64,000 nucleotides of DNA, from positions 161,905 through 225,904 of the forward strand of contig CAVYLQ010000009.1 in assembly GCA_963769405.1 (NCBI GenBank). Reading direction: 5' to 3'. The notes under the pieces were generated by a model that was given only the letters and a program-made list of their open reading frames with translations, was not told where the DNA came from and searched no databases. Every line of letters begins with the position of its first letter. Positions within the stretch are counted from its first letter, which is position 1. This document shows positions 1-64,000 of the stretch, piece by piece. The position numbers were made by a program, and so were the translations under genes. The DNA is from an uncultured Prevotellaceae bacterium (lineage in GTDB: Bacteria > Bacteroidota > Bacteroidia > Bacteroidales > Bacteroidaceae).

Positions 1-725
1 CATTCTTATCTGGCGTAAACTTCACTCTTCTGTACACTTCCTTATTTAAAGGAAAAATAAAAAATCTAATCCATAATTCGGAATTCAAATTTTATCTTAC
101 AATAATACTTTCTTTTTCGGCCTTCATTGCATTCAAGTTGATCTTTCATAACCATTATGATTTAGAGCATGCCTTCAGAAAAGCAGCCTTTCAAGTAGTC
201 ACTTTTATGACAACGACAGGATTCTATAGTGACAACGCTGCGACATGGCCCCATGTCACGTGGGTCATTCTTGCAATAGGAATGTTCTTCGGAGCCAGTT
301 CGGGAAGCACGAGTGGAGGCCTAAAATGTATTCGTGGAGTCATGACCATGAAAGTCATCAAAAACGAATTTCTCCAAATTCTTCATCCGAATGCAGTCTT
401 GCCTCTAAAAGTAGACCGGATAAATATACCAGAACAAAAAAGGATTACACTATTAGCCTTTCTGGCCACTTATCTCATCCTCTGCCTCATCTCCTCTTCT
501 ATTCTTATCGCAATGGGAATAGACAACACCGACGCAATCACCATGACGTTAAGCAGTATAGGGAATGTTGGACCTGCACTCGGAACTGAGATTGGTCCAA
601 CTATGTCATGGAGTATACTTCCAGCGGCTGCAAAATGGCTGTGTGCCTTCCTGATGCTTATCGGACGTCTGGAGATTTTTACTGTGTTGATTATCTTCAC
701 GCCTGCTTTTTGGAAGAACAATTAA
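1..725 (+). CDS. trkH: TrkH/KtrB potassium uptake permease, C-terminal part (5' end outside window)
   Basis: Frame is open from base 3 (FLSGVNFTLLY...NSEFKFYL). Pore motifs TTTGF, GSTSGGLK, SIGNVGPALG and MLIGRLEIFT are present. Confidence 0.93.
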   Translation, partial: FLSGVNFTLLYTSLFKGKIKNLIHNSEFKFYLTIILSFSAFIAFKLIFHNHYDLEHAFRKAAFQVVTFMTTTGFYSDNAATWPHVTWVILAIGMFFGASSGSTSGGLKCIRGVMTMKVIKNEFLQILHPNAVLPLKVDRINIPEQKRITLLAFLATYLILCLISSSILIAMGIDNTDAITMTLSSIGNVGPALGTEIGPTMSWSILPAAAKWLCAFLMLIGRLEIFTVLIIFTPAFWKNN

Positions 726-880
726 GTCATCAATCCAAAAATAAAAGAACCTCAAGTCCGAAAATATAAAAACAAGTGAAGGTATTCTAATACCTATCGT
801 TACATACAGAAAAGATACCTTTATGTTTTATACTACGCTTTCACATAAGTTGTCTGGAACTTAACATTATTCACAATCAT

Positions 881-911
881 TTTGAAAAATCAAAAGATTA
901 TAATATCTTTG
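881..911 (+). promoter_or_regulatory. Bacteroidetes housekeeping promoter for manA
   Basis: TTTG (881-884), 19-nt spacer, TATCTTTG (904-911); matches TTTG-N19-21-TAnnTTTG. Confidence 0.75.
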
Positions 912-933
912 CAATTCACATAACTAAATCATT

Positions 934-1896
934 ATGAAGCCATTTAAATTTGAGCCATTGTTGAAATCAACTCTTTGGGGTGGTAACAAGATTATCCCGT
1001 TTAAGCATTTGAATATCCAACAGGAAAACGTGGGAGAAAGTTGGGAAATTTCAGGTGTACCGGGCAATCAGAGTATTGTTGCAGAAGGTCCTTACAAGGG
1101 GAAAACTCTTAAGGCCATCATCTCAGAACTTAAAGATTCACTTGTTGGTGTAGCAAACTATAAGCGTTTTGGTGAAGAATTCCCATTACTTATCAAATTC
1201 ATTGACGCCTACCAGCAACTTTCCATCCAAGTTCATCCTAATGATGAAATTGCCCACAAACTTGGCAAAGAACGGGGCAAGACAGAGATGTGGTATGCCA
1301 TGGACTCCGACAAAGATGCAAGTCTCATGTGTGGTTTGAAAACGCAGATCACCCCTGATCAGTATAAGGATATGGTAGCTGACGATACCATTACCGATGT
1401 CCTTGCCAGTTATTCCGTCAAGGAAGGAAATTGCTTCTTTATTCCGGCAGGTCGTATCCACAGTATAGGAAAAGGTTGCTTCTTAGTTGAAATACAACAG
1501 ACCAGTGACGTAACTTACCGTATTTACGACTTCAAGCGCAAGGATAAGAATGGCAACTATCGTCAGTTGCATACCAAAGAAGCCGCTTTGAGCATTGACT
1601 ATAATGTCAGTAAGAACTATCGCCAACAATATGTTCCACAAAAGAATCAAGGCGTCAGCTTGGTCAAATGTCCGTATTTCAACACAACAGTTTATGATTT
1701 GACTGAGCCCATGACTCTCGACTATAGTGAACTTGACAGTTTTGTCATCTTGATCGGCGTGAAAGGGAAAGCAAAGATGAGTGATAATGAAGGCAATGAA
1801 TTTGAACTCCAAACTGGAGAAACTCTCCTGATTCCAGCAACCACAAAACAGATACATATAACCGGAGACATAAAATTTCTGGAATCTTACGTATAA
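934..1896 (+). CDS. manA: Mannose-6-phosphate isomerase, class I
   Basis: 320 aa with LWGG, GESWEISG, PLLIKFIDA, LSIQVHP, GKTEMWY, FIPAGRIHSIG and EIQQTSDVTYR. Confidence 0.93.
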   Translation: MKPFKFEPLLKSTLWGGNKIIPFKHLNIQQENVGESWEISGVPGNQSIVAEGPYKGKTLKAIISELKDSLVGVANYKRFGEEFPLLIKFIDAYQQLSIQVHPNDEIAHKLGKERGKTEMWYAMDSDKDASLMCGLKTQITPDQYKDMVADDTITDVLASYSVKEGNCFFIPAGRIHSIGKGCFLVEIQQTSDVTYRIYDFKRKDKNGNYRQLHTKEAALSIDYNVSKNYRQQYVPQKNQGVSLVKCPYFNTTVYDLTEPMTLDYSELDSFVILIGVKGKAKMSDNEGNEFELQTGETLLIPATTKQIHITGDIKFLESYV

Positions 1897-1928
1897 ATCA
1901 CTTCCCAGGTCTCTGTTCCGATATAGTC

Positions 1929-1973
1929 ATATTGGTAAACGTCAAGGAATCATTGTTTGACGTTTACCAATAT
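1929..1973. terminator. Intrinsic terminator hairpin between convergent manA and DUF4435 gene
   Basis: Perfect 17-bp inverted repeat ATATTGGTAAACGTCAA / TTGACGTTTACCAATAT with an 11-nt loop, followed by TCTTTTC. Confidence 0.8.
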
Positions 1974-2025
1974 TCTTTTCTACCTAAAGGTATATTCAAA
2001 ACTTTCGGTCAGTATCATCAAACAC

Positions 2026-2064
2026 CTCTATGGTGCATATCGCCGAGCGCTATGCACCATAGAG
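2026..2064. repeat. REP-like hairpin with ATGGTGCAT core
   Basis: CTCTATGGTGCATA (2026-2039) / TATGCACCATAGAG (2051-2064), perfect 14-bp stem. Confidence 0.8.
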
Positions 2065-2110
2065 CACATGCACCATCCAGGTGATTAACTATCGAAAACG
2101 AAACTGACCA

Positions 2111-2199
2111 AAATGGTGCATTACGGGGTAGCGAAATGGTGCATTATGGGATACCGAAATGGTGCATTATGGTATACCGAAATGGTACATTTTGGTCAC
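2111..2199. repeat. 23-bp tandem repeat, about 3.9 copies
   Basis: AAATGGTGCATTACGGGGTAGCG / AAATGGTGCATTATGGGATACCG / AAATGGTGCATTATGGTATACCG / AAATGGTACATTTTGGTCAC. Confidence 0.92.
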
Positions 2200-2236
2200 A
2201 ATGGACGGTTTTAACTAAATTCAATAGATGACACTT

Positions 2237-3232
2237 TTATTTATTGGCAAGATAATTCTCTATGTCTTTCAGTAAATGCTGAAAAGGCTCAGAATACTGA
2301 TAAACCATATTCTTCTTCATCATTTGAGTCACATTCTCGATGCTATGCTTGTAACTTGACATTTCCGTAGTCTCCTGCATAGCATGGACAGACTGCTCCC
2401 GAATCTCTTCTTCCTGCTCCTGCTCCAATCTTTCAGAAACTTTCAAGACAACAGGGCATACCACCTTATCGAATAGATGGTGACCCTGAACAAACAAATA
2501 GACATTGTCTGATCGCACGCCAAGCCGGTTTAAATCCCTTATCAATGCTTCCTTGTGATCTTGAAACCGAGGATAATCTTTATTTAAATTTCGCAATTTA
2601 CGTTCTACTTTCCTGCGCATATCATTAATCATCTCTTCGGGGTGATTGATCCTAAAGTAACCCGGTTCGATGATTTTATTGAAATCAGTAATGGTAAAGT
2701 CGCTATAATGAGATCCTCTGTAAAACCAGATATTCCAAACGAATAATGGCCATACTGCCTGTGAATAATCATAGAGATATTTCTCGAAATCAAAGATATT
2801 ATGATCATTAAGAGTCACCATCACACACGCATCATGTAAACCGGGAGCATAACACTGATAATTCTCTATCGCATAAACGTATGTATGGAAAATATAAGGA
2901 TTTTCATTTATTAATTTCGAAGTCTCAGTAGCACCCTGGATAAGATAATCATAATCAGCATCCACACATGCAATCATATCACGTCCCACACCTGAAAGCA
3001 TACTGGATATAGCAGCCTTCTTCCCCCTTTCCAGATAACTGCCACGAATAGGAAGCATAATCTCGAAATAACGGGTATTATTTTCAAAACGTCCTAATAC
3101 CTGACGCCAAAAGAGCACATCATCATAACTCTCCACATAAACTACAATTTTTCTACGGTCATACTGAGATGTGAGCCGGTTAGCGGCTTCGAAATATCGA
3201 GAGTTAATATGGTCTTTTAATCTTGAAGACAT
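2237..3232 (-). CDS. DUF4435 / TOPRIM-like protein (AriB-like effector)
   Basis: IVVYVESYDDVLFW (TOPRIM Glu) and ACVDADYD (DxD), plus HTYVYAIENY. ATG at 3232 preferred to GTG at 3241. Lies directly downstream of the ATPase. Confidence 0.8.
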   Translation of the reverse strand: MSSRLKDHINSRYFEAANRLTSQYDRRKIVVYVESYDDVLFWRQVLGRFENNTRYFEIMLPIRGSYLERGKKAAISSMLSGVGRDMIACVDADYDYLIQGATETSKLINENPYIFHTYVYAIENYQCYAPGLHDACVMVTLNDHNIFDFEKYLYDYSQAVWPLFVWNIWFYRGSHYSDFTITDFNKIIEPGYFRINHPEEMINDMRRKVERKLRNLNKDYPRFQDHKEALIRDLNRLGVRSDNVYLFVQGHHLFDKVVCPVVLKVSERLEQEQEEEIREQSVHAMQETTEMSSYKHSIENVTQMMKKNMVYQYSEPFQHLLKDIENYLANK

Positions 3233-3243
3233 AAGCAACACAT

Positions 3244-4092
3244 TTACTTATCATCCGTTTTCTCAGGAGAGTGGGCTCCTACCGTAATATCAGTAACCTC
3301 AGTGACGTGGTCCATCCATCCATTCATAATCACAGCAGGACTGTGCGTAGTCATGATCAACTGAATATTTGGGTTCAATTTCAACACCAACTCTATTAAC
3401 TGTTTTTGCCATTCGAAATGCAAACTCACTTCTGGTTCATCCATAAAAAGAACGTATGGCTTCTGATCTTCTACAAGAACAGTCAATAAAATGCAAAGCA
3501 TCTGTTTTTCACCACTCGACAGCAGATATGGAACCAATGTTTCTTTCATTTGAGAGAAACGTATTTCATTTTCAGTGCGGATAATCTTCTTTCCGGTCGA
3601 AGCAAAAAGTTGATCTATCATATCTTGAAATATCTTCTTGGGCTCTGCAATCTTCTCTGCCTTTTCAGTTGATTTCGGATTACCACTCTGCAAGACTTGT
3701 ATAATTCGATTCCCCATATTGACCTGATAGTCCAGATATTTTCTCTGCAGATTATAAATTTGCAAATCCATATCTGTCCCCATAGGAAGGTTCAGTTGTG
3801 AAGTCAATTCTGAATTGACCAAAGGACGCTCAAAAGAACGAATGGTATCATAACGAATCCATTTCGCGTCTTCCGGATACACTTTAAGATGAACTCCTTT
3901 TAAAAGATGGCTGGGGAACTCCCCTCCCTGAGCCAGACCTTTGACAACCTTATTGAGTATGGTCGTTTTACCAACACCATTAATACCACTCAGGACATTC
4001 ACTTTACGGTCAAGATCCCAAATGATATGCTTGACACCACTCCAAAGAGAATCGATTTCAATTCTTTTAATATAATCAGCATACTTCTGCAT
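3244..4092 (-). CDS. ABC-type AAA ATPase (AAA_21/AAA_15-like, AriA-like)
   Basis: Walker A SGINGVGKTT, signature LSSGEKQ, Walker B/D-loop LFMDEPEVSLH, H-loop TTHSP; no TM segments. Confidence 0.88.
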   Translation of the reverse strand: MQKYADYIKRIEIDSLWSGVKHIIWDLDRKVNVLSGINGVGKTTILNKVVKGLAQGGEFPSHLLKGVHLKVYPEDAKWIRYDTIRSFERPLVNSELTSQLNLPMGTDMDLQIYNLQRKYLDYQVNMGNRIIQVLQSGNPKSTEKAEKIAEPKKIFQDMIDQLFASTGKKIIRTENEIRFSQMKETLVPYLLSSGEKQMLCILLTVLVEDQKPYVLFMDEPEVSLHFEWQKQLIELVLKLNPNIQLIMTTHSPAVIMNGWMDHVTEVTDITVGAHSPEKTDDK

Positions 4093-4384
4093 AATCTAAA
4101 AGTTTTTCACGTCCTCGCGCACTTAGTTTTAGATGACAAATATAAGAAAAAGAAACTGAAATCAAAAAGAGTTCGGAATTTATTATTAACTTTGTGAATC
4201 ATTTAAAGGGAATTTAAGGTAATGTATATAATATATACCGTTCTACTAAAAAGATCAAAAGATCGATATGGATATGAGAGAACAATGATGTGCAATAACT
4301 GTAAAAAGACATTATCAAGATGACATTTATCAGAACATTTCGTTTTATATTAACAGATTACTTTATAAAATGAAAAAATAAAAC

Positions 4385-5326
4385 ATGTTACACATCAACA
4401 AACCTCTTCAAGCACACCTGAGCATCTTTAGTGCAGAAATATTCTGGGGCTTAATGGCTCCAATCGGAAAAGAAGCCATGACTCATGGCATTGACGGCAT
4501 TGACCTTGTGACATTCAGAGTCCTTGGAGGAGTTATTTTGTTCTGGATTAGTTCTTTATTCGCTCCAAAAGAGAAAGTACCATTGAAAGACAAACTGAAA
4601 TTTATCGGTGCAGCTGTTTTTGGTCTGATATGCAACCAGTTCTGCTATAATATCGGTCTGAGCATCACCTCCCCCAATAATGCAAGCATCATGACAACGA
4701 CTATGCCGATCTTCGCGATGGTCTTATCCTTCCTTATTCTGAAAGAACCTATGACCTTAAAAAAGATTTCAGGAGTATTCATCGGTTGCATAGGTGCACT
4801 GATATTGATTTTGACAAGTGTATCAGCAAATAATGCGAAGGTTGGAAATATTCGCGGTGATTTGCTTTGTCTGACAGCCCAATGCTCCTTTGCCCTTTAT
4901 CTTACTCTTTACAGCCCGTTGGTAAAAAAATATTCCGTCTTTACAACTAATAAATGGATGTTTCTATGGGCGGCCATCATGATTCTCCCCTTCTCCGGAC
5001 ATCATGTCATCACAACTATTGACTGGGCAAATGTCCCGGCAATAACCTTATGGGAGACAGGATATGTAGTAGTTATCGGAACTTATGCCTGTTATTTACT
5101 GACCATGATTGCCCAGCAAACCCTTCGTCCTACTGTAGTATCAATCTACAACTATGTCCAACCTATCGTTGCGGTTACCATCAGTGTCCTCATGGGAATA
5201 GGAGTATTCAAGTGGAGCCAAGGATTAGCCATAATCTGTGTGTTTTTCGGAGTCTGGCTGGTTACGCACTCTAAGTCAAAAAGAGAATTAACGGTCCCTG
5301 AAGACACCTTTATTCATAGACATTAA
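4385..5326 (+). CDS. DMT/EamA family transporter
   Basis: 313 aa, about 10 hydrophobic segments in two EamA-like halves (LSFLILKEP; GDLLCLTAQCSFALYL). Confidence 0.88.
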   Translation: MLHINKPLQAHLSIFSAEIFWGLMAPIGKEAMTHGIDGIDLVTFRVLGGVILFWISSLFAPKEKVPLKDKLKFIGAAVFGLICNQFCYNIGLSITSPNNASIMTTTMPIFAMVLSFLILKEPMTLKKISGVFIGCIGALILILTSVSANNAKVGNIRGDLLCLTAQCSFALYLTLYSPLVKKYSVFTTNKWMFLWAAIMILPFSGHHVITTIDWANVPAITLWETGYVVVIGTYACYLLTMIAQQTLRPTVVSIYNYVQPIVAVTISVLMGIGVFKWSQGLAIICVFFGVWLVTHSKSKRELTVPEDTFIHRH

Positions 5327-5515
5327 CTGCAAAATGAAGATATCCTTCTCAATCAACAGAAAAATACCATAGTTGTGGTATAAAGAATGCCTTAACTATG
5401 TGATTACCGGAGAATATTTTTTCATGTAACTTTGTAACGACAAAACAAGAAGGGATATAAGATAAAAAAACTTTTCATGCCTTTAAAATTTAACATATAA
5501 AAGAGGATAAAATTT

Positions 5516-6811
5516 ATGAGCAACAAAAAGAAACTTCATTTCGAGACTTTACAAGTTCATGTAGGACAAGAACACGCTGACCCGGCAACAGATTCCCGTG
5601 CCGTACCTATTTATCAGACTACTTCTTATGTATTTAAGAATTCCAAACATGCTGCTGACCGATTCGGACTCCGTGATCCGGGTAACATCTACGGTCGTCT
5701 GACCAATTCTACCCAGGCTGTATTTGAGGACCGCATATCTGCACTCGAGGGAGGTGTAGGAGGCTTGGCCGTTGCGTCCGGTGCAGCAGCCGTCACTTAT
5801 GCCATCACTAATCTTGCCTTTGCCGGTGATCATGTAGTAGCCAGCAAGACCATCTATGGTGGTTCTTATAACTTATTAAAACATACGCTCTCAAGATATG
5901 GTATCTCCACAACCTTTGTAGATTCAGATGATTTAGATGCCTTCGAGAAAGCCATTCAGCCGAACACAAAACTGGTTTATATTGAGACCTTAGGCAACCC
6001 GAACTCAAATATTACTGATATTGAGGGCACAGCCGCAATTGCTCATCGTCACGGCATTCCTCTGGTTATCGACAACACCTTCGGAACACCTTATTTAATC
6101 CGCCCTATAGAACATGGAGCTGATATTGTAGTACATTCAGCTACTAAATTTATCGGTGGTCATGGCAGCACTTTAGGTGGCGTCATTGTAGATGGCGGAA
6201 CATTTGACTGGATGCACAGCGACAAGTTTCCAGGTTTTACACAGCCAGACGCATCCTATCATGGTATGAAGTTTGGAGAACTCCCTGCTCCTTTCGTTAC
6301 TCGTGTACGTGCCTTGATCCTTCGTGATGAGGGTGCAACGATTGCTCCTATCGCTGCATGGATTCTATTACAAGGCTTGGAGACATTAAGCCTGCGTGTT
6401 GAACGGGAAGTCTACAACACGAAAAAGATCATAGAATACTTACAGACACAACCTCAAGTGAAGAAAATCAATCACCCTTCCCTGCCTGATCATCCAAATC
6501 ATGACCTTTATGAAAAATACTTTCCGAATGGAGCCGGCAGTATCTTCACCTTTGAAATAGACGGCTCTCAAAAGAAAGCAATGGATTGGATTGACCATCT
6601 GAAAATTTTCTCTCTGTTAGCGAATGTAGCTGATGTGAAATCATTGGTGATTCATCCGGCATCTACTACCCACTCAGAATTAAGTCCTGAAGAAGCCGCT
6701 GACCAGGGAATCTATCCGAACACCATCCGCTTAAGTATTGGCACGGAACACTATCTTGATCTTATTGACGACCTGGACCAAGCCTTCAAAGCCGTAGAAA
6801 ATGAGAAATAA
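5516..6811 (+). CDS. metY: O-acetylhomoserine sulfhydrylase (MetY/MET17 family)
   Basis: AVPIYQTTSY, IYGRLTNST, PLVIDNTF, PLP-lysine motif HSATKFIGGHG, SLLANVADVKSLVIHPASTTH. Confidence 0.93.
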   Translation: MSNKKKLHFETLQVHVGQEHADPATDSRAVPIYQTTSYVFKNSKHAADRFGLRDPGNIYGRLTNSTQAVFEDRISALEGGVGGLAVASGAAAVTYAITNLAFAGDHVVASKTIYGGSYNLLKHTLSRYGISTTFVDSDDLDAFEKAIQPNTKLVYIETLGNPNSNITDIEGTAAIAHRHGIPLVIDNTFGTPYLIRPIEHGADIVVHSATKFIGGHGSTLGGVIVDGGTFDWMHSDKFPGFTQPDASYHGMKFGELPAPFVTRVRALILRDEGATIAPIAAWILLQGLETLSLRVEREVYNTKKIIEYLQTQPQVKKINHPSLPDHPNHDLYEKYFPNGAGSIFTFEIDGSQKKAMDWIDHLKIFSLLANVADVKSLVIHPASTTHSELSPEEAADQGIYPNTIRLSIGTEHYLDLIDDLDQAFKAVENEK

Positions 6812-6926
6812 TCACCCTTTCATCCTATAAGTAATTTTGGAAACGATAATATAGCAAAGGATAAAAAGAATGCCCGATAGGAGATTATTGTTATCCTTTG
6901 TATAATAAACAATTAAAAAAGACAAA

Positions 6927-7874
6927 ATGACAAAAATTGCAAAGAACATAACAGAACTGATCGGCCATACACCTCTGATAGAGTTAACAAAATACTCTGC
7001 TTTCAAAGGTTTGAAGAAACCGGTTATCGCCAAGATTGAATCATTTAACCCTGGTGGAAGTGCAAAAGACCGCATAGCTCTTGCGATGGTCGAAGATGCT
7101 GAAAAGAAAGGCGAGCTCAAACCAGGAGCCACAATTATTGAACCGACAAGTGGAAATACTGGAGTAGGCCTCGCTTTGGTTGCTGCCGTAAAAGGTTACA
7201 AACTGATCTTGACCATGCCGGAAACAATGAGCATCGAACGCAGGAATCTTGTAAAAGCATACGGGGCTCAAGTCAAATTGACAAGTGGTCAAGACGGAAT
7301 GCCTGGTGCGATTAAAGCTGCTGACAAACTCCGGGATTCGATTCCCGGGTCTGTCATTCTGGGACAATTCGATAATCCTGCCAATCCAGAGGTTCACTAC
7401 AAGACTACCGGACAGGAAATCTGGGAAGATACAGATGGAAAAGTTGACATATTCATAGCCGGCGTAGGTACGGGAGGTACTATCTCCGGTGTTGCGAAAG
7501 CATTGAAGGAGAAAAATCCAAAAGTAAAAGTCATCGCTGTCGAACCTGCAACATCACCGGTTCTAAATGGTGGTAAAAGTGGACCTCATAAGATTCAAGG
7601 TATCGGAGCAGGATTCATTCCAAAGACATACGATGCTTCTCTCATTGATGAAGTTGTTGACATTGATAATGATGCGGCCATTCTTGCAGGACGTCAACTG
7701 GCACAGCAAGAAGGACTCTTAGTCGGTATTTCTTCCGGTGCAGCAGCATTTGCAGCCACTGAGATTGCAAAGCGTCCGGAAAATGCAGGCAAGACTATTG
7801 TCACTCTGCTTCCGGATACCGGAGAACGTTACCTGTCGACGGTGCTCTATGCATTCGACGAGTATCCTCTCTAA
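6927..7874 (+). CDS. cysK: Cysteine synthase A
   Basis: NPGGSAKDRIA, EPTSGNTG, AGVGTGGT, GPHKIQGIGAGF, GISSGAA, PDTGERYLS. Confidence 0.96.
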   Translation: MTKIAKNITELIGHTPLIELTKYSAFKGLKKPVIAKIESFNPGGSAKDRIALAMVEDAEKKGELKPGATIIEPTSGNTGVGLALVAAVKGYKLILTMPETMSIERRNLVKAYGAQVKLTSGQDGMPGAIKAADKLRDSIPGSVILGQFDNPANPEVHYKTTGQEIWEDTDGKVDIFIAGVGTGGTISGVAKALKEKNPKVKVIAVEPATSPVLNGGKSGPHKIQGIGAGFIPKTYDASLIDEVVDIDNDAAILAGRQLAQQEGLLVGISSGAAAFAATEIAKRPENAGKTIVTLLPDTGERYLSTVLYAFDEYPL

Positions 7875-7910
7875 TGAAGTGAATCGATAAGCATTAACTC
7901 AAATCAATTT

Positions 7911-7957
7911 AAAAAAGAAGGCAAACTCCCAGTTTGGTAAGTTTGTCTTCTTTTTTT
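7911..7957. terminator. Bidirectional terminator between cysK and rmuC
   Basis: AAAAAAGAAGGCAAACT ... AGTTTGTCTTCTTTTTTT with A/T tracts on both sides. Confidence 0.75.
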
Positions 7958-7995
7958 AGAGTCTTAACAACTGCCTTCTCTAAATTCCTTTCCTT

Positions 7996-9345
7996 CTATT
8001 TTTTCTCCAACAGATTATCTTTCGGACTATCTTTTAATTCAGGTATAGGTCTGTTCGGATTTTCCTTTGCTCCTAAATCAACAAGTTCTCTGGCTTTCTT
8101 CACTACACTCTGCTGACCGGAAATCAATTTATTATCAGCTGAATCATACGCTTCTTGAGACTTTTTAATCAACTCCCCAAGTTTATTATAACGCTGAAAG
8201 AAATCACCAAGTCGGTCCAGAAGCGTCTCAGCAAGTCCGAAAACTTTCTGCTGATTCTCTGCCTGTGTATTCTGAACCCAGGCAACCCGGATCATGTGAA
8301 GGATGGCCGTAAGATTCTGTTCACTTGTCATAAACACCTTCTTTTGGAAAGCCTCATCCCAAAGATGAGGTTCATTGACTAAAGCCAACTGCAAAGAGGC
8401 TTCCACCGGCATAAACATAATCACGAAATCAACAGCTTCACGCGGTGTTTTCACATATTTGCTATAATCCTTACGTGCCAATTCATTGACATGTTTACGT
8501 ACACTATCCACGTGTTCCTTCATGTACAAGTCTTTCTCTTCCGGAGTCGAAGCATTGACGTATTTTTCAAAAGCAACCAGGGAAACCTTGGAATCGATAA
8601 TCGCATCTTCTCCATGAGGATAATGCAGGATGACATCCGGAATCATCTGAGCACCAGTACTATCATTACGAATCGTATTTCCATTGGCATCACGAAGATG
8701 AGTCTGTACGTCATACTCCTTCCCTTCTACCAATCCCTGACTGTCCAGAAGATCCCCAAGGATTACTTCCCCCCAGTTACCTGCCACTTTATTATCACGA
8801 CGCAACACATTCACCAGAGAATCTGCTTTATCTCCTATCTCTTGATTACTTTTCCTCATCTGGTCAATTATCTCACGAAGACTTGCTTGACCTTCAGCAG
8901 TTTTTATAGAAGTATCATTCAAGGCTTTACGCATATCAGAGATTGCAGTCTGCAATGGAGCTGTAATATGTCCGACATGTTCCATATTCGCCTCTTTCAA
9001 TGCCTTGGAATTTTCTTCCAGCACCTTTCGGGCTGCAATATCCATTCCTTGTTTGGCTGACTCCAATTGCTCAGAGAACTGCTTCTCTTGCTGTTCCCTC
9101 AAATCAGAAAACTGTTTCTGGAACAATGTTCTTTGGTCCTGCAGTTGTTTTTCATACATGGACTTCAACTCTTCCCGTTGATTGCGGGCATTTTCCGTAT
9201 CCACAGTCCTTTGCTGCTGAAGGATTTTCAACTGAGTATGTGTCCTCTCGACTTCCATTTTGATTTCGGACTGAGAGCGATTGGCTATGAAATAACCTGT
9301 AACACTCCCTAATATAAAGCCAATAATTACCAAGATAATTTCCAT
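7996..9345 (-). CDS. rmuC: DNA recombination protein RmuC
   Basis: N-terminal TM and coiled coil, then GNWGEVIL, IPDVILHYP, IIDSKVSL and FVIMFMPVE. Confidence 0.92.
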   Translation of the reverse strand: MEIILVIIGFILGSVTGYFIANRSQSEIKMEVERTHTQLKILQQQRTVDTENARNQREELKSMYEKQLQDQRTLFQKQFSDLREQQEKQFSEQLESAKQGMDIAARKVLEENSKALKEANMEHVGHITAPLQTAISDMRKALNDTSIKTAEGQASLREIIDQMRKSNQEIGDKADSLVNVLRRDNKVAGNWGEVILGDLLDSQGLVEGKEYDVQTHLRDANGNTIRNDSTGAQMIPDVILHYPHGEDAIIDSKVSLVAFEKYVNASTPEEKDLYMKEHVDSVRKHVNELARKDYSKYVKTPREAVDFVIMFMPVEASLQLALVNEPHLWDEAFQKKVFMTSEQNLTAILHMIRVAWVQNTQAENQQKVFGLAETLLDRLGDFFQRYNKLGELIKKSQEAYDSADNKLISGQQSVVKKARELVDLGAKENPNRPIPELKDSPKDNLLEKK

Positions 9346-9363
9346 AATCTCAAATCAAGGATA

Positions 9364-10728
9364 TTAATGCAATACTATAATATAATTTCGGATGAGCCAA
9401 TAAGAAAGAATACCTGCTATATATCCGACAAAAGCTATCCAACTCACATGCTTCATATACCAGCCAAAGGTGATTTTCTCAAGCCCCATAACCACAACGC
9501 CTGCAGCACTTCCTATGATCAATATAGAACCACCAATGCCTGCACAGTATGCCAACAATTGCCAGAAAATTCCATCCGTCGCCATATCTCCTACTGCCTG
9601 AATGGGATACATACCCATACAGCCTGCTACCAAAGGTACATTATCAATAACACTTGAAAGCATACCTATAATTCCAGTTACCATATAGTGATTTCCATGG
9701 AAGGTAACATTCAGTCCATTCCCCAGCAATTTCAGAGCGCCGATTTCCTCCAGACAAGACACAGCCATCAATACTCCCAAGAAGAAAAGAATGGTAGACA
9801 AGTCGATATGAGACAAGAGATTTGAAACTCTTCTTGCAAAAGATTTTCTACCTGTAAAACGATGCAGCCGACGATAGAAAATTTCTGTAACAATCCAAAG
9901 TATACTTAAAACAAGCAGAATACCGACAAATGGAGGCAAATTCGTTAAAGTCTTAAAAACCGGAACAAACATCAAACCACCTACACCCAGAAAAAAAATC
10001 GTTCGGCGCTGATGGCTGGAAAAATCCAAGACTTGGTATTCAGGCCCTTCTGAAATCTGAATATCTTCAGGAGTTTTCAGATTACCTGTTAGCTGGGTCT
10101 GGAGGAGCAAGGCCGGGATAATCACAGAAATAACAGAAGGGATGAAAATTTCAGAAATAACTCCGGAGGGAGTAATCAAATTCTTGTTCCATAACATAAT
10201 CGTCGTCACATCACCGATCGGAGAGAAAGCACCACCTGAATTTGCTGCCAGAATAATCATAGAAGCATAGATCAAGCGGTCTTTTCGATCACTCGCAAGT
10301 TTACGAAGTATCATAATCATCACGATGCTGGTCGTCATATTATCCAGGACGGCAGAAAGAAAGAAAGTCATAAAGGTAATCTTCCATAACAGTGCACGCT
10401 TGCTCTTCGTTTTCATGATCTTGCGTACCCAATCAAAGCCCCCATTCTGATCCACAATTTCTACAATAGCCATAGCACCCATAAGAAAGAAAAGCGTCGT
10501 AGAGGTACTCCCCAGATGCCGTTCAATCGTATTACTGACCACAGAAGGAATATTTGCTGCTGATACTCCAGGATTATAACTTCCAGGATTCATCATATAG
10601 AGCGTCCAACATACTGCAAACATCAATAATGCAACAGCAGCCTTATTCACCTTTGTCACACTCTCAAGGGCTATAAAAAGATAACCTGCACAGAACACGA
10701 TCACAATCACAACAGATAATGTAGACAT
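9364..10728 (-). CDS. nhaD: Na+/H+ antiporter NhaD family
   Basis: 454 aa multi-TM protein with FFLSAVLDNMTT, ANSGGAFSPIGDVTTIMLW, SSVIDNVPLVA and GSILIIGSAAGV. Confidence 0.9.
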   Translation of the reverse strand: MSTLSVVIVIVFCAGYLFIALESVTKVNKAAVALLMFAVCWTLYMMNPGSYNPGVSAANIPSVVSNTIERHLGSTSTTLFFLMGAMAIVEIVDQNGGFDWVRKIMKTKSKRALLWKITFMTFFLSAVLDNMTTSIVMIMILRKLASDRKDRLIYASMIILAANSGGAFSPIGDVTTIMLWNKNLITPSGVISEIFIPSVISVIIPALLLQTQLTGNLKTPEDIQISEGPEYQVLDFSSHQRRTIFFLGVGGLMFVPVFKTLTNLPPFVGILLVLSILWIVTEIFYRRLHRFTGRKSFARRVSNLLSHIDLSTILFFLGVLMAVSCLEEIGALKLLGNGLNVTFHGNHYMVTGIIGMLSSVIDNVPLVAGCMGMYPIQAVGDMATDGIFWQLLAYCAGIGGSILIIGSAAGVVVMGLEKITFGWYMKHVSWIAFVGYIAGILSYWLIRNYIIVLH

Positions 10729-10956
10729 ATTAACATTAAATTAAAATACTCTCGAGATATATAATATTCTATTTAATTAACAAAAAATACCCCGCCATTT
10801 TATTGCAAAGGTACATAACTTTTCACAAACTTATACATATCTTTTAGGTATTCAAAAAGAAACACTGCTTTTTCTCATACAAAGGAAGTTAAAAATTTCC
10901 AGTATTTGGCATATTCGCTTATTTTTAGTATTTTTGTCGAAAATAAAAGAGATGCC

Positions 10957-11832
10957 ATGCAAACCAGCAAATACCTTGTAGCAAATTCCAGAGATGCCCT
11001 CTGGGGCCTTACTATCAGTACGGTAGGCAAGGAAATCATCCTTCCAGGAGAAGGATATCCTACTCATGGCCATGCTGATGGGTATTACTTCAATATAGAA
11101 AAAGGCAGAATACTCAACGAGTATCAAATTCTCTATGAGCCTGAAGGAGAAGGTGAATTCCAAAGTGAGCATATTGGACCGGTAAGGATCAAGGGAGGAG
11201 ATATATTTCTACTCTTTCCGGGTGAATGGCATTCTTATCATCCATCGGTAAACAATGGTTGGAAAAGTTATTGGATTGGATTTAAAGGCAAGAATATGGA
11301 TGATCGCATCAAAGCCGGGTTCTTGTCTCCTGAAAAGCCCATCTATCATGTAGGATATAGCAGTGATATCATCCGGCTCTATGAAGAAGCTTACCTAACT
11401 GCCCTAAAAGAAGCAGCCTACTCTCAGCAGATACTGGCAGGTATTGTCAATCATCTCATCGGCATGATGTATTCTCTGGAAAGAAATATCATTCTCAATC
11501 GAAACCAAGAATATGTCGACATGATCAACCATGCACGAAAAATGATTCGAGAGTCGTTGGAAAAAGATCTGTCAATCCAGGAGATATCAAATCAGATGGG
11601 AGTCAGTTATTCAAATTTCAGAAAATTATTCAAGGAATTCACTGGCATAGCCCCAGCAACTTATCAGCAGGAGCTCCGCCTGCAAAGGGCTAAAGAGTTA
11701 TTATCTACAACAGACTTCAGCATTAAGGAAATTGCCTATCGCCTCCGTTTCGAGACGCCGGATTATTTCTCTTCAAAATTCAAGGTCAAGACGGGTTGTA
11801 AACCCAGCGAATTCAGACACAGAACGAGATAG
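10957..11832 (+). CDS. AraC family regulator, probable rhamnose activator (RhaR-like)
   Basis: Cupin-like N-domain (LFPGEWHSY) and C-terminal double HTH (RLQRAKELLSTTDFSIKEIAY...FSSKFK). ATG 10957 preferred to 10906. Sits upstream of rhaB. Confidence 0.88.
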   Translation: MQTSKYLVANSRDALWGLTISTVGKEIILPGEGYPTHGHADGYYFNIEKGRILNEYQILYEPEGEGEFQSEHIGPVRIKGGDIFLLFPGEWHSYHPSVNNGWKSYWIGFKGKNMDDRIKAGFLSPEKPIYHVGYSSDIIRLYEEAYLTALKEAAYSQQILAGIVNHLIGMMYSLERNIILNRNQEYVDMINHARKMIRESLEKDLSIQEISNQMGVSYSNFRKLFKEFTGIAPATYQQELRLQRAKELLSTTDFSIKEIAYRLRFETPDYFSSKFKVKTGCKPSEFRHRTR

Positions 11833-12094
11833 AATATTCACAAGCAACAGTAACGCATAGAACGGGACTGAAATGATAACCAAGAAATGCCGATCTCGAA
11901 AAACCCACATTTTTTAGTTTAGAATTTATTCCAGACGAGAAAATATATACCCTTAATAATTGTCTGTTTTTTATGAAAATCCATTTTCTATCTCAAATTT
12001 TTATGCTTTAAAATCAAATAGTAGAGTTATTTCATATCTATTCAGTTTACCTTTGTAAACTAAACAATACTAAACCATACTAAACCAAAAACCG

Positions 12095-13573
12095 ATGATA
12101 GAAAACAAAAAATATTTTTTTGCTATAGATTTAGGTGCGACAAGTGGAAGAACCATTATAGGTACCCTACACGAAGGCAAAATGAAACTGGAAGAGTTGA
12201 CTCGCTTTGATAATCATATCATAGAAACTGGTGGTCATTTTTACTGGGATATCTACGCTTTATATCATGAAATCATCCAAGGACTCAAACTCGCTCACGA
12301 CCGTGAGATTCCTATTCAGAGTATCGGCATTGACACATGGGGATGCGACTTTGTCTTTGTAGGCCAGGACGGTGCTCTGATGCGTAATCCGATGTCCTAT
12401 CGTGATCCTTGTACAATGGGTACTATGGATGACTATTTCAAAAACGCCATTTCCAAGGAAAAGGTTTATGAAAAAACAGGAATTCAATTTATGAATTTCA
12501 ATTCGCTTTTCCAACTCTATCAGATGCGTATGTCAGAAAATTCTGCTATGCTCCATGCACAGCAGGTTCTTTTTATCCCTGACGCTTTAAGTTATATGCT
12601 AACAGGTAAAGCAATCTGCGAATACACCATATCCTCTACTTCCCAACTTCTTAATCCGAAAACAGGTGACCTTGATGAAGAACTCCTTCAAAGTATAGGA
12701 CTAACCCGTAAAGAGTTTGGGAAGATGACCCGCCCTGCTACAGTAATCGGGCCTTTAACGGACGAAATACAGAAATTGACAGGATTAGGTTCTATCCCTG
12801 TTATTGCCGTTGCAGGCCATGATACAGCCAGTGCAGTAGCAGCTGTTCCAGCCACAGATGAAAAATTTGCTTATCTAAGTTCCGGAACCTGGAGTCTGAT
12901 GGGTATAGAAAACCGACAAGCCATCATCAATGACAAGAGTTTCAAACTTAATTTTACAAATGAAGGGGGTATAGAAGGTACTACTCGTTTCCTGAAAAAT
13001 ATCTGTGGAATGTGGCTTTATGAGCGTTGCCGTTCTGAATGGCCTGAAATCAAGAATCTCGGGCATCAGAAACTTCAAGCTCAAGCGGCTCAGGAAACTG
13101 GCTTCAAGAGTCTTATCAATCCTGATGATCCTGTATTTGCTAACCCTGCTTCAATGGTAGTTGCTATCCAGAATTACTGCACAGAACATCAAGAACCTGT
13201 CCCACAGAGTCCTGCCCAAATCTGCCGTTGTATCTTCGATAGTCTGGCACTGCGTTATCGGCAGGTTTTCAACTGGCTGAAAGAGTTTGCACCCTTCCCC
13301 ATCAACACTCTCCATATTATCGGTGGCGGATCTCTCAATGTCATGCTTGACCAGTTTACGGCCAACTCCTGTGGTGTACCTGTACTTGCCGGTCCACAGG
13401 AAGGTACTGCCATCGGAAACATCATGCTTCAGGCAAAAGCTTCAGGTGACGTCAAAGATATCAAGGAAATGCGAAAGATAATCGCTGACAGTATTGATCT
13501 CAGACGTTACGAACCTCAAGATAAAGAACAATGGGATACTGTTTACCAGAAATATCTGAAAATCTGTAAATAG
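12095..13573 (+). CDS. rhaB: Rhamnulokinase
   Basis: AIDLGATSGR, GIDTWGCDF, VAGHDTASAV, SSGTWSLMG, TNEGG, FLKNICGMW. Preceded by TACCTTTG at 12048-12055. Confidence 0.93.
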   Translation: MIENKKYFFAIDLGATSGRTIIGTLHEGKMKLEELTRFDNHIIETGGHFYWDIYALYHEIIQGLKLAHDREIPIQSIGIDTWGCDFVFVGQDGALMRNPMSYRDPCTMGTMDDYFKNAISKEKVYEKTGIQFMNFNSLFQLYQMRMSENSAMLHAQQVLFIPDALSYMLTGKAICEYTISSTSQLLNPKTGDLDEELLQSIGLTRKEFGKMTRPATVIGPLTDEIQKLTGLGSIPVIAVAGHDTASAVAAVPATDEKFAYLSSGTWSLMGIENRQAIINDKSFKLNFTNEGGIEGTTRFLKNICGMWLYERCRSEWPEIKNLGHQKLQAQAAQETGFKSLINPDDPVFANPASMVVAIQNYCTEHQEPVPQSPAQICRCIFDSLALRYRQVFNWLKEFAPFPINTLHIIGGGSLNVMLDQFTANSCGVPVLAGPQEGTAIGNIMLQAKASGDVKDIKEMRKIIADSIDLRRYEPQDKEQWDTVYQKYLKICK

Positions 13574-13606
13574 TTATCATCCTATCCATCACTTTTCATC
13601 GTTGAT

Positions 13607-13658
13607 CAGGATCAGATATCAAATCTGATAAAAGAAATCAGATTTGATGTCGATCCTG
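13607..13658. other. Long intercistronic stem-loop between rhaB and rhaA
   Basis: CAGGATC-A-GATATCAAATCTGAT / ATCAGATTTGATGTC-GATCCTG; about 22-bp stem, only a short U tract after it. Confidence 0.7.
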
Positions 13659-13716
13659 CTCTTTGGAAATCATAAAAATAAATACATTAATAACTAAAAA
13701 ATAAAACTAAACGATT

Positions 13717-14970
13717 ATGAAATCAGAAACTATTGAAAAAAATTATCAAATCGCAAAAGAGCGCTATGCTGCTCTGGGTGTAGATACGGACAAAGCAATC
13801 GATATTTTACAGAAGACTCCTATCTCCCTCCACTGCTGGCAGGCTGACGATGTAATCGGCTTTGAGCGTAATGAAGCTCTCTCCGGTGGTATCCAGACTA
13901 CAGGCAACTATCCCGGACGTGCCCGTAATGTAGCAGAAGTGCGTCAGGACATTGAAAAGGTTGCATCCCTTCTGGGTGGAACTTTCCGCCTGAACCTTCA
14001 CGAAACTTACGGCGAATTCGGTGATAAGTTTGTTGACCGTGACCAATGCGATCCCAAGCATTTCACAGGATGGATGCAATGGGCAAAAGAGCACAACATG
14101 AAACTGGACTTCAACTCTACATCCTTCTCCCATCCGAAGAGCGGATACCTCTCCCTATCCAATCCTGACAAAGAAATCCGCGATTTCTGGATTGAACATA
14201 CCAAGCGTTGCCGTCGTATTGCTGATGCTATGGGAAAATATCAGGGTGATCCCTGTATCATGAATATCTGGATTCATGATGGATCAAAGGATTATACAGT
14301 AGAGCGTTCTCGTTATCGTCAGATTCTGAAAGATTCTCTTGATGACATTCTTACCGAGAAACTTCCTAACATGAAAACCTGTCTGGAAGCAAAACTCTTC
14401 GGTATCGGACTCGAAGCCTATACAGTAGGTTCTCATGATTTCTATGCTGGATATTGTTCTAAGAACAATGTGATCTACACATTGGATACCGGTCATTACG
14501 AACCAACGGAGAATGTTTCAGATGCTATTTCTGCTCTGTTACTCTTTGTCCCGGAACTCATGCTGCATGTCAGCCGTCCTATGCACTGGGATTCCGATCA
14601 CGTGACCATTTTCGATGACAAGACTCGTGATTTATTCTCCGAAGTCATTCGCGCCAATGCTCTCAATCGCACACACATCGGACTGGATTATTTCGATGCT
14701 TCCATTAACCGTATCGGAGCTTATATTATCGGTTCACGGGCTACTCAGAAATCACTCTTACAGGCACTTCTGGAGCCACTGTCAACACTTCGGAAATATG
14801 AGGATGAAGGAAAATGGTTTGAGCGTCTGGCTCTTCTGGAGGAAGGAAAGACTCTCCCATTAGGAGCTGTCTATGATTACTTCAACTATAAGAATAACAA
14901 ACCGGTAGCTGAAGAGTATATTCCGGATGTAGAGAAATACGAATCTGACGTACTGTCAAAGCGCAACTGA
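13717..14970 (+). CDS. rhaA: L-rhamnose isomerase
   Basis: ISLHCWQADDV, GGIQTTGNYPG, IWIHDGSKD, EAKLFGIGLE, DTGHYEPTE, HVSRPMHWDSDHV. Confidence 0.96.
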   Translation: MKSETIEKNYQIAKERYAALGVDTDKAIDILQKTPISLHCWQADDVIGFERNEALSGGIQTTGNYPGRARNVAEVRQDIEKVASLLGGTFRLNLHETYGEFGDKFVDRDQCDPKHFTGWMQWAKEHNMKLDFNSTSFSHPKSGYLSLSNPDKEIRDFWIEHTKRCRRIADAMGKYQGDPCIMNIWIHDGSKDYTVERSRYRQILKDSLDDILTEKLPNMKTCLEAKLFGIGLEAYTVGSHDFYAGYCSKNNVIYTLDTGHYEPTENVSDAISALLLFVPELMLHVSRPMHWDSDHVTIFDDKTRDLFSEVIRANALNRTHIGLDYFDASINRIGAYIIGSRATQKSLLQALLEPLSTLRKYEDEGKWFERLALLEEGKTLPLGAVYDYFNYKNNKPVAEEYIPDVEKYESDVLSKRN

Positions 14971-16007
14971 TGGAAATTATCTTTGGATTACTGATCATAG
15001 CAATCGGCGCATTCTGCCAGTCAAGTAGCTATGTACCCATCAACAAAATCAAGAACTGGAGTTGGGAAAGCTACTGGCTCGTGCAGGGTGTCTTCGCGTG
15101 GCTCATCCTACCCTTTCTGGGAGCGTTGCTGGCTATACCTGAAGGACAGTCTCTGCTAGGGCTTTTTACAACTACCGATTCCTTCCATCTATGGATGACG
15201 ATTCTCTTCGGTGTTCTCTGGGGTGTCGGAGGTTTAACTTTCGGTCTCTCCATGCGCTATTTAGGGGTAGCTTTGGGACAGTCTATCGCTCTGGGAACTT
15301 GTGCAGGATTAGGAACGATCATGGGGCCGGTACTGCTCAACATCTTTTTCCCAGAACTCAACGCACTGAGTTCGCTGACCTTTGCAGTTATTTTCGGTGT
15401 TATCGTAACTCTTGTCGGTATTGCTATTATCGGTATCGCCGGTAAAATGAAAGCCAACAGTCTTCTCAAAAAAGATGATCAAGCAACTGTCAAGGACTTC
15501 AACTTCCCTAAAGGAATTACTATTGCTCTCCTTTCCGGTTTCATGAGCGGGTGTTTCAACGTAGGACTTGAATTCGGTAAAGACATCAACTTTGGCGATC
15601 TGACCAATCCGATGTTCAAGACACTGCCGGCAACATTTCTCGTTACGTTAGGTGGTTTCGTCACCAATGCCCTCTACTGCTTCTATCAGAATCAGAAGAA
15701 TCATACATGGAGTGATTATAAAAAGGGGAATGTATGGGGTAATAATGTCCTTTTCTGTGCCCTCGCAGGTACTCTCTGGTATAGTCAGTTCTTTGGTCTT
15801 TCACTAGGAAAAGGGTTCCTGACCTCTTCTCCTACATTGATGACACTGGCATTCTGTATTCTGATGTCCCTCAACGTGGTATTCTCCAATGTCTGGGGTA
15901 TTATCCTGAAAGAATGGAAAGGCTGTTCCAGAAAGACGATTACCGTCTTGGTACTTGGCATTATCATATTGGTTATTTCCTGCTTTGTACCTCAATTACT
16001 GAAATAA
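14970..16007 (+). CDS. rhaT: L-rhamnose/H+ symporter
   Basis: WSWESYW, LWGVGGLTFGLSMRYLG, GIILKEWKG; ATG overlaps the rhaA stop. Confidence 0.93.
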   Translation: MEIIFGLLIIAIGAFCQSSSYVPINKIKNWSWESYWLVQGVFAWLILPFLGALLAIPEGQSLLGLFTTTDSFHLWMTILFGVLWGVGGLTFGLSMRYLGVALGQSIALGTCAGLGTIMGPVLLNIFFPELNALSSLTFAVIFGVIVTLVGIAIIGIAGKMKANSLLKKDDQATVKDFNFPKGITIALLSGFMSGCFNVGLEFGKDINFGDLTNPMFKTLPATFLVTLGGFVTNALYCFYQNQKNHTWSDYKKGNVWGNNVLFCALAGTLWYSQFFGLSLGKGFLTSSPTLMTLAFCILMSLNVVFSNVWGIILKEWKGCSRKTITVLVLGIIILVISCFVPQLLK

Positions 16008-16025
16008 AAGACCATGTATTTATAG

Positions 16026-16112
16026 AAAACTCCCGGACACGGCAAGCGTTATGTCCGGGAGTTTTTTATGAGTTATAAAACCCGAATACAATCAAAGTTA
16101 TATTCGGGTTTT
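16026..16112. terminator. Two adjacent terminator hairpins between convergent rhaT and rhaD
   Basis: AAAACTCCCGGACA / TGTCCGGGAGTTTT (16026-16065) and AAAACCCGAATA / TATTCGGGTTTT (16077-16112). Confidence 0.8.
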
Positions 16113-16154
16113 CTATCAATCATTAGAAAAATATCTATCTTAAAGATATATCTC

Positions 16155-16967
16155 TTACTTAGGCAAATGGAAAGCTTTACTCATTTCCTTCATCTGATCA
16201 TCGCTCATCCCCTCAGGTTCAAAGCCCATGGATTTGCTATCCAGATAAATCTTGGCACTTTTGGAGAGTACATCAACCTGATCAAAAGCATCCAGAACAT
16301 CAACGCCCTTAGCAAAGACGCCATGCTTTTCCCATAGCACTACATCATAATCCTCCAGTTCCTTCAAGGTATTCTGAGCCAATTGTACGCTTCCAGGCAA
16401 CTGATAAGGTACGACACCAAGACCAAGCGGACAGAAAGCCTTTGTCTCAGGAATCATACTCCACAATAGATGAGTCAGGACATCTTTTTTCAAGAATGGC
16501 CTATGATGACTCATTGCTACCAATTCTATAGGATGTGTATGCATCGTAGCCTTATAATCAGAACCTTCTTCCACCAAGCGATTATGGACAGCAAGGTGAC
16601 TTGGAAGTTCACTGGTCGGCAATACCGGATGATCTGCAATAATTTCATAATGAGCACAATCGTCAAGGATACGGATCACGCTTCCGTTCTCCATTGGCCA
16701 CCGCGCCAGATCACGCATACGTTTTCCAGTACCTTTACAGAAGAAATAACAACCTTTCAAATAAGGAAGAGTTTCTCCAATGGATTTCACTTCATCAATG
16801 GCAGGCAGTTTTCTGATTTCATCATCTACCAGATCTGTAATATTAACCGTGATATTGCCACCATTACGTTCAGCCCAACCATTCTGCCAGAGATACCCAG
16901 CTACTTCTGCAACCTTATCTACCTCTTTCTTCAAGACTGGTCTGCCTTCCAAAATGCTCTTTGTCAT
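16155..16967 (-). CDS. rhaD: Rhamnulose-1-phosphate aldolase
   Basis: GWAERNGGNI, PTSELPSHL, MHTHPIEL, WSMIPET, LWEKHGVFA. Confidence 0.94.
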   Translation of the reverse strand: MTKSILEGRPVLKKEVDKVAEVAGYLWQNGWAERNGGNITVNITDLVDDEIRKLPAIDEVKSIGETLPYLKGCYFFCKGTGKRMRDLARWPMENGSVIRILDDCAHYEIIADHPVLPTSELPSHLAVHNRLVEEGSDYKATMHTHPIELVAMSHHRPFLKKDVLTHLLWSMIPETKAFCPLGLGVVPYQLPGSVQLAQNTLKELEDYDVVLWEKHGVFAKGVDVLDAFDQVDVLSKSAKIYLDSKSMGFEPEGMSDDQMKEMSKAFHLPK

Positions 16968-17212
16968 ATTATAAATATATTTTTAGTATTGGTTTAATTT
17001 GCAAAAATACTTGTTTTCTTTTATTATTAACCTTAGGATTTGATTTTTCAGCTTAAGGTTTTGAGATTTATCAAGTTCCTGTTTTCCTCTTTTCCATGAC
17101 ATCTTGATTGTTATTTTAGAACAATATATATGGATCATACCTATCGGAACATAGGGTATAAAACACTTTCTTATAAACATCAAGTAAACCCAATAATAAA
17201 TTTTCAAAGTAT

Positions 17213-17243
17213 TTTGGAAATTATCAAAATTGTTGTACCTTTG
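17213..17243 (+). promoter_or_regulatory. Bacteroidetes housekeeping promoter
   Basis: TTTG (17213-17216), 19-nt spacer, TACCTTTG (17236-17243); 5 nt before the ATG at 17249. Confidence 0.7.
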
Positions 17244-17248
17244 TCTAC

Positions 17249-17869
17249 ATGAATGACTTGAATCATAGCAACATCAAATGGACAGAGAATGTCATCATCG
17301 CCGATGCAGATTACATCGATAAAGTAGCCTTTAATCTTACTGTCAACTTTGAAAGAATGCTCAATCGAAAAATTCCTCAGGCTGACATCAGTCAGTGGGC
17401 AGTAGACATCGCTCTTGACGGGGGACTACGTGAAGGTGACCATGAAACCCAAATTGTCTTCATCCATGAACAAAGCCATTCGAAACTAGAGAACTTCAGA
17501 CCTTCTGTGTATGATAAAGAACTGAATGCACAAGCTTTTAAAGATCCGAAACTCGGTGAGTTTATATTGAGTTCTATTTCTACAGAAAGAACCATCTGCA
17601 AAGATGACTTGCTCATTGATATCGTTAATGAGGTCATCTCTCAGAAAGAAGTAAAACGGGTTATGGTTATTCCGGATGCAGAAGAAGGTGAACAGTACGA
17701 CAGAATACGCCAGACTCTCAGCTACCTGAATGATGATTCCAAGCGTATTACCGTCTTTGCCATGCAACCTATGCCGGGAGGAAATTTCCGACAGGAAATT
17801 CTGGGCTATTCCCTTATGAATGCTTTAGGCATACATGCTGATGAAATCAACCGTTCGAGTTTTCAATAG
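17249..17869 (+). CDS. Conserved Bacteroidales hypothetical protein (DUF6621-like)
   Basis: 206-aa ORF with its own promoter; VIIADADYID...NFERMLNR...GYSLMNALGI resembles a conserved Bacteroidales family. Confidence 0.65.
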   Translation: MNDLNHSNIKWTENVIIADADYIDKVAFNLTVNFERMLNRKIPQADISQWAVDIALDGGLREGDHETQIVFIHEQSHSKLENFRPSVYDKELNAQAFKDPKLGEFILSSISTERTICKDDLLIDIVNEVISQKEVKRVMVIPDAEEGEQYDRIRQTLSYLNDDSKRITVFAMQPMPGGNFRQEILGYSLMNALGIHADEINRSSFQ

Positions 17870-17988
17870 AGATACAAAAACAAGTAACAAATAAACAAGA
17901 CCAGCGTCAGCTAACAATGCTCCGCAAAGATCTATTTATTCATCAAATAAATATTCATTGATTGCAATACATTAATTCATAATAGACT

Positions 17989-19182
17989 ATGAGTAGAGTT
18001 CTATTACTGGGCGCAGGGGGCGTGGCCACTGTCTGTGCTTTCAAAATCAATAAAAACCAGGACGTTTTCACGGACTTTATGATTGCTTCACGCCATAAAG
18101 AGAAATGTGACCAACTGGTTCAGGCTATTGGTAATCCGAATATCAAAACAGCTCAGGTAGATGCTGATGATGTAGAAGCACTAAAAAAACTCTTCAAGAG
18201 TTTTCAACCTGACCTGGTCATCAATCTGGTTCTTCCTTATGAAGACCTGACCATTATGGACGCCTGCTTGGCCTGTGGATGTAACTACCTTGACACAGCC
18301 AATTATGAACCAAAAGATAAAGCTCACTTTGAATACAGTTGGCAATGGGCATACAAGGACCGCTTCAAGAAAGCAGGACTGACAGCAATCCTCGGATGTG
18401 GATTTGATCCGGGCGTTTCCGGTATTTATACTGCATACGCTGCAAAACATATCTTCGATGAGATTCAATACCTTGATATCGTCGACTGTAATGCTGGAAA
18501 TCATCATAAGGCATTCGCAACCAACTTTAATCCTGAAATCAACATTCGTGAGATTACTCAAAAAGGACTCTACTACGAGAATGGTAAATGGATTGAGACA
18601 CAGCCACTGGAAATTCATAAACCTCTCACCTACCCGAATATCGGACCAAAAGAGAGTTACCTGATGCACCACGAAGAACTCGAAAGTCTGGTAAAAAATT
18701 ATCCGACAATAAAACGTGCCCGCTTCTGGATGACCTTTGGTCAGGAATATCTCACTCATCTTCAGGTAATTCAAGACATTGGCATGGCAAGTATCAAACC
18801 TATCAACTATAATGGTCAGATGATCGTTCCCCTACAGTTCCTGAAGGCAGTTCTTCCTAACCCACAGGATCTTGGTGCTCACTACACAGGAGAAACTAGT
18901 ATCGGCTGTCGCATCCGCGGACTAAAAGACGATAAAGAACATACCTATTATATCTATAATAACTGCAAGCACCAGGATGCTTATCAAGAGACAGGAATGC
19001 AAGGTGTCAGTTATACGACGGGAGTTCCGGCTATGATCGGTGCAATGATGTTTTTCAAAGGCATTTGGAAGAAACCAGGTGTTTGGAATGTAGAGGACTT
19101 TGATCCGGATCCCTTTATGGAACAACTCAATAAACAAGGACTGCCTTGGCATGAAATCATCGATAGAGACTTGGAGGTATAA
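17989..19182 (+). CDS. Saccharopine dehydrogenase family protein, probable carboxy(nor)spermidine dehydrogenase
   Basis: Rossmann LGAGGV, YLDTANYE, GCGFDPG, DCNAG, FATNFNPEINIREI, VSYTTGVPA. Confidence 0.88.
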   Translation: MSRVLLLGAGGVATVCAFKINKNQDVFTDFMIASRHKEKCDQLVQAIGNPNIKTAQVDADDVEALKKLFKSFQPDLVINLVLPYEDLTIMDACLACGCNYLDTANYEPKDKAHFEYSWQWAYKDRFKKAGLTAILGCGFDPGVSGIYTAYAAKHIFDEIQYLDIVDCNAGNHHKAFATNFNPEINIREITQKGLYYENGKWIETQPLEIHKPLTYPNIGPKESYLMHHEELESLVKNYPTIKRARFWMTFGQEYLTHLQVIQDIGMASIKPINYNGQMIVPLQFLKAVLPNPQDLGAHYTGETSIGCRIRGLKDDKEHTYYIYNNCKHQDAYQETGMQGVSYTTGVPAMIGAMMFFKGIWKKPGVWNVEDFDPDPFMEQLNKQGLPWHEIIDRDLEV

Positions 19183-19268
19183 TCTCTCCTAATCTCCAGA
19201 AAGTCAACTCTATTCCCCGCTATTTTCCGGATAAGCTAATGACAGCATAAAAAATATAAACAATAACT

Positions 19269-20366
19269 ATGGCACAAGAAAATACAGCAAACACAGATAA
19301 AGATAATGCAAGGACAACTGCCCGGACAGAAAAGCAAGAAACTGCCCAGAATGCAAAGTTACAGGCTATGAAAGACGGCAAACTGAAGGCACTCCAGTCA
19401 GCTATGTCGAAGATAGAGAAGGACTTCGGCAAAGGTTCCATTATGCGTATGGGTGACGAAAGAATACAAGATGTGGATGTTATCCCTACAGGCAGTATCG
19501 GACTTGATGTTGCCCTTGGAGTAGGAGGATATCCGCGTGGTCGTGTTGTCGAAATCTACGGTCCGGAAAGTTCTGGTAAAACAACACTGGCAATTCATGC
19601 CATTGCTGAAGCACAGAAACGTGGTGGTATTGCTGCATTTATTGATGCCGAGCATGCCTTTGACCGTTTTTATGCCGCTAATCTCGGCGTCGATGTAGAC
19701 AACCTCTATATTTCCCAACCCGATAACGGAGAACAAGCCCTCCAGATCGCTGACCAACTGATCAGTTCTTCAGCTATTGACATTCTGGTAATAGATTCCG
19801 TTGCTGCTCTCACACCTAAAGCAGAAATTGAAGGTGAAATGGGTGACAACAAAGTGGGACTCCAGGCTCGTCTGATGAGTCAGGCTCTACGCAAACTTAC
19901 AGGCACAATCTCAAAGACGAATACTTGTTGTATTTTTATCAATCAATTACGTGAGAAGATTGGTGTGATGTTCGGAAATCCAGAAACCACTACAGGTGGC
20001 AACGCATTGAAATTCTATGCATCAGTTCGTCTGGATATCCGTCGTGTAAGCTCCATCAAAGATGGCGATCAAGTCATCGGCAACCAAGTCCGTGTCAAAG
20101 TTGTCAAGAACAAAGTCGCCCCGCCTTTCCGGAAAGCAGAATTTGAGATTACCTTCGGACATGGTATTTCTAAAGTAGGTGAAATCGTAGACTTAGGTGT
20201 AGAATATGGAATCGTCCAGAAGAGTGGCAGTTGGTTCAGTTATAACGGCGCCAAGTTGGCACAGGGCCGTGATGCAACGAAAAAGTTGCTTCAAGATAAT
20301 CCGGAACTTTGTGACGAACTTGAAGGTTTAATCAAGAAAGCCATTGCTGACAAGAAGGAAGAATAG
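19269..20366 (+). CDS. recA: Recombinase A
   Basis: [60 protein letters not shown]. Confidence 0.98.
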
Positions 20367-20442
20367 AATGGAAAAGCGAGGAATCCCTCGACGCTGCTCC
20401 AGATAAATAGAAGTTTGAAAAATTGACATCAACAATGTCATC

Positions 20443-20488
20443 AAAACCAAAGATCGGTAGTTCAAAAAAACTTCCGATTTTTGGTTTT
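20443..20488 (+). terminator. recA terminator
   Basis: AAAACCAAAGATCGG / CCGATTTTTGGTTTT followed by a T-rich run. Confidence 0.75.
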
Positions 20489-20603
20489 CTTTTTATATAA
20501 AATAAATTCTAAATCGCAGGAAATCAAAAAAATATCACTACTTCCTTATCCCAATTACGATGCAATCAATCTAAATCAAAAATCCCCGATTCATCAAAAT
20601 TTC

Positions 20604-20654
20604 TGCCAATTTGTCAAGTTATCATTCTGATAAACATCTTGGCACATGGTTTGT
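20604..20654 (+). promoter_or_regulatory. Candidate dnaK regulatory region: TGCCA-ATT-TGTCA repeat and sigma54-like -24/-12 box
   Basis: CTGCCAATTTGTCA (20604-20617) and TGGCAC-ATGGT-TTGT (20640-20654), against consensus TGGCAC-N5-TTGC. Confidence 0.4.
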
Positions 20655-20709
20655 TCTTTAGCTATCGGACTACAATGCCCGAATAAAAATAAAACAAGAT
20701 AATAACATT

Positions 20710-22662
20710 ATGGGAAAGATTATTGGAATTGACTTAGGAACAACTAACAGTTGCGTTGCCGTATTCGAAGGTAATGAGCCTGTAGTCATTGCTAACAGCG
20801 AAGGTAAACGTACAACACCTTCCGTAATAGGTTTTGTCAAAGACGGCGAACGTAAGATCGGCGACCCTGCCAAACGTCAGGCTATCACCAATCCGAAGAA
20901 CACCGTCTATTCGATTAAGCGTTTCATGGGCGAGAGTTTCGACCAGTGTTCAAAAGAGATTTCTCGTGTTCCTTATAACGTAGTAAATGAGAATGGCTAT
21001 CCCCGTGTAGAAATTGAGGGTCGCAAATATACTCCTCAGGAGATTTCTGCAATGGTTCTTCAGAAAATGAAGAAGACAGCAGAAGACTACCTCGGACAAG
21101 AAGTGACCGATGCGGTCATCACGGTTCCCGCCTATTTCTCAGATTCACAGCGTCAGGCTACCAAGGAAGCCGGAGAAATTTCCGGACTGAAAGTTCGTCG
21201 TATTGTCAACGAGCCTACTGCAGCTGCTTTGGCATACGGTGTAGATAAAGCCAATAAAGAAATGAAGATAGCAGTCTTCGACCTTGGCGGTGGTACATTC
21301 GATATCTCAATTCTGGAATTCGGAGGCGGTGTATTTGAAGTCCTCTCTACAAATGGAGACACCCATCTGGGAGGAGATGATTTCGACCAAGTCATTATTG
21401 ACTGGCTTGCAAAAGGTTTCCAGACTGATGAAGGAATTGATCTGAGTAAGGATCCGATGGCTATGCAACGCCTGAAGGAAGCCGCTGAAAAAGCTAAGAT
21501 AGAATTGAGTTCTTCAATGACTACCGAAATCAACCTGCCTTACATCACCGCAGTAGGTGGTGTTCCAAAACATCTGGTAAAGACTTTGTCTCGAGCACAG
21601 TTTGAACAACTTGCACATGAACTGATCCAGAAATGCCTGATTCCTTGCCAAAATGCTATCCGTGATGCAAAACTGCAGGTTTCTGACATCGACCAGGTGA
21701 TCCTTGTAGGAGGTTCCAGTCGTATTCCGGCTGTCCAGACATTGGTCAAGAATTTCTTCGGAAAAGATCCTTCCAAGGGTGTTAACCCTGATGAAGTAGT
21801 GGCAGTCGGTGCAGCTATCCAAGGTGCAATCTTGAATAAGGAACAAGGAGTCGGTGATATTGTCCTATTGGATGTAACTCCATTGACATTAGGTATTGAA
21901 ACAATGGGTGGTGTAATGACCAAACTGATTGATGCCAACTCAACAATTCCATGCAAGAAGAGCGAGGTATTCTCTACCGCAGCTGATAACCAGACAGAAG
22001 TAACCATCCACGTACTCCAGGGAGAACGCCCTATGGCTGCAGACAATAAATCTATCGGTCAGTTCAACCTCACGGGTATTCCACCAGCACGTCGTGGTGT
22101 TCCTCAGATTGAAGTCACCTTCGATATTGATGCGAATGGTATCCTGAATGTAAGTGCTAAGGATAAGGCTACTGGTAAGGAACAAAGTATTCGTATCGAG
22201 GCTTCAAGCGGACTAAGCAAGGATGCAATCGACAAGATGAAAGCTGAAGCTAAACAGAATGAAAATCAGGATAAGGCACAACGTGAGAAAGTAGATAAAC
22301 TCAACCAAGCTGACTCTCTGATCTTCACGACTGAAAACTTCCTGAAGGATAATGGTGATAAAGTTCCTGCTGACAAGAAGTCACAAGTAGAACAAGCTTT
22401 ACAACAGTTGAAAGATGCTCACAAGGCACAGGATGTAGCCGGCATCGACAAGGCTATGGCTAATCTGAATACTGTGATGCAGACAATGAGCCAGCAAATG
22501 TACCAGAATGCAGGCGGTGCTCAGCAACAAGCCGGTCCGGGTGCTGGAGCAGGTGCTCAAGACAACAACCAGGGATCACAGAACAATAACACTACAAATA
22601 ATAGTGGAGATAAGAGTTCTGATGAAAACATTCAGGATGCTGACTTTGAAGAAGTGAAATAA
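20710..22662 (+). CDS. dnaK: Chaperone DnaK (Hsp70)
   Basis: [48 protein letters not shown]; C-terminus DADFEEVK. Confidence 0.99.
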
Positions 22663-22681
22663 ACTTTGGCAAACAAATATC

Positions 22682-22716
22682 AAAAGGGGTGTAACTTAAA
22701 TCGTTACACCCCTTTT
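22682..22716 (+). terminator. dnaK terminator
   Basis: AAAAGGGGTGTAAC / GTTACACCCCTTTT. Confidence 0.85.
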
Positions 22717-22847
22717 TCAGTTATTTTGGCATTAACCTTAAAATCATACATAGAGTTACTCTGAATAATTGTTTCGTGTAAAGAGAAATGTCTCCATACC
22801 GAAAATCTTTTATTAGAAGTTTACCCTGTATATTCTTACAGGGATGC

Positions 22848-23462
22848 TTATTTCAATTGCTTCATAAATTCGCAAAAGCCAAGTTTCATAAACTGGAAAT
22901 AAGCCGAAATATTTTCGGGAGTATCAATCTTCAATAAACGCATCAACTCTACCGCAAATTCCAGAGAAGCCGTACCATTAGCTGTTACTATTCCTTTATC
23001 ACTTACCGCCTGTTGATTCTGGTACCCCGCTTCATTGGTATAATTGTTTCCTCCCCATCGCTTCAGTTCATCCAATCCATTACCTGTATGCTTAATATTA
23101 TTCAGGAAACCATTTTGTGCAAGGAAAGAAGCTCCATTGCAAATAGCTCCAACTATGATTCCTTTCGAAATAGCTTGTTTGATAATAGGTACAAGCTTCT
23201 TAGCTTCTTCCGATTCCCAACCGAATCCTCCGATAAGAATCAATGCAGCATAATCAGCAGGCATTGTATCAAAAGTATAGTCCGGTTTTGTATAAAAGCC
23301 TCCTACAGAACGCACTAAATCCATTGTCGGGGCCACCACCTTATTTATATATAAAGGCTTTTCTTTTAAGCCAAATCTACCACAATTAATACTTCCTGAA
23401 ATATAAGCCGGTTCATAATCGGCATATTCGTTAAGTAAAACAAATAAAACTTCCTTCTTCAT
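22848..23462 (-). CDS. DJ-1/PfpI (class I glutamine amidotransferase-like) protein
   Basis: EYADYE, ALILIGG, nucleophile elbow GAICNGASFLA, HTGN, IVTANG. Confidence 0.85.
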   Translation of the reverse strand: MKKEVLFVLLNEYADYEPAYISGSINCGRFGLKEKPLYINKVVAPTMDLVRSVGGFYTKPDYTFDTMPADYAALILIGGFGWESEEAKKLVPIIKQAISKGIIVGAICNGASFLAQNGFLNNIKHTGNGLDELKRWGGNNYTNEAGYQNQQAVSDKGIVTANGTASLEFAVELMRLLKIDTPENISAYFQFMKLGFCEFMKQLK

Positions 23463-23869
23463 GTTTAAATAATTTTTATGCTTTGCAAAGATATAAAATT
23501 AAATGCCCTACAGCAATACCAAAACAGAAAATTAATTTCCTATTTCAGAATAATACAATAAAGGAAGTCTGTTCTTTTATTACATTTTTCTTATTATCTC
23601 AAGAAATACCCATAACGATATTATCAATGATACCATTTTACTTGTCCTAAAATAACAACCGAGCATAAAATCATAGCAATTATTTTTGTTCATTACAATA
23701 AGCATGTTCATAATTTATGAACATCAATAACTTTTTGAACGAAATATTTGGAAGTTTCAATTTTGTCACTGACATGTGGTATAGCTGGCAAGGAGACGTA
23801 AGATATAGCCTTCAAAAACGTACCCACACATTTTAGCTCATTGATAATCATTACAATTCACCTTTTAGA

Positions 23870-23937
23870 AAGTGAAATAGACTTTGATAAACAAATAGAA
23901 AAAGAGGTGTAACTTCATAACAATTACACTCTCAGTT
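23870..23937 (+). repeat. Degenerate copy 1 of dnaK stop region plus terminator (att-like scar)
   Basis: AAGTGAAATAGACTTTGATAAACAAATAGAAAAAGAGGTGTAACTTCATAACAATTACACTCTCAGTT versus AAGTGAAATAAACTTTGGCAAACAAATATCAAAAGGGGTGTAACTTAAATCGTTACACCCCTTTTTCAGTT at about 22652-22722. Confidence 0.8.
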
Positions 23938-24200
23938 AATGATACTATCAATGGTACACGTACAAGAAATCAGCAAGGTATTCAATGATTAAAGACAGTT
24001 AGGATTCTATAATGCCTCCATTACATCTCACTAAGCTTCACTGAGTTACCACTGCTGCTTCAGAGAGATCTCAGCGTCCCCGATTTTATTGTAATTTAGC
24101 CGTTTTATTCAGCTACTATGGCTTTTTCACGATCCTTTACCAGTTCTATTGTAGTACTTTCGGATTGTCCTCCTCTATTTTCGGTTTTTCAATCTTTATA

Positions 24201-24563
24201 TCAGCAAGTGAGCATGGCATCAGGCATGATACCGAGAATTTTACAGATCTTACCGGCCAGAGACAAACTAGGTTCGCTTTTCCCCTTCACGAAATCATTC
24301 ACCCTGCTTGGACTGACTTTTAATTTTTGGGCCAGTTCTTTCTGTGTCATTTTCTTCTCTGAAAGTCCGCATGCTATCAATTCAGCCGGTGTAGGTTTAC
24401 CGATAGGGAAGTGGATCTTCTCATATTCCTCCACTACATCACTCATCAACGTCAGTTCCACGCACTTAGGATCATCCAGTGATGTGAAATCGCTCACATA
24501 GGGAAGAAGTTCTTCTATGCGCTGCTCTGCGAACTCATATTGCTGTTTGGTAATCTCTGCCAT
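24201..24563 (-). CDS. higA: HigA-type antitoxin (Xre HTH)
   Basis: LMSDVVEEYEKIHFPI then HTH MTQKELAQKLKVSPSRVNDFVKGKSEPSL; lies downstream of the toxin. Confidence 0.85.
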   Translation of the reverse strand: MAEITKQQYEFAEQRIEELLPYVSDFTSLDDPKCVELTLMSDVVEEYEKIHFPIGKPTPAELIACGLSEKKMTQKELAQKLKVSPSRVNDFVKGKSEPSLSLAGKICKILGIMPDAMLTC

Positions 24564-24582
24564 CGTTCTTATCCTCCTTAAT

Positions 24583-24882
24583 TTAAATCATAGAAGCATC
24601 AATCTCATCATATTCCTTATGGGTACCAACAAACCGGATATACAGCCTCGAAATGGCAAACTGTACTACAACCACTAACCGGTACTTGTTCCCATGAATA
24701 TTGAATACATAATGTTGGTTGCCCACCATATCCGTATCACCAAAGTCCTGCCGCATATCAGCGAGGCTATGCCATTCACGCTTACAGGCTATTTCGTACC
24801 AACGTTCAAGCGGCACCCTGGAATCTTCATATTTAGACTGTTCATAGAAAAGCCTTAGTTTCTTATGGGATATAATTCTCAT
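24583..24882 (-). CDS. higB: HigB-type toxin (RelE-fold mRNA interferase)
   Basis: MRIISHKKL, VFNIHGNKYRLVV, YIRFVGTHKEYD; toxin-first order. Confidence 0.88.
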   Translation of the reverse strand: MRIISHKKLRLFYEQSKYEDSRVPLERWYEIACKREWHSLADMRQDFGDTDMVGNQHYVFNIHGNKYRLVVVVQFAISRLYIRFVGTHKEYDEIDASMI

Positions 24883-25063
24883 TTCTGCTACAAATATAAA
24901 TATTTGATTTTGTATTTCAAAATTATAATACGCATAAATTCTTTATTTCAGAACAATTTAACAGTTAATACGGAGTCCTTTAACTCTCTATCACTCTATA
25001 TAGGATACCCATCCACGCCAGGAGCACAAAAATTCACACATTAGGCGAACATAAATAAGAAAG

Positions 25064-25200
25064 AGGCAATGCTCAATAATAAACCAAGTCCGGATGCGGG
25101 AGCTCAAGACAACAACTAGAGATTACAAAAAATACTACTAATGGTAACAAGGGTTCTGATGACAACATCCAGGATGCTGACTCAAAGAAGTGAAACAAAT
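25064..25200 (+). repeat. Degenerate copy 2 of dnaK 3' end (about 140 bp, att-like scar)
   Basis: GCTCAAGACAACAAC is identical at 22555-22569 and 25102-25116. TTCTGATGACAACATCCAGGATGCTGACTCAAAGAAGTGAAA (25154-25195) versus TTCTGATGAAAACATTCAGGATGCTGACTTTGAAGAAGTGAAA (22617-22659). Confidence 0.88.
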
Positions 25201-25292
25201 TATTAGAATAAAGCATAATAGCCTGTAATCAAGAGATTACTTATTCATATAAACTCATTGATTACAAGCTATTAATAATTAAACAATAGAAA

Positions 25293-26450
25293 TTATTTTA
25301 TATATATTTTCTTGCCATTGATAAAACTCTTCAACTTAGACCATCCTTTAGGCACAGAGAATCCACCTTTAGTTGTTGTAACAACTATGTAGAGATTGTC
25401 CTTGTCAGAACCATAAGATATCTTGTATTTTGGAGATTCTAAACGGTAATCCCATATATTCAGAACTGGCTGCAAATGTCCATCAACGACATTATGAGAA
25501 TAGGTTTCATTAATGCCATAAATATAACTATATCGCTGCTCGGGATGCTGATCAATGTATTTCTGAATAAGGCTGTCAACATGGTTGATGAGTACCTGAG
25601 CTACTTTCCAATTCTTACGAGGTACATAATACATAGTGCCAACAGTCTCGCCTTTATAGCTTGTTGTCGTATCATTCACAAAAACCCCTTCTCTACAATC
25701 ATATAGAGAAAGAGTATCTCCATATATAGGACCAGCATAGACTGGATTAGGATTAGTTTCAACATCGCTACATACCCATCTGAATTTGCGCGACTTCACG
25801 CCTTTCTTCTTCAACTCCGGCATAATCGTCTGAAAAAATGCCTGCCAATTGAAATCAATGGTTTTCCCATTATTCACTGTCTCTATTTTGTTATACTCTA
25901 AACTACCCAAACCATTACGATGTACATTGCATCCTTTCTTTTTCCCAGTATTGAAATAAAACGTAATGGTCTCAGTTGCATCAGGAAAATAATATCCTCT
26001 GAATGTGTAATTACTTTTCAGAACAGGTAAGATCTTATTCTTCAGACAAATCGAATAGCTGATGCTGTCAGTCCCTTTACTATGCTTCTCGAAATGATAG
26101 CTCTCTTCTGCTTTTTCCGACAAGGAGTCGAGTGTATAACGAATAATCCCGATTACCTTTTTAAGCACATTTCTTTGAATTTCGTTTACAGCCTCTACAT
26201 CCTTTTCTTTAGGAGCCTGTAATGATTGCTTATGGCCGCATATCTTCTCCGAACAGAACTCCATAAACCCCAGGTCCATTCTATAAGATGTTTGCACCTT
26301 CCCCCCTCCATAGTTTCCTTTGGTAATATATGGACACAGATGTGTTTCCTTTTGAATCTGTTTGAACATGCCATCGAGTGGCATCACATTTTGTGCCGAA
26401 GCACTGATTACCATAACGGCTGAAAATATAATAATAATGATTCGTTTCAT
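25293..26450 (-). CDS. Exported hypothetical protein
   Basis: Sec signal MKRIIIIIFSAVMVISASA-Q from ATG 26450 (ORF track starts at 26504). Third gene of an ECF operon; family not recognised. Confidence 0.75.
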   Translation of the reverse strand: MKRIIIIIFSAVMVISASAQNVMPLDGMFKQIQKETHLCPYITKGNYGGGKVQTSYRMDLGFMEFCSEKICGHKQSLQAPKEKDVEAVNEIQRNVLKKVIGIIRYTLDSLSEKAEESYHFEKHSKGTDSISYSICLKNKILPVLKSNYTFRGYYFPDATETITFYFNTGKKKGCNVHRNGLGSLEYNKIETVNNGKTIDFNWQAFFQTIMPELKKKGVKSRKFRWVCSDVETNPNPVYAGPIYGDTLSLYDCREGVFVNDTTTSYKGETVGTMYYVPRKNWKVAQVLINHVDSLIQKYIDQHPEQRYSYIYGINETYSHNVVDGHLQPVLNIWDYRLESPKYKISYGSDKDNLYIVVTTTKGGFSVPKGWSKLKSFINGKKIYIK

Positions 26451-26463
26451 AATGGATTGAATT

Positions 26464-27150
26464 TTATAAATCTGTATAATATTGATTACTACGGGCTGAT
26501 TCATTGATAATAGCTACACGGTGAATCAGTTGTTCGCCTCGAACTCTTATGCTTTGTGTCTGCTGCAGGAACTGAAGTTGAGACTGCTCTGTAGGAGTCA
26601 GTCTACGAGGCTGCTCTACTTGTGCGACTTCGTTTATATTTTCGGGATTCAAATCCTGAGCTTCTTGTGGTTCAACCTTTACAGAAAGAGTTCTTTTCTT
26701 AGGTAAGGCAACTGCTCTTGGTTTAGAAGAAAATACTGATTTTGTTGCAGCAAAAAGCTTTTTATGATCATTATGTGGCAGTAACTTTGTTTTCTTCTCA
26801 ACCTGATACGATGTCCTTTCTCTTTTCTCGGGTTGTACCTTTTCTATCTTTTGCACTATAGCATCATGCTTTTTGGGAGGAGCAAGCAACACCATGAGCA
26901 AGATGGCCGCACATGCAGCTGCAATCAATGGCCATAAGCTAATAAGATGGCGCTTTGTGTGTTCAATTTTCATTTTTTCAAAAATAGCTTCATCAACAGT
27001 CATCTTTCCCAACATCTCCGCTATGAGTTTCCATTCCTTAGGAGCACCATCACGAGATACCTCGAGTGCTAGTTGTTTTTCCTCTTCAAGCGATGTTTCG
27101 CCATCAAGATACTTCTGTATCAGTTGTTCTGTATCCTTCTGTGTCATCAT
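26464..27150 (-). CDS. Putative membrane anti-sigma factor
   Basis: QLIQKYLDGETSLEEEKQL N-terminal domain, single TM (LWPLIAAACAAILLMVLL); overlaps the stop of the ECF sigma. Confidence 0.72.
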   Translation of the reverse strand: MMTQKDTEQLIQKYLDGETSLEEEKQLALEVSRDGAPKEWKLIAEMLGKMTVDEAIFEKMKIEHTKRHLISLWPLIAAACAAILLMVLLAPPKKHDAIVQKIEKVQPEKRERTSYQVEKKTKLLPHNDHKKLFAATKSVFSSKPRAVALPKKRTLSVKVEPQEAQDLNPENINEVAQVEQPRRLTPTEQSQLQFLQQTQSIRVRGEQLIHRVAIINESARSNQYYTDL

Positions 27151-27662
27151 TTCATCTTTTCTTTTAATTCCTTAAATATTTTTTTTCTAGCTGCCGATAT
27201 CATGCTCTTCACCGACGACTTAGGAATATTAGTTTGTCGGACTATTTCATCAAGCGACATGCCTTCTATTTGGCGGAGCTCAAACAATTGTCTTTCACTA
27301 GGTTTCAGCCTGTCTACAGCTTCATGCATAGCAAGCCGGAGTTCCTTTACTTCCAGTATTTCTTCGGGCGAACTACTTCTATTGCTCCATGGTGGAGCAT
27401 AGTCGGAAACATCGCCCCTTAACAATGGAACTATTTTCTTGCGCTTCCGTACAATGTCCACACAACAATGCTTGGCCACACGAATGGCCAGCGCATGATG
27501 TTTCTGGCTAACATCCATTTGCGCAATATATTTGCAGAGATCTAGTAATCCCTCCTGCGCAACATCATTAGCATCATTTTCATTGCCAAAAAAATTGCGA
27601 CCAACGGAGAACATCACCTCTCTGAGTTCTGGCACTATATTTTCAAATTCTTCTTGTTTCAT
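27147..27662 (-). CDS. ECF RNA polymerase sigma factor
   Basis: DANDVAQEGLLDL (region 2) and AVDRLKPSERQLFELRQIEGMSLDEIV...SVKSMISAARKKI (region 4). Confidence 0.88.
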   Translation of the reverse strand: MKQEEFENIVPELREVMFSVGRNFFGNENDANDVAQEGLLDLCKYIAQMDVSQKHHALAIRVAKHCCVDIVRKRKKIVPLLRGDVSDYAPPWSNRSSSPEEILEVKELRLAMHEAVDRLKPSERQLFELRQIEGMSLDEIVRQTNIPKSSVKSMISAARKKIFKELKEKMK

Positions 27663-28155
27663 TTAACCCTAAAAGCGTTTTAAACAAAAAAAGTAAAGTT
27701 GCTCTCTTGAGTTAATAATATATTTTTTATAGTTTTCACAGTATTTAATAATTTAGAGATGTCATTATCGAACCAAGAAAGTATAGCTGTTCATAGCTAA
27801 GCGAATATTATACTTTGCAACCAAGGGAACTGAGATTAATCTGAAATCAACAGTTACAAGACCACTAAATCATTTATATAACGTTCCACACGAAATCCAT
27901 CCTGCCTCCATCTATATCGAATCTCAACGACATGGACTAAGCCGATTAGCAGTAGAAAAGATACCAAGAAAATACCAATTATTTTTACCTGTCTATCAAA
28001 TGAAGATCTCAAAAAGATAACACCCACTTCTTTCCTTAGAGGTGGGTTCATTATTTAATAAAGAATGAGAAGAATGAAATCAAACCTAAAGGTGTAAGTT
28101 ATTTTTCACCACTCGTTTCTTTTTCGTTATATCAGATGATAAAACATTTACTTTT

Positions 28156-28785
28156 CTAATTGCTCTTATTAATCAGGTTTACCACAACTTTTACCATCAC
28201 ATCTTTCTCCTCCATCCTGCTCTCAGCGATCATCAGCGTAAGGGCGACGAGGGCGTATGTATAATCTACTACTACATCAAAGAGAGCATTGCTTTCATCG
28301 GTAACAGGCACAGGTTGCTGATGGATAGTACGGCCAAGAACCTGCACGAGTTGGCGAAGTTCTCCAATCTGCTGCTTATGGATTTTATCATTCACAGCAT
28401 AGCCCTTAATGAGGTATTGCTTCAAGACATTGTTTGCCCATTGGCGAAATTGAGTGCCTCGCTTGCTATTAAAACGATAGCCGACAGAAATAATAACATC
28501 AAGATTGAACAACTTAGTTGTGATCTCTTGAGTAAATCCTTCTCTACGTCCATATTCTTCGGTATGTGCAAAATTTGCACATACCAAGGATTCATCTAAT
28601 TCACCTTCCTTGAAAATGTTTCTGATATGGCGGCCAATCACTGTTCTGTCTTTCTCAAACAACGTTGCCATCTGCTGTTGAGACAGCCACACAGTTTCCC
28701 CTTCCAACTTAACATCAAGTTGGGTCTTGCCATCTTCACTTTGATAAATAACAATTTTATTGTTCAGGTTAGCCGTTCTGATCAT
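28156..28785 (-). pseudogene. RhuM-family/Fic-DOC protein with apparent in-frame internal deletion of the Fic core
   Basis: RhuM-like N-terminus (IVIYQSEDG, ETVWLSQQQMATLF, NLDVIISVGYR, TQFRQWA) joined directly to the C-terminal helix VALTLMIAESRMEEKDVMVKVVVNLIN. No HxFxDGNKR motif. Confidence 0.7.
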
Positions 28786-29298
28786 AACGACCTTATATCA
28801 TATCAAGAAACAAATATACTAAAAATAATCGAGACAATAAATGTAAAGAAGAAAAATCAGTATTCCCTTTCTTCGAAGAAGATAAATCATACGATATAAA
28901 TCGACTTCTAAAATTTTCTACTGACCTATTGCCTATCTCTTCTGATCTTGATACTTACTACACAAAGAATTTTTGCAGCATGCTGCAATTTTGCTTTTCA
29001 GATTCAAGTCATTAGAACTTACCAAAAACATCATTTTGGCTATTTGTACAAAGATTTCTTCTCTCGTTTTTTAGATATTTACAACTATTCCGCTATCTTT
29101 GCAATAACTATTACCAACGACCAAACCCAAAATCTGAAATCAGGAATTGATCAGATATAATCTAGTTGCCAAAAAGTTATAAGATTCCAGCTATCTTCTG
29201 ATTTCTTGATTATCTTATCACTTGATTTTTCTTAAGAATCCAAAAAAGTTGCTCCTAAAAGTTAGGAATTTCCATTTTCATGTGTATAAGAAAGTAAA

Positions 29299-29787
29299 AT
29301 GGTACAGAAAAAGATCATAGAACAGTTGTTTCGACGATGCTATCGGCCAATGGTACATCTGGCAAGAATCCTTCTTCATGATGATAAGGAGAGCGAGGAT
29401 GTTGTCAGCGATGTATTCTTAGAATTGATGAATAAGGATATCGTACCCAAAAGTGATACAGCCCGGGCTTTCCTGATGACAAGTGTCCGCAACAGGTGCC
29501 TGAATATTATCAGGAATCAAAACATTCAACAACGTATCCTTCATCTTTATTTACTGGATGATAAACTGGATGAACATGAAGCAGAAGAAAAGGAAGAAAG
29601 AATTCATCAGATAAGGCTGGTCATTGATAAAAAACTATCCGATGACAATCGCAGGATTCTCCTTGAACATTATCAAGAGCATCTTACTTATCACGAGATA
29701 GCCTTTCGGGAAAGCATCAGCGAGGTAGCTGTCTACAAACACCTAAAGAAGTCTTTAGATACCATTAAAGAATTAGTAAAGCGTTAA
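29299..29787 (+). CDS. ECF RNA polymerase sigma factor
   Basis: ESEDVVSDVFLEL, FLMTSVRNRCLN, LTYHEIA...VYKHLKKSL. Confidence 0.88.
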   Translation: MVQKKIIEQLFRRCYRPMVHLARILLHDDKESEDVVSDVFLELMNKDIVPKSDTARAFLMTSVRNRCLNIIRNQNIQQRILHLYLLDDKLDEHEAEEKEERIHQIRLVIDKKLSDDNRRILLEHYQEHLTYHEIAFRESISEVAVYKHLKKSLDTIKELVKR

Positions 29788-29799
29788 TAATGAACGACA

Positions 29800-30435
29800 A
29801 TGGAAAAGATTAAACAACTTATACAGATGATGGAGCATCCGGAACAATATTCGAATGACCAATGGAGAGAAATCCTGAAAGACAAGGATTGCCGGGAATA
29901 TTATCAATTGATATCAGAGACAGACAATGCCATCAATGACAAGCCCCTTTCTGATAAAGATGTCAACCGAGCACAGAAGGATTTTGAAAGCAAATATTAT
30001 CCCTCAACCTCTCATTTATTGTTATTGAAAAAGATCGCAGCAATTTTCATCGGCCTTATACTTATCTCTTGTATAGCCATAGCTGCAGTATCTATTGTCA
30101 AACACCATCAACAGACACCACCAACTCATAAGGAAATCGTAAATCACAAGATAAAAGACAGTGTAAAGACAGTAGTAATGAAGACTGACTCTGTAAAAAG
30201 AAAGTCAGGTACTGCTGGAGAAAAACGATTTGTCAACGTGTCTCTGGAGAATGTTCTTCAGCAGATAGCTGTTTACTATCATGTAAAAGTTTCTTTCACA
30301 GACGAAAAAGCCACAAAGATAAGACTTTTCTTCAACTGGAATCAGAATAACACGCTTCCCCAGGTAGTGGAACAACTCAATAATTTTGAAGAGTTCCACA
30401 TCACCTTATCTAATAATACCCTAACAGTAAAGTAA
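29800..30435 (+). CDS. Short FecR-like anti-sigma factor (DUF4974-like C-domain)
   Basis: Single TM KKIAAIFIGLILIS; C-domain FVNVSLENVLQQIAVYYHVKV...NWNQNNTLPQVVEQLN. Confidence 0.78.
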   Translation: MEKIKQLIQMMEHPEQYSNDQWREILKDKDCREYYQLISETDNAINDKPLSDKDVNRAQKDFESKYYPSTSHLLLLKKIAAIFIGLILISCIAIAAVSIVKHHQQTPPTHKEIVNHKIKDSVKTVVMKTDSVKRKSGTAGEKRFVNVSLENVLQQIAVYYHVKVSFTDEKATKIRLFFNWNQNNTLPQVVEQLNNFEEFHITLSNNTLTVK

Positions 30436-30437
30436 AC

Positions 30438-33005
30438 ATGAAAAAACTACTGATAATTCTTCTGTGTTGCTTTACCGGCATTTCTTCCATCGCCCAAAGT
30501 ATCACCCATAAATATAATAATGTGTCCATATCGGATGCACTCCAATCGATAAGTAAGGTTTCAAAAGACTACATCATCAACTTTGTCTACAATGATCTGG
30601 AAGACTTTAAGGTGACAACAGATATCCGCAATAAGAGCATTCCAACTGCCATTCGACAGATGATCGGCTTCTATCCCATTGGCATGAAGATAACCAAGAG
30701 CGGAACGGATATCAAAGGCCAGCCATTGCCTGATATGATCTTTGTAGAATACTTGCAGAAAGAAGACCGTAAAGTGATAGGAAAAATACTTGATGAGCAT
30801 GGACAACCTATGGAATTTGTCAATGTTTCCATCCTACAGCCAAAAGATTCTAGTTTCATTAATGGAGGCGTGACTACAGAAACCGGCGATTTCGTCATCC
30901 CATGCAATCCGACTAATGTGTTGCTAAAGATTTCCTATATCGGCTATCGCACCCTTTACCGCCATTTTGCATCTGCCCGTGCGGGAAATATCTCGATGAT
31001 ACCTGACGCTTACCGCATCAAAGGTGTCACAGTAAAAGGCCATCACAAAGTAGAGATGGTAGACCGCTCCGTCTATACATTCTCCGAAGAACAAATCAAA
31101 AATTCCAATCAGGCCCAGCAACTTATTGCCACTCTGCCGGGACTTCGTATCGACCGTATGCGCAACACCCTTGCCACACTCTCCGGAAAGTCACTCAAGA
31201 TTCTTATCAACGGCATTGAAGCTAGTGACAATGACCTGAAAATGCTCAAGCCCAAGGAAATCAAGAATGTGGAATACTATACGGTACCACCGGCTCGATA
31301 TGCTGATGCCGGAACACTCATTAATATCCATACGCGGAAAGCAGATGACGGCTATGCTGCCGGAGTTGATGTTATGCAGGGATTCAAGCATGGTTTCAAC
31401 AACTCTGCCATCTTTGCTAAATATAACCACGGCAATAGTCAGTTCTCCTTCGACTACAACTTCTCCTGGCGCAATGTCCCCAACTGCGATGAACAGCACT
31501 ACTACAGTTTTATGGATAATGGCAATAAAACCAACTATAACTATAAAGGAAAATATCATTTTGGCTATACCACACAAGACTTCAATCTGAAATACCTCTA
31601 TAGTCGTGACGACAGTCTGAACTTTCAGGCAAAGTTCACACCTTCCATCTTCTCTTGGTTCAATAACAGCCATAATAACATTTCGGCTGAAAACAATCTG
31701 AAATGGAAAAGCGGATGGAATGAACAGAAGCGACATCAGAACAGTTTCAGTCCTTCAATAGATCTCTATTTTGACAAGAAACTGAGTCATGGGCAGGAAT
31801 TGACCACTGATATCGTGGGCACATGGTTCCACAATCGGGAGAGCAACAATAACCAACAGTACGAAGAGCAGGAACAAGTTCTTGATGATAACATGCGACA
31901 ACACAACAACAAGTATTCTCTTATCGGCGAACTAGCCTACAGCAAGGAGTGGAAAAAGGTCAAACTCTCACTCGGTTATAAAGCAACACTGGCAAAATCC
32001 GACTTTAAGATCAGTAATGTCCTCTCCGATTATCAGGAATATCAATACCATGCTACCGACGATAAACATTATGCTTATGCACAGTTGAACGGCGACATAC
32101 TCAAAATGGGATATCGTCTCAGCATGGGTGGCACGTATGTTCATTCCGGCAATGACGACACACATTATAACAAATGGTATTTTACTCCAACGGCAGAGTT
32201 CAGCTACCCGATGAAAAACGGGATATTACGTTTGGAAGGGGATGTCAATACTGATATTCCGTCAATTGCAGACCTAAGCAATAACAGCACAGTGACGATT
32301 CCGGGATTGTACCGCCATGGCAATCCTTATCTGAAGAGCGCACAGAACAAGAGCATGAAACTATCTTATTCACTCAACACACCTTATATTAATATGGATA
32401 TCAATTTCGGCCTGAACAAGATCAATAATGCGATCAGTAACTACTACCAGTGGCAGGAGCTAAATGGAGACCGTGTCATTGTCTCCAGGCCAGAAAACTG
32501 TGATTATATGCTCGACTATGGTTTTAAAGGTGCTTTCCAAATCACTCCTTTCAAGAGTGACCTTCTTGTCTTGTCCCTGGAAACCGGCTATTTATGGCAG
32601 AAGGAGAAAAGTGAAATCATCGGAATCCATCATTATCATTATCTTCCTTTGGAATGGACTGTAGATTTCCGGAAAGGCAACTGGGGAGCAGAATATTACC
32701 AGAGGATACCCAGTAAAATCTTGAGTGGCACTAATATTGACTCTGAAGAGAACACACAAAATATCTATTTCTATTATCAGCATAAACAGTTGCATATAGG
32801 TCTTTATATTCTCTTCCCCTTTGCAGCAGCAAAGTATACTTCCGACATTCTCAGTAACGAAGTTCTTGACTACCACAGCATGAGCAAGGTAACAGAACAG
32901 GCTCGTACCATAGGCATACATATAAGCTACAATATCTTCTCAGGCAAACAGAAAGAACTACGGAAGAAAATAGACAACAAGGACAGCGACCAGGGATTCT
33001 TCTAA
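30438..33005 (+). CDS. TonB-dependent-type outer-membrane beta-barrel with N-terminal signalling (STN-like) domain
   Basis: Signal peptide; YNNVSISDAL...FVYNDLE domain; carboxypeptidase-regulatory-like domain (VIGKILDEHGQPMEFVNV, ISYIGY); plug (LPGL, ILINGI, VEYYTVPPARY); C-terminal IHISYNIF. Confidence 0.8.
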   Translation: MKKLLIILLCCFTGISSIAQSITHKYNNVSISDALQSISKVSKDYIINFVYNDLEDFKVTTDIRNKSIPTAIRQMIGFYPIGMKITKSGTDIKGQPLPDMIFVEYLQKEDRKVIGKILDEHGQPMEFVNVSILQPKDSSFINGGVTTETGDFVIPCNPTNVLLKISYIGYRTLYRHFASARAGNISMIPDAYRIKGVTVKGHHKVEMVDRSVYTFSEEQIKNSNQAQQLIATLPGLRIDRMRNTLATLSGKSLKILINGIEASDNDLKMLKPKEIKNVEYYTVPPARYADAGTLINIHTRKADDGYAAGVDVMQGFKHGFNNSAIFAKYNHGNSQFSFDYNFSWRNVPNCDEQHYYSFMDNGNKTNYNYKGKYHFGYTTQDFNLKYLYSRDDSLNFQAKFTPSIFSWFNNSHNNISAENNLKWKSGWNEQKRHQNSFSPSIDLYFDKKLSHGQELTTDIVGTWFHNRESNNNQQYEEQEQVLDDNMRQHNNKYSLIGELAYSKEWKKVKLSLGYKATLAKSDFKISNVLSDYQEYQYHATDDKHYAYAQLNGDILKMGYRLSMGGTYVHSGNDDTHYNKWYFTPTAEFSYPMKNGILRLEGDVNTDIPSIADLSNNSTVTIPGLYRHGNPYLKSAQNKSMKLSYSLNTPYINMDINFGLNKINNAISNYYQWQELNGDRVIVSRPENCDYMLDYGFKGAFQITPFKSDLLVLSLETGYLWQKEKSEIIGIHHYHYLPLEWTVDFRKGNWGAEYYQRIPSKILSGTNIDSEENTQNIYFYYQHKQLHIGLYILFPFAAAKYTSDILSNEVLDYHSMSKVTEQARTIGIHISYNIFSGKQKELRKKIDNKDSDQGFF

Positions 33006-33087
33006 AGACCATATCTTTGCCCGTTTGAATGATTATCAACCCACAAAAACTTCTGTCTATAGAATTATCATTTCATTACAAAAAAAT

Positions 33088-33123
33088 GGGTGCATCGAAA
33101 AGAATAGCTTTTCAAATGCACCC
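33088..33123. terminator. Terminator between convergent barrel gene and tldD/E fusion
   Basis: GGGTGCAT-CGAAAAG ... CTTTTC-AA-ATGCACCC. Confidence 0.65.
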
Positions 33124-33157
33124 TTAATAAAGAAGAGAGAGATTCTTTATTTTAAGT

Positions 33158-36100
33158 TTAGTTTTTTGGCGGTTCTATAGGGAATGCCATTTCCTGTTTC
33201 GGCTTTTTGAAATAACATTCAATATTCTCTACAATAAGTGCTCTCGGCGAAATAATCGTCGAACCTATACGACCTATAATTGTGTTCTGAACATTTTCTT
33301 CTTTTGACATCGCTATAATATGCAACAAGTCACCCTTGCTTAGAGTCGGAATTTCTTTTACCCTTACCAGTTTTTCCTCACCTGTGACAGCATTAACTCG
33401 ATACAAACAGGGGGTAAGTCCCGAAGGCTGACGTACTATATATGTAACTTTCAATCCCTTTTCTTTTGCTTCCTTGCAAAGTATCTGCTTCATCTTATCA
33501 AATGGTTTATCTGCGTCGCCATACATTCTCAGAATGCCCGGAGCTACTCCTGTACCTATCGTTTCAGGGTCATCAAAGAATCGGTCATTACCAGTGCTTT
33601 GCAAGCAGTTGAGCGCTGGATACCTGCCACAGATTAGCTGCTTAACAAATCCTCCACTCAATAGACTCAATGTTTTAGCAGGTACAACACCGTCGGCATC
33701 GCAACTGAAATTTCCTATCAGTCTCATCGAGTTGAATACCGGCATATCTGTCAGTTGGTCGATGTTGAGGTGTTTGTCAAAAATCCTCTTGCCTACTAAC
33801 AGGCTGGAGGTACCACTATTATCCTGAACCGTTCTCTTGACTGTGAGCAAAGGCACAATGAGGTTGCTTACGGTGTTGCTTATCATATCGTCTTCGTACA
33901 TGATTGGACCTACGTAATAGTCGTTCAGAGCTTCAGACTGATGTAACTTAACCAAACGGTCGGCAAACTTCTTTACCAAGTCAATCAACTTGTCGGAATC
34001 AAGTTCCTTGTCAGAACATACGATACGATCGATATGGTCTGAAATCTCTGAACCATCTGGTGTACGTACACTGGCGTATGCAGTAAGTTCTACAAAACCG
34101 TGTAAACTCTTCTGCTTGATATTCTCGGACGTCTCACGATAGTTTACTGTATTCTTGCTCAATATATTTACACTAGTATTGTAAAGGTCCGGGTACTTGG
34201 CGAATATAGCCGACAGGCGCTTACCAAGGCCTTGCAGATAAGAATACGAAATCGTATCCTGGCTATCCTGCTGTATGTATACACTAGGCTTCATAGTGAG
34301 CATGTCGGGTATGCCAACCTCTTCTTCCGGCATAGGATTGTTAGCCAGAAAATTCATCTTGTTTGACATCACGCCCAAACTATATTTGTACATATAATCA
34401 GAAGCCTTCCACAACTCTCTGCGTATATTATTATAGTCTACCGTGTTAGTACAAGATATAGGACAAACCTGCCCCGATTGCATATCACTTAAGCGTAGTG
34501 AATCACCCACAGCTATATTTACACTTCCTCGTGTTACTATAGGATAATGTTCAGACAATAATAACCCACCTAGTGACGAAGAAATGTATGCCTGACTGAC
34601 ACGGGCTATATTATAGTTGACATAGCAAGGCATGGGATAACCTGGATAAGAGATATTCACATTGCGTTTCATCTCATCGTCCATAGCTTTGAAAATAATA
34701 TTATCCTCATTCCTGTCAGTGGCGCTAGAAACCTCAGGAGCCGGAAGAATGGTAGGCTTCTGCAAATCCAACTGTCTCCGTTGTGTCTCAATTTTTGAGA
34801 CATAAATCATTGGTGAACTTGCTGTTACCGGTACCCAACCAGACTCTGCCCCACATTCGCCTGTGAATGTACTAGTCTGATTACCGGCCGCCGAAATGTT
34901 AGAGAACATTGAAAGTGGTGTACCGATCAAATCGACTCCACGAACCAACTGGTCAGGACGTCCGTCTACAAACACGCGATAAACCTCAAGTGGCGTGACA
35001 TTGAAAGAATTGAGGGTTCCGTTCTCTCCTGTAAGAGTAAAGCCGCTGGTAACGGTCCTAAAATAATATCCGTAAGCCTTACCTTGCTTACGAGCCTCTT
35101 TTACAAGCATCGCACGGAGTTCAGCCTCTGTATATGGCTTTGTTGTTTCTACTATCAAGTTAGACTGACGAGAAACAGGGTCATTGCCACCCTGAGTTCT
35201 ACCATGACCATTGCTATGAGGGAAACCGTCGATAGGTACACGACTCATCAAGAAGTTTCTCAATATACCATGTTCAACACAGGTTACCCTTTGGGCCTTA
35301 ACGCCTTCATCATCATACTTATAATATCCGTTAAGATCAGAATTACCATAATGAGTAAGAGTTGGGTCGGAATAGACATTGAAAGTAACAGGCAGGACAC
35401 GTTCGCCAACCATTTTTTTGAAAGTCTGTCCACCTTTTTTCAGACGGTGACCTTCAAGTCTATGTCCGAAAATCTCATGAAAGAATACCCCGCTGGCAGG
35501 ACCCGACAGAATAGCCGGGCCAGTGTATGGGTCGGCTACAGGCGCAACCTTCAATGCCAAAAGGCGCTGAATCATGGCCTTGGCATCGTCTATCATTTTT
35601 TCTTGAGAAGGCAGTTTGTTAATATCGTAAGCGAAATAATCCCAATGCAGAGGACACGACATTCCGTCCAGGGCTTTAACCGATGCAGATACGAGTATAC
35701 GTACAGCTTTACGGTTTTGTACCACGATAGTACCATCTGTATTTACGAGATAGTTTCTGTCTATCTCAAAAGCCATATCGGCCTTACCAGTCTCTATATC
35801 CTTACAGCCAAGAAATACACGAGTAACAGCATTAAGCCTGTCTTTCCAGGTATCAATATCTATCTTATACGCACTCTGCGGTAGCGGCTGCTCATAATAA
35901 GTTTCCCGTGGAGCATCCGAGAAGCAAGGGGCCTTATCCTCATCAGCAGTGCTGGTGAGGGCCTCAGACTTAGCCTGATCATAATTACTCTTGGCTATCT
36001 GATAACGCCTCAGAACTTCCTTCCATATAGCCTGCCTCATACCAGGTATGACCATGCCATCGATAGGGACTGCTACACCTTTACCATCACGTTGCTTGCT

Positions 36101-36418
36101 TCCGCTACCTTGATTCTGATATTTAAAATTGTCGAGTTCTTTTGAACCCAATCTGATTTGCGGTGTCAGCATTCGCTCATGATTTCTATCAACGGATGTA
36201 GCGCCTAGATTGCTCGAAATGACAGTTTTGGTAATATCTGCCAATCTGAAGCTCATGAAATATGGCGGATTGGTCTCTTTTTGCAGTTGCGACATATCGT
36301 ATTTCAGTTCACTCTTCATAGTGCTGACCAACGAGTCTTTCTCCAATGTCTGAGCACTCAATGTAAAGACACTCAAACATGAGAAAACAACTGATATTGA
36401 TATTCTGTTAAATCTCAT
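33158..36418 (-). CDS. Exported tandem TldD-TldE(PmbA)-like metalloprotease, single chain
   Basis: 1086 aa with Sec signal. Module 1 has HExxxH (FFHEIFGHRLEGH), DDEGV, GHGR and SRQSNL. Module 2 repeats the architecture (KAMDDEMKRN..., DADGV, GNDR) without HExxxH. Confidence 0.82.
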   Translation of the reverse strand: MRFNRISISVVFSCLSVFTLSAQTLEKDSLVSTMKSELKYDMSQLQKETNPPYFMSFRLADITKTVISSNLGATSVDRNHERMLTPQIRLGSKELDNFKYQNQGSGSKQRDGKGVAVPIDGMVIPGMRQAIWKEVLRRYQIAKSNYDQAKSEALTSTADEDKAPCFSDAPRETYYEQPLPQSAYKIDIDTWKDRLNAVTRVFLGCKDIETGKADMAFEIDRNYLVNTDGTIVVQNRKAVRILVSASVKALDGMSCPLHWDYFAYDINKLPSQEKMIDDAKAMIQRLLALKVAPVADPYTGPAILSGPASGVFFHEIFGHRLEGHRLKKGGQTFKKMVGERVLPVTFNVYSDPTLTHYGNSDLNGYYKYDDEGVKAQRVTCVEHGILRNFLMSRVPIDGFPHSNGHGRTQGGNDPVSRQSNLIVETTKPYTEAELRAMLVKEARKQGKAYGYYFRTVTSGFTLTGENGTLNSFNVTPLEVYRVFVDGRPDQLVRGVDLIGTPLSMFSNISAAGNQTSTFTGECGAESGWVPVTASSPMIYVSKIETQRRQLDLQKPTILPAPEVSSATDRNEDNIIFKAMDDEMKRNVNISYPGYPMPCYVNYNIARVSQAYISSSLGGLLLSEHYPIVTRGSVNIAVGDSLRLSDMQSGQVCPISCTNTVDYNNIRRELWKASDYMYKYSLGVMSNKMNFLANNPMPEEEVGIPDMLTMKPSVYIQQDSQDTISYSYLQGLGKRLSAIFAKYPDLYNTSVNILSKNTVNYRETSENIKQKSLHGFVELTAYASVRTPDGSEISDHIDRIVCSDKELDSDKLIDLVKKFADRLVKLHQSEALNDYYVGPIMYEDDMISNTVSNLIVPLLTVKRTVQDNSGTSSLLVGKRIFDKHLNIDQLTDMPVFNSMRLIGNFSCDADGVVPAKTLSLLSGGFVKQLICGRYPALNCLQSTGNDRFFDDPETIGTGVAPGILRMYGDADKPFDKMKQILCKEAKEKGLKVTYIVRQPSGLTPCLYRVNAVTGEEKLVRVKEIPTLSKGDLLHIIAMSKEENVQNTIIGRIGSTIISPRALIVENIECYFKKPKQEMAFPIEPPKN

Positions 36419-37498
36419 TATTTCTGATTTATTAAAGAATTGATAGCCTCTTGCTTTGACTTAGACTCGTAAGTCGATGTGTCGGCACATTTCTTAAGAT
36501 AATTCATAACCTTCTTCTGCTGAGCAGTGTTCATCTTCTTATACTTACTTAAAAGTATGCTTTCAAGAATACCCTTGAAGGCATCATTACTAGGAAGGTA
36601 TCTTACCGTTTGCTCATAGAATCTTATCATCGTATCGTAATCTTTCTCCATCACATAGAGTGCTATTCGGGGAAGATACGACTCGGCATCGTCAACAGGC
36701 AGTTCAAGCATAGCTGTTATAAAAGCTGCCTTTCTTACATCGTCCAATGTATAATTGATTGGACGTTCATCGGCCACCAAATACATTGGCTTACGATAAG
36801 TATCAAAAATCATCTGGTTAACGACCTCACGACCAAGATACTTATCCATCTTGTACTTGTCGAGCATAAGATGGTCAAAACGTGGAGATCTGAAATCAGT
36901 AGTAGCGAAAACGAGTTCAAGGTATTCGCGTGAATAACGCTGCGACTCCCACGGATTTTTGTACATCTCGTCGAGTGTAGGAGTCGGGTCTTGTCCGTGG
37001 TCTATCTGTGCTTTAGCCAATTTCATACCGTTATCGTAATTTGGTTCCTTATCAAAGGCCTCTTTCAGGGCAATAACCGAATTATCCGGCTTTACGGCTT
37101 CTACCATGCGAGCTACAGAAATGTTGCGGCATCGAGCGAACCACCTGTAAGACGATTTATTTCTTTACCGTCAGCATCCATGATTATAAATGTAGGATAA
37201 GACTGTACCATGTATTTCTTAACAGTTGTACGCCTTCACCTTTCTCCATATCCACTTGTATGCATACAAACTTACCATTGAAGTAATCACCACATTCTTT
37301 TTGCGGGAATATCTCATGAGCCATTCTTGCACATGGTACGCACCAAGACGTATAACAGTCCATGAATAGCATTTTATTTTCTTTCCTGGCTTTAGCCAAG
37401 GCTTCCTTGAAGCTTACTCCCTTGACAAAGTCCACTCCTTGAGCAGAAGCACCAATTGCCGTAAGAATAAGCATCAGTATAACAAGAGTTTTTTTCAT
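36418..37498 (-). pseudogene. Exported thioredoxin-domain protein with helical C-domain, split by two frameshifts
   Basis: 37498-37184 gives signal + DCYTSWCVPC. A frameshift near 37222 continues KKYMVQSYPTFIIMDADGKEINRLTGGSLDAATF. A second near 37118 joins VARMVEAVKP (ORF 37107-36418). Confidence 0.8.
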
Positions 37499-37511
37499 CT
37501 CAATGCTATTT

Positions 37512-38873
37512 TTATTTTTTTAATTCAGCCTCCAACAACTGTTTCAGAGCAGGATCAGAAGGACGTGGAGCATTGGTATTTACAGTTTTTCCAGTCTTAG
37601 AGAATACCATAAACCTTGGTATCTCAGTAATCTGATAATCACTTACCAACGGCCCCTTTCTATACGAAATCAACTGTACGCCGCCCATATTCTTGTCCTT
37701 AAGCATCTTTTTCCATGCAGCACGATCCGTATCAAAAGAAGCGCCTATGAATACAATATTCTTATGAGCAAATTCTTTTTCAAGCTCCAGCAAGTAAGGA
37801 ATCTCTTTCTTGCAAGGAGGACACCATGTAGCCCATACGTCAACAAGAACGACCTTTCCCTTGAAATCAGAAAGTTTTCTCTTTTTGCCATTCGCATCCT
37901 CGTAGGCAAAATCTATCCAGGGATTTCCGGCTTTGTTTACCATGTATTTTCTTAACAGGTCTGCTCTGCGCACTTTCTGCTTCGGTGTTACGAAACTGCT
38001 AGCATAACGTTTACAAACTACATCTGCGCTATCAAGCAAATTTCTCTCCATAGCCGACAGGATAACTTCGCCACGCAATTCTGGACATGTGATGTACTTC
38101 AACTCCCAAGGAAGTGTAGGACCCATGATGAAATTGTAAATAAAAGTTTTGGCAAAAGCATAATTCAACATCAAGTCGAAAGGTTGTGGAGAATAATGCC
38201 ATACATCCATACTGTTGTATACATCCTTACTCAAATAATCCTGAATATACTGTGGATAATCCTGATGTCTAGGCCATTCTATACCATTCATGAACACCGA
38301 AGTGATATCATACTGCAAAAGGAAAGGCATGGCCTTCTTCATGTAAGCATCGAATGACACATTACCTGTATTGATACCGGATATCAACTGCTGAGCAAGA
38401 GTTGTAACACTGTCGATTACAACATGATAACGCTGAGGGGTTGCCTTGCGGCCTGCCAGAGAATAATCTAAAGTTCTAAGAGGAGAAAGGATTTCGAACC
38501 ATCTTGCGATAAGCTCATTCTCTTTACCGATTTTGCCGCTGAATTTAATATTTCCTCCTTCTACATTTATATTGATCGAATCTTTATCACCTAGATACAC
38601 AGGATAAAACTCACCATCAGCACCTATATAAGAAACTTTGTTCAACAATCCGGTTTCAGAACCTATATTCAGACTGAATGATTTATCATAGCTTCTCAAA
38701 GCCGATCCAGCTTTTTCTTCCAGTTTGCCATTTATATTCCGGCAGATAACAATGGACGTACTCCTTTGATTATCAATGATAATCTTGTTGAACACACCTC
38801 CTATATGAGCTGTCTGAGCTCCGCAGGTTGTGGTTGCCACTAACATGGCTAAAGATAAAATACTTTTTCTCAT
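37512..38873 (-). CDS. TlpA/ResA-like thiol-disulfide oxidoreductase
   Basis: Signal peptide; C-terminal LSDFKGKVVLVDVWATWCPPC...YQITEIPRF...APRPS. Confidence 0.88.
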   Translation of the reverse strand: MRKSILSLAMLVATTTCGAQTAHIGGVFNKIIIDNQRSTSIVICRNINGKLEEKAGSALRSYDKSFSLNIGSETGLLNKVSYIGADGEFYPVYLGDKDSININVEGGNIKFSGKIGKENELIARWFEILSPLRTLDYSLAGRKATPQRYHVVIDSVTTLAQQLISGINTGNVSFDAYMKKAMPFLLQYDITSVFMNGIEWPRHQDYPQYIQDYLSKDVYNSMDVWHYSPQPFDLMLNYAFAKTFIYNFIMGPTLPWELKYITCPELRGEVILSAMERNLLDSADVVCKRYASSFVTPKQKVRRADLLRKYMVNKAGNPWIDFAYEDANGKKRKLSDFKGKVVLVDVWATWCPPCKKEIPYLLELEKEFAHKNIVFIGASFDTDRAAWKKMLKDKNMGGVQLISYRKGPLVSDYQITEIPRFMVFSKTGKTVNTNAPRPSDPALKQLLEAELKK

Positions 38874-38882
38874 CTTAATGTT

Positions 38883-39810
38883 TTACTTTAAACTGTTAAT
38901 TATATTTTGTATGATTGTGTATTTCTGCATGATATATGGATATTTACCATACAATTGCGTAAATTCATCTTGACTATATGTACATGCTGCCTCTACATAC
39001 ATATTAACATCCATCCATGTGCTTGAAGGTGTATAATAGCTATTGGCTTGGATCTGTATCCAAAAAACCAACTTCTTGAACGGTAGGATGCTCCATATCG
39101 TCAGGATCGGCTCCTGTAACATACTGTCTGAGCTGTCCCGTATACATATTATATATATCTTTCTGCGGACTAAGACTCCTTGATACCTGATAGAATTTAG
39201 CCAATAATGAAGAATACGCATCTTGATTCAATATATAGTCAGACAAAGCAGAACGCAATATTGCACCCTTCATTTTCTTCTTTTCTGTTTCATCCATGGT
39301 AGCCAATCTGGAAGTATTGGCTATAACCAATGTATTTAGTCCTTTGAAAGCATAAGAACCGAAAGCAGAACTCGTCATCTGGTCTACCAGAAATAAGCTC
39401 TGTATGTGTATCGACTTAGGTAAAGCTGGCATTATATCCTGTCGAAGATATCTTAGGAAAGCCGGTACATTTGCCCTATTGGTATAAGTGAAATTATCAA
39501 CTATAGGAGAAGAACTGGCACTGGCCATACCACCCATCGAATAATTCAGAGTAAGTGTCTCATAATGAATATATTCGTGATGGAACACATCTACACGCTG
39601 CTGCGTTCCTATCGTATCGTTTGTAAATACCGGTATTCCAAAATCTTTATAGAAAAGATATATGGCATGACTTACAGAGTCACTCGGATTATCATCTACC
39701 ACATACCAATTCTTATCATAATCGGGAAAGTCCATCGTCTCTTCTTTCTGACAAGCCCAAAGCGAAAGAAGTGCAATCCCCAAAAGCAATATATTTCTAA
39801 GTATCTTCAT
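38883..39810 (-). pseudogene. SusCD-associated surface lipoprotein, frameshifted near the C-terminus
   Basis: Lipobox LSLWA-C followed by QKEE. An extra base at CCAAGCC (about 39048) stops the ORF at DTDPSQ*; the other frame continues ANSYYTPSSTWMDV...YPYIMQKY to 38883. Confidence 0.75.
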
Positions 39811-39821
39811 CTATTTATGAT

Positions 39822-41420
39822 TTATTTGATTATACTACGATTATTACGCATTAGGTTTGTAATAGAACCACGGTTAAACTCGATAGTAGCGTTAGGTACC
39901 GGGACCACCCATGCGCCCTGATCTTTGTTATACGACTGGAGTACATAATATCCGGTAAGGAAGTTTACATTCGAATTAGCATCATACGTATAAGCCGGGT
40001 GCTTGATAGTGAAATCGGCAGACAAAGGGAATTTACTGTTTACAGAATAACGGCGCAAGTCGAACCAGCGATGACCCTCAAAACATAATTCAAGACGACG
40101 CTCTGTTCTGATAAAATTGACCAGTTGCTTCTGGTCTGTCGGAATATCATTCAATTGAGCTCCGGTTATTCTGTTAGCCCTCAAATTCTGTAATGTAGTG
40201 CGTGCGTCATCAATTTTGCCCATCATGGCAAGAGCTTCAGCCTTATTGAGCACGACCTCGGCATACCTGATACAGAATATATCCGAAACGAGTTCAGGAT
40301 CATTATAAGTCCGCCAAGTCTTATACTTATTAGGCAACGGAGCATGATTTACAGACGATTCTTTGAAGAATACTTTTCGGCGCAAATCGTTAGAGTTGTA
40401 TTTCTCGATCAGGTCGTTAGAAGCCTTAAAACAGCTAGCCCTATCGTTATCCCCATTCCATGCCGAAACAGAGTCGTTGATAAATACCGCTGCTGTAATA
40501 TTGCCACCTACTGTAAAAATAACTTCTTTAGAAGATCTGCCAAGGAAATTTGGGCTATTACCAAATGTTCGTAAATCTGTAAGAGAATAACTAAGATCGT
40601 TGAATGCATTCGAGGCGTCTATTACATCCTGATATTTCTCCATGTATAAAGCTACCCGACTCTGAAGAGCTTTGACAGCACCAATACCTACACGCAGTTT
40701 CGAATCAGGCGTATAATTGCCAATATTCTGTTCTGCTGACTTAAGGTCGGCCCAAATCTGATTATAGACCTTCTCATTGGTAGAACGTGTAAAATACTTA
40801 TCCTCTACATTTGGAGATGTCTTTAATGGCACACTGAAGTCTTGCGCAGCTGAAGCTGGAGAATAAGGCAATCCATAAACATTAGCCAGATAGAAGTAGT
40901 ATAAGGCACGCAAGAAATAAGCCTCGCCACATATATGATCAAGGAGGACCTCTTCTTTGGGATTCTTACCTTTTAAATTTTCTCCCTGATAGATAATAGA
41001 GTTAATGACACCTATGCAGGCATATAGTTTAGTCCATTGTGTATCATTCCATTGCTGAGACTGCACATTAGAGCATGGATTGGTACTCCAGTTGGCCATA
41101 GCGCTCAACATATAATAAGGTGTGCCCTGGTCGGGAGTGACATAATCTTGCAAGAAAGCCTCGGCATCATCATCCATAAGCTGAAGCCATGGAAAATGCA
41201 TACTATTATTATCTGCTGATGCCAAGAATGTTTTATCCATTGTTACCTGATTAGAAATAGAGGGTTGATAAACACCAAGAAAACCCTGTCCTACCATTAG
41301 TAAATTAAGATCGTTGGCGGTTTCGCAATAACGTTGGTCAGTAGAATACTCATCAAGAAAACCACTACATGAAATGAAGAGTATTGAAAATAAAAAGACA
41401 CATATTAATAACTTTTTCAT
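39822..41420 (-). CDS. SusD/RagB family lipoprotein
   Basis: Lipobox FIS-C; GEAYFLRALYYFYLANVYG; RYAEVVLNKAEALA; ERRLELCFEGHRWFDLRR. Confidence 0.93.
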   Translation of the reverse strand: MKKLLICVFLFSILFISCSGFLDEYSTDQRYCETANDLNLLMVGQGFLGVYQPSISNQVTMDKTFLASADNNSMHFPWLQLMDDDAEAFLQDYVTPDQGTPYYMLSAMANWSTNPCSNVQSQQWNDTQWTKLYACIGVINSIIYQGENLKGKNPKEEVLLDHICGEAYFLRALYYFYLANVYGLPYSPASAAQDFSVPLKTSPNVEDKYFTRSTNEKVYNQIWADLKSAEQNIGNYTPDSKLRVGIGAVKALQSRVALYMEKYQDVIDASNAFNDLSYSLTDLRTFGNSPNFLGRSSKEVIFTVGGNITAAVFINDSVSAWNGDNDRASCFKASNDLIEKYNSNDLRRKVFFKESSVNHAPLPNKYKTWRTYNDPELVSDIFCIRYAEVVLNKAEALAMMGKIDDARTTLQNLRANRITGAQLNDIPTDQKQLVNFIRTERRLELCFEGHRWFDLRRYSVNSKFPLSADFTIKHPAYTYDANSNVNFLTGYYVLQSYNKDQGAWVVPVPNATIEFNRGSITNLMRNNRSIIK

Positions 41421-41434
41421 ACTATACTATTCCT

Positions 41435-44400
41435 TTATATCACGAAGTTAATGTTAAATGTAAAAGTAGGACGTATAGAAAGGTTGATCTGTGGAGACGA
41501 ACCATTCTGAGTAGGGTCCTGACCCTTTAATTTGCTACTGCAAATTGTGAAGAGGTTGTTACACACCAGGCTCACATAAAGAGACTGCAATCCCATCTTT
41601 CTTACCAGTTTTTCTTCCACATTATATCTGAAAGCAAGTGACTGTAATTTGAGATAATTGCCACTGACAACTCTGATATTAGAATTGTCGTACATATCAT
41701 ATATTGATCCTGCAAATCTGTATGCACTGGCGGAATAATCTTGCCACCATGGAGTATTAAGAGTACTGCTTGCTACAAGACCTGGAATATTAGTATATGC
41801 CTCATCTCCAGGTTTACGCCAACGGTAGATAAATTCTTTACGCAAGTTCTGCTGAGGATAAATCACACTAGAAGCATAGCCTGAACAAATTTTCAACAGA
41901 CGTATCTTATTACCCAAAGAATATGTAAAATTAAAAGACAAACCGAAGTTGCCGTATCCTAAATAGTTGTTTACACTACCCTGTATATAAGGTTCACGCT
42001 GACCAGATTCTTCCATAACTTGCATAAACACCTCATCGGGAGTCATATTGGCATATTTAGCCATAAGAGCAGCCTTGTTAGCATCTTCTGCTCCGTAGAA
42101 GATAGGTGAACCGTCTTTAGGACTTAATCCCTCAAACTTATAAGAATAGAATGTACTTATAGGTTTATTAGACAACTCTACATTACCTGTAAGATAGTCG
42201 TTGTAAGTAACCACATCATGCATTGTATGTGTCTTATTGTTGATGGCACGGTTGATGACCTTATTCAACACCTCACCAATCTGAGGATCAATACGCCATA
42301 CAAATCCGCGTTTACCTCCGCCAATGTTAGCATTATTGATAGGAGTAAAACTCAAAGAGATCTCAACACCCTGGTTGTTTAAAGAACCACCATTCACCAC
42401 ATATTGGTTGATACCATTAATATCCGAAATGGTCTTTGTCAAGAAAGCATCTTTTGTATGCTTGTAGAAATAAGAGAATGTACCACGTATCTTATTATCA
42501 AGAAGGATAAAGTCAAGACCAACATTATAAGATGAAGTCTTTTCCCATTTCAAATTCGGGTTAGGATATCGATATATTGTGGCATAATTAGAATTATATA
42601 TTGGGTCGGTAAGCGTAGATTGCTGGATAATCATCTTAGCTGTCTGTCCAGGCAACATGTTTCCTTGCCATCCCCAAGAAGCTCTCAAGGAAGCATCATC
42701 AACCCATTTGGTATTCTTTAGAATATTTTTCTTCATATTCCATCGTCCAGAAACAGCCCAGATAGGAGAGAACTTCTCATTGGCTCGTGAACCGAAAAGA
42801 TTAGATCGTTCAGCACGTAGATGCAGATTGAATATATAGATGTCTTTAAAACCATAACCGGCTGTAGCATACCATGCCAGTTCATTAGTCAATTGACGTG
42901 TTCTATAACCCAAAGCTTCTTTACTACTCATAAACTGTGAATAATATCCACTATCATCTGTTGGTACCGCATCAAAATAACCTCCGAACTCTGTAAAATA
43001 ACCACGACGTGTAATATCAAAACCTTTATATTCGGTAGATTTAGCTTCAATACCCGCAGAAGATGTGATAAGATAATTACCTTTACTACCAAGAGTTTTC
43101 ATAAAGTTGGCTTGCAGACGTACTGTATAGTCGTCATTCTTAGTATCCTGACGTTTCAACTCTCCACCTACAGGACACTGGTCCCAACGAGGAGTCTGAT
43201 CACCTCTTAAATTATATATATAATATGTATCTTTAGTATAATATTGTTCACGAGTTGTATTAGAGATATTATATGCCAGAAGTGCATCGATATTCAGACA
43301 AGACAGAATACCGTATCTAATCTGCGAATGCATGCTGATGCCATTAGTTTCAGAACCATCACCAGAATTGGCCATCTCGTTTAGGATATTAAATTCATAA
43401 CGCTGACCAGTTGTATTAACTTTAGGATAATAGAATAATGATCCATCAGAATTATAAGCAGGCATGGCTCTGCTGGTATTATAAGCGTAATCCATTACCC
43501 CAAGTTCTTGAGGAGAGTATTTACGCTTAGAATAGTTGGCTTGCAACTGGAACTGTGCATTAAATTTTCTATACGTTGCTGTCAAGTTGAGCATACTGGA
43601 ATAACGCTCATTTTTCTCTTGTTTGATAACTCCATTTTCTATACCATACCCAAGTGAAGCATAATATTTTATATTAGGAGAACCACCAGAAAGGCTCACT
43701 GTATGATTGTGTGAAAAAGAATTGTGTGTAAGCAATCCTAACCAATCAGTATTGACAGAACGATAATAGTCTGACTCCTTTTTAAAATCTGAATAATTCA
43801 ACTTTCCACTATAATAATCCTGAACAGCTTGTTCATAGCCAGACCACTGAGTCACATTATTATAATACATCTTTCGGTCTATAAGTTCCTGACTGACGTC
43901 AGTACGCTCTGCCGAGTTCATCATATATACATCACGGTCAGAATACCTAGGCCGGCTAGTATAGGTAAAGTTACCATTATAACTAATAGAGGGCTTGCCT
44001 ACGGTACCCTTCTTTGTCGTAATCACAATAACACCATTACCGGCTTTTGCGCCGTAAAGAGCCGTGGCTGAAGCATCTTTTAAGACATCAATCTGCTGAA
44101 TATCATTCGGATTCAATCCCGATATAGCATTACCCAAAAGATTAACGAAGTCCGGATCATTAATCTGTTGAGGATCAACGTTTACAGGGTCAGAAAGAAC
44201 TATGCCATCAAGTACCCACAACGGTTCGCGGTTACCAAGAATAGTTGATGTACCACGCACACGGAGACTAGGAGATGCTCCAACCTGACCTGAATTCTGC
44301 GTGAATATCATACCTGGTACTTTACCTTCAAGCATCTGATCAATGGTTGTCATTCCGGGGTTATTGATATCCTCCATTTTAAGAGTTGTAACTGCCGAAG

Positions 44401-45037
44401 TTAGTTTTGAGCGGTCAATGGTCTGATATCCTGTTATGACCACATCATCTACAGGCTTTATATCTTCTTCCAGCATAACATTGATAATAGGACTATTGCA
44501 GACAATAATTTTAGTTTTCATACCGATAAAACTAAACTTCAAAGCATCCTCCTCATGTACACTGATACGATAATTACCATCAGCATTAGTTATGACACTC
44601 TGCTTCCCACCTACTATACTGATGTTTACACCTGGAAGAGCTTCCTTGTTTGTATCAGTTACATGACCATAAACCAAAACTTCTTTCTTCTGTAACATTA
44701 TCCTGCGAATTACTGCGGTATGCCCTTGCCATACAACTTCAAGCCCCATTGGTCTATATAATCTTTCCAAGAAAGAACTTACCGTCTCATTTCGTGCAGA
44801 TATTGAGGCCTTCTTATTCCGAAGAAGTGCTGTGTTGTATATATAACTAATACCTGTTTTCCCCTGTACATTCTCCATAATAGAGGTAACCTTTGTATTT
44901 TTAAAGTTACATGTTATTCTCTCATTCTGTGCCAACACAAACTGTAACGAGCAACATAACATACCTAAAGACATAATAAGTTTTTTCCTTCTCAGCAGCC
45001 TATAGAGAAGCCCTAAACGTATTGATTTCTTCTTCAT
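41435..45037 (-). CDS. SusC/RagA family TonB-dependent transporter with N-terminal STN extension
   Basis: GNREPLWVLDG; IDVLKDASATALYGAKAGNGVIVITTKKG; NPNLKWEKTSSYNVGLD; SGNYLKLQSL; terminal FNINFVI. Confidence 0.95.
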   Translation of the reverse strand: MKKKSIRLGLLYRLLRRKKLIMSLGMLCCSLQFVLAQNERITCNFKNTKVTSIMENVQGKTGISYIYNTALLRNKKASISARNETVSSFLERLYRPMGLEVVWQGHTAVIRRIMLQKKEVLVYGHVTDTNKEALPGVNISIVGGKQSVITNADGNYRISVHEEDALKFSFIGMKTKIIVCNSPIINVMLEEDIKPVDDVVITGYQTIDRSKLTSAVTTLKMEDINNPGMTTIDQMLEGKVPGMIFTQNSGQVGASPSLRVRGTSTILGNREPLWVLDGIVLSDPVNVDPQQINDPDFVNLLGNAISGLNPNDIQQIDVLKDASATALYGAKAGNGVIVITTKKGTVGKPSISYNGNFTYTSRPRYSDRDVYMMNSAERTDVSQELIDRKMYYNNVTQWSGYEQAVQDYYSGKLNYSDFKKESDYYRSVNTDWLGLLTHNSFSHNHTVSLSGGSPNIKYYASLGYGIENGVIKQEKNERYSSMLNLTATYRKFNAQFQLQANYSKRKYSPQELGVMDYAYNTSRAMPAYNSDGSLFYYPKVNTTGQRYEFNILNEMANSGDGSETNGISMHSQIRYGILSCLNIDALLAYNISNTTREQYYTKDTYYIYNLRGDQTPRWDQCPVGGELKRQDTKNDDYTVRLQANFMKTLGSKGNYLITSSAGIEAKSTEYKGFDITRRGYFTEFGGYFDAVPTDDSGYYSQFMSSKEALGYRTRQLTNELAWYATAGYGFKDIYIFNLHLRAERSNLFGSRANEKFSPIWAVSGRWNMKKNILKNTKWVDDASLRASWGWQGNMLPGQTAKMIIQQSTLTDPIYNSNYATIYRYPNPNLKWEKTSSYNVGLDFILLDNKIRGTFSYFYKHTKDAFLTKTISDINGINQYVVNGGSLNNQGVEISLSFTPINNANIGGGKRGFVWRIDPQIGEVLNKVINRAINNKTHTMHDVVTYNDYLTGNVELSNKPISTFYSYKFEGLSPKDGSPIFYGAEDANKAALMAKYANMTPDEVFMQVMEESGQREPYIQGSVNNYLGYGNFGLSFNFTYSLGNKIRLLKICSGYASSVIYPQQNLRKEFIYRWRKPGDEAYTNIPGLVASSTLNTPWWQDYSASAYRFAGSIYDMYDNSNIRVVSGNYLKLQSLAFRYNVEEKLVRKMGLQSLYVSLVCNNLFTICSSKLKGQDPTQNGSSPQINLSIRPTFTFNINFVI

Positions 45038-45097
45038 CTAGTAATAATTGTTAAAAAATTAATCTCTCTTAATTAAGTTATTATATTATTTATTCGT

Positions 45098-46201
45098 TCA
45101 TTTTATTATAATGGTCTTGTTGTGTATTTCATATTCAAACTCTTGAGTAAGCCCTATTACCTTCATGAAGTCTCCTACTGATTCTGTACGCTTGCACTCA
45201 CCTGTGAATCTTATATCACGTACATCTTTTTGATATACTACTTTTACATCATAAATTCTTTCTATATCGTCCATTATATCACAAAGACTGTCATCAGTAA
45301 AATAAATAAAACCATCTTTCCAGGCCGCTGTCTGTTTATTGTATATTTGGTTGACGCTTATCTGATTACCTGATTTCACAATCTGTTCGCCAGGCGACAA
45401 CTCTACTTTACGTCCATTATTTTCATAACGAACCTTACCTGTATAAAGTGCAATGCTTGCCTTATCACCACTATAAGCACATACATTAAATGTAGTACCC
45501 AGTACATTAACAGCTCCTGCAGGACATGTAACTTTAAAAGGACGTCCGTCTTTCTTCACTTCAAAGTAAGCCTCTCCTCTTAAATAAACTTCTCTTGTAG
45601 AAGTGAAATGATTGGGAAATCTCAAGGTAGAACCTGAATTAAGACTTACCATACTGCCATCAGGAAGTGATACTTGATATTGGCGCCCACAAGGAATAAC
45701 AAGTTCTAACATCTCTACCGGAACATTGTCTCCATCATCATTGAGAGCAATAGAACTTTGTCCCACAGTTGCACTCAAACCAGCCTTAGTCAAATTTTGG
45801 CCGGCTTTAGAAAGAACAACAACCTTGCCATTAGCTAATCTTATCATAGGTAATGAATCAGATAGTGCAGGGATTTTCTTTTTCAACATCGCAACAACTT
45901 CAGGGCTTTGCTGTTGTCTTGTATAATGAGGATGAAATAAGAAAAAGGTTATCAATAACATTGCTGCTACTGCCCCAACAGTAGCAAACTTCCAATAGGA
46001 ATTGTTTTTGAAAGAATGCACTTTACTTAAAAACTGATTATAAGCAACATCTGTATTAACTTCCAAATAAGCATGAATACGATCAGAGACTTTCTTACTA
46101 TTGTAAAAGGCTCTCACCGCTTTCAACTTATCATCACTTTGCGGTTCATCCTTCTCAATGGATTCAACAGCTTTAAAGAAGTCATCTTTTAATTCTTTCA
46201 T
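45098..46201 (-). CDS. FecR family anti-sigma factor
   Basis: TM, then LPDGSMVSLNSGSTL, VYLRGEAYFEV, VLGTTFNV, AWKDG, IERIYDV. Confidence 0.92.
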   Translation of the reverse strand: MKELKDDFFKAVESIEKDEPQSDDKLKAVRAFYNSKKVSDRIHAYLEVNTDVAYNQFLSKVHSFKNNSYWKFATVGAVAAMLLITFFLFHPHYTRQQQSPEVVAMLKKKIPALSDSLPMIRLANGKVVVLSKAGQNLTKAGLSATVGQSSIALNDDGDNVPVEMLELVIPCGRQYQVSLPDGSMVSLNSGSTLRFPNHFTSTREVYLRGEAYFEVKKDGRPFKVTCPAGAVNVLGTTFNVCAYSGDKASIALYTGKVRYENNGRKVELSPGEQIVKSGNQISVNQIYNKQTAAWKDGFIYFTDDSLCDIMDDIERIYDVKVVYQKDVRDIRFTGECKRTESVGDFMKVIGLTQEFEYEIHNKTIIIK

Positions 46202-46309
46202 ACTTTCACTCTTTTAATGTTATTATGCAAAAAACAAAAAAAGTATTACTGAAAATAGGAAAAAGATGACAAAAAAGTGTTTCTATAGTCGAAACAATAA
46301 CATTATGAT

Positions 46310-46843
46310 CTAAAGAAAGAATAAAATTGGGTTATCTTTTGTAGCTTTTCTAAGGGAATCCATGGCTTTTGCCTTTACAGCTTTTACTGTATTTACACTA
46401 ATATTCAACATTTCGGCTATTTCTTTGCCACTCTTACCATCTATAGAAAGAAGCATTATTTGTCGTCTTCTCTCTGGAAGCTTTTGTATTTCTTCATATA
46501 GACGTCTAACAAGTTCTTCCTTAACTGTCTCTGAAAAACTATCATCAGTCAACTGCAGATCCATATTATCTGTTATCTCGACATGTTCACGGGTTTTTCG
46601 AAGATGATACAAGGAATTATTATATATAGCTTTATAAAGATAATAAGTAAGGTGTTTTTGAGAATCAAATTTATAGTCACTAACCCAAAGGTTAAGAAGT
46701 GTTTCTTGTACTATATCTTTGGCTAATTCCAAATCATGCAGATAGTTCGTTGCATAACAACATAAAGGCGCATAATATACATCAAAAAGAACTTCCCAAT
46801 TCTTTTCGTCACGCGCATTTATTTTCTCTATTACCAAAGCCAT
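46310..46843 (-). CDS. ECF sigma-70 factor (Bacteroides expansion type)
   Basis: YYAPLCCYA, AKDIVQETLLNLW, LPERRRQI, KEIAEMLNISVNTVK. Confidence 0.92.
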   Translation of the reverse strand: MALVIEKINARDEKNWEVLFDVYYAPLCCYATNYLHDLELAKDIVQETLLNLWVSDYKFDSQKHLTYYLYKAIYNNSLYHLRKTREHVEITDNMDLQLTDDSFSETVKEELVRRLYEEIQKLPERRRQIMLLSIDGKSGKEIAEMLNISVNTVKAVKAKAMDSLRKATKDNPILFFL

Positions 46844-47166
46844 AATATTTTACAAAGTTAAATAATTTTCCATAATACACAAAAGAAACATACCTTTTTT
46901 AGTATTTTCATTAAATAACTTATCTATATGTAGAGCGGCATTTATCTTATCTGGATTATCAAGTTAACAAAATAATTATCAAGTACTTATATCTTTCCAC
47001 ACATTCTAACCTCAATATGGTTTACGGGAATATTGTTACATGTAATATCTTGGTCTCAAGAGTATAATTATGGCCATTTTAAATGTAAAATATTTATAAA
47101 CAAAAACTATAATGACTATGACTGGATTTGGTAATTCTTTTTAAATTTAATTGAAAAAGGTGGTTA

Positions 47167-47686
47167 TTATCCAACAGGGAATTTCAATTTACTTGTATCA
47201 TAGCCTCTTTGCCTGGCTTCTACGAGAATGGTGTCATAGATCTCTTTCGGCAAACTTTTATTTCTTGACAAAATCCATAGATAATTGGAATTTCCGGCAC
47301 CTACTAATGCCCACTGATAATCAGCATCTATCATTAAGACCCTATAATCTGAATAGAATTTCCAAAAGAACGAGACACGTAGCAAACCAGGAATTGAAGT
47401 GACTTTTGCATGACCGATTATTTTACTTCTCTTTTTCTTCCGGAGCATTCCATCCTGAATTCTCCACTTTTATCGTTCCATCTTCTTTCAAGATATATTC
47501 TGCTGCCACATCTGTCAGACCACGTTCAAAATAATGATCCATACGTGCCACTTCATGCCAAAGACCGAGATACCGTTTCAGATCAAAGTGTTTTACTGGC
47601 TCCAGATCTAACTTTTCTTGTTTGTCTCTTCGAAAAAAACTCATCCTTTTCATCATTTGTGTCCTCCTTATATTTAGGTTCATCAT
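47167..47686 (-). pseudogene. blc: Lipocalin (Blc-like), frameshifted
   Basis: FDLKRYLGLWHEVAR (GxW motif)...NSGWNA. An extra C in GCTCCGG (about 47440) shifts the frame; second part RKKKRSKIIGHAK...LRVSFFW...DADYQWALVG...YLWILSR. Confidence 0.8.
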
Positions 47687-47780
47687 TTGTTTATATCATT
47701 TTTATTGAAATATTTTCATCTAACCGGTATATACAAACTGGAATACAGAGACTTAATCTTGAGAACAATCAGCCTATACA

Positions 47781-48563
47781 TTAAAGATTAACCCATCTGT
47801 TATTGATAAGTTGTATACGGCTAAATATCTTATAGGACAGAAAGTAGTTCAGTCCTGCAAAGACAAGAAACATCAGGGTTATAATAACTCCCTCATCCAT
47901 TAAAGCTATCTCAAAATCGGACCACACCACAATAATTCCTAAGACTAAAAGGAGGAAAGAAGTTACAATCCAGGCACACTTACGAAAAACGGTACCACCA
48001 AGAGTATAGACAGAATGCATCCATATCATCCATATCAATACCAATATATAACCTCTCTCATAACATGACTTAAAGCCTCCTGCGTACCAATCGAAAGATA
48101 TATAATGATTTTCTAAAATATCTGTGCTGATCAAGCCAGTTTGAGATACCGGATACCGAAACATAGAAACAATCCATTGGATAAGGTCGGCTGCAATCTG
48201 TGCAACAACGACACAAAGTGTATAAAAAACAGTAACCATGACGATGCGCGCTAGGAACTTCTCCAGATTTGTAGCCGGCAGCATCAAATAATCCAGTGAA
48301 CTCTTCCTGTTTTTCATATTTGATAGAATCCACGAAGGAGTAAGAAATAGAAAAACAAGAAATATGCCAAAAGTAACTCCAGCAGCACTATTAAGACGGT
48401 CCGGAAACGAGATACTGGAAGAAAAGAACAGATTTGTACCAAGAAGATATATAGCCAGAAAAGCGATAAAGAATCCCAAGGTAATCTTCGTCAAGGTAGA
48501 CTTATTGTAATATACTGTCCATTTCAGTACTTTTCCGAAACGATGAATATTAAATGTTTTCAT
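47781..48563 (-). CDS. ABC transporter permease-like membrane protein (YtrA-operon type)
   Basis: About 6 TM segments and YLMLPATNLEKFL motif; downstream of the ABC ATPase. Confidence 0.78.
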   Translation of the reverse strand: MKTFNIHRFGKVLKWTVYYNKSTLTKITLGFFIAFLAIYLLGTNLFFSSSISFPDRLNSAAGVTFGIFLVFLFLTPSWILSNMKNRKSSLDYLMLPATNLEKFLARIVMVTVFYTLCVVVAQIAADLIQWIVSMFRYPVSQTGLISTDILENHYISFDWYAGGFKSCYERGYILVLIWMIWMHSVYTLGGTVFRKCAWIVTSFLLLVLGIIVVWSDFEIALMDEGVIITLMFLVFAGLNYFLSYKIFSRIQLINNRWVNL

Positions 48564-48581
48564 AATGTATGCTATTAAAAA

Positions 48582-49403
48582 TTAATAATTTAACTTCCCT
48601 TTGGTTGTTGCATTGAAAAAGAGCTCCAGATTAAGGGTTGTCTCCTCTTCCTCTGGTTTGCGGAGGGATATAGTCGCATTACCTTGAAAAGAAGGCTCTG
48701 CATATAGGACATCGTCGATCTCCTGTGCACTGCGAAAAGTAAAGGTATACTTGCTGGTAATATCAGCGACAGAAGAATTGACAAGGACCTGTGAATTATC
48801 TAATATAATAATGTGGTCCAACAGACTTTCTAAATCATGAACCTGATGAGTGGAGATAATAAGAGTACTATCCTCTGTCACGTTCCGAGTAACGACCTTA
48901 CGGAACAAACTCTTCGACGGAATATCGAGACCGTTGGTCGGCTCATCCATAAACAGATATCTGGTGCCTGAAGCCAACGCAAAACTCATATAGATTTTCT
49001 TCTTCTGACCCATGGAGAGTTCCTTAAGATTCGGTTCCTCCGGCAATTCAAAGTCTCTCAGACAATTTCTGAGTACTTCTATATTGAAATGTGGATAGAA
49101 ACTCTCATTCATCTTAATAAACTCCCTCAGGGTTACCGGAGGCATATCGTACTCTTCCGGTACGATAAAAATGTCCTGCAAAACAGAAGGTTGACGATTC
49201 TTGGAGGGAATACCATCAATAAGGATCTCTCCACTTTCAGGACGAAGGAGCCCTGAGATGAGATAGAGCAATGTACTCTTACCCATACTATTCTTGCCCA
49301 GCAAACCATAGATATGGTTACTTTCCAATGAAAAACTCAGATTTTCAAAAACAGGATGCTTGCTGCCTGGATATTTAAAACTGATATGATTGATTTCGAT
49401 CAT
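48582..49403 (-). CDS. ABC transporter ATP-binding protein
   Basis: GLLGKNSMGKST, LSMGQKKK, FMDEPTNGLD, ISTHQV. Confidence 0.92.
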   Translation of the reverse strand: MIEINHISFKYPGSKHPVFENLSFSLESNHIYGLLGKNSMGKSTLLYLISGLLRPESGEILIDGIPSKNRQPSVLQDIFIVPEEYDMPPVTLREFIKMNESFYPHFNIEVLRNCLRDFELPEEPNLKELSMGQKKKIYMSFALASGTRYLFMDEPTNGLDIPSKSLFRKVVTRNVTEDSTLIISTHQVHDLESLLDHIIILDNSQVLVNSSVADITSKYTFTFRSAQEIDDVLYAEPSFQGNATISLRKPEEEETTLNLELFFNATTKGKLNY

Positions 49404-49468
49404 AATATTTCTGTTTTTTAATGTTCAAATAAATATTGTTGATGTTAACTGTCAAAGTGCCATTCTGA

Positions 49469-49846
49469 TTATCTATCAAGAACAGGATTATTCTTGCTCT
49501 TAAGCCATTCATTTTCAATGTCCCGGATATTGATGTCAAGAAGTTTCATCTGCCGGAAAAGTTCGGGAAGAGTCTCCTCAAGAAAAGCTTTCTTACGAGA
49601 GGCTATGATTAAATCTCTTGCACCTTCATTAACGAAATAACCCAGACCTCTCTTATTATATACAACATGTTCGCGGGCAAGCATGTCATAGGCCTTAACA
49701 ACTGTATTTGTATTAACTTCTAACATAACTGCATATTCCCTGACACTTGGTATACGGTCATGGACGGCATATTTTCCCGATACGATCTCATCGCACAGGC
49801 GATCTGCCATCTGGACATATATTGCTTTGTTATTATTAAAATTCAT
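49469..49846 (-). CDS. GntR family regulator, YtrA subfamily
   Basis: 125 aa; IPSVREYAVMLEVNTNTVVKAY, KRGLGYFV; short C-domain; heads an ABC operon. Confidence 0.9.
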   Translation of the reverse strand: MNFNNNKAIYVQMADRLCDEIVSGKYAVHDRIPSVREYAVMLEVNTNTVVKAYDMLAREHVVYNKRGLGYFVNEGARDLIIASRKKAFLEETLPELFRQMKLLDINIRDIENEWLKSKNNPVLDR

Positions 49847-50090
49847 AAGTTCAATATTTATATTGCGTTATTTCTACTTTAATTTCTCGTATAGCAGATT
49901 CAAATGTAAATTCATGACAAGCATAATATCAATATTCTGTCATCAATCACTATTAGAAGAGGAATTACTCAGATTAGAAAATACCATTCTTCTGTTGCTG
50001 CTGTTATAATTAATTTCATAATAATATTCTTTATTGACCCACATTACTGAATCCTGAGTTATTGTTATTATTTATCTTATTCATTCGTAA

Positions 50091-50124
50091 TAGTGTACTA
50101 TACCAGTATAACACTACAAATATA
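50091..50124 (-). promoter_or_regulatory. Promoter -7 box with abutting probable YtrA operator
   Basis: Minus-strand TATATTTG (50124-50117) followed directly by TAGTGTTATACTGGTATAGTACACTA. A second site shares TAGTGTACTA-N4-AGT at 50248-50270. Confidence 0.6.
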
Positions 50125-50448
50125 AATCAAATTCCATTATGCTACAAACATTAAAGGCAAAAAAGTGATTTAAAAAGGATTATATTTAACTTTTATATAC
50201 ATACAAAAGGTACAAACTACCTAAAATTAACAATTAATCAACATATTCGTACCACTATATTAGTACACTATCTGAACAAAAAGCGTAAAACTGATAAGGA
50301 AATATTCTATTTACCATACAGAAATAAAGACTATTTATAATTATTTCAGACTCACCATTCTAAACATCGATTACAAATACAACAAACATTCATTCCAGCC
50401 CTATTCACGACAAAATGGCAAATCTTCGCTATATTTCCCATCACAAGG

Positions 50449-50480
50449 TTTGTTTTTTAATGATTTTTCATTTACCTTTG
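50449..50480 (+). promoter_or_regulatory. Bacteroidetes housekeeping promoter for uracil permease
   Basis: TTTG (50449-50452), 20-nt spacer, TACCTTTG (50473-50480). Confidence 0.7.
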
Positions 50481-50545
50481 CAAAATAAAAGGACAGCTTA
50501 TTCCTTAAACAGCCTTTTATAACAGAAATAAAACTAATATAACAA

Positions 50546-51760
50546 ATGGAAAATATGTCTTTGTCGACTGGCCGGAAAACAATTGTAGGAGTTCAATTTC
50601 TCTTCGTTGCTTTTGGCGCCACAGTTCTTGTGCCACTTCTTGTCGGACTTGATCCTGCTACAGCCTTGTTTACTGCCGGTCTGGGAACTTTCATCTTTCA
50701 TCTCGTTACAAAAGGGAAAGTACCAATATTTCTAGGAAGCAGTTTTGCCTTCATTGCTCCAATCATACAGGCCAGTAAGCAATGGGGCATGGCCGGAACG
50801 TTAGCCGGTATCGTTGGAGTATCACTGGTCTACTTTATCACAAGTGCCCTTATCAAATGGCAGGGCAAAAAATTTCTTGACCGCATATTCCCCCCTGTCG
50901 TCATCGGCCCTATCATTATCCTTATAGGTCTGTCTTTATCCTCTTCTGCTGTTGATATGGCTAAGGAAAACTGGGCACTGGCTTTTATTTCGCTTATCAC
51001 CGCCATCTGTATACTCTCGCTGGGTAAAGGGATGCTGAAACTAGTACCTATTGTATGTGGTATCGCCGCAGGATATATAGCAGCTATATGTATAGGAGCA
51101 GTAGACTTCTCCGGTATAGAAAAAGCAGCATGGTTTGCTTTGCCTGGATCCATAGCCCATTTCCATCTGCCGGAATTTTCATGGCAACCAATCGTGTTCA
51201 TGATGCCTGTAGCCATTGCACCAGTGATAGAACATATCGGTGATGTATATGTGGTCAGTTCTGTTGCAGGAAAAGACTTTGTAAAAGATCCCGGACTCCA
51301 TCGCACGATGCTTGGTGATGGTATAGCTTGTCTGGCTGCCGCTTTTCTGGGAGGCCCTCCTGTCACCACTTATTCAGAAGTCACCGGTGCAATGCAGATT
51401 ACAAAAGTAAAAGATCCAATGGTAATACGTATTGCTGCCGGCACGGCCATCGTCTTCTCTGTCATTGGTAAACTGAGTGCCTTACTACAGTCTATACCCC
51501 GTGCTGTTCTGGGCGGCATCATGCTACTGCTCTTCGGTTCTATCGCCAGTATCGGCGTACAGAACCTGATCCAACATAAAGTAGACCTCAGCGAGACTCG
51601 AAATATCATTATCGTATCCGTAACCCTGACGATGGGAATAGGAGGTGCAGTTTTGCAGTTCGGCAACTTCACCATGAGTGGTATCGGCCTTTCAGCCATT
51701 ATTGGCGTTGTCACTAATCTCCTTCTTCCTCAAACAAAGAAGCCTGAAAAAAAAGAATAA
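50546..51760 (+). CDS. uraA: Uracil/xanthine permease (NCS2 family)
   Basis: QFLFVAFGATVLVP, PIFLGSSFAFI, EHIGD, GGPPVTTYSEVTG, GGIMLLLFG. Confidence 0.9.
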   Translation: MENMSLSTGRKTIVGVQFLFVAFGATVLVPLLVGLDPATALFTAGLGTFIFHLVTKGKVPIFLGSSFAFIAPIIQASKQWGMAGTLAGIVGVSLVYFITSALIKWQGKKFLDRIFPPVVIGPIIILIGLSLSSSAVDMAKENWALAFISLITAICILSLGKGMLKLVPIVCGIAAGYIAAICIGAVDFSGIEKAAWFALPGSIAHFHLPEFSWQPIVFMMPVAIAPVIEHIGDVYVVSSVAGKDFVKDPGLHRTMLGDGIACLAAAFLGGPPVTTYSEVTGAMQITKVKDPMVIRIAAGTAIVFSVIGKLSALLQSIPRAVLGGIMLLLFGSIASIGVQNLIQHKVDLSETRNIIIVSVTLTMGIGGAVLQFGNFTMSGIGLSAIIGVVTNLLLPQTKKPEKKE

Positions 51761-51768
51761 AGGACTTT

Positions 51769-52671
51769 TTATTTCTTTCCCTTTTCAAATTCATCCAGTT
51801 TGCGATTCATTTCATCTTTCCCAAACTGAATGATCTCTTCTCCCTTATCAAAATCCAAAAGGCCAAAACGGTCCATAGGAATATCCACACACAAGTCAGG
51901 CGGAATCAACCTTATCGCCATTTGTGCATTGGCCTGTACAGAGAGGTTAGCCACTCGTATAGCTATATTCATAGCATTCTCGGAAAGATCATTATTATGG
52001 AAGGGAAGACTGTCCAGGAACTTACCGAATTTCCCTTCCCGCGGTTTCTTCAACTTAGGTACAAAAGCAGGAGCAAACCTTCTGTCTGGTGCCGAAGCAT
52101 TAACGGCAAAAAGCCAGTCACCTTTTTTCCTTGCCACCCTATCTAGCGGCAATGTATTATGAACGCCCCCATCGACATAAATGTGACGATGATACTTTAC
52201 CGGTTTGAAAAAACAAGGGATAGAAATGCTGGCCCTCATAGCCATCTTCAATGAGCCTTCACGAAATACCGTCTCTTTGCCACTTACCAAGTCAGAAGCT
52301 GAACAACAAAAGTTTACCGGCAGGTCTTCTATTTTCTTATCACCAACCAATTGGTTGAAAACAGTCAGGAGTTTCTCTCCTGACATGAGATGACTTAGTC
52401 CGATAGAGACATCCATAAGTGACAGGACTTCTTTCTTGTTGAGTTTCAATACAATCTCCTTAACTTCCTTCATCTTACCAGCAGCCCACAATCCTCCTAT
52501 CAAGGCTCCTATAGAGGTTCCAGCTACAGAATGAATTACATAACCCCTTTCCTCAAGGGCATCTATCGCACCAATATGTGCAAATCCTCTGGCACCTCCA
52601 CCTCCCAGAACAAGTGCCACATCACGACTCTTTCCCGGTAGAATCAGCCGTTTTATTCTTTCAAATATATT
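51769..52671 (-). CDS. Patatin-like phospholipase
   Basis: LVLGGGGARGFAHIG, GTSIG (GxSxG), ASISIP, YVDGG. ATG 52671 preferred to 52704. Confidence 0.9.
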   Translation of the reverse strand, partial: NIFERIKRLILPGKSRDVALVLGGGGARGFAHIGAIDALEERGYVIHSVAGTSIGALIGGLWAAGKMKEVKEIVLKLNKKEVLSLMDVSIGLSHLMSGEKLLTVFNQLVGDKKIEDLPVNFCCSASDLVSGKETVFREGSLKMAMRASISIPCFFKPVKYHRHIYVDGGVHNTLPLDRVARKKGDWLFAVNASAPDRRFAPAFVPKLKKPREGKFGKFLDSLPFHNNDLSENAMNIAIRVANLSVQANAQMAIRLIPPDLCVDIPMDRFGLLDFDKGEEIIQFGKDEMNRKLDEFEKGKK

Positions 52672-52739
52672 CATTTTATTATTGATAATTATGGATTCAC
52701 ACATTGATACTGAAAACTTTCAGCAGCATGGCAACCTAC

Positions 52740-53429
52740 TCAACCTAAAATCCATTGGATGCCCTTGGCTATACGCCAGTCCGACTGCATATAATGGTTA
52801 CCGTTATTAAGTTGAAAAACCGTTTTTACATTCTGTTTCTGATAATATTCACAAAGCCATCGGGTATTATCCTCAACCTTAGAATACAATGCTTTTCGAG
52901 TCTTCGACTCCTGGTCGCCCAAGGAGAAATAGATAGCTTCAGGAAAGCGTATAGGCTTATGGAATCTGATATAATCCATAAAACCAGGATACCAGAAAGA
53001 CCCGGAGCCCGATACGATCCCATCAAAACAATCCGTATGATATATGGACCACAAAGCAAAAAGACCGACAAGCGAATATCCTGCAAGATAACGGCGGCTC
53101 ACCTGTACCTGTGTTTCTACCTGAGGGATAACCTTCATAAGCAACACATCCAACCATTCCCCAGCCCTCCCAATAATAGATTCCTCATGAAGAGGCTCAC
53201 CATTCATTGTCCAGGGTGCCATATCCTCATCCCAATTGAGGCCACTGATTTCAACAAGAATAAACTGACGGGTACCGATCCTGTTACATTGCTGCCACAC
53301 CCTCTCTCCTTCATGACAAAAGGTATGTAGGTAAACTATGGGCAAAGGTTTGTCCATAGCTCCAAAGAGAGTAATATTCTTTCCATCTATTTCAAACACC
53401 AGATGCAAAGATAGAAAAAAAAATAGCAT
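52740..53429 (-). CDS. Alpha/beta hydrolase (putative esterase family); true start probably about 53400 or downstream
   Basis: LAGYSLVG (GxSxG), SGSGSFWY, YFSLGDQE, GNHY. A TATCTTTG promoter box lies inside the 5' part of the track ORF. Confidence 0.8.
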   Translation of the reverse strand: MLFFFLSLHLVFEIDGKNITLFGAMDKPLPIVYLHTFCHEGERVWQQCNRIGTRQFILVEISGLNWDEDMAPWTMNGEPLHEESIIGRAGEWLDVLLMKVIPQVETQVQVSRRYLAGYSLVGLFALWSIYHTDCFDGIVSGSGSFWYPGFMDYIRFHKPIRFPEAIYFSLGDQESKTRKALYSKVEDNTRWLCEYYQKQNVKTVFQLNNGNHYMQSDWRIAKGIQWILG

Positions 53430-53473
53430 GTAAGAAAAACCTACACGCTATTTTTATAAACTTCAAACTAAAG

Positions 53474-56299
53474 TTACTTAACAGGAGTCATCAGCACCTC
53501 TACCTTATTACCAGAAGAGAGAATGACTTTTTTGATAAAACTGGAAATCTTTTCCGGAGTCAAAGCATTTACAAGAGCCTTGTAATTTGTCTGCACATCC
53601 TGTCCGAACTCATTGTACTGATAGAGCACATTGAGCCAGTGGTTATTCTTACGGACATCTTCGTCAGCTTGCTTCAACATGAATTCCTTCACCTTCTGCA
53701 CATCAGCGGGATCAACTTTTTCAGAGGCATCCTTTACTCCTTTCATCATCAGATCATAAGCCAGCTGAGTCTTGGCCGGATCCATAGGACATCCTGCAAA
53801 GAGTACATAGTAAGCCTTATTATCCAAAGTGTTCTGAGAAAAGCCCTGTGCACCTACTGAATAAGCAGCACTGTTATCCTCACGGATAGAGCGGAGCAAT
53901 GCCATATCGAGTACTTGACCGGCAGCATCTACTGTAATTTCATCTGAAAGATCATCCTTGTTCAACTTAGAGGTCCAGAAAGCATAGAGCTGTGCCTTTG
54001 GTGTTTCCATCTTACGGGAGAAATGATCCTTGTAATTGCCCATTGTAAGGGTCAGAATCTCTTTGCCCGGATTGACTTTTGCTTTCGTTTCGGCAGGAAG
54101 TGAGGCGATATACTGCTCAATATATTCGCGCAACTTTGTCTCATCAAAGTTGCCGGAAAAATAAAAGGTAAACTTACTGGCATCAACTGTTAGTTGTTTT
54201 GCCATGGCCAATATACGATCATAGTTGGCTTTACTTAGATCTGTTACATTAGGCGATGCAAAACGAGGGTTATGAGCATAGCGGTCCAGGTACAGAGAAT
54301 CACTGAAAACAGATTCAGGACGAAGGTCTTTGTTTTTCAAGGCAATCTCCATATTACTCATCAGAGAATGGTATGATTTTTCATCCTTCTTGATATTTGT
54401 AAAATAAAGATAAGTCATCTGCATCATTGTTTCCAGATCCTTAGGAGTAGCATTGCCAGTTACGGTGGTATGATAACGACCCAATGTCAGATTAGCATTG
54501 GCATTCTTACCGGCAAGTTCCTTCTGAAGTTCAGAGCTGGAAAAATCACCAATACCAGAATAACCGATAACGTCATCGAAAAACTTCAGATTGGCATAAT
54601 CACTGGCACCAAAGAGATTTGATCCCCCCTTAGCAGTAGCCTGCATCAGCACTTCATCATCCTTAAAATCAGTCTTCTTCAAGATAACTTTAGCACCATT
54701 GGAAAGATAAAGGGTTTTGAAACCTAACTTTTTATTCTCAGTTTCCTTCACAATCTTTCCCTTGACAGGCATCTTGGCAATCAGAGGTTCTTGCTTTACA
54801 TGGTCAACCCATGCAGCAGGTTTGGTATTGCGGGCTGCAGCAACAGCCTGTTTCATTTCATCAACAGCAACATAAGTTTTGCCTTCCTTCTCTTGAGCCT
54901 GTTCTATAACCACCAGGTTAGTATCACTATTAGAAATCAACTCCTTTGCCATCTCATTGACAGCTTCAAGAGGAATGCGAGGTATGACAGCATTGGCAAA
55001 CTTATACTGGGTGTCAATGCTAGGCATAGGCTCCTTGTTCAGATAATTTGCCACATACATACTATAGAAATAAGTATTGTCAGTCTTGTTCTTGTTGGTA
55101 TACAGTTTCTCTATACCACTAAGCAGTTCACTTTTGGCACGAGCATATTCTGTAGCCGTAAAACCATAATCCCGGGCACGCTGCAATTCCACCATCATAG
55201 ATTTCAGAGCTGCCATATCCTTGCCTTCCTTTGGAATGACTACAGCCTGAAAAGCATCCTTGGTCTTGCTGATCAAATATTCACCATCACCAGTATTTGC
55301 CTGAATGAAGGGACAACTATCATTCTGGGTAAGTTCAGAGAAACGGGAATTGAGCATATAAAACATCATATCCTTGACATAGTTTCGGACAAGATACATC
55401 ATACTGTTCTTCAGCGAGTCTGGTGTCGGATCACGTTTCATGAATACAGAAATCTCACTAAACTGCTGTTCCTTATCCTTATCCGTTACATAGATAGGAG
55501 TATTATTATCCGGTACCGGTTCGTCTATGACCTTAGCTGCATTAGCAGGAACAGTAACCCCCGACCAAAGTTTCTTGATTTCTGCTTCAACATGATCGAC
55601 ATTAACATTACCGACAACAATAATAGCCTGATTATCAGGACGATACCATTTATGGTAATAGTCACGAAGTTCCTTTGGCTTGAAATGGTCCACAATGCTC
55701 ATCAGCCCTATAGGCAGACGATAACCATATTTACTGTCCGGATAGAGCGTTGGAAGATACTTCTCTAAGAAGCGCATACTGGCATCACTGCGCATCTGCC
55801 ACTCTTGATGGATGACACCACGCTCTTTATCTATTTCCTTGGCATCAAGGGTAAGACCGTCTGACCAGTCCTTCAGGATTAGAAGGCAAGAATCCAGAGC
55901 TGTCATACGGGTAGTAGGAACATCACAGACACGATATACGGTCTGGTCAATACTGGTATATGCATTCAGATCGCTGCCGAATTCAACACCCAACGTACGC
56001 GTAAAGTCAATGATGCCATTGCCTTTAAAATGCTCTGAGCCATTGAAAGCCATGTGCTCAAGAAAATGTGCCAGACCACGCTGGTTATCATTCTCATTGA
56101 TGGAACCTACCCGTTGGGCAATGTAAAAATTGGCTACATTCTTAGGATACTCATTGTGACGTATGTAATAGGTAAGACCGTTACTCAGTTTTCCTACTCG
56201 TACATCCGGATCGACAGGTATTAACGGCATCTGCTGTGCCATCAAGTTTCCCATTGAAAGCAGCAACACCGCCGCTACAAAAAAACTTCTTAACTTCAT
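53474..56299 (-). CDS. Exported M16 family zinc peptidase (PqqL-like)
   Basis: Signal peptide; GLAHFLEHMAFNG (HxxEH); NAYTS; KERGVIHQEW; duplicated M16 halves. Confidence 0.93.
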   Translation of the reverse strand: MKLRSFFVAAVLLLSMGNLMAQQMPLIPVDPDVRVGKLSNGLTYYIRHNEYPKNVANFYIAQRVGSINENDNQRGLAHFLEHMAFNGSEHFKGNGIIDFTRTLGVEFGSDLNAYTSIDQTVYRVCDVPTTRMTALDSCLLILKDWSDGLTLDAKEIDKERGVIHQEWQMRSDASMRFLEKYLPTLYPDSKYGYRLPIGLMSIVDHFKPKELRDYYHKWYRPDNQAIIVVGNVNVDHVEAEIKKLWSGVTVPANAAKVIDEPVPDNNTPIYVTDKDKEQQFSEISVFMKRDPTPDSLKNSMMYLVRNYVKDMMFYMLNSRFSELTQNDSCPFIQANTGDGEYLISKTKDAFQAVVIPKEGKDMAALKSMMVELQRARDYGFTATEYARAKSELLSGIEKLYTNKNKTDNTYFYSMYVANYLNKEPMPSIDTQYKFANAVIPRIPLEAVNEMAKELISNSDTNLVVIEQAQEKEGKTYVAVDEMKQAVAAARNTKPAAWVDHVKQEPLIAKMPVKGKIVKETENKKLGFKTLYLSNGAKVILKKTDFKDDEVLMQATAKGGSNLFGASDYANLKFFDDVIGYSGIGDFSSSELQKELAGKNANANLTLGRYHTTVTGNATPKDLETMMQMTYLYFTNIKKDEKSYHSLMSNMEIALKNKDLRPESVFSDSLYLDRYAHNPRFASPNVTDLSKANYDRILAMAKQLTVDASKFTFYFSGNFDETKLREYIEQYIASLPAETKAKVNPGKEILTLTMGNYKDHFSRKMETPKAQLYAFWTSKLNKDDLSDEITVDAAGQVLDMALLRSIREDNSAAYSVGAQGFSQNTLDNKAYYVLFAGCPMDPAKTQLAYDLMMKGVKDASEKVDPADVQKVKEFMLKQADEDVRKNNHWLNVLYQYNEFGQDVQTNYKALVNALTPEKISSFIKKVILSSGNKVEVLMTPVK

Positions 56300-56790
56300 T
56301 GACGTTTTATTAATATTAGTATTAAATATACATTACTTTAACACATTCTCTCTTTTACCAATTACAAAAGTAAACATTTTATTACAAATATATATTCATT
56401 TGCTACTATTTAACATACTTCACACTATTGATTAATACTACATTGCAAGCATTAAAGGGGAAAAATGATCTAAAAGGGGCATTATCTAACTTTCATTTAC
56501 CTGTTGGCGAAATAAAACATGAAGGAAGAAACATGCCCAAGAAGTTGTACATATCTCTAATTTTTAGCGACTTATATCGTTTAGTTTTTAAGCTATACAT
56601 GATTAGTAATTACTAAACTATGATCTGATGATAGTTATATCACACTAGTGCACATATTTACATACATCACAACATAGTCAACCGTTCCCTTGCCAAGATA
56701 TATATCTGCACCAACACAATGTATACCATATAGGATAATAACAGTATCAACAGTTGTCAATACAACATAATAATCACAAAGAAGGAAAAT

Positions 56791-57453
56791 TTACCAGTCT
56801 ATCTCTTTGATACCTCTTTCACGCAAAAAGGCATTAGCCTTACTAAAATGCTTACAACCAAAGAATCCTCGATCTGCCGATCGTGGTGAAGGGTGAGCAG
56901 CCATTAACACAAGATGCTTATGAGTATCAATAAGCGGTATCTTTGCCTTCGCATAAGCTCCCCATAACATGAATACCAGATTTTCACGTTCATCACTCAA
57001 CTTCCGTATTACAGCATCCGTAAAAGTCTCCCACCCTTTATTACGATGCGAGCCAGTTTCGTAAGCACGCACAGTGAGAACAGAGTTCATCAGAAACACA
57101 CCTTGAGCTACCCACCGATCAAGATTGCCGGAAACAGGAATCGGTTTACCCAAATCTTGATGTATTTCTTGAAATATATTTGTTAAGGAACCAGGAACAG
57201 GAACCCCTTCAGGTACAGAAAAACATACTCCGTAATATTGTCCTGGGGTAGGATAAGGATCCTGCCCTAAAATCACGACCTTCACTTTTTCGAATGGGCA
57301 GACATCAAATATATGAAAAACGAAATGTCCTGGCGGAAGTACATGGTATCTTGTATACTCTTTTTTGACAAATGCAACTAAGTTTCCAAAATATGGTTTA
57401 TCGAATTCTTCTTGTAAACGCGACCGCCAGCTTTCTTCTATTTTGACATTCAT
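56791..57453 (-). CDS. ung: Uracil-DNA glycosylase family 1
   Basis: VVILGQDPY, GVFLMNSVLTV, FMLWGAYA, HPSPRS. ATG 57453 preferred. Confidence 0.96.
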   Translation of the reverse strand: MNVKIEESWRSRLQEEFDKPYFGNLVAFVKKEYTRYHVLPPGHFVFHIFDVCPFEKVKVVILGQDPYPTPGQYYGVCFSVPEGVPVPGSLTNIFQEIHQDLGKPIPVSGNLDRWVAQGVFLMNSVLTVRAYETGSHRNKGWETFTDAVIRKLSDERENLVFMLWGAYAKAKIPLIDTHKHLVLMAAHPSPRSADRGFFGCKHFSKANAFLRERGIKEIDW

Positions 57454-57842
57454 AAAAGCACAATTGTTCAATTTATCACAAAAATAAACATTATACCGCA
57501 TACCACCAAAAGACTAGGGTATTATACTCTAAAATCAAATCCTATTTAACTTTAATTTTAAACTCAATTCCCTAAAAGATATAAAACATACTGACACAAT
57601 AACAAATTAAAGCCATTTGGAATCAAACAGCACTTTTTCTTATTCCAAGCCCATATTATTAAAGGAGTTTAAGCATTTGTAAGTATTCATTTAGTTCTTT
57701 TAATCATATTTTCTTTTCAGTTTGTCCACAAAATCGTAATTTTGCGCTTAATTCCAAGTTTAAGATAAAAAGACAAATACCAAAAGTTCTAAAAAGCGGG
57801 GCCAAAGTGGTTAAAGCAAAATATAGATCTTAAAAGAAATTT

Positions 57843-60800
57843 ATGGGTAAACAGATTTTCCAAACAGAATCAAAATCACGTTGGATAAAATTTTTATGGA
57901 CATTTCGAGTGTTCGCTGTAATCATTATCCTGCTTGTCATCACTTTTATCACGATGTTCACTTTGGAAGGTTCACCAAAGATGCCTCTGATACGGGAATA
58001 TCGTCGGGCTTTGACCGCTGAAAAACCATTGATGAGATCGAACGAAATGTCAAAACAATATAAGACATTCCGTGATTTCTTCAAAGAAAAGAACATGCAC
58101 AATGACTATACGGCAGAAGCCATGAAACTGCACCGGTTTCACGTAAAAGCCGATAAAGCCACTGACCGGTATTTGCAGGAATGGGATAGCCCTGCATTAG
58201 GAATCCGTGCTGCATGGTATGTCAATTGGGATGCGCATTCATTTCAATCCCTCAAGCGTAATCTCAAGCATTTGAATATGATTATCCCCGAATGGTTTTT
58301 CATTAATCCCAAAACAGATTCTTTAGAAATACACATCGACAAGAAAGCACTCCACCTATTTCGTAAATCGGGTATTCCGGTATTGGCGATGCTCACCAAC
58401 AACTATGGTGAAAGTTTCCGGGCTAAACCTATCGGAAGAATCATCAACGATCCGAAAACCCGTAAACAATTTATCTATCGTCTCCTCAAGACTTGTCAAA
58501 GGTACCACTTTTCGGGCATCAACCTTGACCTTGAGGAACTGCAGATTAATGATAACACAAACCTTACCAACTTTGTGAAACAGATCTCATCTACATTCCA
58601 TGACAATAATCTTTTTGTTACTCAGGATATTGCTCCCAACAATGAAGACTATGATGTTGTAAATCTGGCAAAATATGACGATTATCTGTTCCTTATGGCC
58701 TACGATGAGCATAATTCAGGAAGTGCACCGGGAGCCATCAGTTCGCAGTTATGGGTAGAAAATGTCATGGATCAGGCTGCAAGATCTATTCCGAATGATA
58801 AGATTGTTCTCGGTCTTGCCGGTTATGGTTATGACTGGACAAAGGCTGATGGAGGTACAACTGTTTCATATAATGCTGCTATGGCCAGTGCTTCTGATGC
58901 AGGATCCGACATCAATTATGATGAAAACACCTACAACTTAAATTTCTCTTATGACGATGATGATAACCAATTACATCAGGTCTACTTCACTGATGCTGCC
59001 ACCTTATTCAATCTTATGCGTTTTGGAAATGAATATCCCACAGCTGGTTTCTGCCTCTGGAGATTAGGAACGGAAGATCAACGTATGTGGAATTTCTATG
59101 ACCATAATATGACACGTGCACATACGGTCAGATTTCCTTTCATCAAACTGGCGAAAATTCCGGGACTCTTTGACATTAATTACATGGGCAACGGAGAAAT
59201 ACTCAATGTAAAATCAGAACCCAAACCAGGAAAAGTCAAATTGTCCATTGATCGCCAGAACATGCTTATCTCCGGAGAAAAATACCTACAGATTCCGGAA
59301 TCGTATGAGATCGACAAAATCGGACATGCAAAGAAAAAACAACTTTTACTGACTTTCGATGACGGACCGGATTACAGATGGACTCCTACTATACTTCATA
59401 TCCTCAAGCATTATAATATCAAGGCTACTTTTTTCATGGTAGGACTACAGATGGAGAAAAATCTTCCCTTGGTAAAAGAAGTTTATGAAGCTGGACATAC
59501 CATCGGCAACCATACGTTTACTCACCCTGACGTGGCCATGAACTCAGCCCAACGAGCTTACACGGAACTTAAACTCACCCGTATGCTTCTGGAAAGCATT
59601 ACTGGGCAAAGTACTATTCTATTCCGTGCGCCTTACAATGCTGATGCAGATCCAACTACCCGTGATGAAATCGAGCCTATCATTTTAGCTTCACGTCGAA
59701 ATTACCTGTTCGTAGGAGAATCCATTGATCCTGATGACTGGCAACCTGGTATCACCACACAACAAATTTATGAACGTGTCATGAAGGGAGTCCACCAAGG
59801 CAATGGACATATCATCCTGATGCATGATGCAGGAGGCGAAACCCGTAAGCATACCATCCAAGCTCTGCCTCTCATCATTCATGAATTGAAAAAAGAAGGC
59901 TATCATTTTATTTCTATCGAGCAATATCTTGGGGAAAGCCGCGATAAGTTGATGCCACCAATAGAAAAAGGAAACACTTACTATGCCATGCAGTCCAATC
60001 TGGCCTTGGCAACTTTGATTTATGAGATAGGTGATTTTGTTACGGCACTATTGATCATCTTCCTCGTATTAGGACTTGTGCGATTGGTGGTTATGTATAT
60101 TCTGATGATCCGTGAGAAAAGGATAGAACACCATCGCAGTTACCCGGAAATTGATCAGGATACAGCCCCATTGGTTTCTATCATTGTTCCAGCTTACAAT
60201 GAGGAAGTGAACATTGTAGCTACTTTGAGTAATCTCCGCAGGCAAGACTATCCAAATTTTAATGTCATCTTCGTAGATGATGGTAGTAATGACCACACCC
60301 TGCAATGTGTCCAGGACAACTTCAGCAATGATCATAAAATTAAGATTATCCATCAAGAAAATGCAGGCAAGGCCTCAGCTCTCAACAATGGGATAAGTCA
60401 CACAGATTCAGAATATGTAGTTTGCATTGATGCTGATACACGTTTGCAACACGATGCTATTGGGATGATGATGAAACACATGTTAGCCGACAAAGACAAG
60501 AAAGTAGGTGCAGTAGCCGGTAACGTAAAAACCGGTAATACACGGAACATTCTGACGAAATGGCAGTCCATCGAATATACTACCAGTCAGAATTTTGACC
60601 GGATGGCTTATTCCAGTGTAAATGCGATTACCGTTGTTCCAGGAGCAATCGGTTGTTTCCGTCGTCAAGCTATTATCGATGCCGGAGGACTGACGACAGA
60701 CACCTTAGCCGAAGATTGCGATCTGACAATGCGTATCCTGGATGTGGGTTATATCATAGAAAATGAGAACAAGGCTGTAGCATTGACAGAAGCCCCAGAA

Positions 60801-61244
60801 ACAATCAAACAGTTTGTCAAGCAGCGTACTCGGTGGTGTTTCGGCGTATTACAGTCATTCTGGAAGCATCGGTCGGAGTTGTTTACGACAAGACATAAAG
60901 GACTGGGACTTTGGGCACTGCCAAATATGCTGGTATTCCAGTACATTATCCCGACCTTTTCACCTATTGCCGATATTCTGATGATCGTAGGACTGTTTAC
61001 CGGAAATTTCTGGCAGATATTCGGCTATTATTTACTCTTTCTGCTCATAGACGGCAGCGTTTCCTTTATGGCCTTCTTGTTTGAACATGAACGATTCAGA
61101 ACCCTGGTCTGGATTATTCCACAAAGATTTTTCTATCGCTGGATCATGTACTTTGTACTTTTCAAGACCTACCTCAAAGCCATTAAGGGTGAACTTCAAT
61201 CATGGGGAGTCCTTAAGCGTACAGGTGATGTAAGGGCTGAATGA
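57843..61244 (+). CDS. Trimodular GH18-like hydrolase / CE4 polysaccharide deacetylase / GT2 processive synthase
   Basis: GH18: GINLDLEE, LMAYDEH. CE4: LTFDDGP, HTFTH, FRAPY, LMHDAGG. GT2: VPAYNEE, VDDGS, IDADT, AED, QRTRW. TM segments separate the modules. Confidence 0.9.
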   Translation: MGKQIFQTESKSRWIKFLWTFRVFAVIIILLVITFITMFTLEGSPKMPLIREYRRALTAEKPLMRSNEMSKQYKTFRDFFKEKNMHNDYTAEAMKLHRFHVKADKATDRYLQEWDSPALGIRAAWYVNWDAHSFQSLKRNLKHLNMIIPEWFFINPKTDSLEIHIDKKALHLFRKSGIPVLAMLTNNYGESFRAKPIGRIINDPKTRKQFIYRLLKTCQRYHFSGINLDLEELQINDNTNLTNFVKQISSTFHDNNLFVTQDIAPNNEDYDVVNLAKYDDYLFLMAYDEHNSGSAPGAISSQLWVENVMDQAARSIPNDKIVLGLAGYGYDWTKADGGTTVSYNAAMASASDAGSDINYDENTYNLNFSYDDDDNQLHQVYFTDAATLFNLMRFGNEYPTAGFCLWRLGTEDQRMWNFYDHNMTRAHTVRFPFIKLAKIPGLFDINYMGNGEILNVKSEPKPGKVKLSIDRQNMLISGEKYLQIPESYEIDKIGHAKKKQLLLTFDDGPDYRWTPTILHILKHYNIKATFFMVGLQMEKNLPLVKEVYEAGHTIGNHTFTHPDVAMNSAQRAYTELKLTRMLLESITGQSTILFRAPYNADADPTTRDEIEPIILASRRNYLFVGESIDPDDWQPGITTQQIYERVMKGVHQGNGHIILMHDAGGETRKHTIQALPLIIHELKKEGYHFISIEQYLGESRDKLMPPIEKGNTYYAMQSNLALATLIYEIGDFVTALLIIFLVLGLVRLVVMYILMIREKRIEHHRSYPEIDQDTAPLVSIIVPAYNEEVNIVATLSNLRRQDYPNFNVIFVDDGSNDHTLQCVQDNFSNDHKIKIIHQENAGKASALNNGISHTDSEYVVCIDADTRLQHDAIGMMMKHMLADKDKKVGAVAGNVKTGNTRNILTKWQSIEYTTSQNFDRMAYSSVNAITVVPGAIGCFRRQAIIDAGGLTTDTLAEDCDLTMRILDVGYIIENENKAVALTEAPETIKQFVKQRTRWCFGVLQSFWKHRSELFTTRHKGLGLWALPNMLVFQYIIPTFSPIADILMIVGLFTGNFWQIFGYYLLFLLIDGSVSFMAFLFEHERFRTLVWIIPQRFFYRWIMYFVLFKTYLKAIKGELQSWGVLKRTGDVRAE

Positions 61245-61296
61245 CAAAAAATCGTGATTATTTTGCAAATTTGCGTTTTTACCGTATCTTTGTTCC

Positions 61297-63882
61297 ATGA
61301 TTTATCCTAAAAATTTCGAAAGCAAAATCGGCTTTGATGAAATCAAGCAACAACTTACCGGACATTGTCTGAGTCGACTGGGACAGGAACAGGTCAGCAC
61401 CATTTCCTTTTCCCATGATGCTGAGGATATCAATGAAAGTCTTGAACAGGTTCGTGAACTGCATAATTTACTGGAAACAGAAGATCAATTTCCGCTTGAT
61501 GGATTCCTAGACATACGTACTGCTCTCCAAAAAATCCGCATCCAGAACACCCATTTGGAAGAGGATGAACTCTTCGCTCTTGAGAAGATGTTAAAGACAG
61601 AAAGCCTTATCCTGAAATTAGTCCGTACCCATGAAGAAGATCATCAAGGAGAAGAGATTAAGGATGCAGATCATGCCGGGACCATCTATCCAGCTCTATA
61701 TGAATTAGCTGATGGAGTAGCAGATTTTCCGAAAATTATACAGAGAATCCAGCAGATTCTTGACGAAAACGGACATCTGCGTGATAATGCATCACCTGAA
61801 TTAAGTGACATCCGTAGTTCTCTTAAGCATGCTCGAGGAAGTATCACAAAAACCCTGTACGGCATTCTTCGTTCTGCCCAAGACGAAGGTGTAGTAGATA
61901 AAGACATTGCCCCGACAATGCGTGACGGAAGTCTTGTTATCCCTGTGGCCCCAAGTTTGAAACGGCGGATTCGCGGTATTGTACATGATGAATCAGCCAC
62001 AGGTAAAACGGTCTTCATAGAACCAGAAGAAGTAGTTGATGCAAATAATAAGGTCCGGGAACTTGAAGGTAGAGAACGCCAGGAAGAAATTCGTATTCTG
62101 AAGGAAATTGCCAAACTCATCCGCCCTTATGTAGCAGAACTTCTTGATGCAAGTCGCTTTATGGGCGATATAGACTTGATTTATGCAAAGGTAGCAACAG
62201 GAAAGTCTATGAAAGCTTGTGAACCTAAAGTGGAAGATCAACCGATCATAGACTGGGTGCAAGCTCACCACCCCCTTCTGGAAGAGTCTCTGAAGAAGAA
62301 AGAAAATGGACCACGCCAGTTAGTTCCTCTAGACATTACACTCCAGAAGGATTCCCGGATTCTGGTCATTTCCGGCCCAAATGCAGGAGGAAAATCAGTC
62401 TGTTTGAAGACTGTTGGTCTTTTGCAATATATGCTGCAATGTGGCTTACCCATCCCGGTAGCAGAAAATTCCCATGCAGGTGTATTCCATGATATCATGA
62501 TTGATATCGGCGACGAACAAAGTTTGGAAAATGATCTGAGTACTTACTCTTCGCATCTGCTTCACATGAAGAGCATGATGAAACAGGCAAACAGTCAAAC
62601 TCTTTTTCTAATAGATGAATTTGGAAGTGGTACAGAACCTCGTATCGGTGGAGCAATTGCAGAATGTGTCCTCAATCAACTTCTGAAGAAAGGAGCATGG
62701 GGAGTCATAACCACACATTATTCCAATCTTAAGCACTTTGCTGACTCACATCAAGATGTTGTCAATGGCGCCATGCTATATGACCGCCATGAGATGCAAC
62801 CTCTTTTTCAATTGGCTATCGGCCGTCCCGGTAGTTCGTTTGCCATTGATATCGCCCGAAAGATCGGCCTTCCGGAAGAAGTAATCAAAGAAGCCTCTGA
62901 AATTGTAGGCAGTGATTATATACAAAGTGATAAATATCTTCAGGATATCGTACGTGACAAACGCTATTGGGAAAGCAAGCGCCAAAAGATTCATCAAAGA
63001 GAAAAAGAACTTGAGAAGATGGCAGCCCAGTATGAAGAAGGGCTTACACAGGTGGAGGAACAGCGTCATGAAGTCCTTAGCAAAGCGAAAGATGAAGCCA
63101 GAGCTTTATTGTCAGAAAGTAACAAGAAAATCGAAAATGCCATAAAAGCTATCCGTGAGAGTCAAGCTCAAAAAGAAACAACTCGGAAAGCTCGCCAGGA
63201 GTTGGACGACTTTAAACAGGAAATAGATTTAGAACAAAAAAAACAAGATGACATAACCCGTAAGATTGAGAAAATAAAACAGCGCAAAGAACGTCGGGAA
63301 AGACACAAGACAGAAAAAGCGAAGAACCAGGAACTACAGAGCAACAGTAAGGTATCAACCGTTTCTGCTCATCAAGAATTGGTTACCGGAGATCCCGTTC
63401 GGATCAAGGGAATGAATCAGACAGGACGGATAGAGAGTATAAATGGAAAAACCGTGCGGGTCATCTTCGGGGACATGCTCACTACGATAGACAAGAGTAA
63501 ACTTGAATACGTAAATAACAATCAGAATGCTACTGTACAAAAACAGGATGATACGACAAAACAGGATGCTATAGCGGACCGGTTACGTAACGTCATCATC
63601 AGCCAGACTACACAAAGAACTATTGATGCACATAGAAGTCAATTCCATCAAGATTTAGATGTCCGTGGTATGCGAGGTGATGAAGCGATCAATTCCGTCC
63701 AGCATTTCATAGATGATGCCATTCTCATGAACGTACCCCGTGTCAGAATCCTTCACGGAAAAGGTAATGGCATTCTGAGAAGCCTGATCCGGCAGTATCT
63801 TGCAACGATACCAAATATAAATCATTTCGCAGATGAAAGCGTACAACTCGGAGGTGCAGGAATCACTGTCGTTGATTTTTAA
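61297..63882 (+). CDS. mutS2: MutS2 with C-terminal Smr domain
   Basis: IVHDESATGKTVFIEP, ISGPNAGGKS, DIGDEQSLENDLSTYSSH, DEFGSGTEP, TTHYS; Smr LDVRGMR...LHGKGNG. Confidence 0.95.
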   Translation: MIYPKNFESKIGFDEIKQQLTGHCLSRLGQEQVSTISFSHDAEDINESLEQVRELHNLLETEDQFPLDGFLDIRTALQKIRIQNTHLEEDELFALEKMLKTESLILKLVRTHEEDHQGEEIKDADHAGTIYPALYELADGVADFPKIIQRIQQILDENGHLRDNASPELSDIRSSLKHARGSITKTLYGILRSAQDEGVVDKDIAPTMRDGSLVIPVAPSLKRRIRGIVHDESATGKTVFIEPEEVVDANNKVRELEGRERQEEIRILKEIAKLIRPYVAELLDASRFMGDIDLIYAKVATGKSMKACEPKVEDQPIIDWVQAHHPLLEESLKKKENGPRQLVPLDITLQKDSRILVISGPNAGGKSVCLKTVGLLQYMLQCGLPIPVAENSHAGVFHDIMIDIGDEQSLENDLSTYSSHLLHMKSMMKQANSQTLFLIDEFGSGTEPRIGGAIAECVLNQLLKKGAWGVITTHYSNLKHFADSHQDVVNGAMLYDRHEMQPLFQLAIGRPGSSFAIDIARKIGLPEEVIKEASEIVGSDYIQSDKYLQDIVRDKRYWESKRQKIHQREKELEKMAAQYEEGLTQVEEQRHEVLSKAKDEARALLSESNKKIENAIKAIRESQAQKETTRKARQELDDFKQEIDLEQKKQDDITRKIEKIKQRKERRERHKTEKAKNQELQSNSKVSTVSAHQELVTGDPVRIKGMNQTGRIESINGKTVRVIFGDMLTTIDKSKLEYVNNNQNATVQKQDDTTKQDAIADRLRNVIISQTTQRTIDAHRSQFHQDLDVRGMRGDEAINSVQHFIDDAILMNVPRVRILHGKGNGILRSLIRQYLATIPNINHFADESVQLGGAGITVVDF

Positions 63883-64000
63883 TGCTTCGAGAATACTTTT
63901 CTTCGAAAAGACAACCATAGGTCTATTGACACAATATGTTAAAAAAACGAGTAAATCATTCAGAATTCTTTTCCAATTGAAATATTTTTTTTACCTTTGC

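Follow-up and report, generated by a model that had tools for sequence, protein, structure and literature searches.

What is a SusC/SusD importer for, when the genes that accompany it encode thiol-disulfide oxidoreductases and a protease? The question is raised by eight genes of a Prevotella-like bacterium at positions 33158–46843 of the window (the whole stretch of 64,000 nucleotides analysed here), all on the minus strand and in the 5' to 3' order ECF sigma factor, FecR, SusC, SusD, lipoprotein, TlpA-like protein, thioredoxin-like protein and TldD-TldE fusion. From the first gene to the thioredoxin gene the intergenic spacings are 108, 60, 14, 11, 9 and 13 nt (range 9–108 nt), and at 36418 the TAA stop codon of the thioredoxin gene shares bases with the ATG of the protease gene in the sequence TAATG. 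A preliminary description of this DNA had reported such a co-oriented unit with short gaps and the TAATG coupling, and we find the overlap in the sequence and all gene types, their order and their coordinates to be as it gave them; it overlooked, however, the frameshifts that break two of them. It was also right that the unit has no glycoside hydrolase, lyase or esterase, as Pfam and NCBIfam searches returned no match (0) to these families, or to carbohydrate-binding modules (CBM), in any cassette gene. The helper genes encode two putative disulfide reductases and a caged protease and not sugar-cutting enzymes, which suggests the import of disulfide-bonded peptides or small proteins. In our reading, held with middling confidence and developed below, the genes are one copy of a cassette that is rare and conserved in Bacteroidota, and its most likely task is to sense a disulfide-bonded peptide or small protein, import it, reduce it and digest it.

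The regulatory and importer genes are readily assigned. An ECF-type sigma-70 factor (46310..46843, 177 aa; Sigma70_r2 and r4_2, TIGR02985 at 125.8 bits) is followed by a FecR-type anti-sigma factor (45098..46201, 367 aa; PF04773 and PF16344, E ~1e-18). The SusC/RagA-family TonB-dependent transporter (41435..45037, 1200 aa) matches TIGR04056 with 611 bits (cut-off 368), the TIGR04057 signature with 59 bits (cut-off 46.2), and Plug with E 7e-16, and is built of an N-terminal STN-like extension, a carboxypeptidase-regulatory-like domain and the plug. The STN match in the window protein is weak (E 0.002, below cut-off), and STN is on record in its orthologues at L093, L097 and L101. The SusD/RagB-family lipoprotein (39822..41420, 532 aa; lipobox FISC), separated by 14 nt from the upstream susC, matches PF07980 with 85 bits and PF14322 with 75 bits, and profile matches, lipobox and gene position together place the pair in the SusC/RagA and SusD/RagB families. 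By sequence, the ECF sigma factor, FecR and the STN-bearing SusC together form a trans-envelope signalling unit, of the sort that is usually induced by substrate.

Directly downstream of SusD, here and in every locus inspected, lies the gene for a lipoprotein of an unannotated family that we call Lipo308 (38883..39810; lipobox LWAC, then QKEE). The K-E-E that comes after its lipid-anchor Cys fits the Bacteroidota surface-export signal. Lipo308 has no match in Pfam, NCBIfam or the PDB, and a confident AF2 model gave no significant fold match, a resemblance to zincins being non-significant (best E 0.22). By sequence, SusC, SusD and Lipo308 are the outer-membrane components of the cassette.

Comparison with solved importers provides some insight into the possible cargo. 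The best solved relatives of the window pair are ButC (8YPU; E 7e-96 over the whole barrel, residues 197–1198) and ButD (8YPT_A; E 4e-28) of Bacteroides fragilis, although this is the best match among few solved SusCD pairs and the similarity is remote and short of orthology. Like the window pair, ButCD belongs to a locus without polysaccharide-degrading genes; it is the entry route of BfUbb, a folded small protein that it imports and whose disulfide matters for function and toxicity (PMC11467351). The ButCD locus has a ZnMc metallopeptidase gene that the window cassette lacks, whereas a thioredoxin-fold protein, TldD/E and an ECF/FecR pair, all of them present in the window cassette, go unmentioned for the ButCD locus in that paper. 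RagAB of Porphyromonas gingivalis (6SLI) is a SusCD-type importer of oligopeptides and not of glycans. It is, however, much less similar to the window SusC (E 4e-44, in the N-terminal part only). The rag locus is not known to include reductases, a protease of its own or control by a sigma/anti-sigma pair.

The first of the two oxidoreductases, TlpA453 (37512..38873, 453 aa; VWATWCPPC), has a C-terminal redoxin domain with the WCPPC motif, preceded by a signal peptide and by some 300 aa of N-terminal domain that is of unrecognised type and has no match in profile or structure-database searches. Residues 314–437 match Redoxin (E 2e-17), AhpC-TSA and Thioredoxin_8, and the closest PDB entries are 2LJA, TlpA 1JFU (E 2e-18) and ResA. 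An exported redoxin-fold domain with CxxC makes the protein TlpA/ResA-like, although it scores under the equivalog cut-offs. The second, Trx360 (36418..37498; YTSWCVPC), joins a thioredoxin domain (WCVPC) to an all-helical C-terminal domain and matches Thioredox_DsbH (E 1e-11) and Thioredoxin_7. An AF2 model of an intact orthologue (pLDDT 92) retrieved 2KUC, DsbH 2JU5 (E 1e-5) and DsbD-gamma 1UC7 (E 6e-5) in Foldseek; fold, CxxC motif and closest relatives are those of a DsbH/DsbD-gamma-like thioredoxin.

Both proteins are members of families of periplasmic reductases, TlpA/ResA in one case and DsbH/DsbD-gamma in the other, with which they have in common the redoxin/thioredoxin fold with WCxPC and export. 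The expectation that they reduce disulfides, as against isomerising them, comes from this family membership only. They differ from the classical reductases in their large extra domains (a 300-aa N-terminal and a 230-aa helical C-terminal domain respectively) and in being encoded in an import locus and not among cytochrome or copper maturation genes. The host genome encodes a DsbD membrane domain (78.5 bits), a possible source of electrons for the two proteins. An N-terminal thioredoxin followed by a helical repeat domain is also the arrangement of the chaperedoxin YbbN/CnoX (PMC8129009, PMC10998233), although CnoX is cytoplasmic, with GroEL and DnaK as partners, and Trx360 is exported. Foldseek aligned the full-length Trx360 orthologue with YbbN/CnoX 3QOU over 303 columns (E 2.8e-5), and the low TM-score (0.26–0.32, rmsd 20 Å) limits the resemblance to architecture.

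The last gene (33158..36418; PF19289) encodes an exported TldD-TldE (PmbA-like) fusion metallopeptidase of 1086 aa, with a signal peptide ending in ...TLSA/QT. That it is a fusion, as previously described, is borne out: the N half carries HEIFGH (314–319) and a conserved Cys522, invariant across homologues (n=15 and n=14); the C half is paralogous to the N half over its full length (hhalign, 536 columns, probability 100, E 8e-84) but has neither motif, and catalysis is predicted to reside in the N half only. Alignment with E. coli TldD (5NJ5; E 9e-16) superimposes HEIFGH and Cys522, and the E. coli TldD/TldE heterodimer has the same combination of a metal site made of HExxxH and a C-terminal Cys with an inert paralogous partner. 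However, the E. coli enzyme consists of two chains and is cytoplasmic, whereas the window protein is a single exported chain, each half of which is ~80–100 aa longer than its E. coli counterpart. In many relatives the two parts are separate genes, and both products have a signal peptide. Because the window protein scores under the cut-offs of the NCBIfam equivalogs (NF040952, 86 bits against 635; NF008006, 49 bits against 513) and has an N-terminal signal peptide, we assign it to a distinct, putatively exported 'TldD-related' subfamily. In E. coli, TldD/E is a closed, hollow shell whose narrow entry channel lets in only unfolded chains, a restriction that holds for the fold family, and the enzyme acts on the microcin B17 precursor and CcdA (PMC5810440).

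TlpA453, Trx360 and the TldD-TldE fusion should all be periplasmic, since their leaders are of the signal-peptidase-I type and end in A/Q. In the model that we propose, the cargo would be captured at the cell surface and passed through SusC, and in the periplasm its disulfides would be reduced by the TlpA-like and DsbH/DsbD-gamma-like proteins, for which DsbD would supply the electrons. Once unfolded, the chain may be bound by the helical domain of Trx360, in the manner of the CnoX TPR domain, before it would be threaded into the closed TldD/E chamber (a shell by analogy with E. coli), where cleavage to short peptides would serve nutrition. Capture, import, reduction and degradation had been put forward in the preliminary description, and the idea gains comparative support from the conserved cassette, a redoxin-TldD/E fusion protein described below, the membership of both thioredoxin-fold proteins in reducing families in a genome that encodes DsbD, the resemblance to ButCD and the lack of CAZymes, although the cargo classes that it named (dietary, defensin-like, RiPP-like) are speculation. 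A literature search found no paper describing the cassette, in line with the preliminary description, which was aware of no characterisation of this gene set. A more specific proposal, which we offer tentatively and with more doubt than conviction, is that of a dedicated Bacteroidota pathway for disulfide-protected proteins, comprising capture by Lipo308, a ButCD-like SusCD, two DsbD-fed reductases, one of them a periplasmic CnoX counterpart, and an enclosed-chamber protease (TldD/E or, interchangeably, a serine protease). If true, such a pathway would be the reductive-unfolding counterpart of the glycan polysaccharide utilization loci (PULs).

The cassette occurs in 3 of 401 Bacteroidota genomes, and the distinct loci that bear Lipo308 all have the same order through the thioredoxin gene (10 of 10): ECF-FecR-SusC-SusD-Lipo308-TlpA(~450)-Trx(~360)-protease. 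It spans two orders, and the protease alone is exchanged. A TldD/E-type protease, fused or split, is found in the window, L012, L065, L079 and L100, and in Sphingobacterium, Pedobacter and related sequences (L093/94, L095/96, L097/98, L101, L102) the last gene encodes a 297-aa trypsin/HtrA-like serine protease. In every cassette the last position holds a protease, which is replaced by another protease and never lost, and the exchange of unrelated proteases at one position points to proteolysis as the function of the last gene. A metagenomic protein (P0065) has a redoxin domain fused N-terminally to TldD/E, with a DsbH-like thioredoxin gene upstream.

These observations bear on the possibility that the cargo is not a peptide at all but a redox-active or thiol-reactive small molecule or a metal (a disulfide, polysulfide, selenium compound, cofactor or copper), processed by the thioredoxin-fold proteins, with the protease in an accessory or quality-control role. 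Members of the TlpA/ResA family take part in the maturation of copper centres and of cytochrome c, the Trx360 domain is similar to the DsbD-like portion of the selenoprotein TsoB, and SusCD-like importers are reported to take up compounds other than glycans, cobamides among them. A protease that is swapped but never lost, the direct fusion of a redoxin domain to TldD/E and a cassette without metal-binding or cofactor-handling genes all argue the other way, and we regard a non-peptide cargo as quite improbable.

The most familiar function for such a locus is glycan uptake, as SusCD loci under ECF/FecR control are usually glycan loci. The cassette has the skeleton of an ECF-sigma/anti-sigma PUL in common, namely ECF sigma factor, FecR, SusC with STN, SusD and a lipoprotein directly after SusD; however, its enzymes are oxidoreductases and a protease, with no glycoside hydrolase, lyase, esterase or CBM. 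One might suppose that it serves a glycan or glycoprotein, with CAZymes encoded elsewhere, the protease and reductases trimming the protein part of a glycoconjugate (mucin-like or plant glycoprotein). Nine paralogous loci with TldD/E and SusCD do contain DUF4959 and DUF4998/F5_F8_type_C (discoidin, CBM32-like) proteins typical of glycan loci, and the relatives L034 and L063 have a distant alpha/beta-hydrolase resembling an esterase. But none of the ten window-type cassettes, drawn from two orders, has a CAZyme or CBM domain in its accessory proteins or elsewhere by Pfam and NCBIfam, such a domain being one of the findings that the preliminary description had named as refuting its reading; the only enzymes that recur in them are oxidoreductases and proteases, and the window SusCD is nearer to ButCD than to glycan transporters such as BT1763 and others. 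This comparison across genomes supports a non-glycan role and makes the glycan reading unlikely. A PUL in the sense of SusCD together with CAZyme or glycan-binding modules does not describe the window or the orthologous cassettes, in which SusCD is there and CAZyme and CBM matches (Pfam, NCBIfam) are absent.

Beyond the cassette itself, TldD/E is found in a range of settings. The related loci L013 and L018 combine SusCD, DUF4843, PKD_2, two TlpA genes and TldD/E, with an M16 peptidase in L013 only, and speak for the proposed reading; many other TldD/E copies lie in housekeeping contexts, among arginine/proline biosynthesis genes or adjoining trxB-metH. Synteny of susCD, tlpA and tldD/E, which had been suggested as a check, gave two results: the cassette is conserved across orders, whereas a co-oriented SusC within 8 kb accompanies TldD/E in only 13 of the 52 loci with enough upstream sequence, which limits the support for the proposed reading. 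The cassette is patchily distributed, with mobile-element genes near L097/L098 and repeated decay.

Patchiness, mobile-element neighbours and decay would also suit a cassette that neutralises disulfide-stabilised antimicrobial peptides or bacteriocins in the periplasm, or a nutrient importer that matters mainly as an entry gate for toxins. The closest solved relative, ButCD, admits a protein with disulfide-dependent toxicity, and the E. coli TldD/E substrates point in the same direction. Nevertheless, active import of a toxin for its destruction would be costly and unusual, substrate-induced ECF/FecR/STN control suits nutrient acquisition better, and no toxin or immunity gene was found adjoining the locus; we consider a role in toxin defence or entry distinctly unlikely, and retain import, reduction and digestion of a nutrient peptide or small protein as the preferred reading.

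The state of the cassette in this genome is a separate matter. Lipo308 is encoded by 256 aa followed by ~50 aa in a second frame, and tblastn with an intact 308-aa orthologue places the switch between 39049 and 39035. The Trx360 gene lies in three frames (37498–37217, 37223–37116 and 37116–36421), corresponding to a 104-aa ORF, ~35 codons and a 229-aa ORF; relative to the 94%-related locus L012, one nucleotide is missing near 37222 and two (TA) are inserted near 37115. With one frameshift in Lipo308 and two in Trx360, the other six genes being intact, the cassette has probably lost some or, recently, all of its function in this strain. Close relatives keep both genes intact (Lipo308 308 aa, Trx360 359 aa), and the broken products are found on the window's own contig only. 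We think it rather probable that the locus is a decaying, non-functional remnant in this genome, a status that agrees with each of the functional readings discussed so far. Within 2.3 kb there are three uncompensated indels, all of them outside homopolymer runs; the thioredoxin gene is also split, independently, in a related MAG, and close relatives have truncated TldD/E products (399–403 aa) on at least 18 contigs. On the other side, assembly error is an alternative source of the indels, and six of the eight genes are intact. The broken segments are ~90% identical to L012, equal to the neighbouring intact genes, and any inactivation would therefore be recent.

The cassette is a co-oriented block on the minus strand, running from 46843 to 33158 of the window. 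ORF listing together with domain scans places an ECF sigma factor at 46310–46843, a FecR anti-sigma factor at 45098–46201, SusC at 41435–45037 and SusD at 39822–41420; these are followed, on the same strand, by a lipoprotein gene (Lipo308, from the ORF listing) starting at 39810, a TlpA/ResA-like protein of 453 aa (TlpA453) at 37512–38873, a DsbH-like thioredoxin gene (Trx360) starting at 37498, and a TldD-related protein of 1086 aa at 33158–36418. The SusC protein scores 611 bits against TIGR04056, for which the cut-off is 368, and the domain scan finds a plug, a carboxypeptidase-regulatory-like domain and a weak STN extension. The gaps between cassette genes are 108, 60, 14, 11, 9 and 13 nt, and the last two genes, encoding the thioredoxin and the protease, overlap at a TAATG at 36418. 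This overlap was noted in the preliminary description, whose gene set and coordinates are borne out except for the frameshifts described below, which it missed. A scan for sigma-70 promoters and terminators was uninformative, the locus being from Bacteroidota.

Both flanks are unrelated to the cassette, with ABC-transporter and GntR genes upstream. Downstream and convergent to it is a second signalling trio (29299–33005, plus strand) that encodes an ECF sigma factor of 162 aa, a FecR_C protein of 211 aa and a TonB-dependent outer-membrane protein of 855 aa, the last matching OMP_b-brl_3 and, weakly, a plug domain; the trio is not followed by a SusD. About 4 kb from the cassette there is also a gene for a RhuM-family protein (PF13310; 28156–28785, minus strand), a family whose genes often sit on mobile or prophage-like islands.

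SusCD systems define the way in which Bacteroidota feed and, to our knowledge, nearly all of those characterised handle glycans, RagAB of P. gingivalis and ButCD of B. fragilis being the exceptions. A glycoconjugate locus would fit this general pattern; however, no cassette product matches any carbohydrate-active family in Pfam or NCBIfam, as expected from the earlier claim that glycoside hydrolases, lyases and esterases are lacking, and we consider such a role improbable. Among solved structures ButC is the nearest to the window SusC (E 7e-96, covering the whole barrel), followed by the levan SusC (2e-58, partial), with RagA farther away than ButC, and ButD is the nearest to the window SusD. 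The cargo of ButCD is BfUbb, a ubiquitin-like toxin whose disulfide matters for activity, and its authors describe ButCD as a putative protein-nutrient system (PMC11467351). A toxin-related role for our cassette would follow the first of these precedents and a nutritional one the second; we regard the former as slightly more doubtful than a glycoconjugate role. The ButCD locus differs in having a ZnMc peptidase gene and no thioredoxins (PMC11467351), and we rate the cassette as a variant among the non-glycan SusCD importers. Literature searches returned no account of TldD/E and thioredoxins together in a SusCD locus, in agreement with the suspicion that this gene set had not been described.

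The two oxidoreductases belong with the TlpA/ResA and DsbH/DsbD-gamma families, which are periplasmic reductants. TlpA453 carries a redoxin domain (residues 314–437) with a WCPPC motif and matches TlpA and ResA structures through this C-terminal domain only, its N-terminal domain of about 300 aa having no relatives in Pfam or the PDB and at most marginal matches in NCBIfam. For Trx360, which has a WCVPC motif, we modelled an intact orthologue (pLDDT 92); its thioredoxin domain matches 2KUC (a B. thetaiotaomicron disulfide isomerase-like protein, 44% identity), DsbH and DsbD-gamma, and the whole chain aligns with YbbN/CnoX at a low TM-score, a likeness at the level of architecture only in which a thioredoxin domain is followed by helical repeats. 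A DsbD membrane domain is encoded in the window's genome, and we infer that the cassette oxidoreductases act in the reducing direction. Two such proteins might instead serve a cargo that is a non-peptide redox compound; the same block also ends in a protease gene, and we would give this reading as little credence as the toxin-related one.

The N half of the protease aligns to E. coli TldD (5NJ5, E 9e-16) and contains HEIFGH (314–319) and Cys522, both invariant in the family. Single-sequence searches with the isolated C half gave nothing or only marginal matches in Pfam, NCBIfam and the PDB, and its status was decided by profile–profile comparison, in which it aligns with the N-half profile over 536 columns (probability 100, E 8e-84). 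This half has neither HExxxH nor Cys, so that the protein is, as judged from sequence, a TldD joined to an apparently inactive TldE. Many relatives encode the two halves as neighbouring genes with a signal peptide on each; the window protein has a Sec-type leader (…TLSA/QT) and scores far under the TldD equivalog cut-offs, which places it in a separate subfamily of exported TldD-related proteins. TldD/E of E. coli forms a closed shell with a narrow channel and accepts unfolded chains only (PMC5810440), and by analogy the exported proteins may be modelled as proteases restricted to unfolded chains.

Lipo308 has an annotation in no library, with nothing or marginal matches in searches of Pfam, NCBIfam and PDB sequences. 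After the lipid-anchor Cys comes QKEE, which we take to fit the Bacteroidota surface-export signal. The structure model is confident (AF2 pLDDT 89), but Foldseek found no significant fold match in the PDB (best E 0.22). Scattered zincin matches (Ste24, PPEP-1/3, an M34-family metalloprotease and BT4244) were too weak to retain the idea of a dead peptidase. The family comprises 53 clusters at 90% identity, and a profile search reaches 669 clusters at 50% identity; it is also remotely related to a second family of lipoproteins without annotation, encoded after SusD in Butyricimonas (hhalign probability 97.5).

Relatives of the protease occur at no fewer than (at least) 584 loci in the genome collection, and we fetched 80 of these and clustered the neighbouring genes. 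The window-type order, FecR-SusC-SusD-Lipo308-TlpA-Trx360-TldD/E, recurs in three of them, L012, L065 (protease 42% identical to that of the window) and L079 (protease split). Two others, L013 and L018, combine SusCD with DUF4843, PKD_2, two TlpA genes and TldD/E, with an M16 peptidase gene in L013 and not in L018. Nine more (L016, L026, L028, L034, L039, L041, L045, L058 and L067), with one in Segatella copri and Butyricimonas among the other sources, have, upstream of position 10001, the order (FecR-)SusC-SusD-DUF4959-DUF4998/F5_F8_type_C-fused TldD/E with the protease as the sole enzyme gene, L016 having a TlpA gene directly after it. Other copies lie among arginine/proline biosynthesis genes or adjoin trxB-metH. 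Where at least 5 kb of upstream sequence was present, a co-oriented SusC lay within 8 kb in 13 of 52 loci and a TlpA-type domain was nearby in 8 of the 52. The linkage of susCD to tldD/E proposed earlier thus recurs in other genomes, but many loci are in housekeeping contexts, which rules out a constant association and makes TldD/E a recurrent, not obligatory, passenger of SusCD loci. One Prevotella MAG has two tandem full-length fused TldD-TldE genes (L048, 9992–17022; 1096 and 1099 aa) in an arginine/proline biosynthesis neighbourhood. Two loci encode a protein of 412–466 aa, which in L063 (about 7800–9900) separates the thioredoxin genes from TldD/E and in L034 (15478–16875, minus strand) follows the thioredoxin gene; it is a distant alpha/beta-hydrolase with a resemblance to PHB-depolymerase-type esterases (49.7 bits in NCBIfam, under the cut-off, and no Pfam match) and could work as either an esterase or a peptidase.

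Loci found through Lipo308 are more uniform, all those inspected being ECF-FecR-SusC-SusD-Lipo308-TlpA(~450)-Trx(~360). In Sphingobacterium, Pedobacter and related sequences (L093–L098, L101 and L102) the last gene encodes a 297-aa trypsin/HtrA-like serine protease, and in L100 it is a split TldD/E. In the metagenomic locus L092 (1838–6732), a 389-aa DsbH-like thioredoxin protein precedes P0065, a 1235-aa relative of the protease whose TldD-TldE fusion is extended at its N terminus by a redoxin domain. The best case that reduction and proteolysis may act on one and the same imported substrate comes from this exchange of unrelated proteases at a fixed position and from the redoxin fusion. They lend support to the proposal that the locus captures, reduces and degrades disulfide-bonded peptides, although TldD/E proves not to be tied obligatorily to SusCD. 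We regard this as the most likely function, at about even confidence: the substrate would induce the cassette, SusCD would import a disulfide-bonded peptide or small protein, and the cargo would be reduced in the periplasm and then cut by the protease. Our statements on the cargo, on where the proteins sit and on the condition of the locus in this strain are likewise inferences. An importer joined to disulfide reductases and a protease for unfolded chains offers a testable model for the use of protease-resistant, disulfide-stabilised proteins or peptides, such as plant protease inhibitors, storage proteins, host defence peptides or bacterial toxins. Exported TldD/E proteases would thereby gain their first physiological function, as would some 670 clusters of unannotated SusD-adjacent lipoproteins and the many TlpA-like genes in SusCD loci.

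Two cassette genes are broken in the window. The thioredoxin gene, previously taken to be intact, consists of two ORFs, of 104 aa (37184–37498) and 229 aa (36418–37107), and involves three frames: by tblastn, residues 1–94, 93–128 and 128–359 of an intact 359-aa orthologue fall in different frames, each segment about 90% identical to it. Alignment with L012, from a Prevotella MAG with a TldD/E protein 94% identical to that of the window, reveals the loss of 1 nt near 37222 and the gain of 2 nt (TA) near 37115. The breakage of the lipoprotein gene had gone unnoticed; here tblastn finds a frame change between 39049 and 39035, so that 256 aa are followed by some 50 aa read in a different frame, where the orthologue has 308 aa. 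Programmed frameshifting or recoding of the thioredoxin gene is ruled out, as the indels differ (one of 1 nt, the other of 2 nt) and the gene is uninterrupted in orthologues. Selenocysteine, suggested by a match to TsoB, was dropped because the frameshifts account for the stops and the active site is a plain CVPC. At 90% clustering, no contig other than that of the window carries the broken lipoprotein and thioredoxin products, and most proteins in those clusters are intact; none of the three indels lies in a homopolymer. Assembly error is a possible source of the indels; real and recent inactivation of cassette genes in this genome seems to us probable, if by no means assured. Among close relatives cassette decay is repeated: at least 18 contigs, including one of 3.17 Mb, encode TldD/E products cut short at 399–403 aa, and on a 506,538-bp contig of another Prevotella MAG the thioredoxin gene is independently divided into pieces of 93 and 253/263 aa.

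The Lipo308 marker is present in 3 of 401 sampled Bacteroidota genomes (2 of 180 genera), and the protease in 3 of 25 genomes of the window's genus. The metagenomic L097/L098 cassette (17361–20924), a serine-protease version with an extra TlpA gene, adjoins relaxase, T4SS coupling-protein and MobC genes, and lipoprotein identity between Prevotella and Sphingobacteriaceae is 45–50%; together with the rarity of the marker this suggests horizontal transfer. Rarity, neighbouring mobilisation genes and truncated or split relatives make the cassette look like a rare accessory trait that may move horizontally and is often lost, and its repeated decay and uneven, possibly mobile spread suggest that it is niche-specific.

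In L012 the orthologous SusC is also interrupted, at a run of seven G (about 4100–4160) that leaves products of 923 and 278 aa; the window counterpart of this run is GGCGGAGG. Either an assembly error in the MAG or a phase-variable tract could account for the split.

Follow-up and report, generated by a model that had tools for sequence, protein, structure and literature searches.

Introduction

The closest described relatives of the protein reported here are TldD and TldE (PmbA) of Escherichia coli, which together form a heterodimeric metalloprotease (PDB 5NJ5 series; Ghilarov et al. 2017, PMC5810440). Most bacteria and archaea have TldD/TldE, the physiological role of which has been called 'elusive' (PMC5810440). 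For another member of the TldD family, BipI of biphenomycin biosynthesis, the accessible part of the published account proposes a progressive, pencil-sharpener-like cleavage (PMC12707348). All of the TldD/E proteins that have been characterised are cytoplasmic. Here we describe a gene in 'the window', by which we mean the whole stretch of 64,000 nucleotides that was analysed, that reveals a large and apparently exported branch of these proteins. We found no description in the literature of an exported or fused TldD/E family, nor of its locus type; as far as we could find, the exported branch is both large and unstudied.

A catalytic and a non-catalytic module in one chain

The 1086-residue protein is encoded by a single open reading frame (Table 1), as seen in the ORF list and translation, and it has more than 1600 full-length homologues; an intact orthologue is encoded by Xylanibacter oryzae (WP_084608511.1). 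An earlier note on this DNA, made from the letters alone, had described, with no indication of strand, a long chain with a Sec-type signal, a linker between two homologous modules, an HExxxH motif in the first module only and a cysteine in GECGAESGWVP that might correspond to the zinc ligand of E. coli TldD. Each of these sequence details is present in the translation, and the relationships that the note proposed are borne out by the comparisons that follow.

The first half carries the hallmarks of TldD. It contains a Pfam match to PF19289 (residues 301-544, E 3e-34), and phmmer aligns it to E. coli TldD (5NJ5_A) at E 9e-16. In the phmmer alignment, His314, Glu315, His319 and Cys522 lie opposite His262, Glu263, His267 and Cys454 of chain A, residues whose roles as metal ligands have been described (PMC5810440); around the cysteine, 'gecgaesgwvpv' of the query faces 'gvcgkegqslpv' of 5NJ5_A. 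These four residues are invariant across 50 family members, as is the run from Cys522 through Gly527 in the same comparison; alignment and invariance together identify Cys522 with the zinc-ligand cysteine of E. coli TldD. HExxxH occurs once in the entire protein, as HEIFGH, and invariant columns number 156 in the N half versus 30 in the C half. We infer that the metal is zinc (or iron) and that the protein is a TldD/TldE cage-type metallopeptidase, with predicted activity.

The second half is homologous to the first: BLASTP of the N half against the C half gives a single collinear alignment (452 aa, 19% identity, E 5e-5), and hhalign of the C-half against the N-half family profile gives a probability of 100% (E 7e-40, 484 columns). 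The metal ligands are missing from this half, which has no HExxxH and no counterpart of the cysteine; hhalign places VSNLIV opposite HEIFGH. Searches with the sequence of the C half returned no match in Pfam, NCBIfam or the PDB (phmmer); of the Pfam PmbA_TldD domains that the earlier note had expected in both halves, PF19289 was found in the N half and none in the C half, which is detected solely by profile-profile and fold comparison. A profile that includes free-standing proteins encoded by the second gene of split relatives (see below) reaches 1VL4, a PmbA, at E 0.02, a weak match.

Structure prediction places both halves in the same fold family. The AF2 model of the full chain (pLDDT 88.4, pTM 0.82) has significant Foldseek matches exclusively to TldD/TldE chains, the best being those of E. 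coli TldD (E 4e-26, TM (target) 0.74-0.77). When the C half is modelled alone (pLDDT 92.6), TldE/PmbA and TldD structures are its only significant matches (E 6e-23 to 2e-17; the next stands at E 0.02), and the top eight are all TldE/PmbA (6J6A, 1VL4, 5NJ5_B, 3QTD; E 6e-23 to 2.5e-19). The earlier note had staked its reading in advance on a TldD/E fold in the second half, and the model of the isolated half has this fold. Between the halves runs a hydrophilic linker of about 19 residues, which is coil in the AF2 model. With a pTM of 0.82 over its 1086 residues, the model suggests that the two halves are arranged in a defined way and, on the strength of that one value, they probably fold together into a closed hollow shell. 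Our observations support a single chain in which an export signal is followed by a TldD-like module that has the catalytic site and a TldE-like module that lacks it.

Table 1. Positions, strand and supporting evidence for the features of the TldD/E gene and its operon (numbering of the window).
Feature	Position	Strand	Evidence
Whole gene: 1086-aa predicted exported single-chain TldD-TldE-like metallopeptidase	33158..36418	(-)	ORF list and translation, homologues, AF2, Foldseek
Stop codon of TldD/E gene	33158-33160	(-)	
Signal peptide, aa 1-22, type I, MRFNR / hydrophobic core / LSA before Q, non-lipoprotein	36353..36418	(-)	Family N-termini
TldD-like catalytic half, aa 23-553	34760..36352	(-)	PF19289, phmmer, Foldseek, invariant columns
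HEIFGH metal-binding/catalytic motif (H314, E315, H319), aa 314-319	35462..35479	(-)	Invariant; aligned to E. coli
GECGAESGWVP, aa 520-530; Cys522 predicted as third zinc ligand	34829..34861	(-)	Alignment to 5NJ5_A
Linker, aa 554-572, KPTILPAPEVSSATDRNED	34703..34759	(-)	Junction comparison with split pairs
TldE/PmbA-like non-catalytic half, aa 573-1086	33161..34702	(-)	hhalign, AF2, Foldseek
Thioredoxin_7/DsbH-like protein with helical C-terminal domain; ORFs of 104 and 229 aa by two frameshifts	36418..37498	(-)	Pfam (104-aa ORF), three-frame reading
TlpA/ResA-like thiol-disulfide oxidoreductase, 453 aa, exported	37512..38873	(-)	Pfam Redoxin/AhpC-TSA/Thioredoxin_8; NCBIfam ResA/TlpA
Lipoprotein, lipobox ...LWAC then acidic residues; frameshifted near 39045	38883..39810	(-)	Orthologue of 308 aa
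SusD/RagB-family outer-membrane lipoprotein	39822..41420	(-)	Pfam PF07980, PF14322
SusC-type TonB-dependent transporter, 1200 aa	41435..45037	(-)	Pfam Plug and CarboxypepD_reg
FecR-type anti-sigma factor	45098..46201	(-)	Pfam PF04773, PF16344
ECF sigma factor	46310..46843	(-)	Pfam Sigma70_r2/r4_2

A conserved export signal

The N-terminus is signal-like, MRFNRISISVVFSCLSVFTLSA followed by Q, with cleavage expected after ...LSA. Of the 99 family members whose N-termini are complete, 98 show a hydrophobic core and then [A/G/S] before Q, at a median position of 22; a Q-rule at the signal cleavage site of Bacteroidetes is set out in the accessible part of PMC5837995. The signal core is the one TM-like segment in the 1086-residue protein, with no others found. 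It is because of the signal peptide, which is the sole basis for the assignment, that we place the protein in the periplasm, and its substrates presumably differ from those known for TldD/E. Two other destinations were considered and rejected: a lipoprotein with a lipobox at Cys14 (this cysteine is unconserved, and the family-wide site is [A/G/S] before Q), and T9SS or another C-terminal sorting domain (the TldE-like fold extends nearly to the C-terminus, and the model contains no extra domain).

The protein could instead be unexported or inactive, if the apparent leader came from a wrongly called start or served to anchor the protein in the membrane, leaving a cytoplasmic or membrane-tethered enzyme, or if it were an inactive shell. 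HExxxH is indeed missing from one of 31 fused cluster representatives, but the catalytic residues of the window protein are all invariant; the leader is retained in nearly every homologue, the pattern at the cleavage site and the start of the mature protein being conserved as well, and the free-standing gene-2 proteins bear leaders of their own. We regard loss of export or activity as highly improbable.

Relation to two-gene systems

In related Bacteroidota the two modules are encoded by adjacent, often overlapping (stop/start) genes, each with one signal peptide, and the C half of the window protein begins exactly at the mature start of the free-standing gene-2 proteins. A comparison of junctions showed that gene-1 tails in 18 split pairs follow the pattern ...ETQKK..KSQ..KP.ILP.P. 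The KPTILPAP of the linker is the C-terminal tail of an ancestral gene 1 that was kept, the other ~10 residues having replaced the gene-2 signal peptide. In the tree, the window's fused family is one clade (100/100 support) that is nested among split pairs, and a second, independent fusion lies elsewhere (99/98 support); within the exported branch, at least two fusions have turned the obligate heterodimer into a single chain. Because both genes of the split relatives carry a signal peptide, we conclude that export preceded fusion, and that fusion took away the gene-2 signal peptide only.

The affiliation of the protein to canonical TldD and PmbA is distant. With the two NCBIfam TldD models (equivalogs NF008006 / NF040952) it reaches 49.3 bits where the cut-off is 513, and 86 bits where it is 635, and the second module gives no NCBIfam match, including to the PmbA/TldE model NF008268. 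The protein belongs to a distinct exported branch and is orthologous to neither canonical TldD nor canonical PmbA. The earlier note had envisaged the E. coli heterodimer fused into one chain and moved to the periplasm: the single chain, the pairing of a catalytic TldD-like with a non-catalytic TldE-like module and the export signal all stand, whereas export is older than fusion and the protein falls outside the orthologues of E. coli TldD and PmbA.

The partner module alone is matched by 1184 clusters (50% identity). The protein is patchily distributed: of 200 genomes in the window's family about 13 (~6%) have it, as does one of the ten others in its genus. No second PF19289 match was found elsewhere in the window's genome.

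The operon and its variation

The TldD/E gene is the last of an operon that comprises ECF sigma and anti-sigma factors, SusC, SusD, a lipoprotein, a TlpA-like reductase and a thioredoxin, and the gene order is the same at the orthologous locus. The locus is Sus-like, with adjacent SusC and SusD genes that share a strand with those for an ECF sigma/anti-sigma pair (39822-46843); none of the operon genes has a Pfam match to a glycoside hydrolase or lyase, and the locus is not a polysaccharide utilisation locus in the strict sense. The N-terminal extension of SusC has a weak STN-like match (E 2e-4, 21.6 bits) that is under the cut-off, and the lipoprotein belongs to no Pfam or NCBIfam family. The TlpA/ResA-like protein joins an N-terminal domain of no known family to a C-terminal thioredoxin fold. 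The stop codon of the thioredoxin gene overlaps the TldD/E start (TAATG); the intact thioredoxin orthologue has 359 residues, and the indels in the window lie near 37219 and 37124. Unless they are assembly errors, the frameshifts in the thioredoxin and lipoprotein genes may mean that the full pathway is impaired in the window's genome. A scan for promoters and terminators gave counts near shuffled expectation, using a sigma-70 consensus that is unsuited to Bacteroidota.

The link to a reductase recurs. Of 19 fused loci, about 6 have TlpA-like genes within 10 kb of TldD/E, as do both split sister loci; the baseline in the window's own genome is ~0.06 TlpA-like genes per 20 kb. There is also a recurrent triple fusion, in which a signal peptide is followed by a TlpA domain with WCSPC, then TldD, then TldE; it has the full 1235 residues in 11 of the members listed from a 16-member cluster. 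A DsbD-type electron transporter is encoded in the window's genome. On the other hand, the SusCD/redoxin context is absent from nine fused loci of the window's own family and from most distant split pairs, and copies without it adjoin proBAC/OTCase, thrA or unrelated genes: the context is enriched, not universal. A fixed functional partner at every locus was considered and rejected, in that neighbours vary and many copies stand alone. The Butyricimonas copy is ringed by many small secreted paralogues that are unrelated to the window's neighbours.

This variation bears on whether the protein is a general envelope housekeeping protease that clears unfolded or mis-targeted periplasmic polypeptides and cleaved pro-peptides independently of SusCD, the operon link being a lineage-specific recruitment. 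Such a role would suit the many fused and split loci, the majority, that stand alone or amid genes for amino-acid biosynthesis and other housekeeping functions, and the active site of characterised TldD/E is without sequence specificity (PMC5810440). We nevertheless think it unlikely, in view of the patchy distribution described above and of the TlpA/SusCD neighbour enrichment and TlpA-TldD-TldE triple fusion, which argue for a dedicated pathway in several lineages.

The same redoxin data could be read in another way, namely that the oxidoreductases serve the enzyme and not its substrate, by keeping Cys522 and the conserved Cys165 reduced for metal-site assembly. A cysteine as third metal ligand is unusual for an exported enzyme, and a TlpA domain fused to the protease would fit a dedicated maturation factor. 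But the adjacent redoxin is missing in most family members, the hosts are anaerobes, and loci where two different redoxins accompany SusCD and surface lipoproteins are more suggestive of substrate processing, all of which makes this a very unlikely account of the operon.

A further possibility is a role in peptide maturation or defence, in which the enzyme would trim the leader of an exported ribosomal peptide or bacteriocin, or destroy an imported disulfide-rich antimicrobial peptide. Leader removal is a known role of the family, for MccB17 (PMC5810440) and, in the accessible text on it, for the self-sufficient TldD-type BipI (PMC12707348); Bacteroides SusCD transporters import bacteriocin-like proteins, according to the accessible part of PMC11467351, and reductases would disarm disulfide-stabilised peptides. 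However, neither the operon nor the related loci examined contain a gene for a precursor peptide, a modification enzyme, an exporter or immunity, and we judge maturation or defence to be quite unlikely.

Proposed function

We consider it reasonably probable that the protein is a periplasmic peptide shredder: a single-chain TldD/TldE cage metallopeptidase that is supplied by SusCD import and disulfide reduction. A Sec/signal-peptidase-I leader would bring the protein into the periplasm, where the TldD-like half, with HEIFGH and Cys522, and the inactive TldE-like half would form a closed shell like that of the TldD/TldE heterodimer. Only unfolded peptide ends could thread into such a shell, and cleavage would be processive, like that of the E. 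coli 'pencil sharpener'. The chain itself derives from an older exported two-gene system, in which gene 2 dropped its signal peptide and joined the C-terminal tail of gene 1. As for supply, SusCD would take up peptides or small proteins under ECF-sigma control, two periplasmic thiol-disulfide oxidoreductases would reduce their disulfides so that the imported chains unfold, and the single-chain TldD/E would cut the unfolded chains into short peptides. We found no candidate for a substrate gene. The periplasmic location, the closed-shell packing, the activity, the identity of the substrates and the order of the steps are predictions of this scheme.

More tentatively, we hypothesize that these genes may represent an undescribed Bacteroidota pathway that we analogize as 'import, reduce, shred': SusCD would take in disulfide-stabilised peptides or small proteins (nutrient or hostile), TlpA/thioredoxin powered by DsbD would unfold them and TldD/E would digest them, with the reductase welded onto the protease in some lineages. 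This extension is possible rather than probable; if it is true, the long-enigmatic TldD/E family gains a specific physiological function beyond the cytoplasm. Links with SusCD and with disulfide reductases that recur, the covalent TlpA-TldD-TldE arrangement among them, offer a concrete, testable hypothesis for the function of such a cage protease in the envelope of abundant gut Bacteroidales. The natural single-chain form is also convenient for structural work and enzymology, because a single gene yields a secreted product of fixed stoichiometry.

Comparison with known systems

Close relatives are the uncharacterised exported two-gene TldD-like/TldE-like pairs of Bacteroidota (for example loci L030, L045 and L046), which belong to the same exported branch. 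Their gene 1 is 40-53% identical to the window's N half and their gene 2 is 24-36% identical to its C half. The pairs and the window protein have motifs, mature N-termini and the gene-1 tail in common, and the SusC/FecR/sigma/TlpA context of the window locus also surrounds the two closest split sisters. The difference is that the split pairs are two polypeptides with two signal peptides, often translationally coupled, whereas the window protein has lost the second signal peptide and unites both modules in one chain.

RagAB is a peptide importer. RagAB/SusCD and CAZyme-free Sus-like loci resemble the window locus in having SusC and SusD under an ECF sigma/anti-sigma pair and no glycoside hydrolase; in the literature we found no RagAB/SusCD-type locus with a TldD/E-type protease, nor the pairing of such a protease with TlpA-like reductases.

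BipI is, like the window protein, of the TldD family and works with no separate TldE partner gene (PMC12707348). It is a cytoplasmic RiPP maturase from a Gram-positive biosynthetic gene cluster, and the accessible part of its description presents it neither as a fusion of TldD with TldE nor as an exported protein.

E. coli TldD/E has the same fold as the window protein in both halves (Foldseek E 4e-26 for TldD, 3e-20 for TldE), and in each system one catalytic module (HExxxH plus the cysteine ligand) is paired with one inactive homologous module; by analogy, the window protein would thread unfolded peptides as E. coli TldD/E does. Identity to E. coli TldD and TldE is ~20% and 13%, and the window halves are each ~50-65 residues longer. 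Lys456 and Asp272 of E. coli TldD correspond to Ala524 and His324. The E. coli gene lies near lon, whereas the window gene is part of a SusCD/redoxin operon, and E. coli TldD/E consists of two cytoplasmic chains, whereas the window protein is one chain with a Sec signal peptide.

The fused protein and its predicted active site

The TldD/E gene is an uninterrupted ORF of 1086 codons, in which we located every sequence detail picked out by the earlier note (the N-terminus, the HExxxH motif, the linker and GECGAESGWVP; see the table). That note expected domain HMMs to recognize both halves: the N half does carry PF19289 (PmbA/TldD C-terminal domain; residues 301-544, E 3e-34), the sole Pfam match to the protein; the C half alone (514 residues) has no match in Pfam, NCBIfam or PDB sequences. 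Scores against the NCBIfam TldD equivalog models are 86 bits (cut-off 635) and 49 bits (cut-off 513). In a phmmer search of PDB sequences, E. coli TldD is the only match (E 9e-16, residues 215-542), with FFHEIFGHRLEG opposite LLHEAVGHGLEG and GECGAESGWVPV opposite GVCGKEGQSLPV. Bearing in mind that the metal ligands of E. coli TldD are His262, His267 and Cys454, and that Glu263 is its catalytic base (PMC5810440), this pairing leads us to predict H314, E315, H319 and C522 as the active-site residues; each is invariant in 50/50 non-redundant homologues. The suggestion that GECGAESGWVP holds the counterpart of the zinc-ligating cysteine is borne out, C522 being the residue opposite it.

Coordinates of the operon genes and of the sequence features in the TldD/E protein
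Feature	Position	Strand	Basis
Operon gene 1: ECF sigma factor	operon spans 46843 down to 33158	minus	
Operon gene 2: FecR anti-sigma factor	within 46843-33158	minus	
Operon gene 3: SusC, weak STN match	within 46843-33158	minus	
Operon gene 4: SusD	within 46843-33158	minus	
Operon gene 5: lipoprotein of unknown family, after SusD (308 aa in orthologue)	38883-39810	minus	
Operon gene 6: TlpA/ResA-like oxidoreductase, 453 aa	within 46843-33158	minus	
Operon gene 7: Thioredoxin_7/DsbH-like protein	36418-37498	minus	
Operon gene 8: TldD/E gene	33158-36418	minus	
Signal-like N-terminus, MRFNRISISVVFSCLSVFTLSA↓Q		minus	ORF translation
HEIFGH, sole HExxxH	aa 314-319, nt 35462-35479	minus	ORF translation
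GECGAESGWVP	aa 520-530	minus	ORF translation
Linker, KPTILPAPEVSSATDRNED	aa 554-572	minus	ORF translation

In the N-terminus, two basic residues precede a 14-residue hydrophobic core and LSA↓Q. In 98/99 homologues whose N-termini are complete, a hydrophobic core gives way to A, G or S and then Q (median position 22). We rejected a lipoprotein signal in favor of a type I signal because Cys14 is not conserved among homologues. An N-terminal Gln left by signal-peptidase-I cleavage is described in PMC5837995 as the 'Q-rule' of Bacteroidetes. Searches of the protein revealed neither a second TM-like segment (19-residue windows) nor an extra C-terminal sorting domain; judged by sequence logic and conservation, it is most likely soluble and periplasmic.

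The C-terminal half is a non-catalytic TldE-like module

That the two halves are homologous is supported by BLASTP (a single collinear alignment of 452 residues, 19% identity, E 5e-5) and, more strongly, by hhalign of their family profiles (probability 100%, E 7e-40, 484 columns). The profile alignment sets VSNLIV of the C half opposite HEIFGH and offers no counterpart to the cysteine ligand, so HExxxH is indeed confined to the first module. Invariant columns number 156 in the catalytic half versus 30 in its partner, as would be expected of an active and inactive pair.

A full-length AlphaFold2 model (input alignment of 50 sequences) is confident (pLDDT 88.4, pTM 0.82) and has its secondary-structure elements in the same order in both halves. 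Foldseek matched it to 16 significant PDB chains, all TldD or TldE/PmbA, with TldD ranked first (E 4e-26) and the next hit at E 0.03. As this result is silent on which half aligned, we modelled the C half by itself (pLDDT 92.6, pTM 0.89): its top eight matches are all TldE/PmbA (6J6A, 1VL4, 5NJ5_B, 3QTD and others; E 6e-23 to 2.5e-19, TM 0.66-0.73), TldD chains come next (E about 1e-18), and there is otherwise nothing below E 0.02. The second half thus adopts the TldD/E fold in this model, as the earlier note had supposed. We are highly confident that the protein would be an exported, active, single-chain TldD/E-type peptidase; the competing reading, that it is not exported or not active, has to be set against the signal-like N-terminus and the invariant predicted ligands, and is correspondingly improbable.

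Export precedes fusion

Across the order and phylum, strong matches mostly cover the N half only, and a directly adjacent second gene matches the C half. In these split pairs, gene 1 (553-622 aa) encodes a signal peptide and HEIFGH; gene 2 encodes its own signal peptide and lacks HExxxH. Stop and start overlap in many pairs, and in some a single in-frame stop lies between the genes. Gene-1 tails (...IETQKK..KSQ..KP.ILP.P) correspond to 'ETQRRQLDLQKPTILPAP' of the window's protein, and the mature start of gene 2 (...EIFKAMxDELxRN...) to the motif just after its linker. From this comparison, fusion retained the gene-1 tail as the linker that joins the modules and removed exactly the gene-2 signal peptide.

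In a maximum-likelihood tree of catalytic modules, with gene-2 paralogues as the root, the window's fused family (16 members sampled) forms one clade (100/100) nested among split pairs, and another fused gene, L031, has as its sister a split pair whose genome is placed in the same genus (99/98). Fusion thus took place at least twice, L031 lying outside the window's clade. We surveyed the partner module exhaustively with HMMER, taking the C half as the only query; this gave 1184 clusters at 50% identity, 743 of them at E <= 1e-10. Among the best 150 clusters, 31 are fused (HExxxH in the first half of 30/31, signal-like N-terminus in 31/31) and 101 are free-standing gene-2 proteins (HExxxH in 0/101, signal-like N-terminus in 91/101). 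Because these free-standing proteins mostly have such an N-terminus of their own, export is older than fusion. The proposal of a heterodimer fused and moved to the periplasm therefore stands as to one exported chain of two modules; the order of events is reversed. Exported TldD/E forms a large, separate branch.

A word-indexed search found >1600 full-length homologues (~1090 aa), at 90% identity in Xylanibacter oryzae and 48% in Butyricimonas, named in databases only as 'metallopeptidase TldD-related protein' or 'predicted Zn-dependent protease'. The fused gene occurs in about 13/200 genomes of the window's own family and in 1/10 other genomes of its genus, so its distribution is patchy. Canonical TldD/PmbA is absent from the window's genome, in which no PF19289 besides that of the window's gene was found. 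One fused member, P0257 (1090 aa, representative library), has no HExxxH in its first half and may thus represent a 'pseudoprotease', an inactive version of the fused chain. Separately, several 90%-identical Prevotella-MAG members of the P0001 protein cluster measure only 399-403 aa even though their contigs are long (as much as 3.17 Mb); some strains may carry a truncated or frameshifted gene.

Genomic context and a link to reductases

The same eight genes, all intact, recur at L023, the 90%-identical orthologous locus. In the window two of the eight are disrupted and the TldD/E gene is intact. The thioredoxin gene, whose stop overlaps the TldD/E start (TAATG), has two frameshifts (one nucleotide lost near 37219, two gained near 37124), such that a 104-aa thioredoxin ORF and a 229-aa 'hypothetical' ORF are fragments of one gene, 359 aa in L023; the break reflects either a pseudogene or faulty assembly. 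The lipoprotein gene has gained one nucleotide near 39045 and reads here as two overlapping ORFs, 256 and 112 aa long. No carbohydrate-active enzyme was found among the operon genes.

Beside fused genes elsewhere (Butyricimonas-type and other loci), and at both split pairs nearest to the fused clade, we observed a recurring theme: SusC(STN)/SusD, surface lipoproteins (DUF4959/DUF4998 or DUF4843/PKD_2) and one or two TlpA-like redoxins (DUF4369 + AhpC-TSA). This theme is absent from nine fused loci of the window's own family; these adjoin proB/proA/proC and OTCase, thrA, or unrelated genes, and distant split pairs mostly stand alone. Such loci speak for a less likely rival explanation, a general envelope housekeeping protease; the patchy distribution and the redoxin neighbors speak against it. 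TlpA-like genes lie within 10 kb of about 6/19 fused loci, where the window's genome averages about 0.06 of them per 20 kb, an enrichment rather than a rule.

L052 (G763:C6, 9212-16245) has tandem fused genes (1096 and 1099 aa) flanked by proC, proB (proline biosynthesis) and ornithine/aspartate carbamoyltransferase, a pro/OTCase context found again at L025, from the same genus. At L002, a Butyricimonas-type contig, the fused gene and two TlpA-like redoxins are flanked by arrays (3375-9600 and 14600-18626) of secreted proteins and lipoproteins of 130-270 aa, which make up two or more paralogous families; these array proteins have no Pfam family and are unrelated to the window's neighbors. At L029 (JGI contig, 2703-7584), a stand-alone fused copy lies just 3' of CstA peptide transporter and Peptidase_C69 dipeptidase genes, which hints anecdotally at a part in peptide catabolism.

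P0066, a TlpA-TldD-TldE triple fusion of 1235 aa, begins with a signal peptide, continues with a TlpA-type thioredoxin domain (WCSPC) and passes straight into mature TldD-TldE; its cluster has 16 members, and the protein is full length in 11 among those listed. Upstream of its gene are a Thioredoxin_7 homologue of the window's gene, a small lipoprotein and a SusD fragment. As a Rosetta-stone protein, P0066 is the strongest link between protease and reductase. The window's genome encodes a DsbD-type membrane electron transporter that could supply electrons to such reductases.

By homology, we expect a metal-dependent peptidase with its active site enclosed in a shell that both halves build. Since such an enzyme would accept unfolded chains only, and would sit in the periplasm beside reductases and behind a SusCD importer, we propose that substrate is imported via SusCD, unfolded by disulfide reduction and then shredded by TldD/E. 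We offer this pathway tentatively, at a little under even chances; the explanation as a whole, peptidase and pathway, we moderately favor. The redoxins might instead shield the enzyme's cysteine ligand and not act on substrate, an unlikely rival that a cysteine as third metal ligand would suit; loci that combine two redoxins with SusCD and surface lipoproteins sit better with substrate processing.

Comparison with known systems

Fused heterodimer subunits are unsurprising by themselves, but this exported branch is large yet unstudied, and through its reductase and SusCD links the long-open question of TldD/E purpose becomes directly testable. In the literature outside subscription journals, we found no description of exported or fused TldD/E or of such a locus type. 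A peptide-maturation or peptide-defence enzyme is a further, unlikely rival, and recently described 'self-sufficient' TldD-type enzymes such as BipI would be a model for it; BipI is, however, a cytoplasmic RiPP maturase, according to PMC12707348. The window's protein fails orthology tests against both canonical TldD and PmbA. It shares the superfamily of E. coli TldD/TldE by fold and active site and would probably work alike, but differs in location, chain number and gene context.
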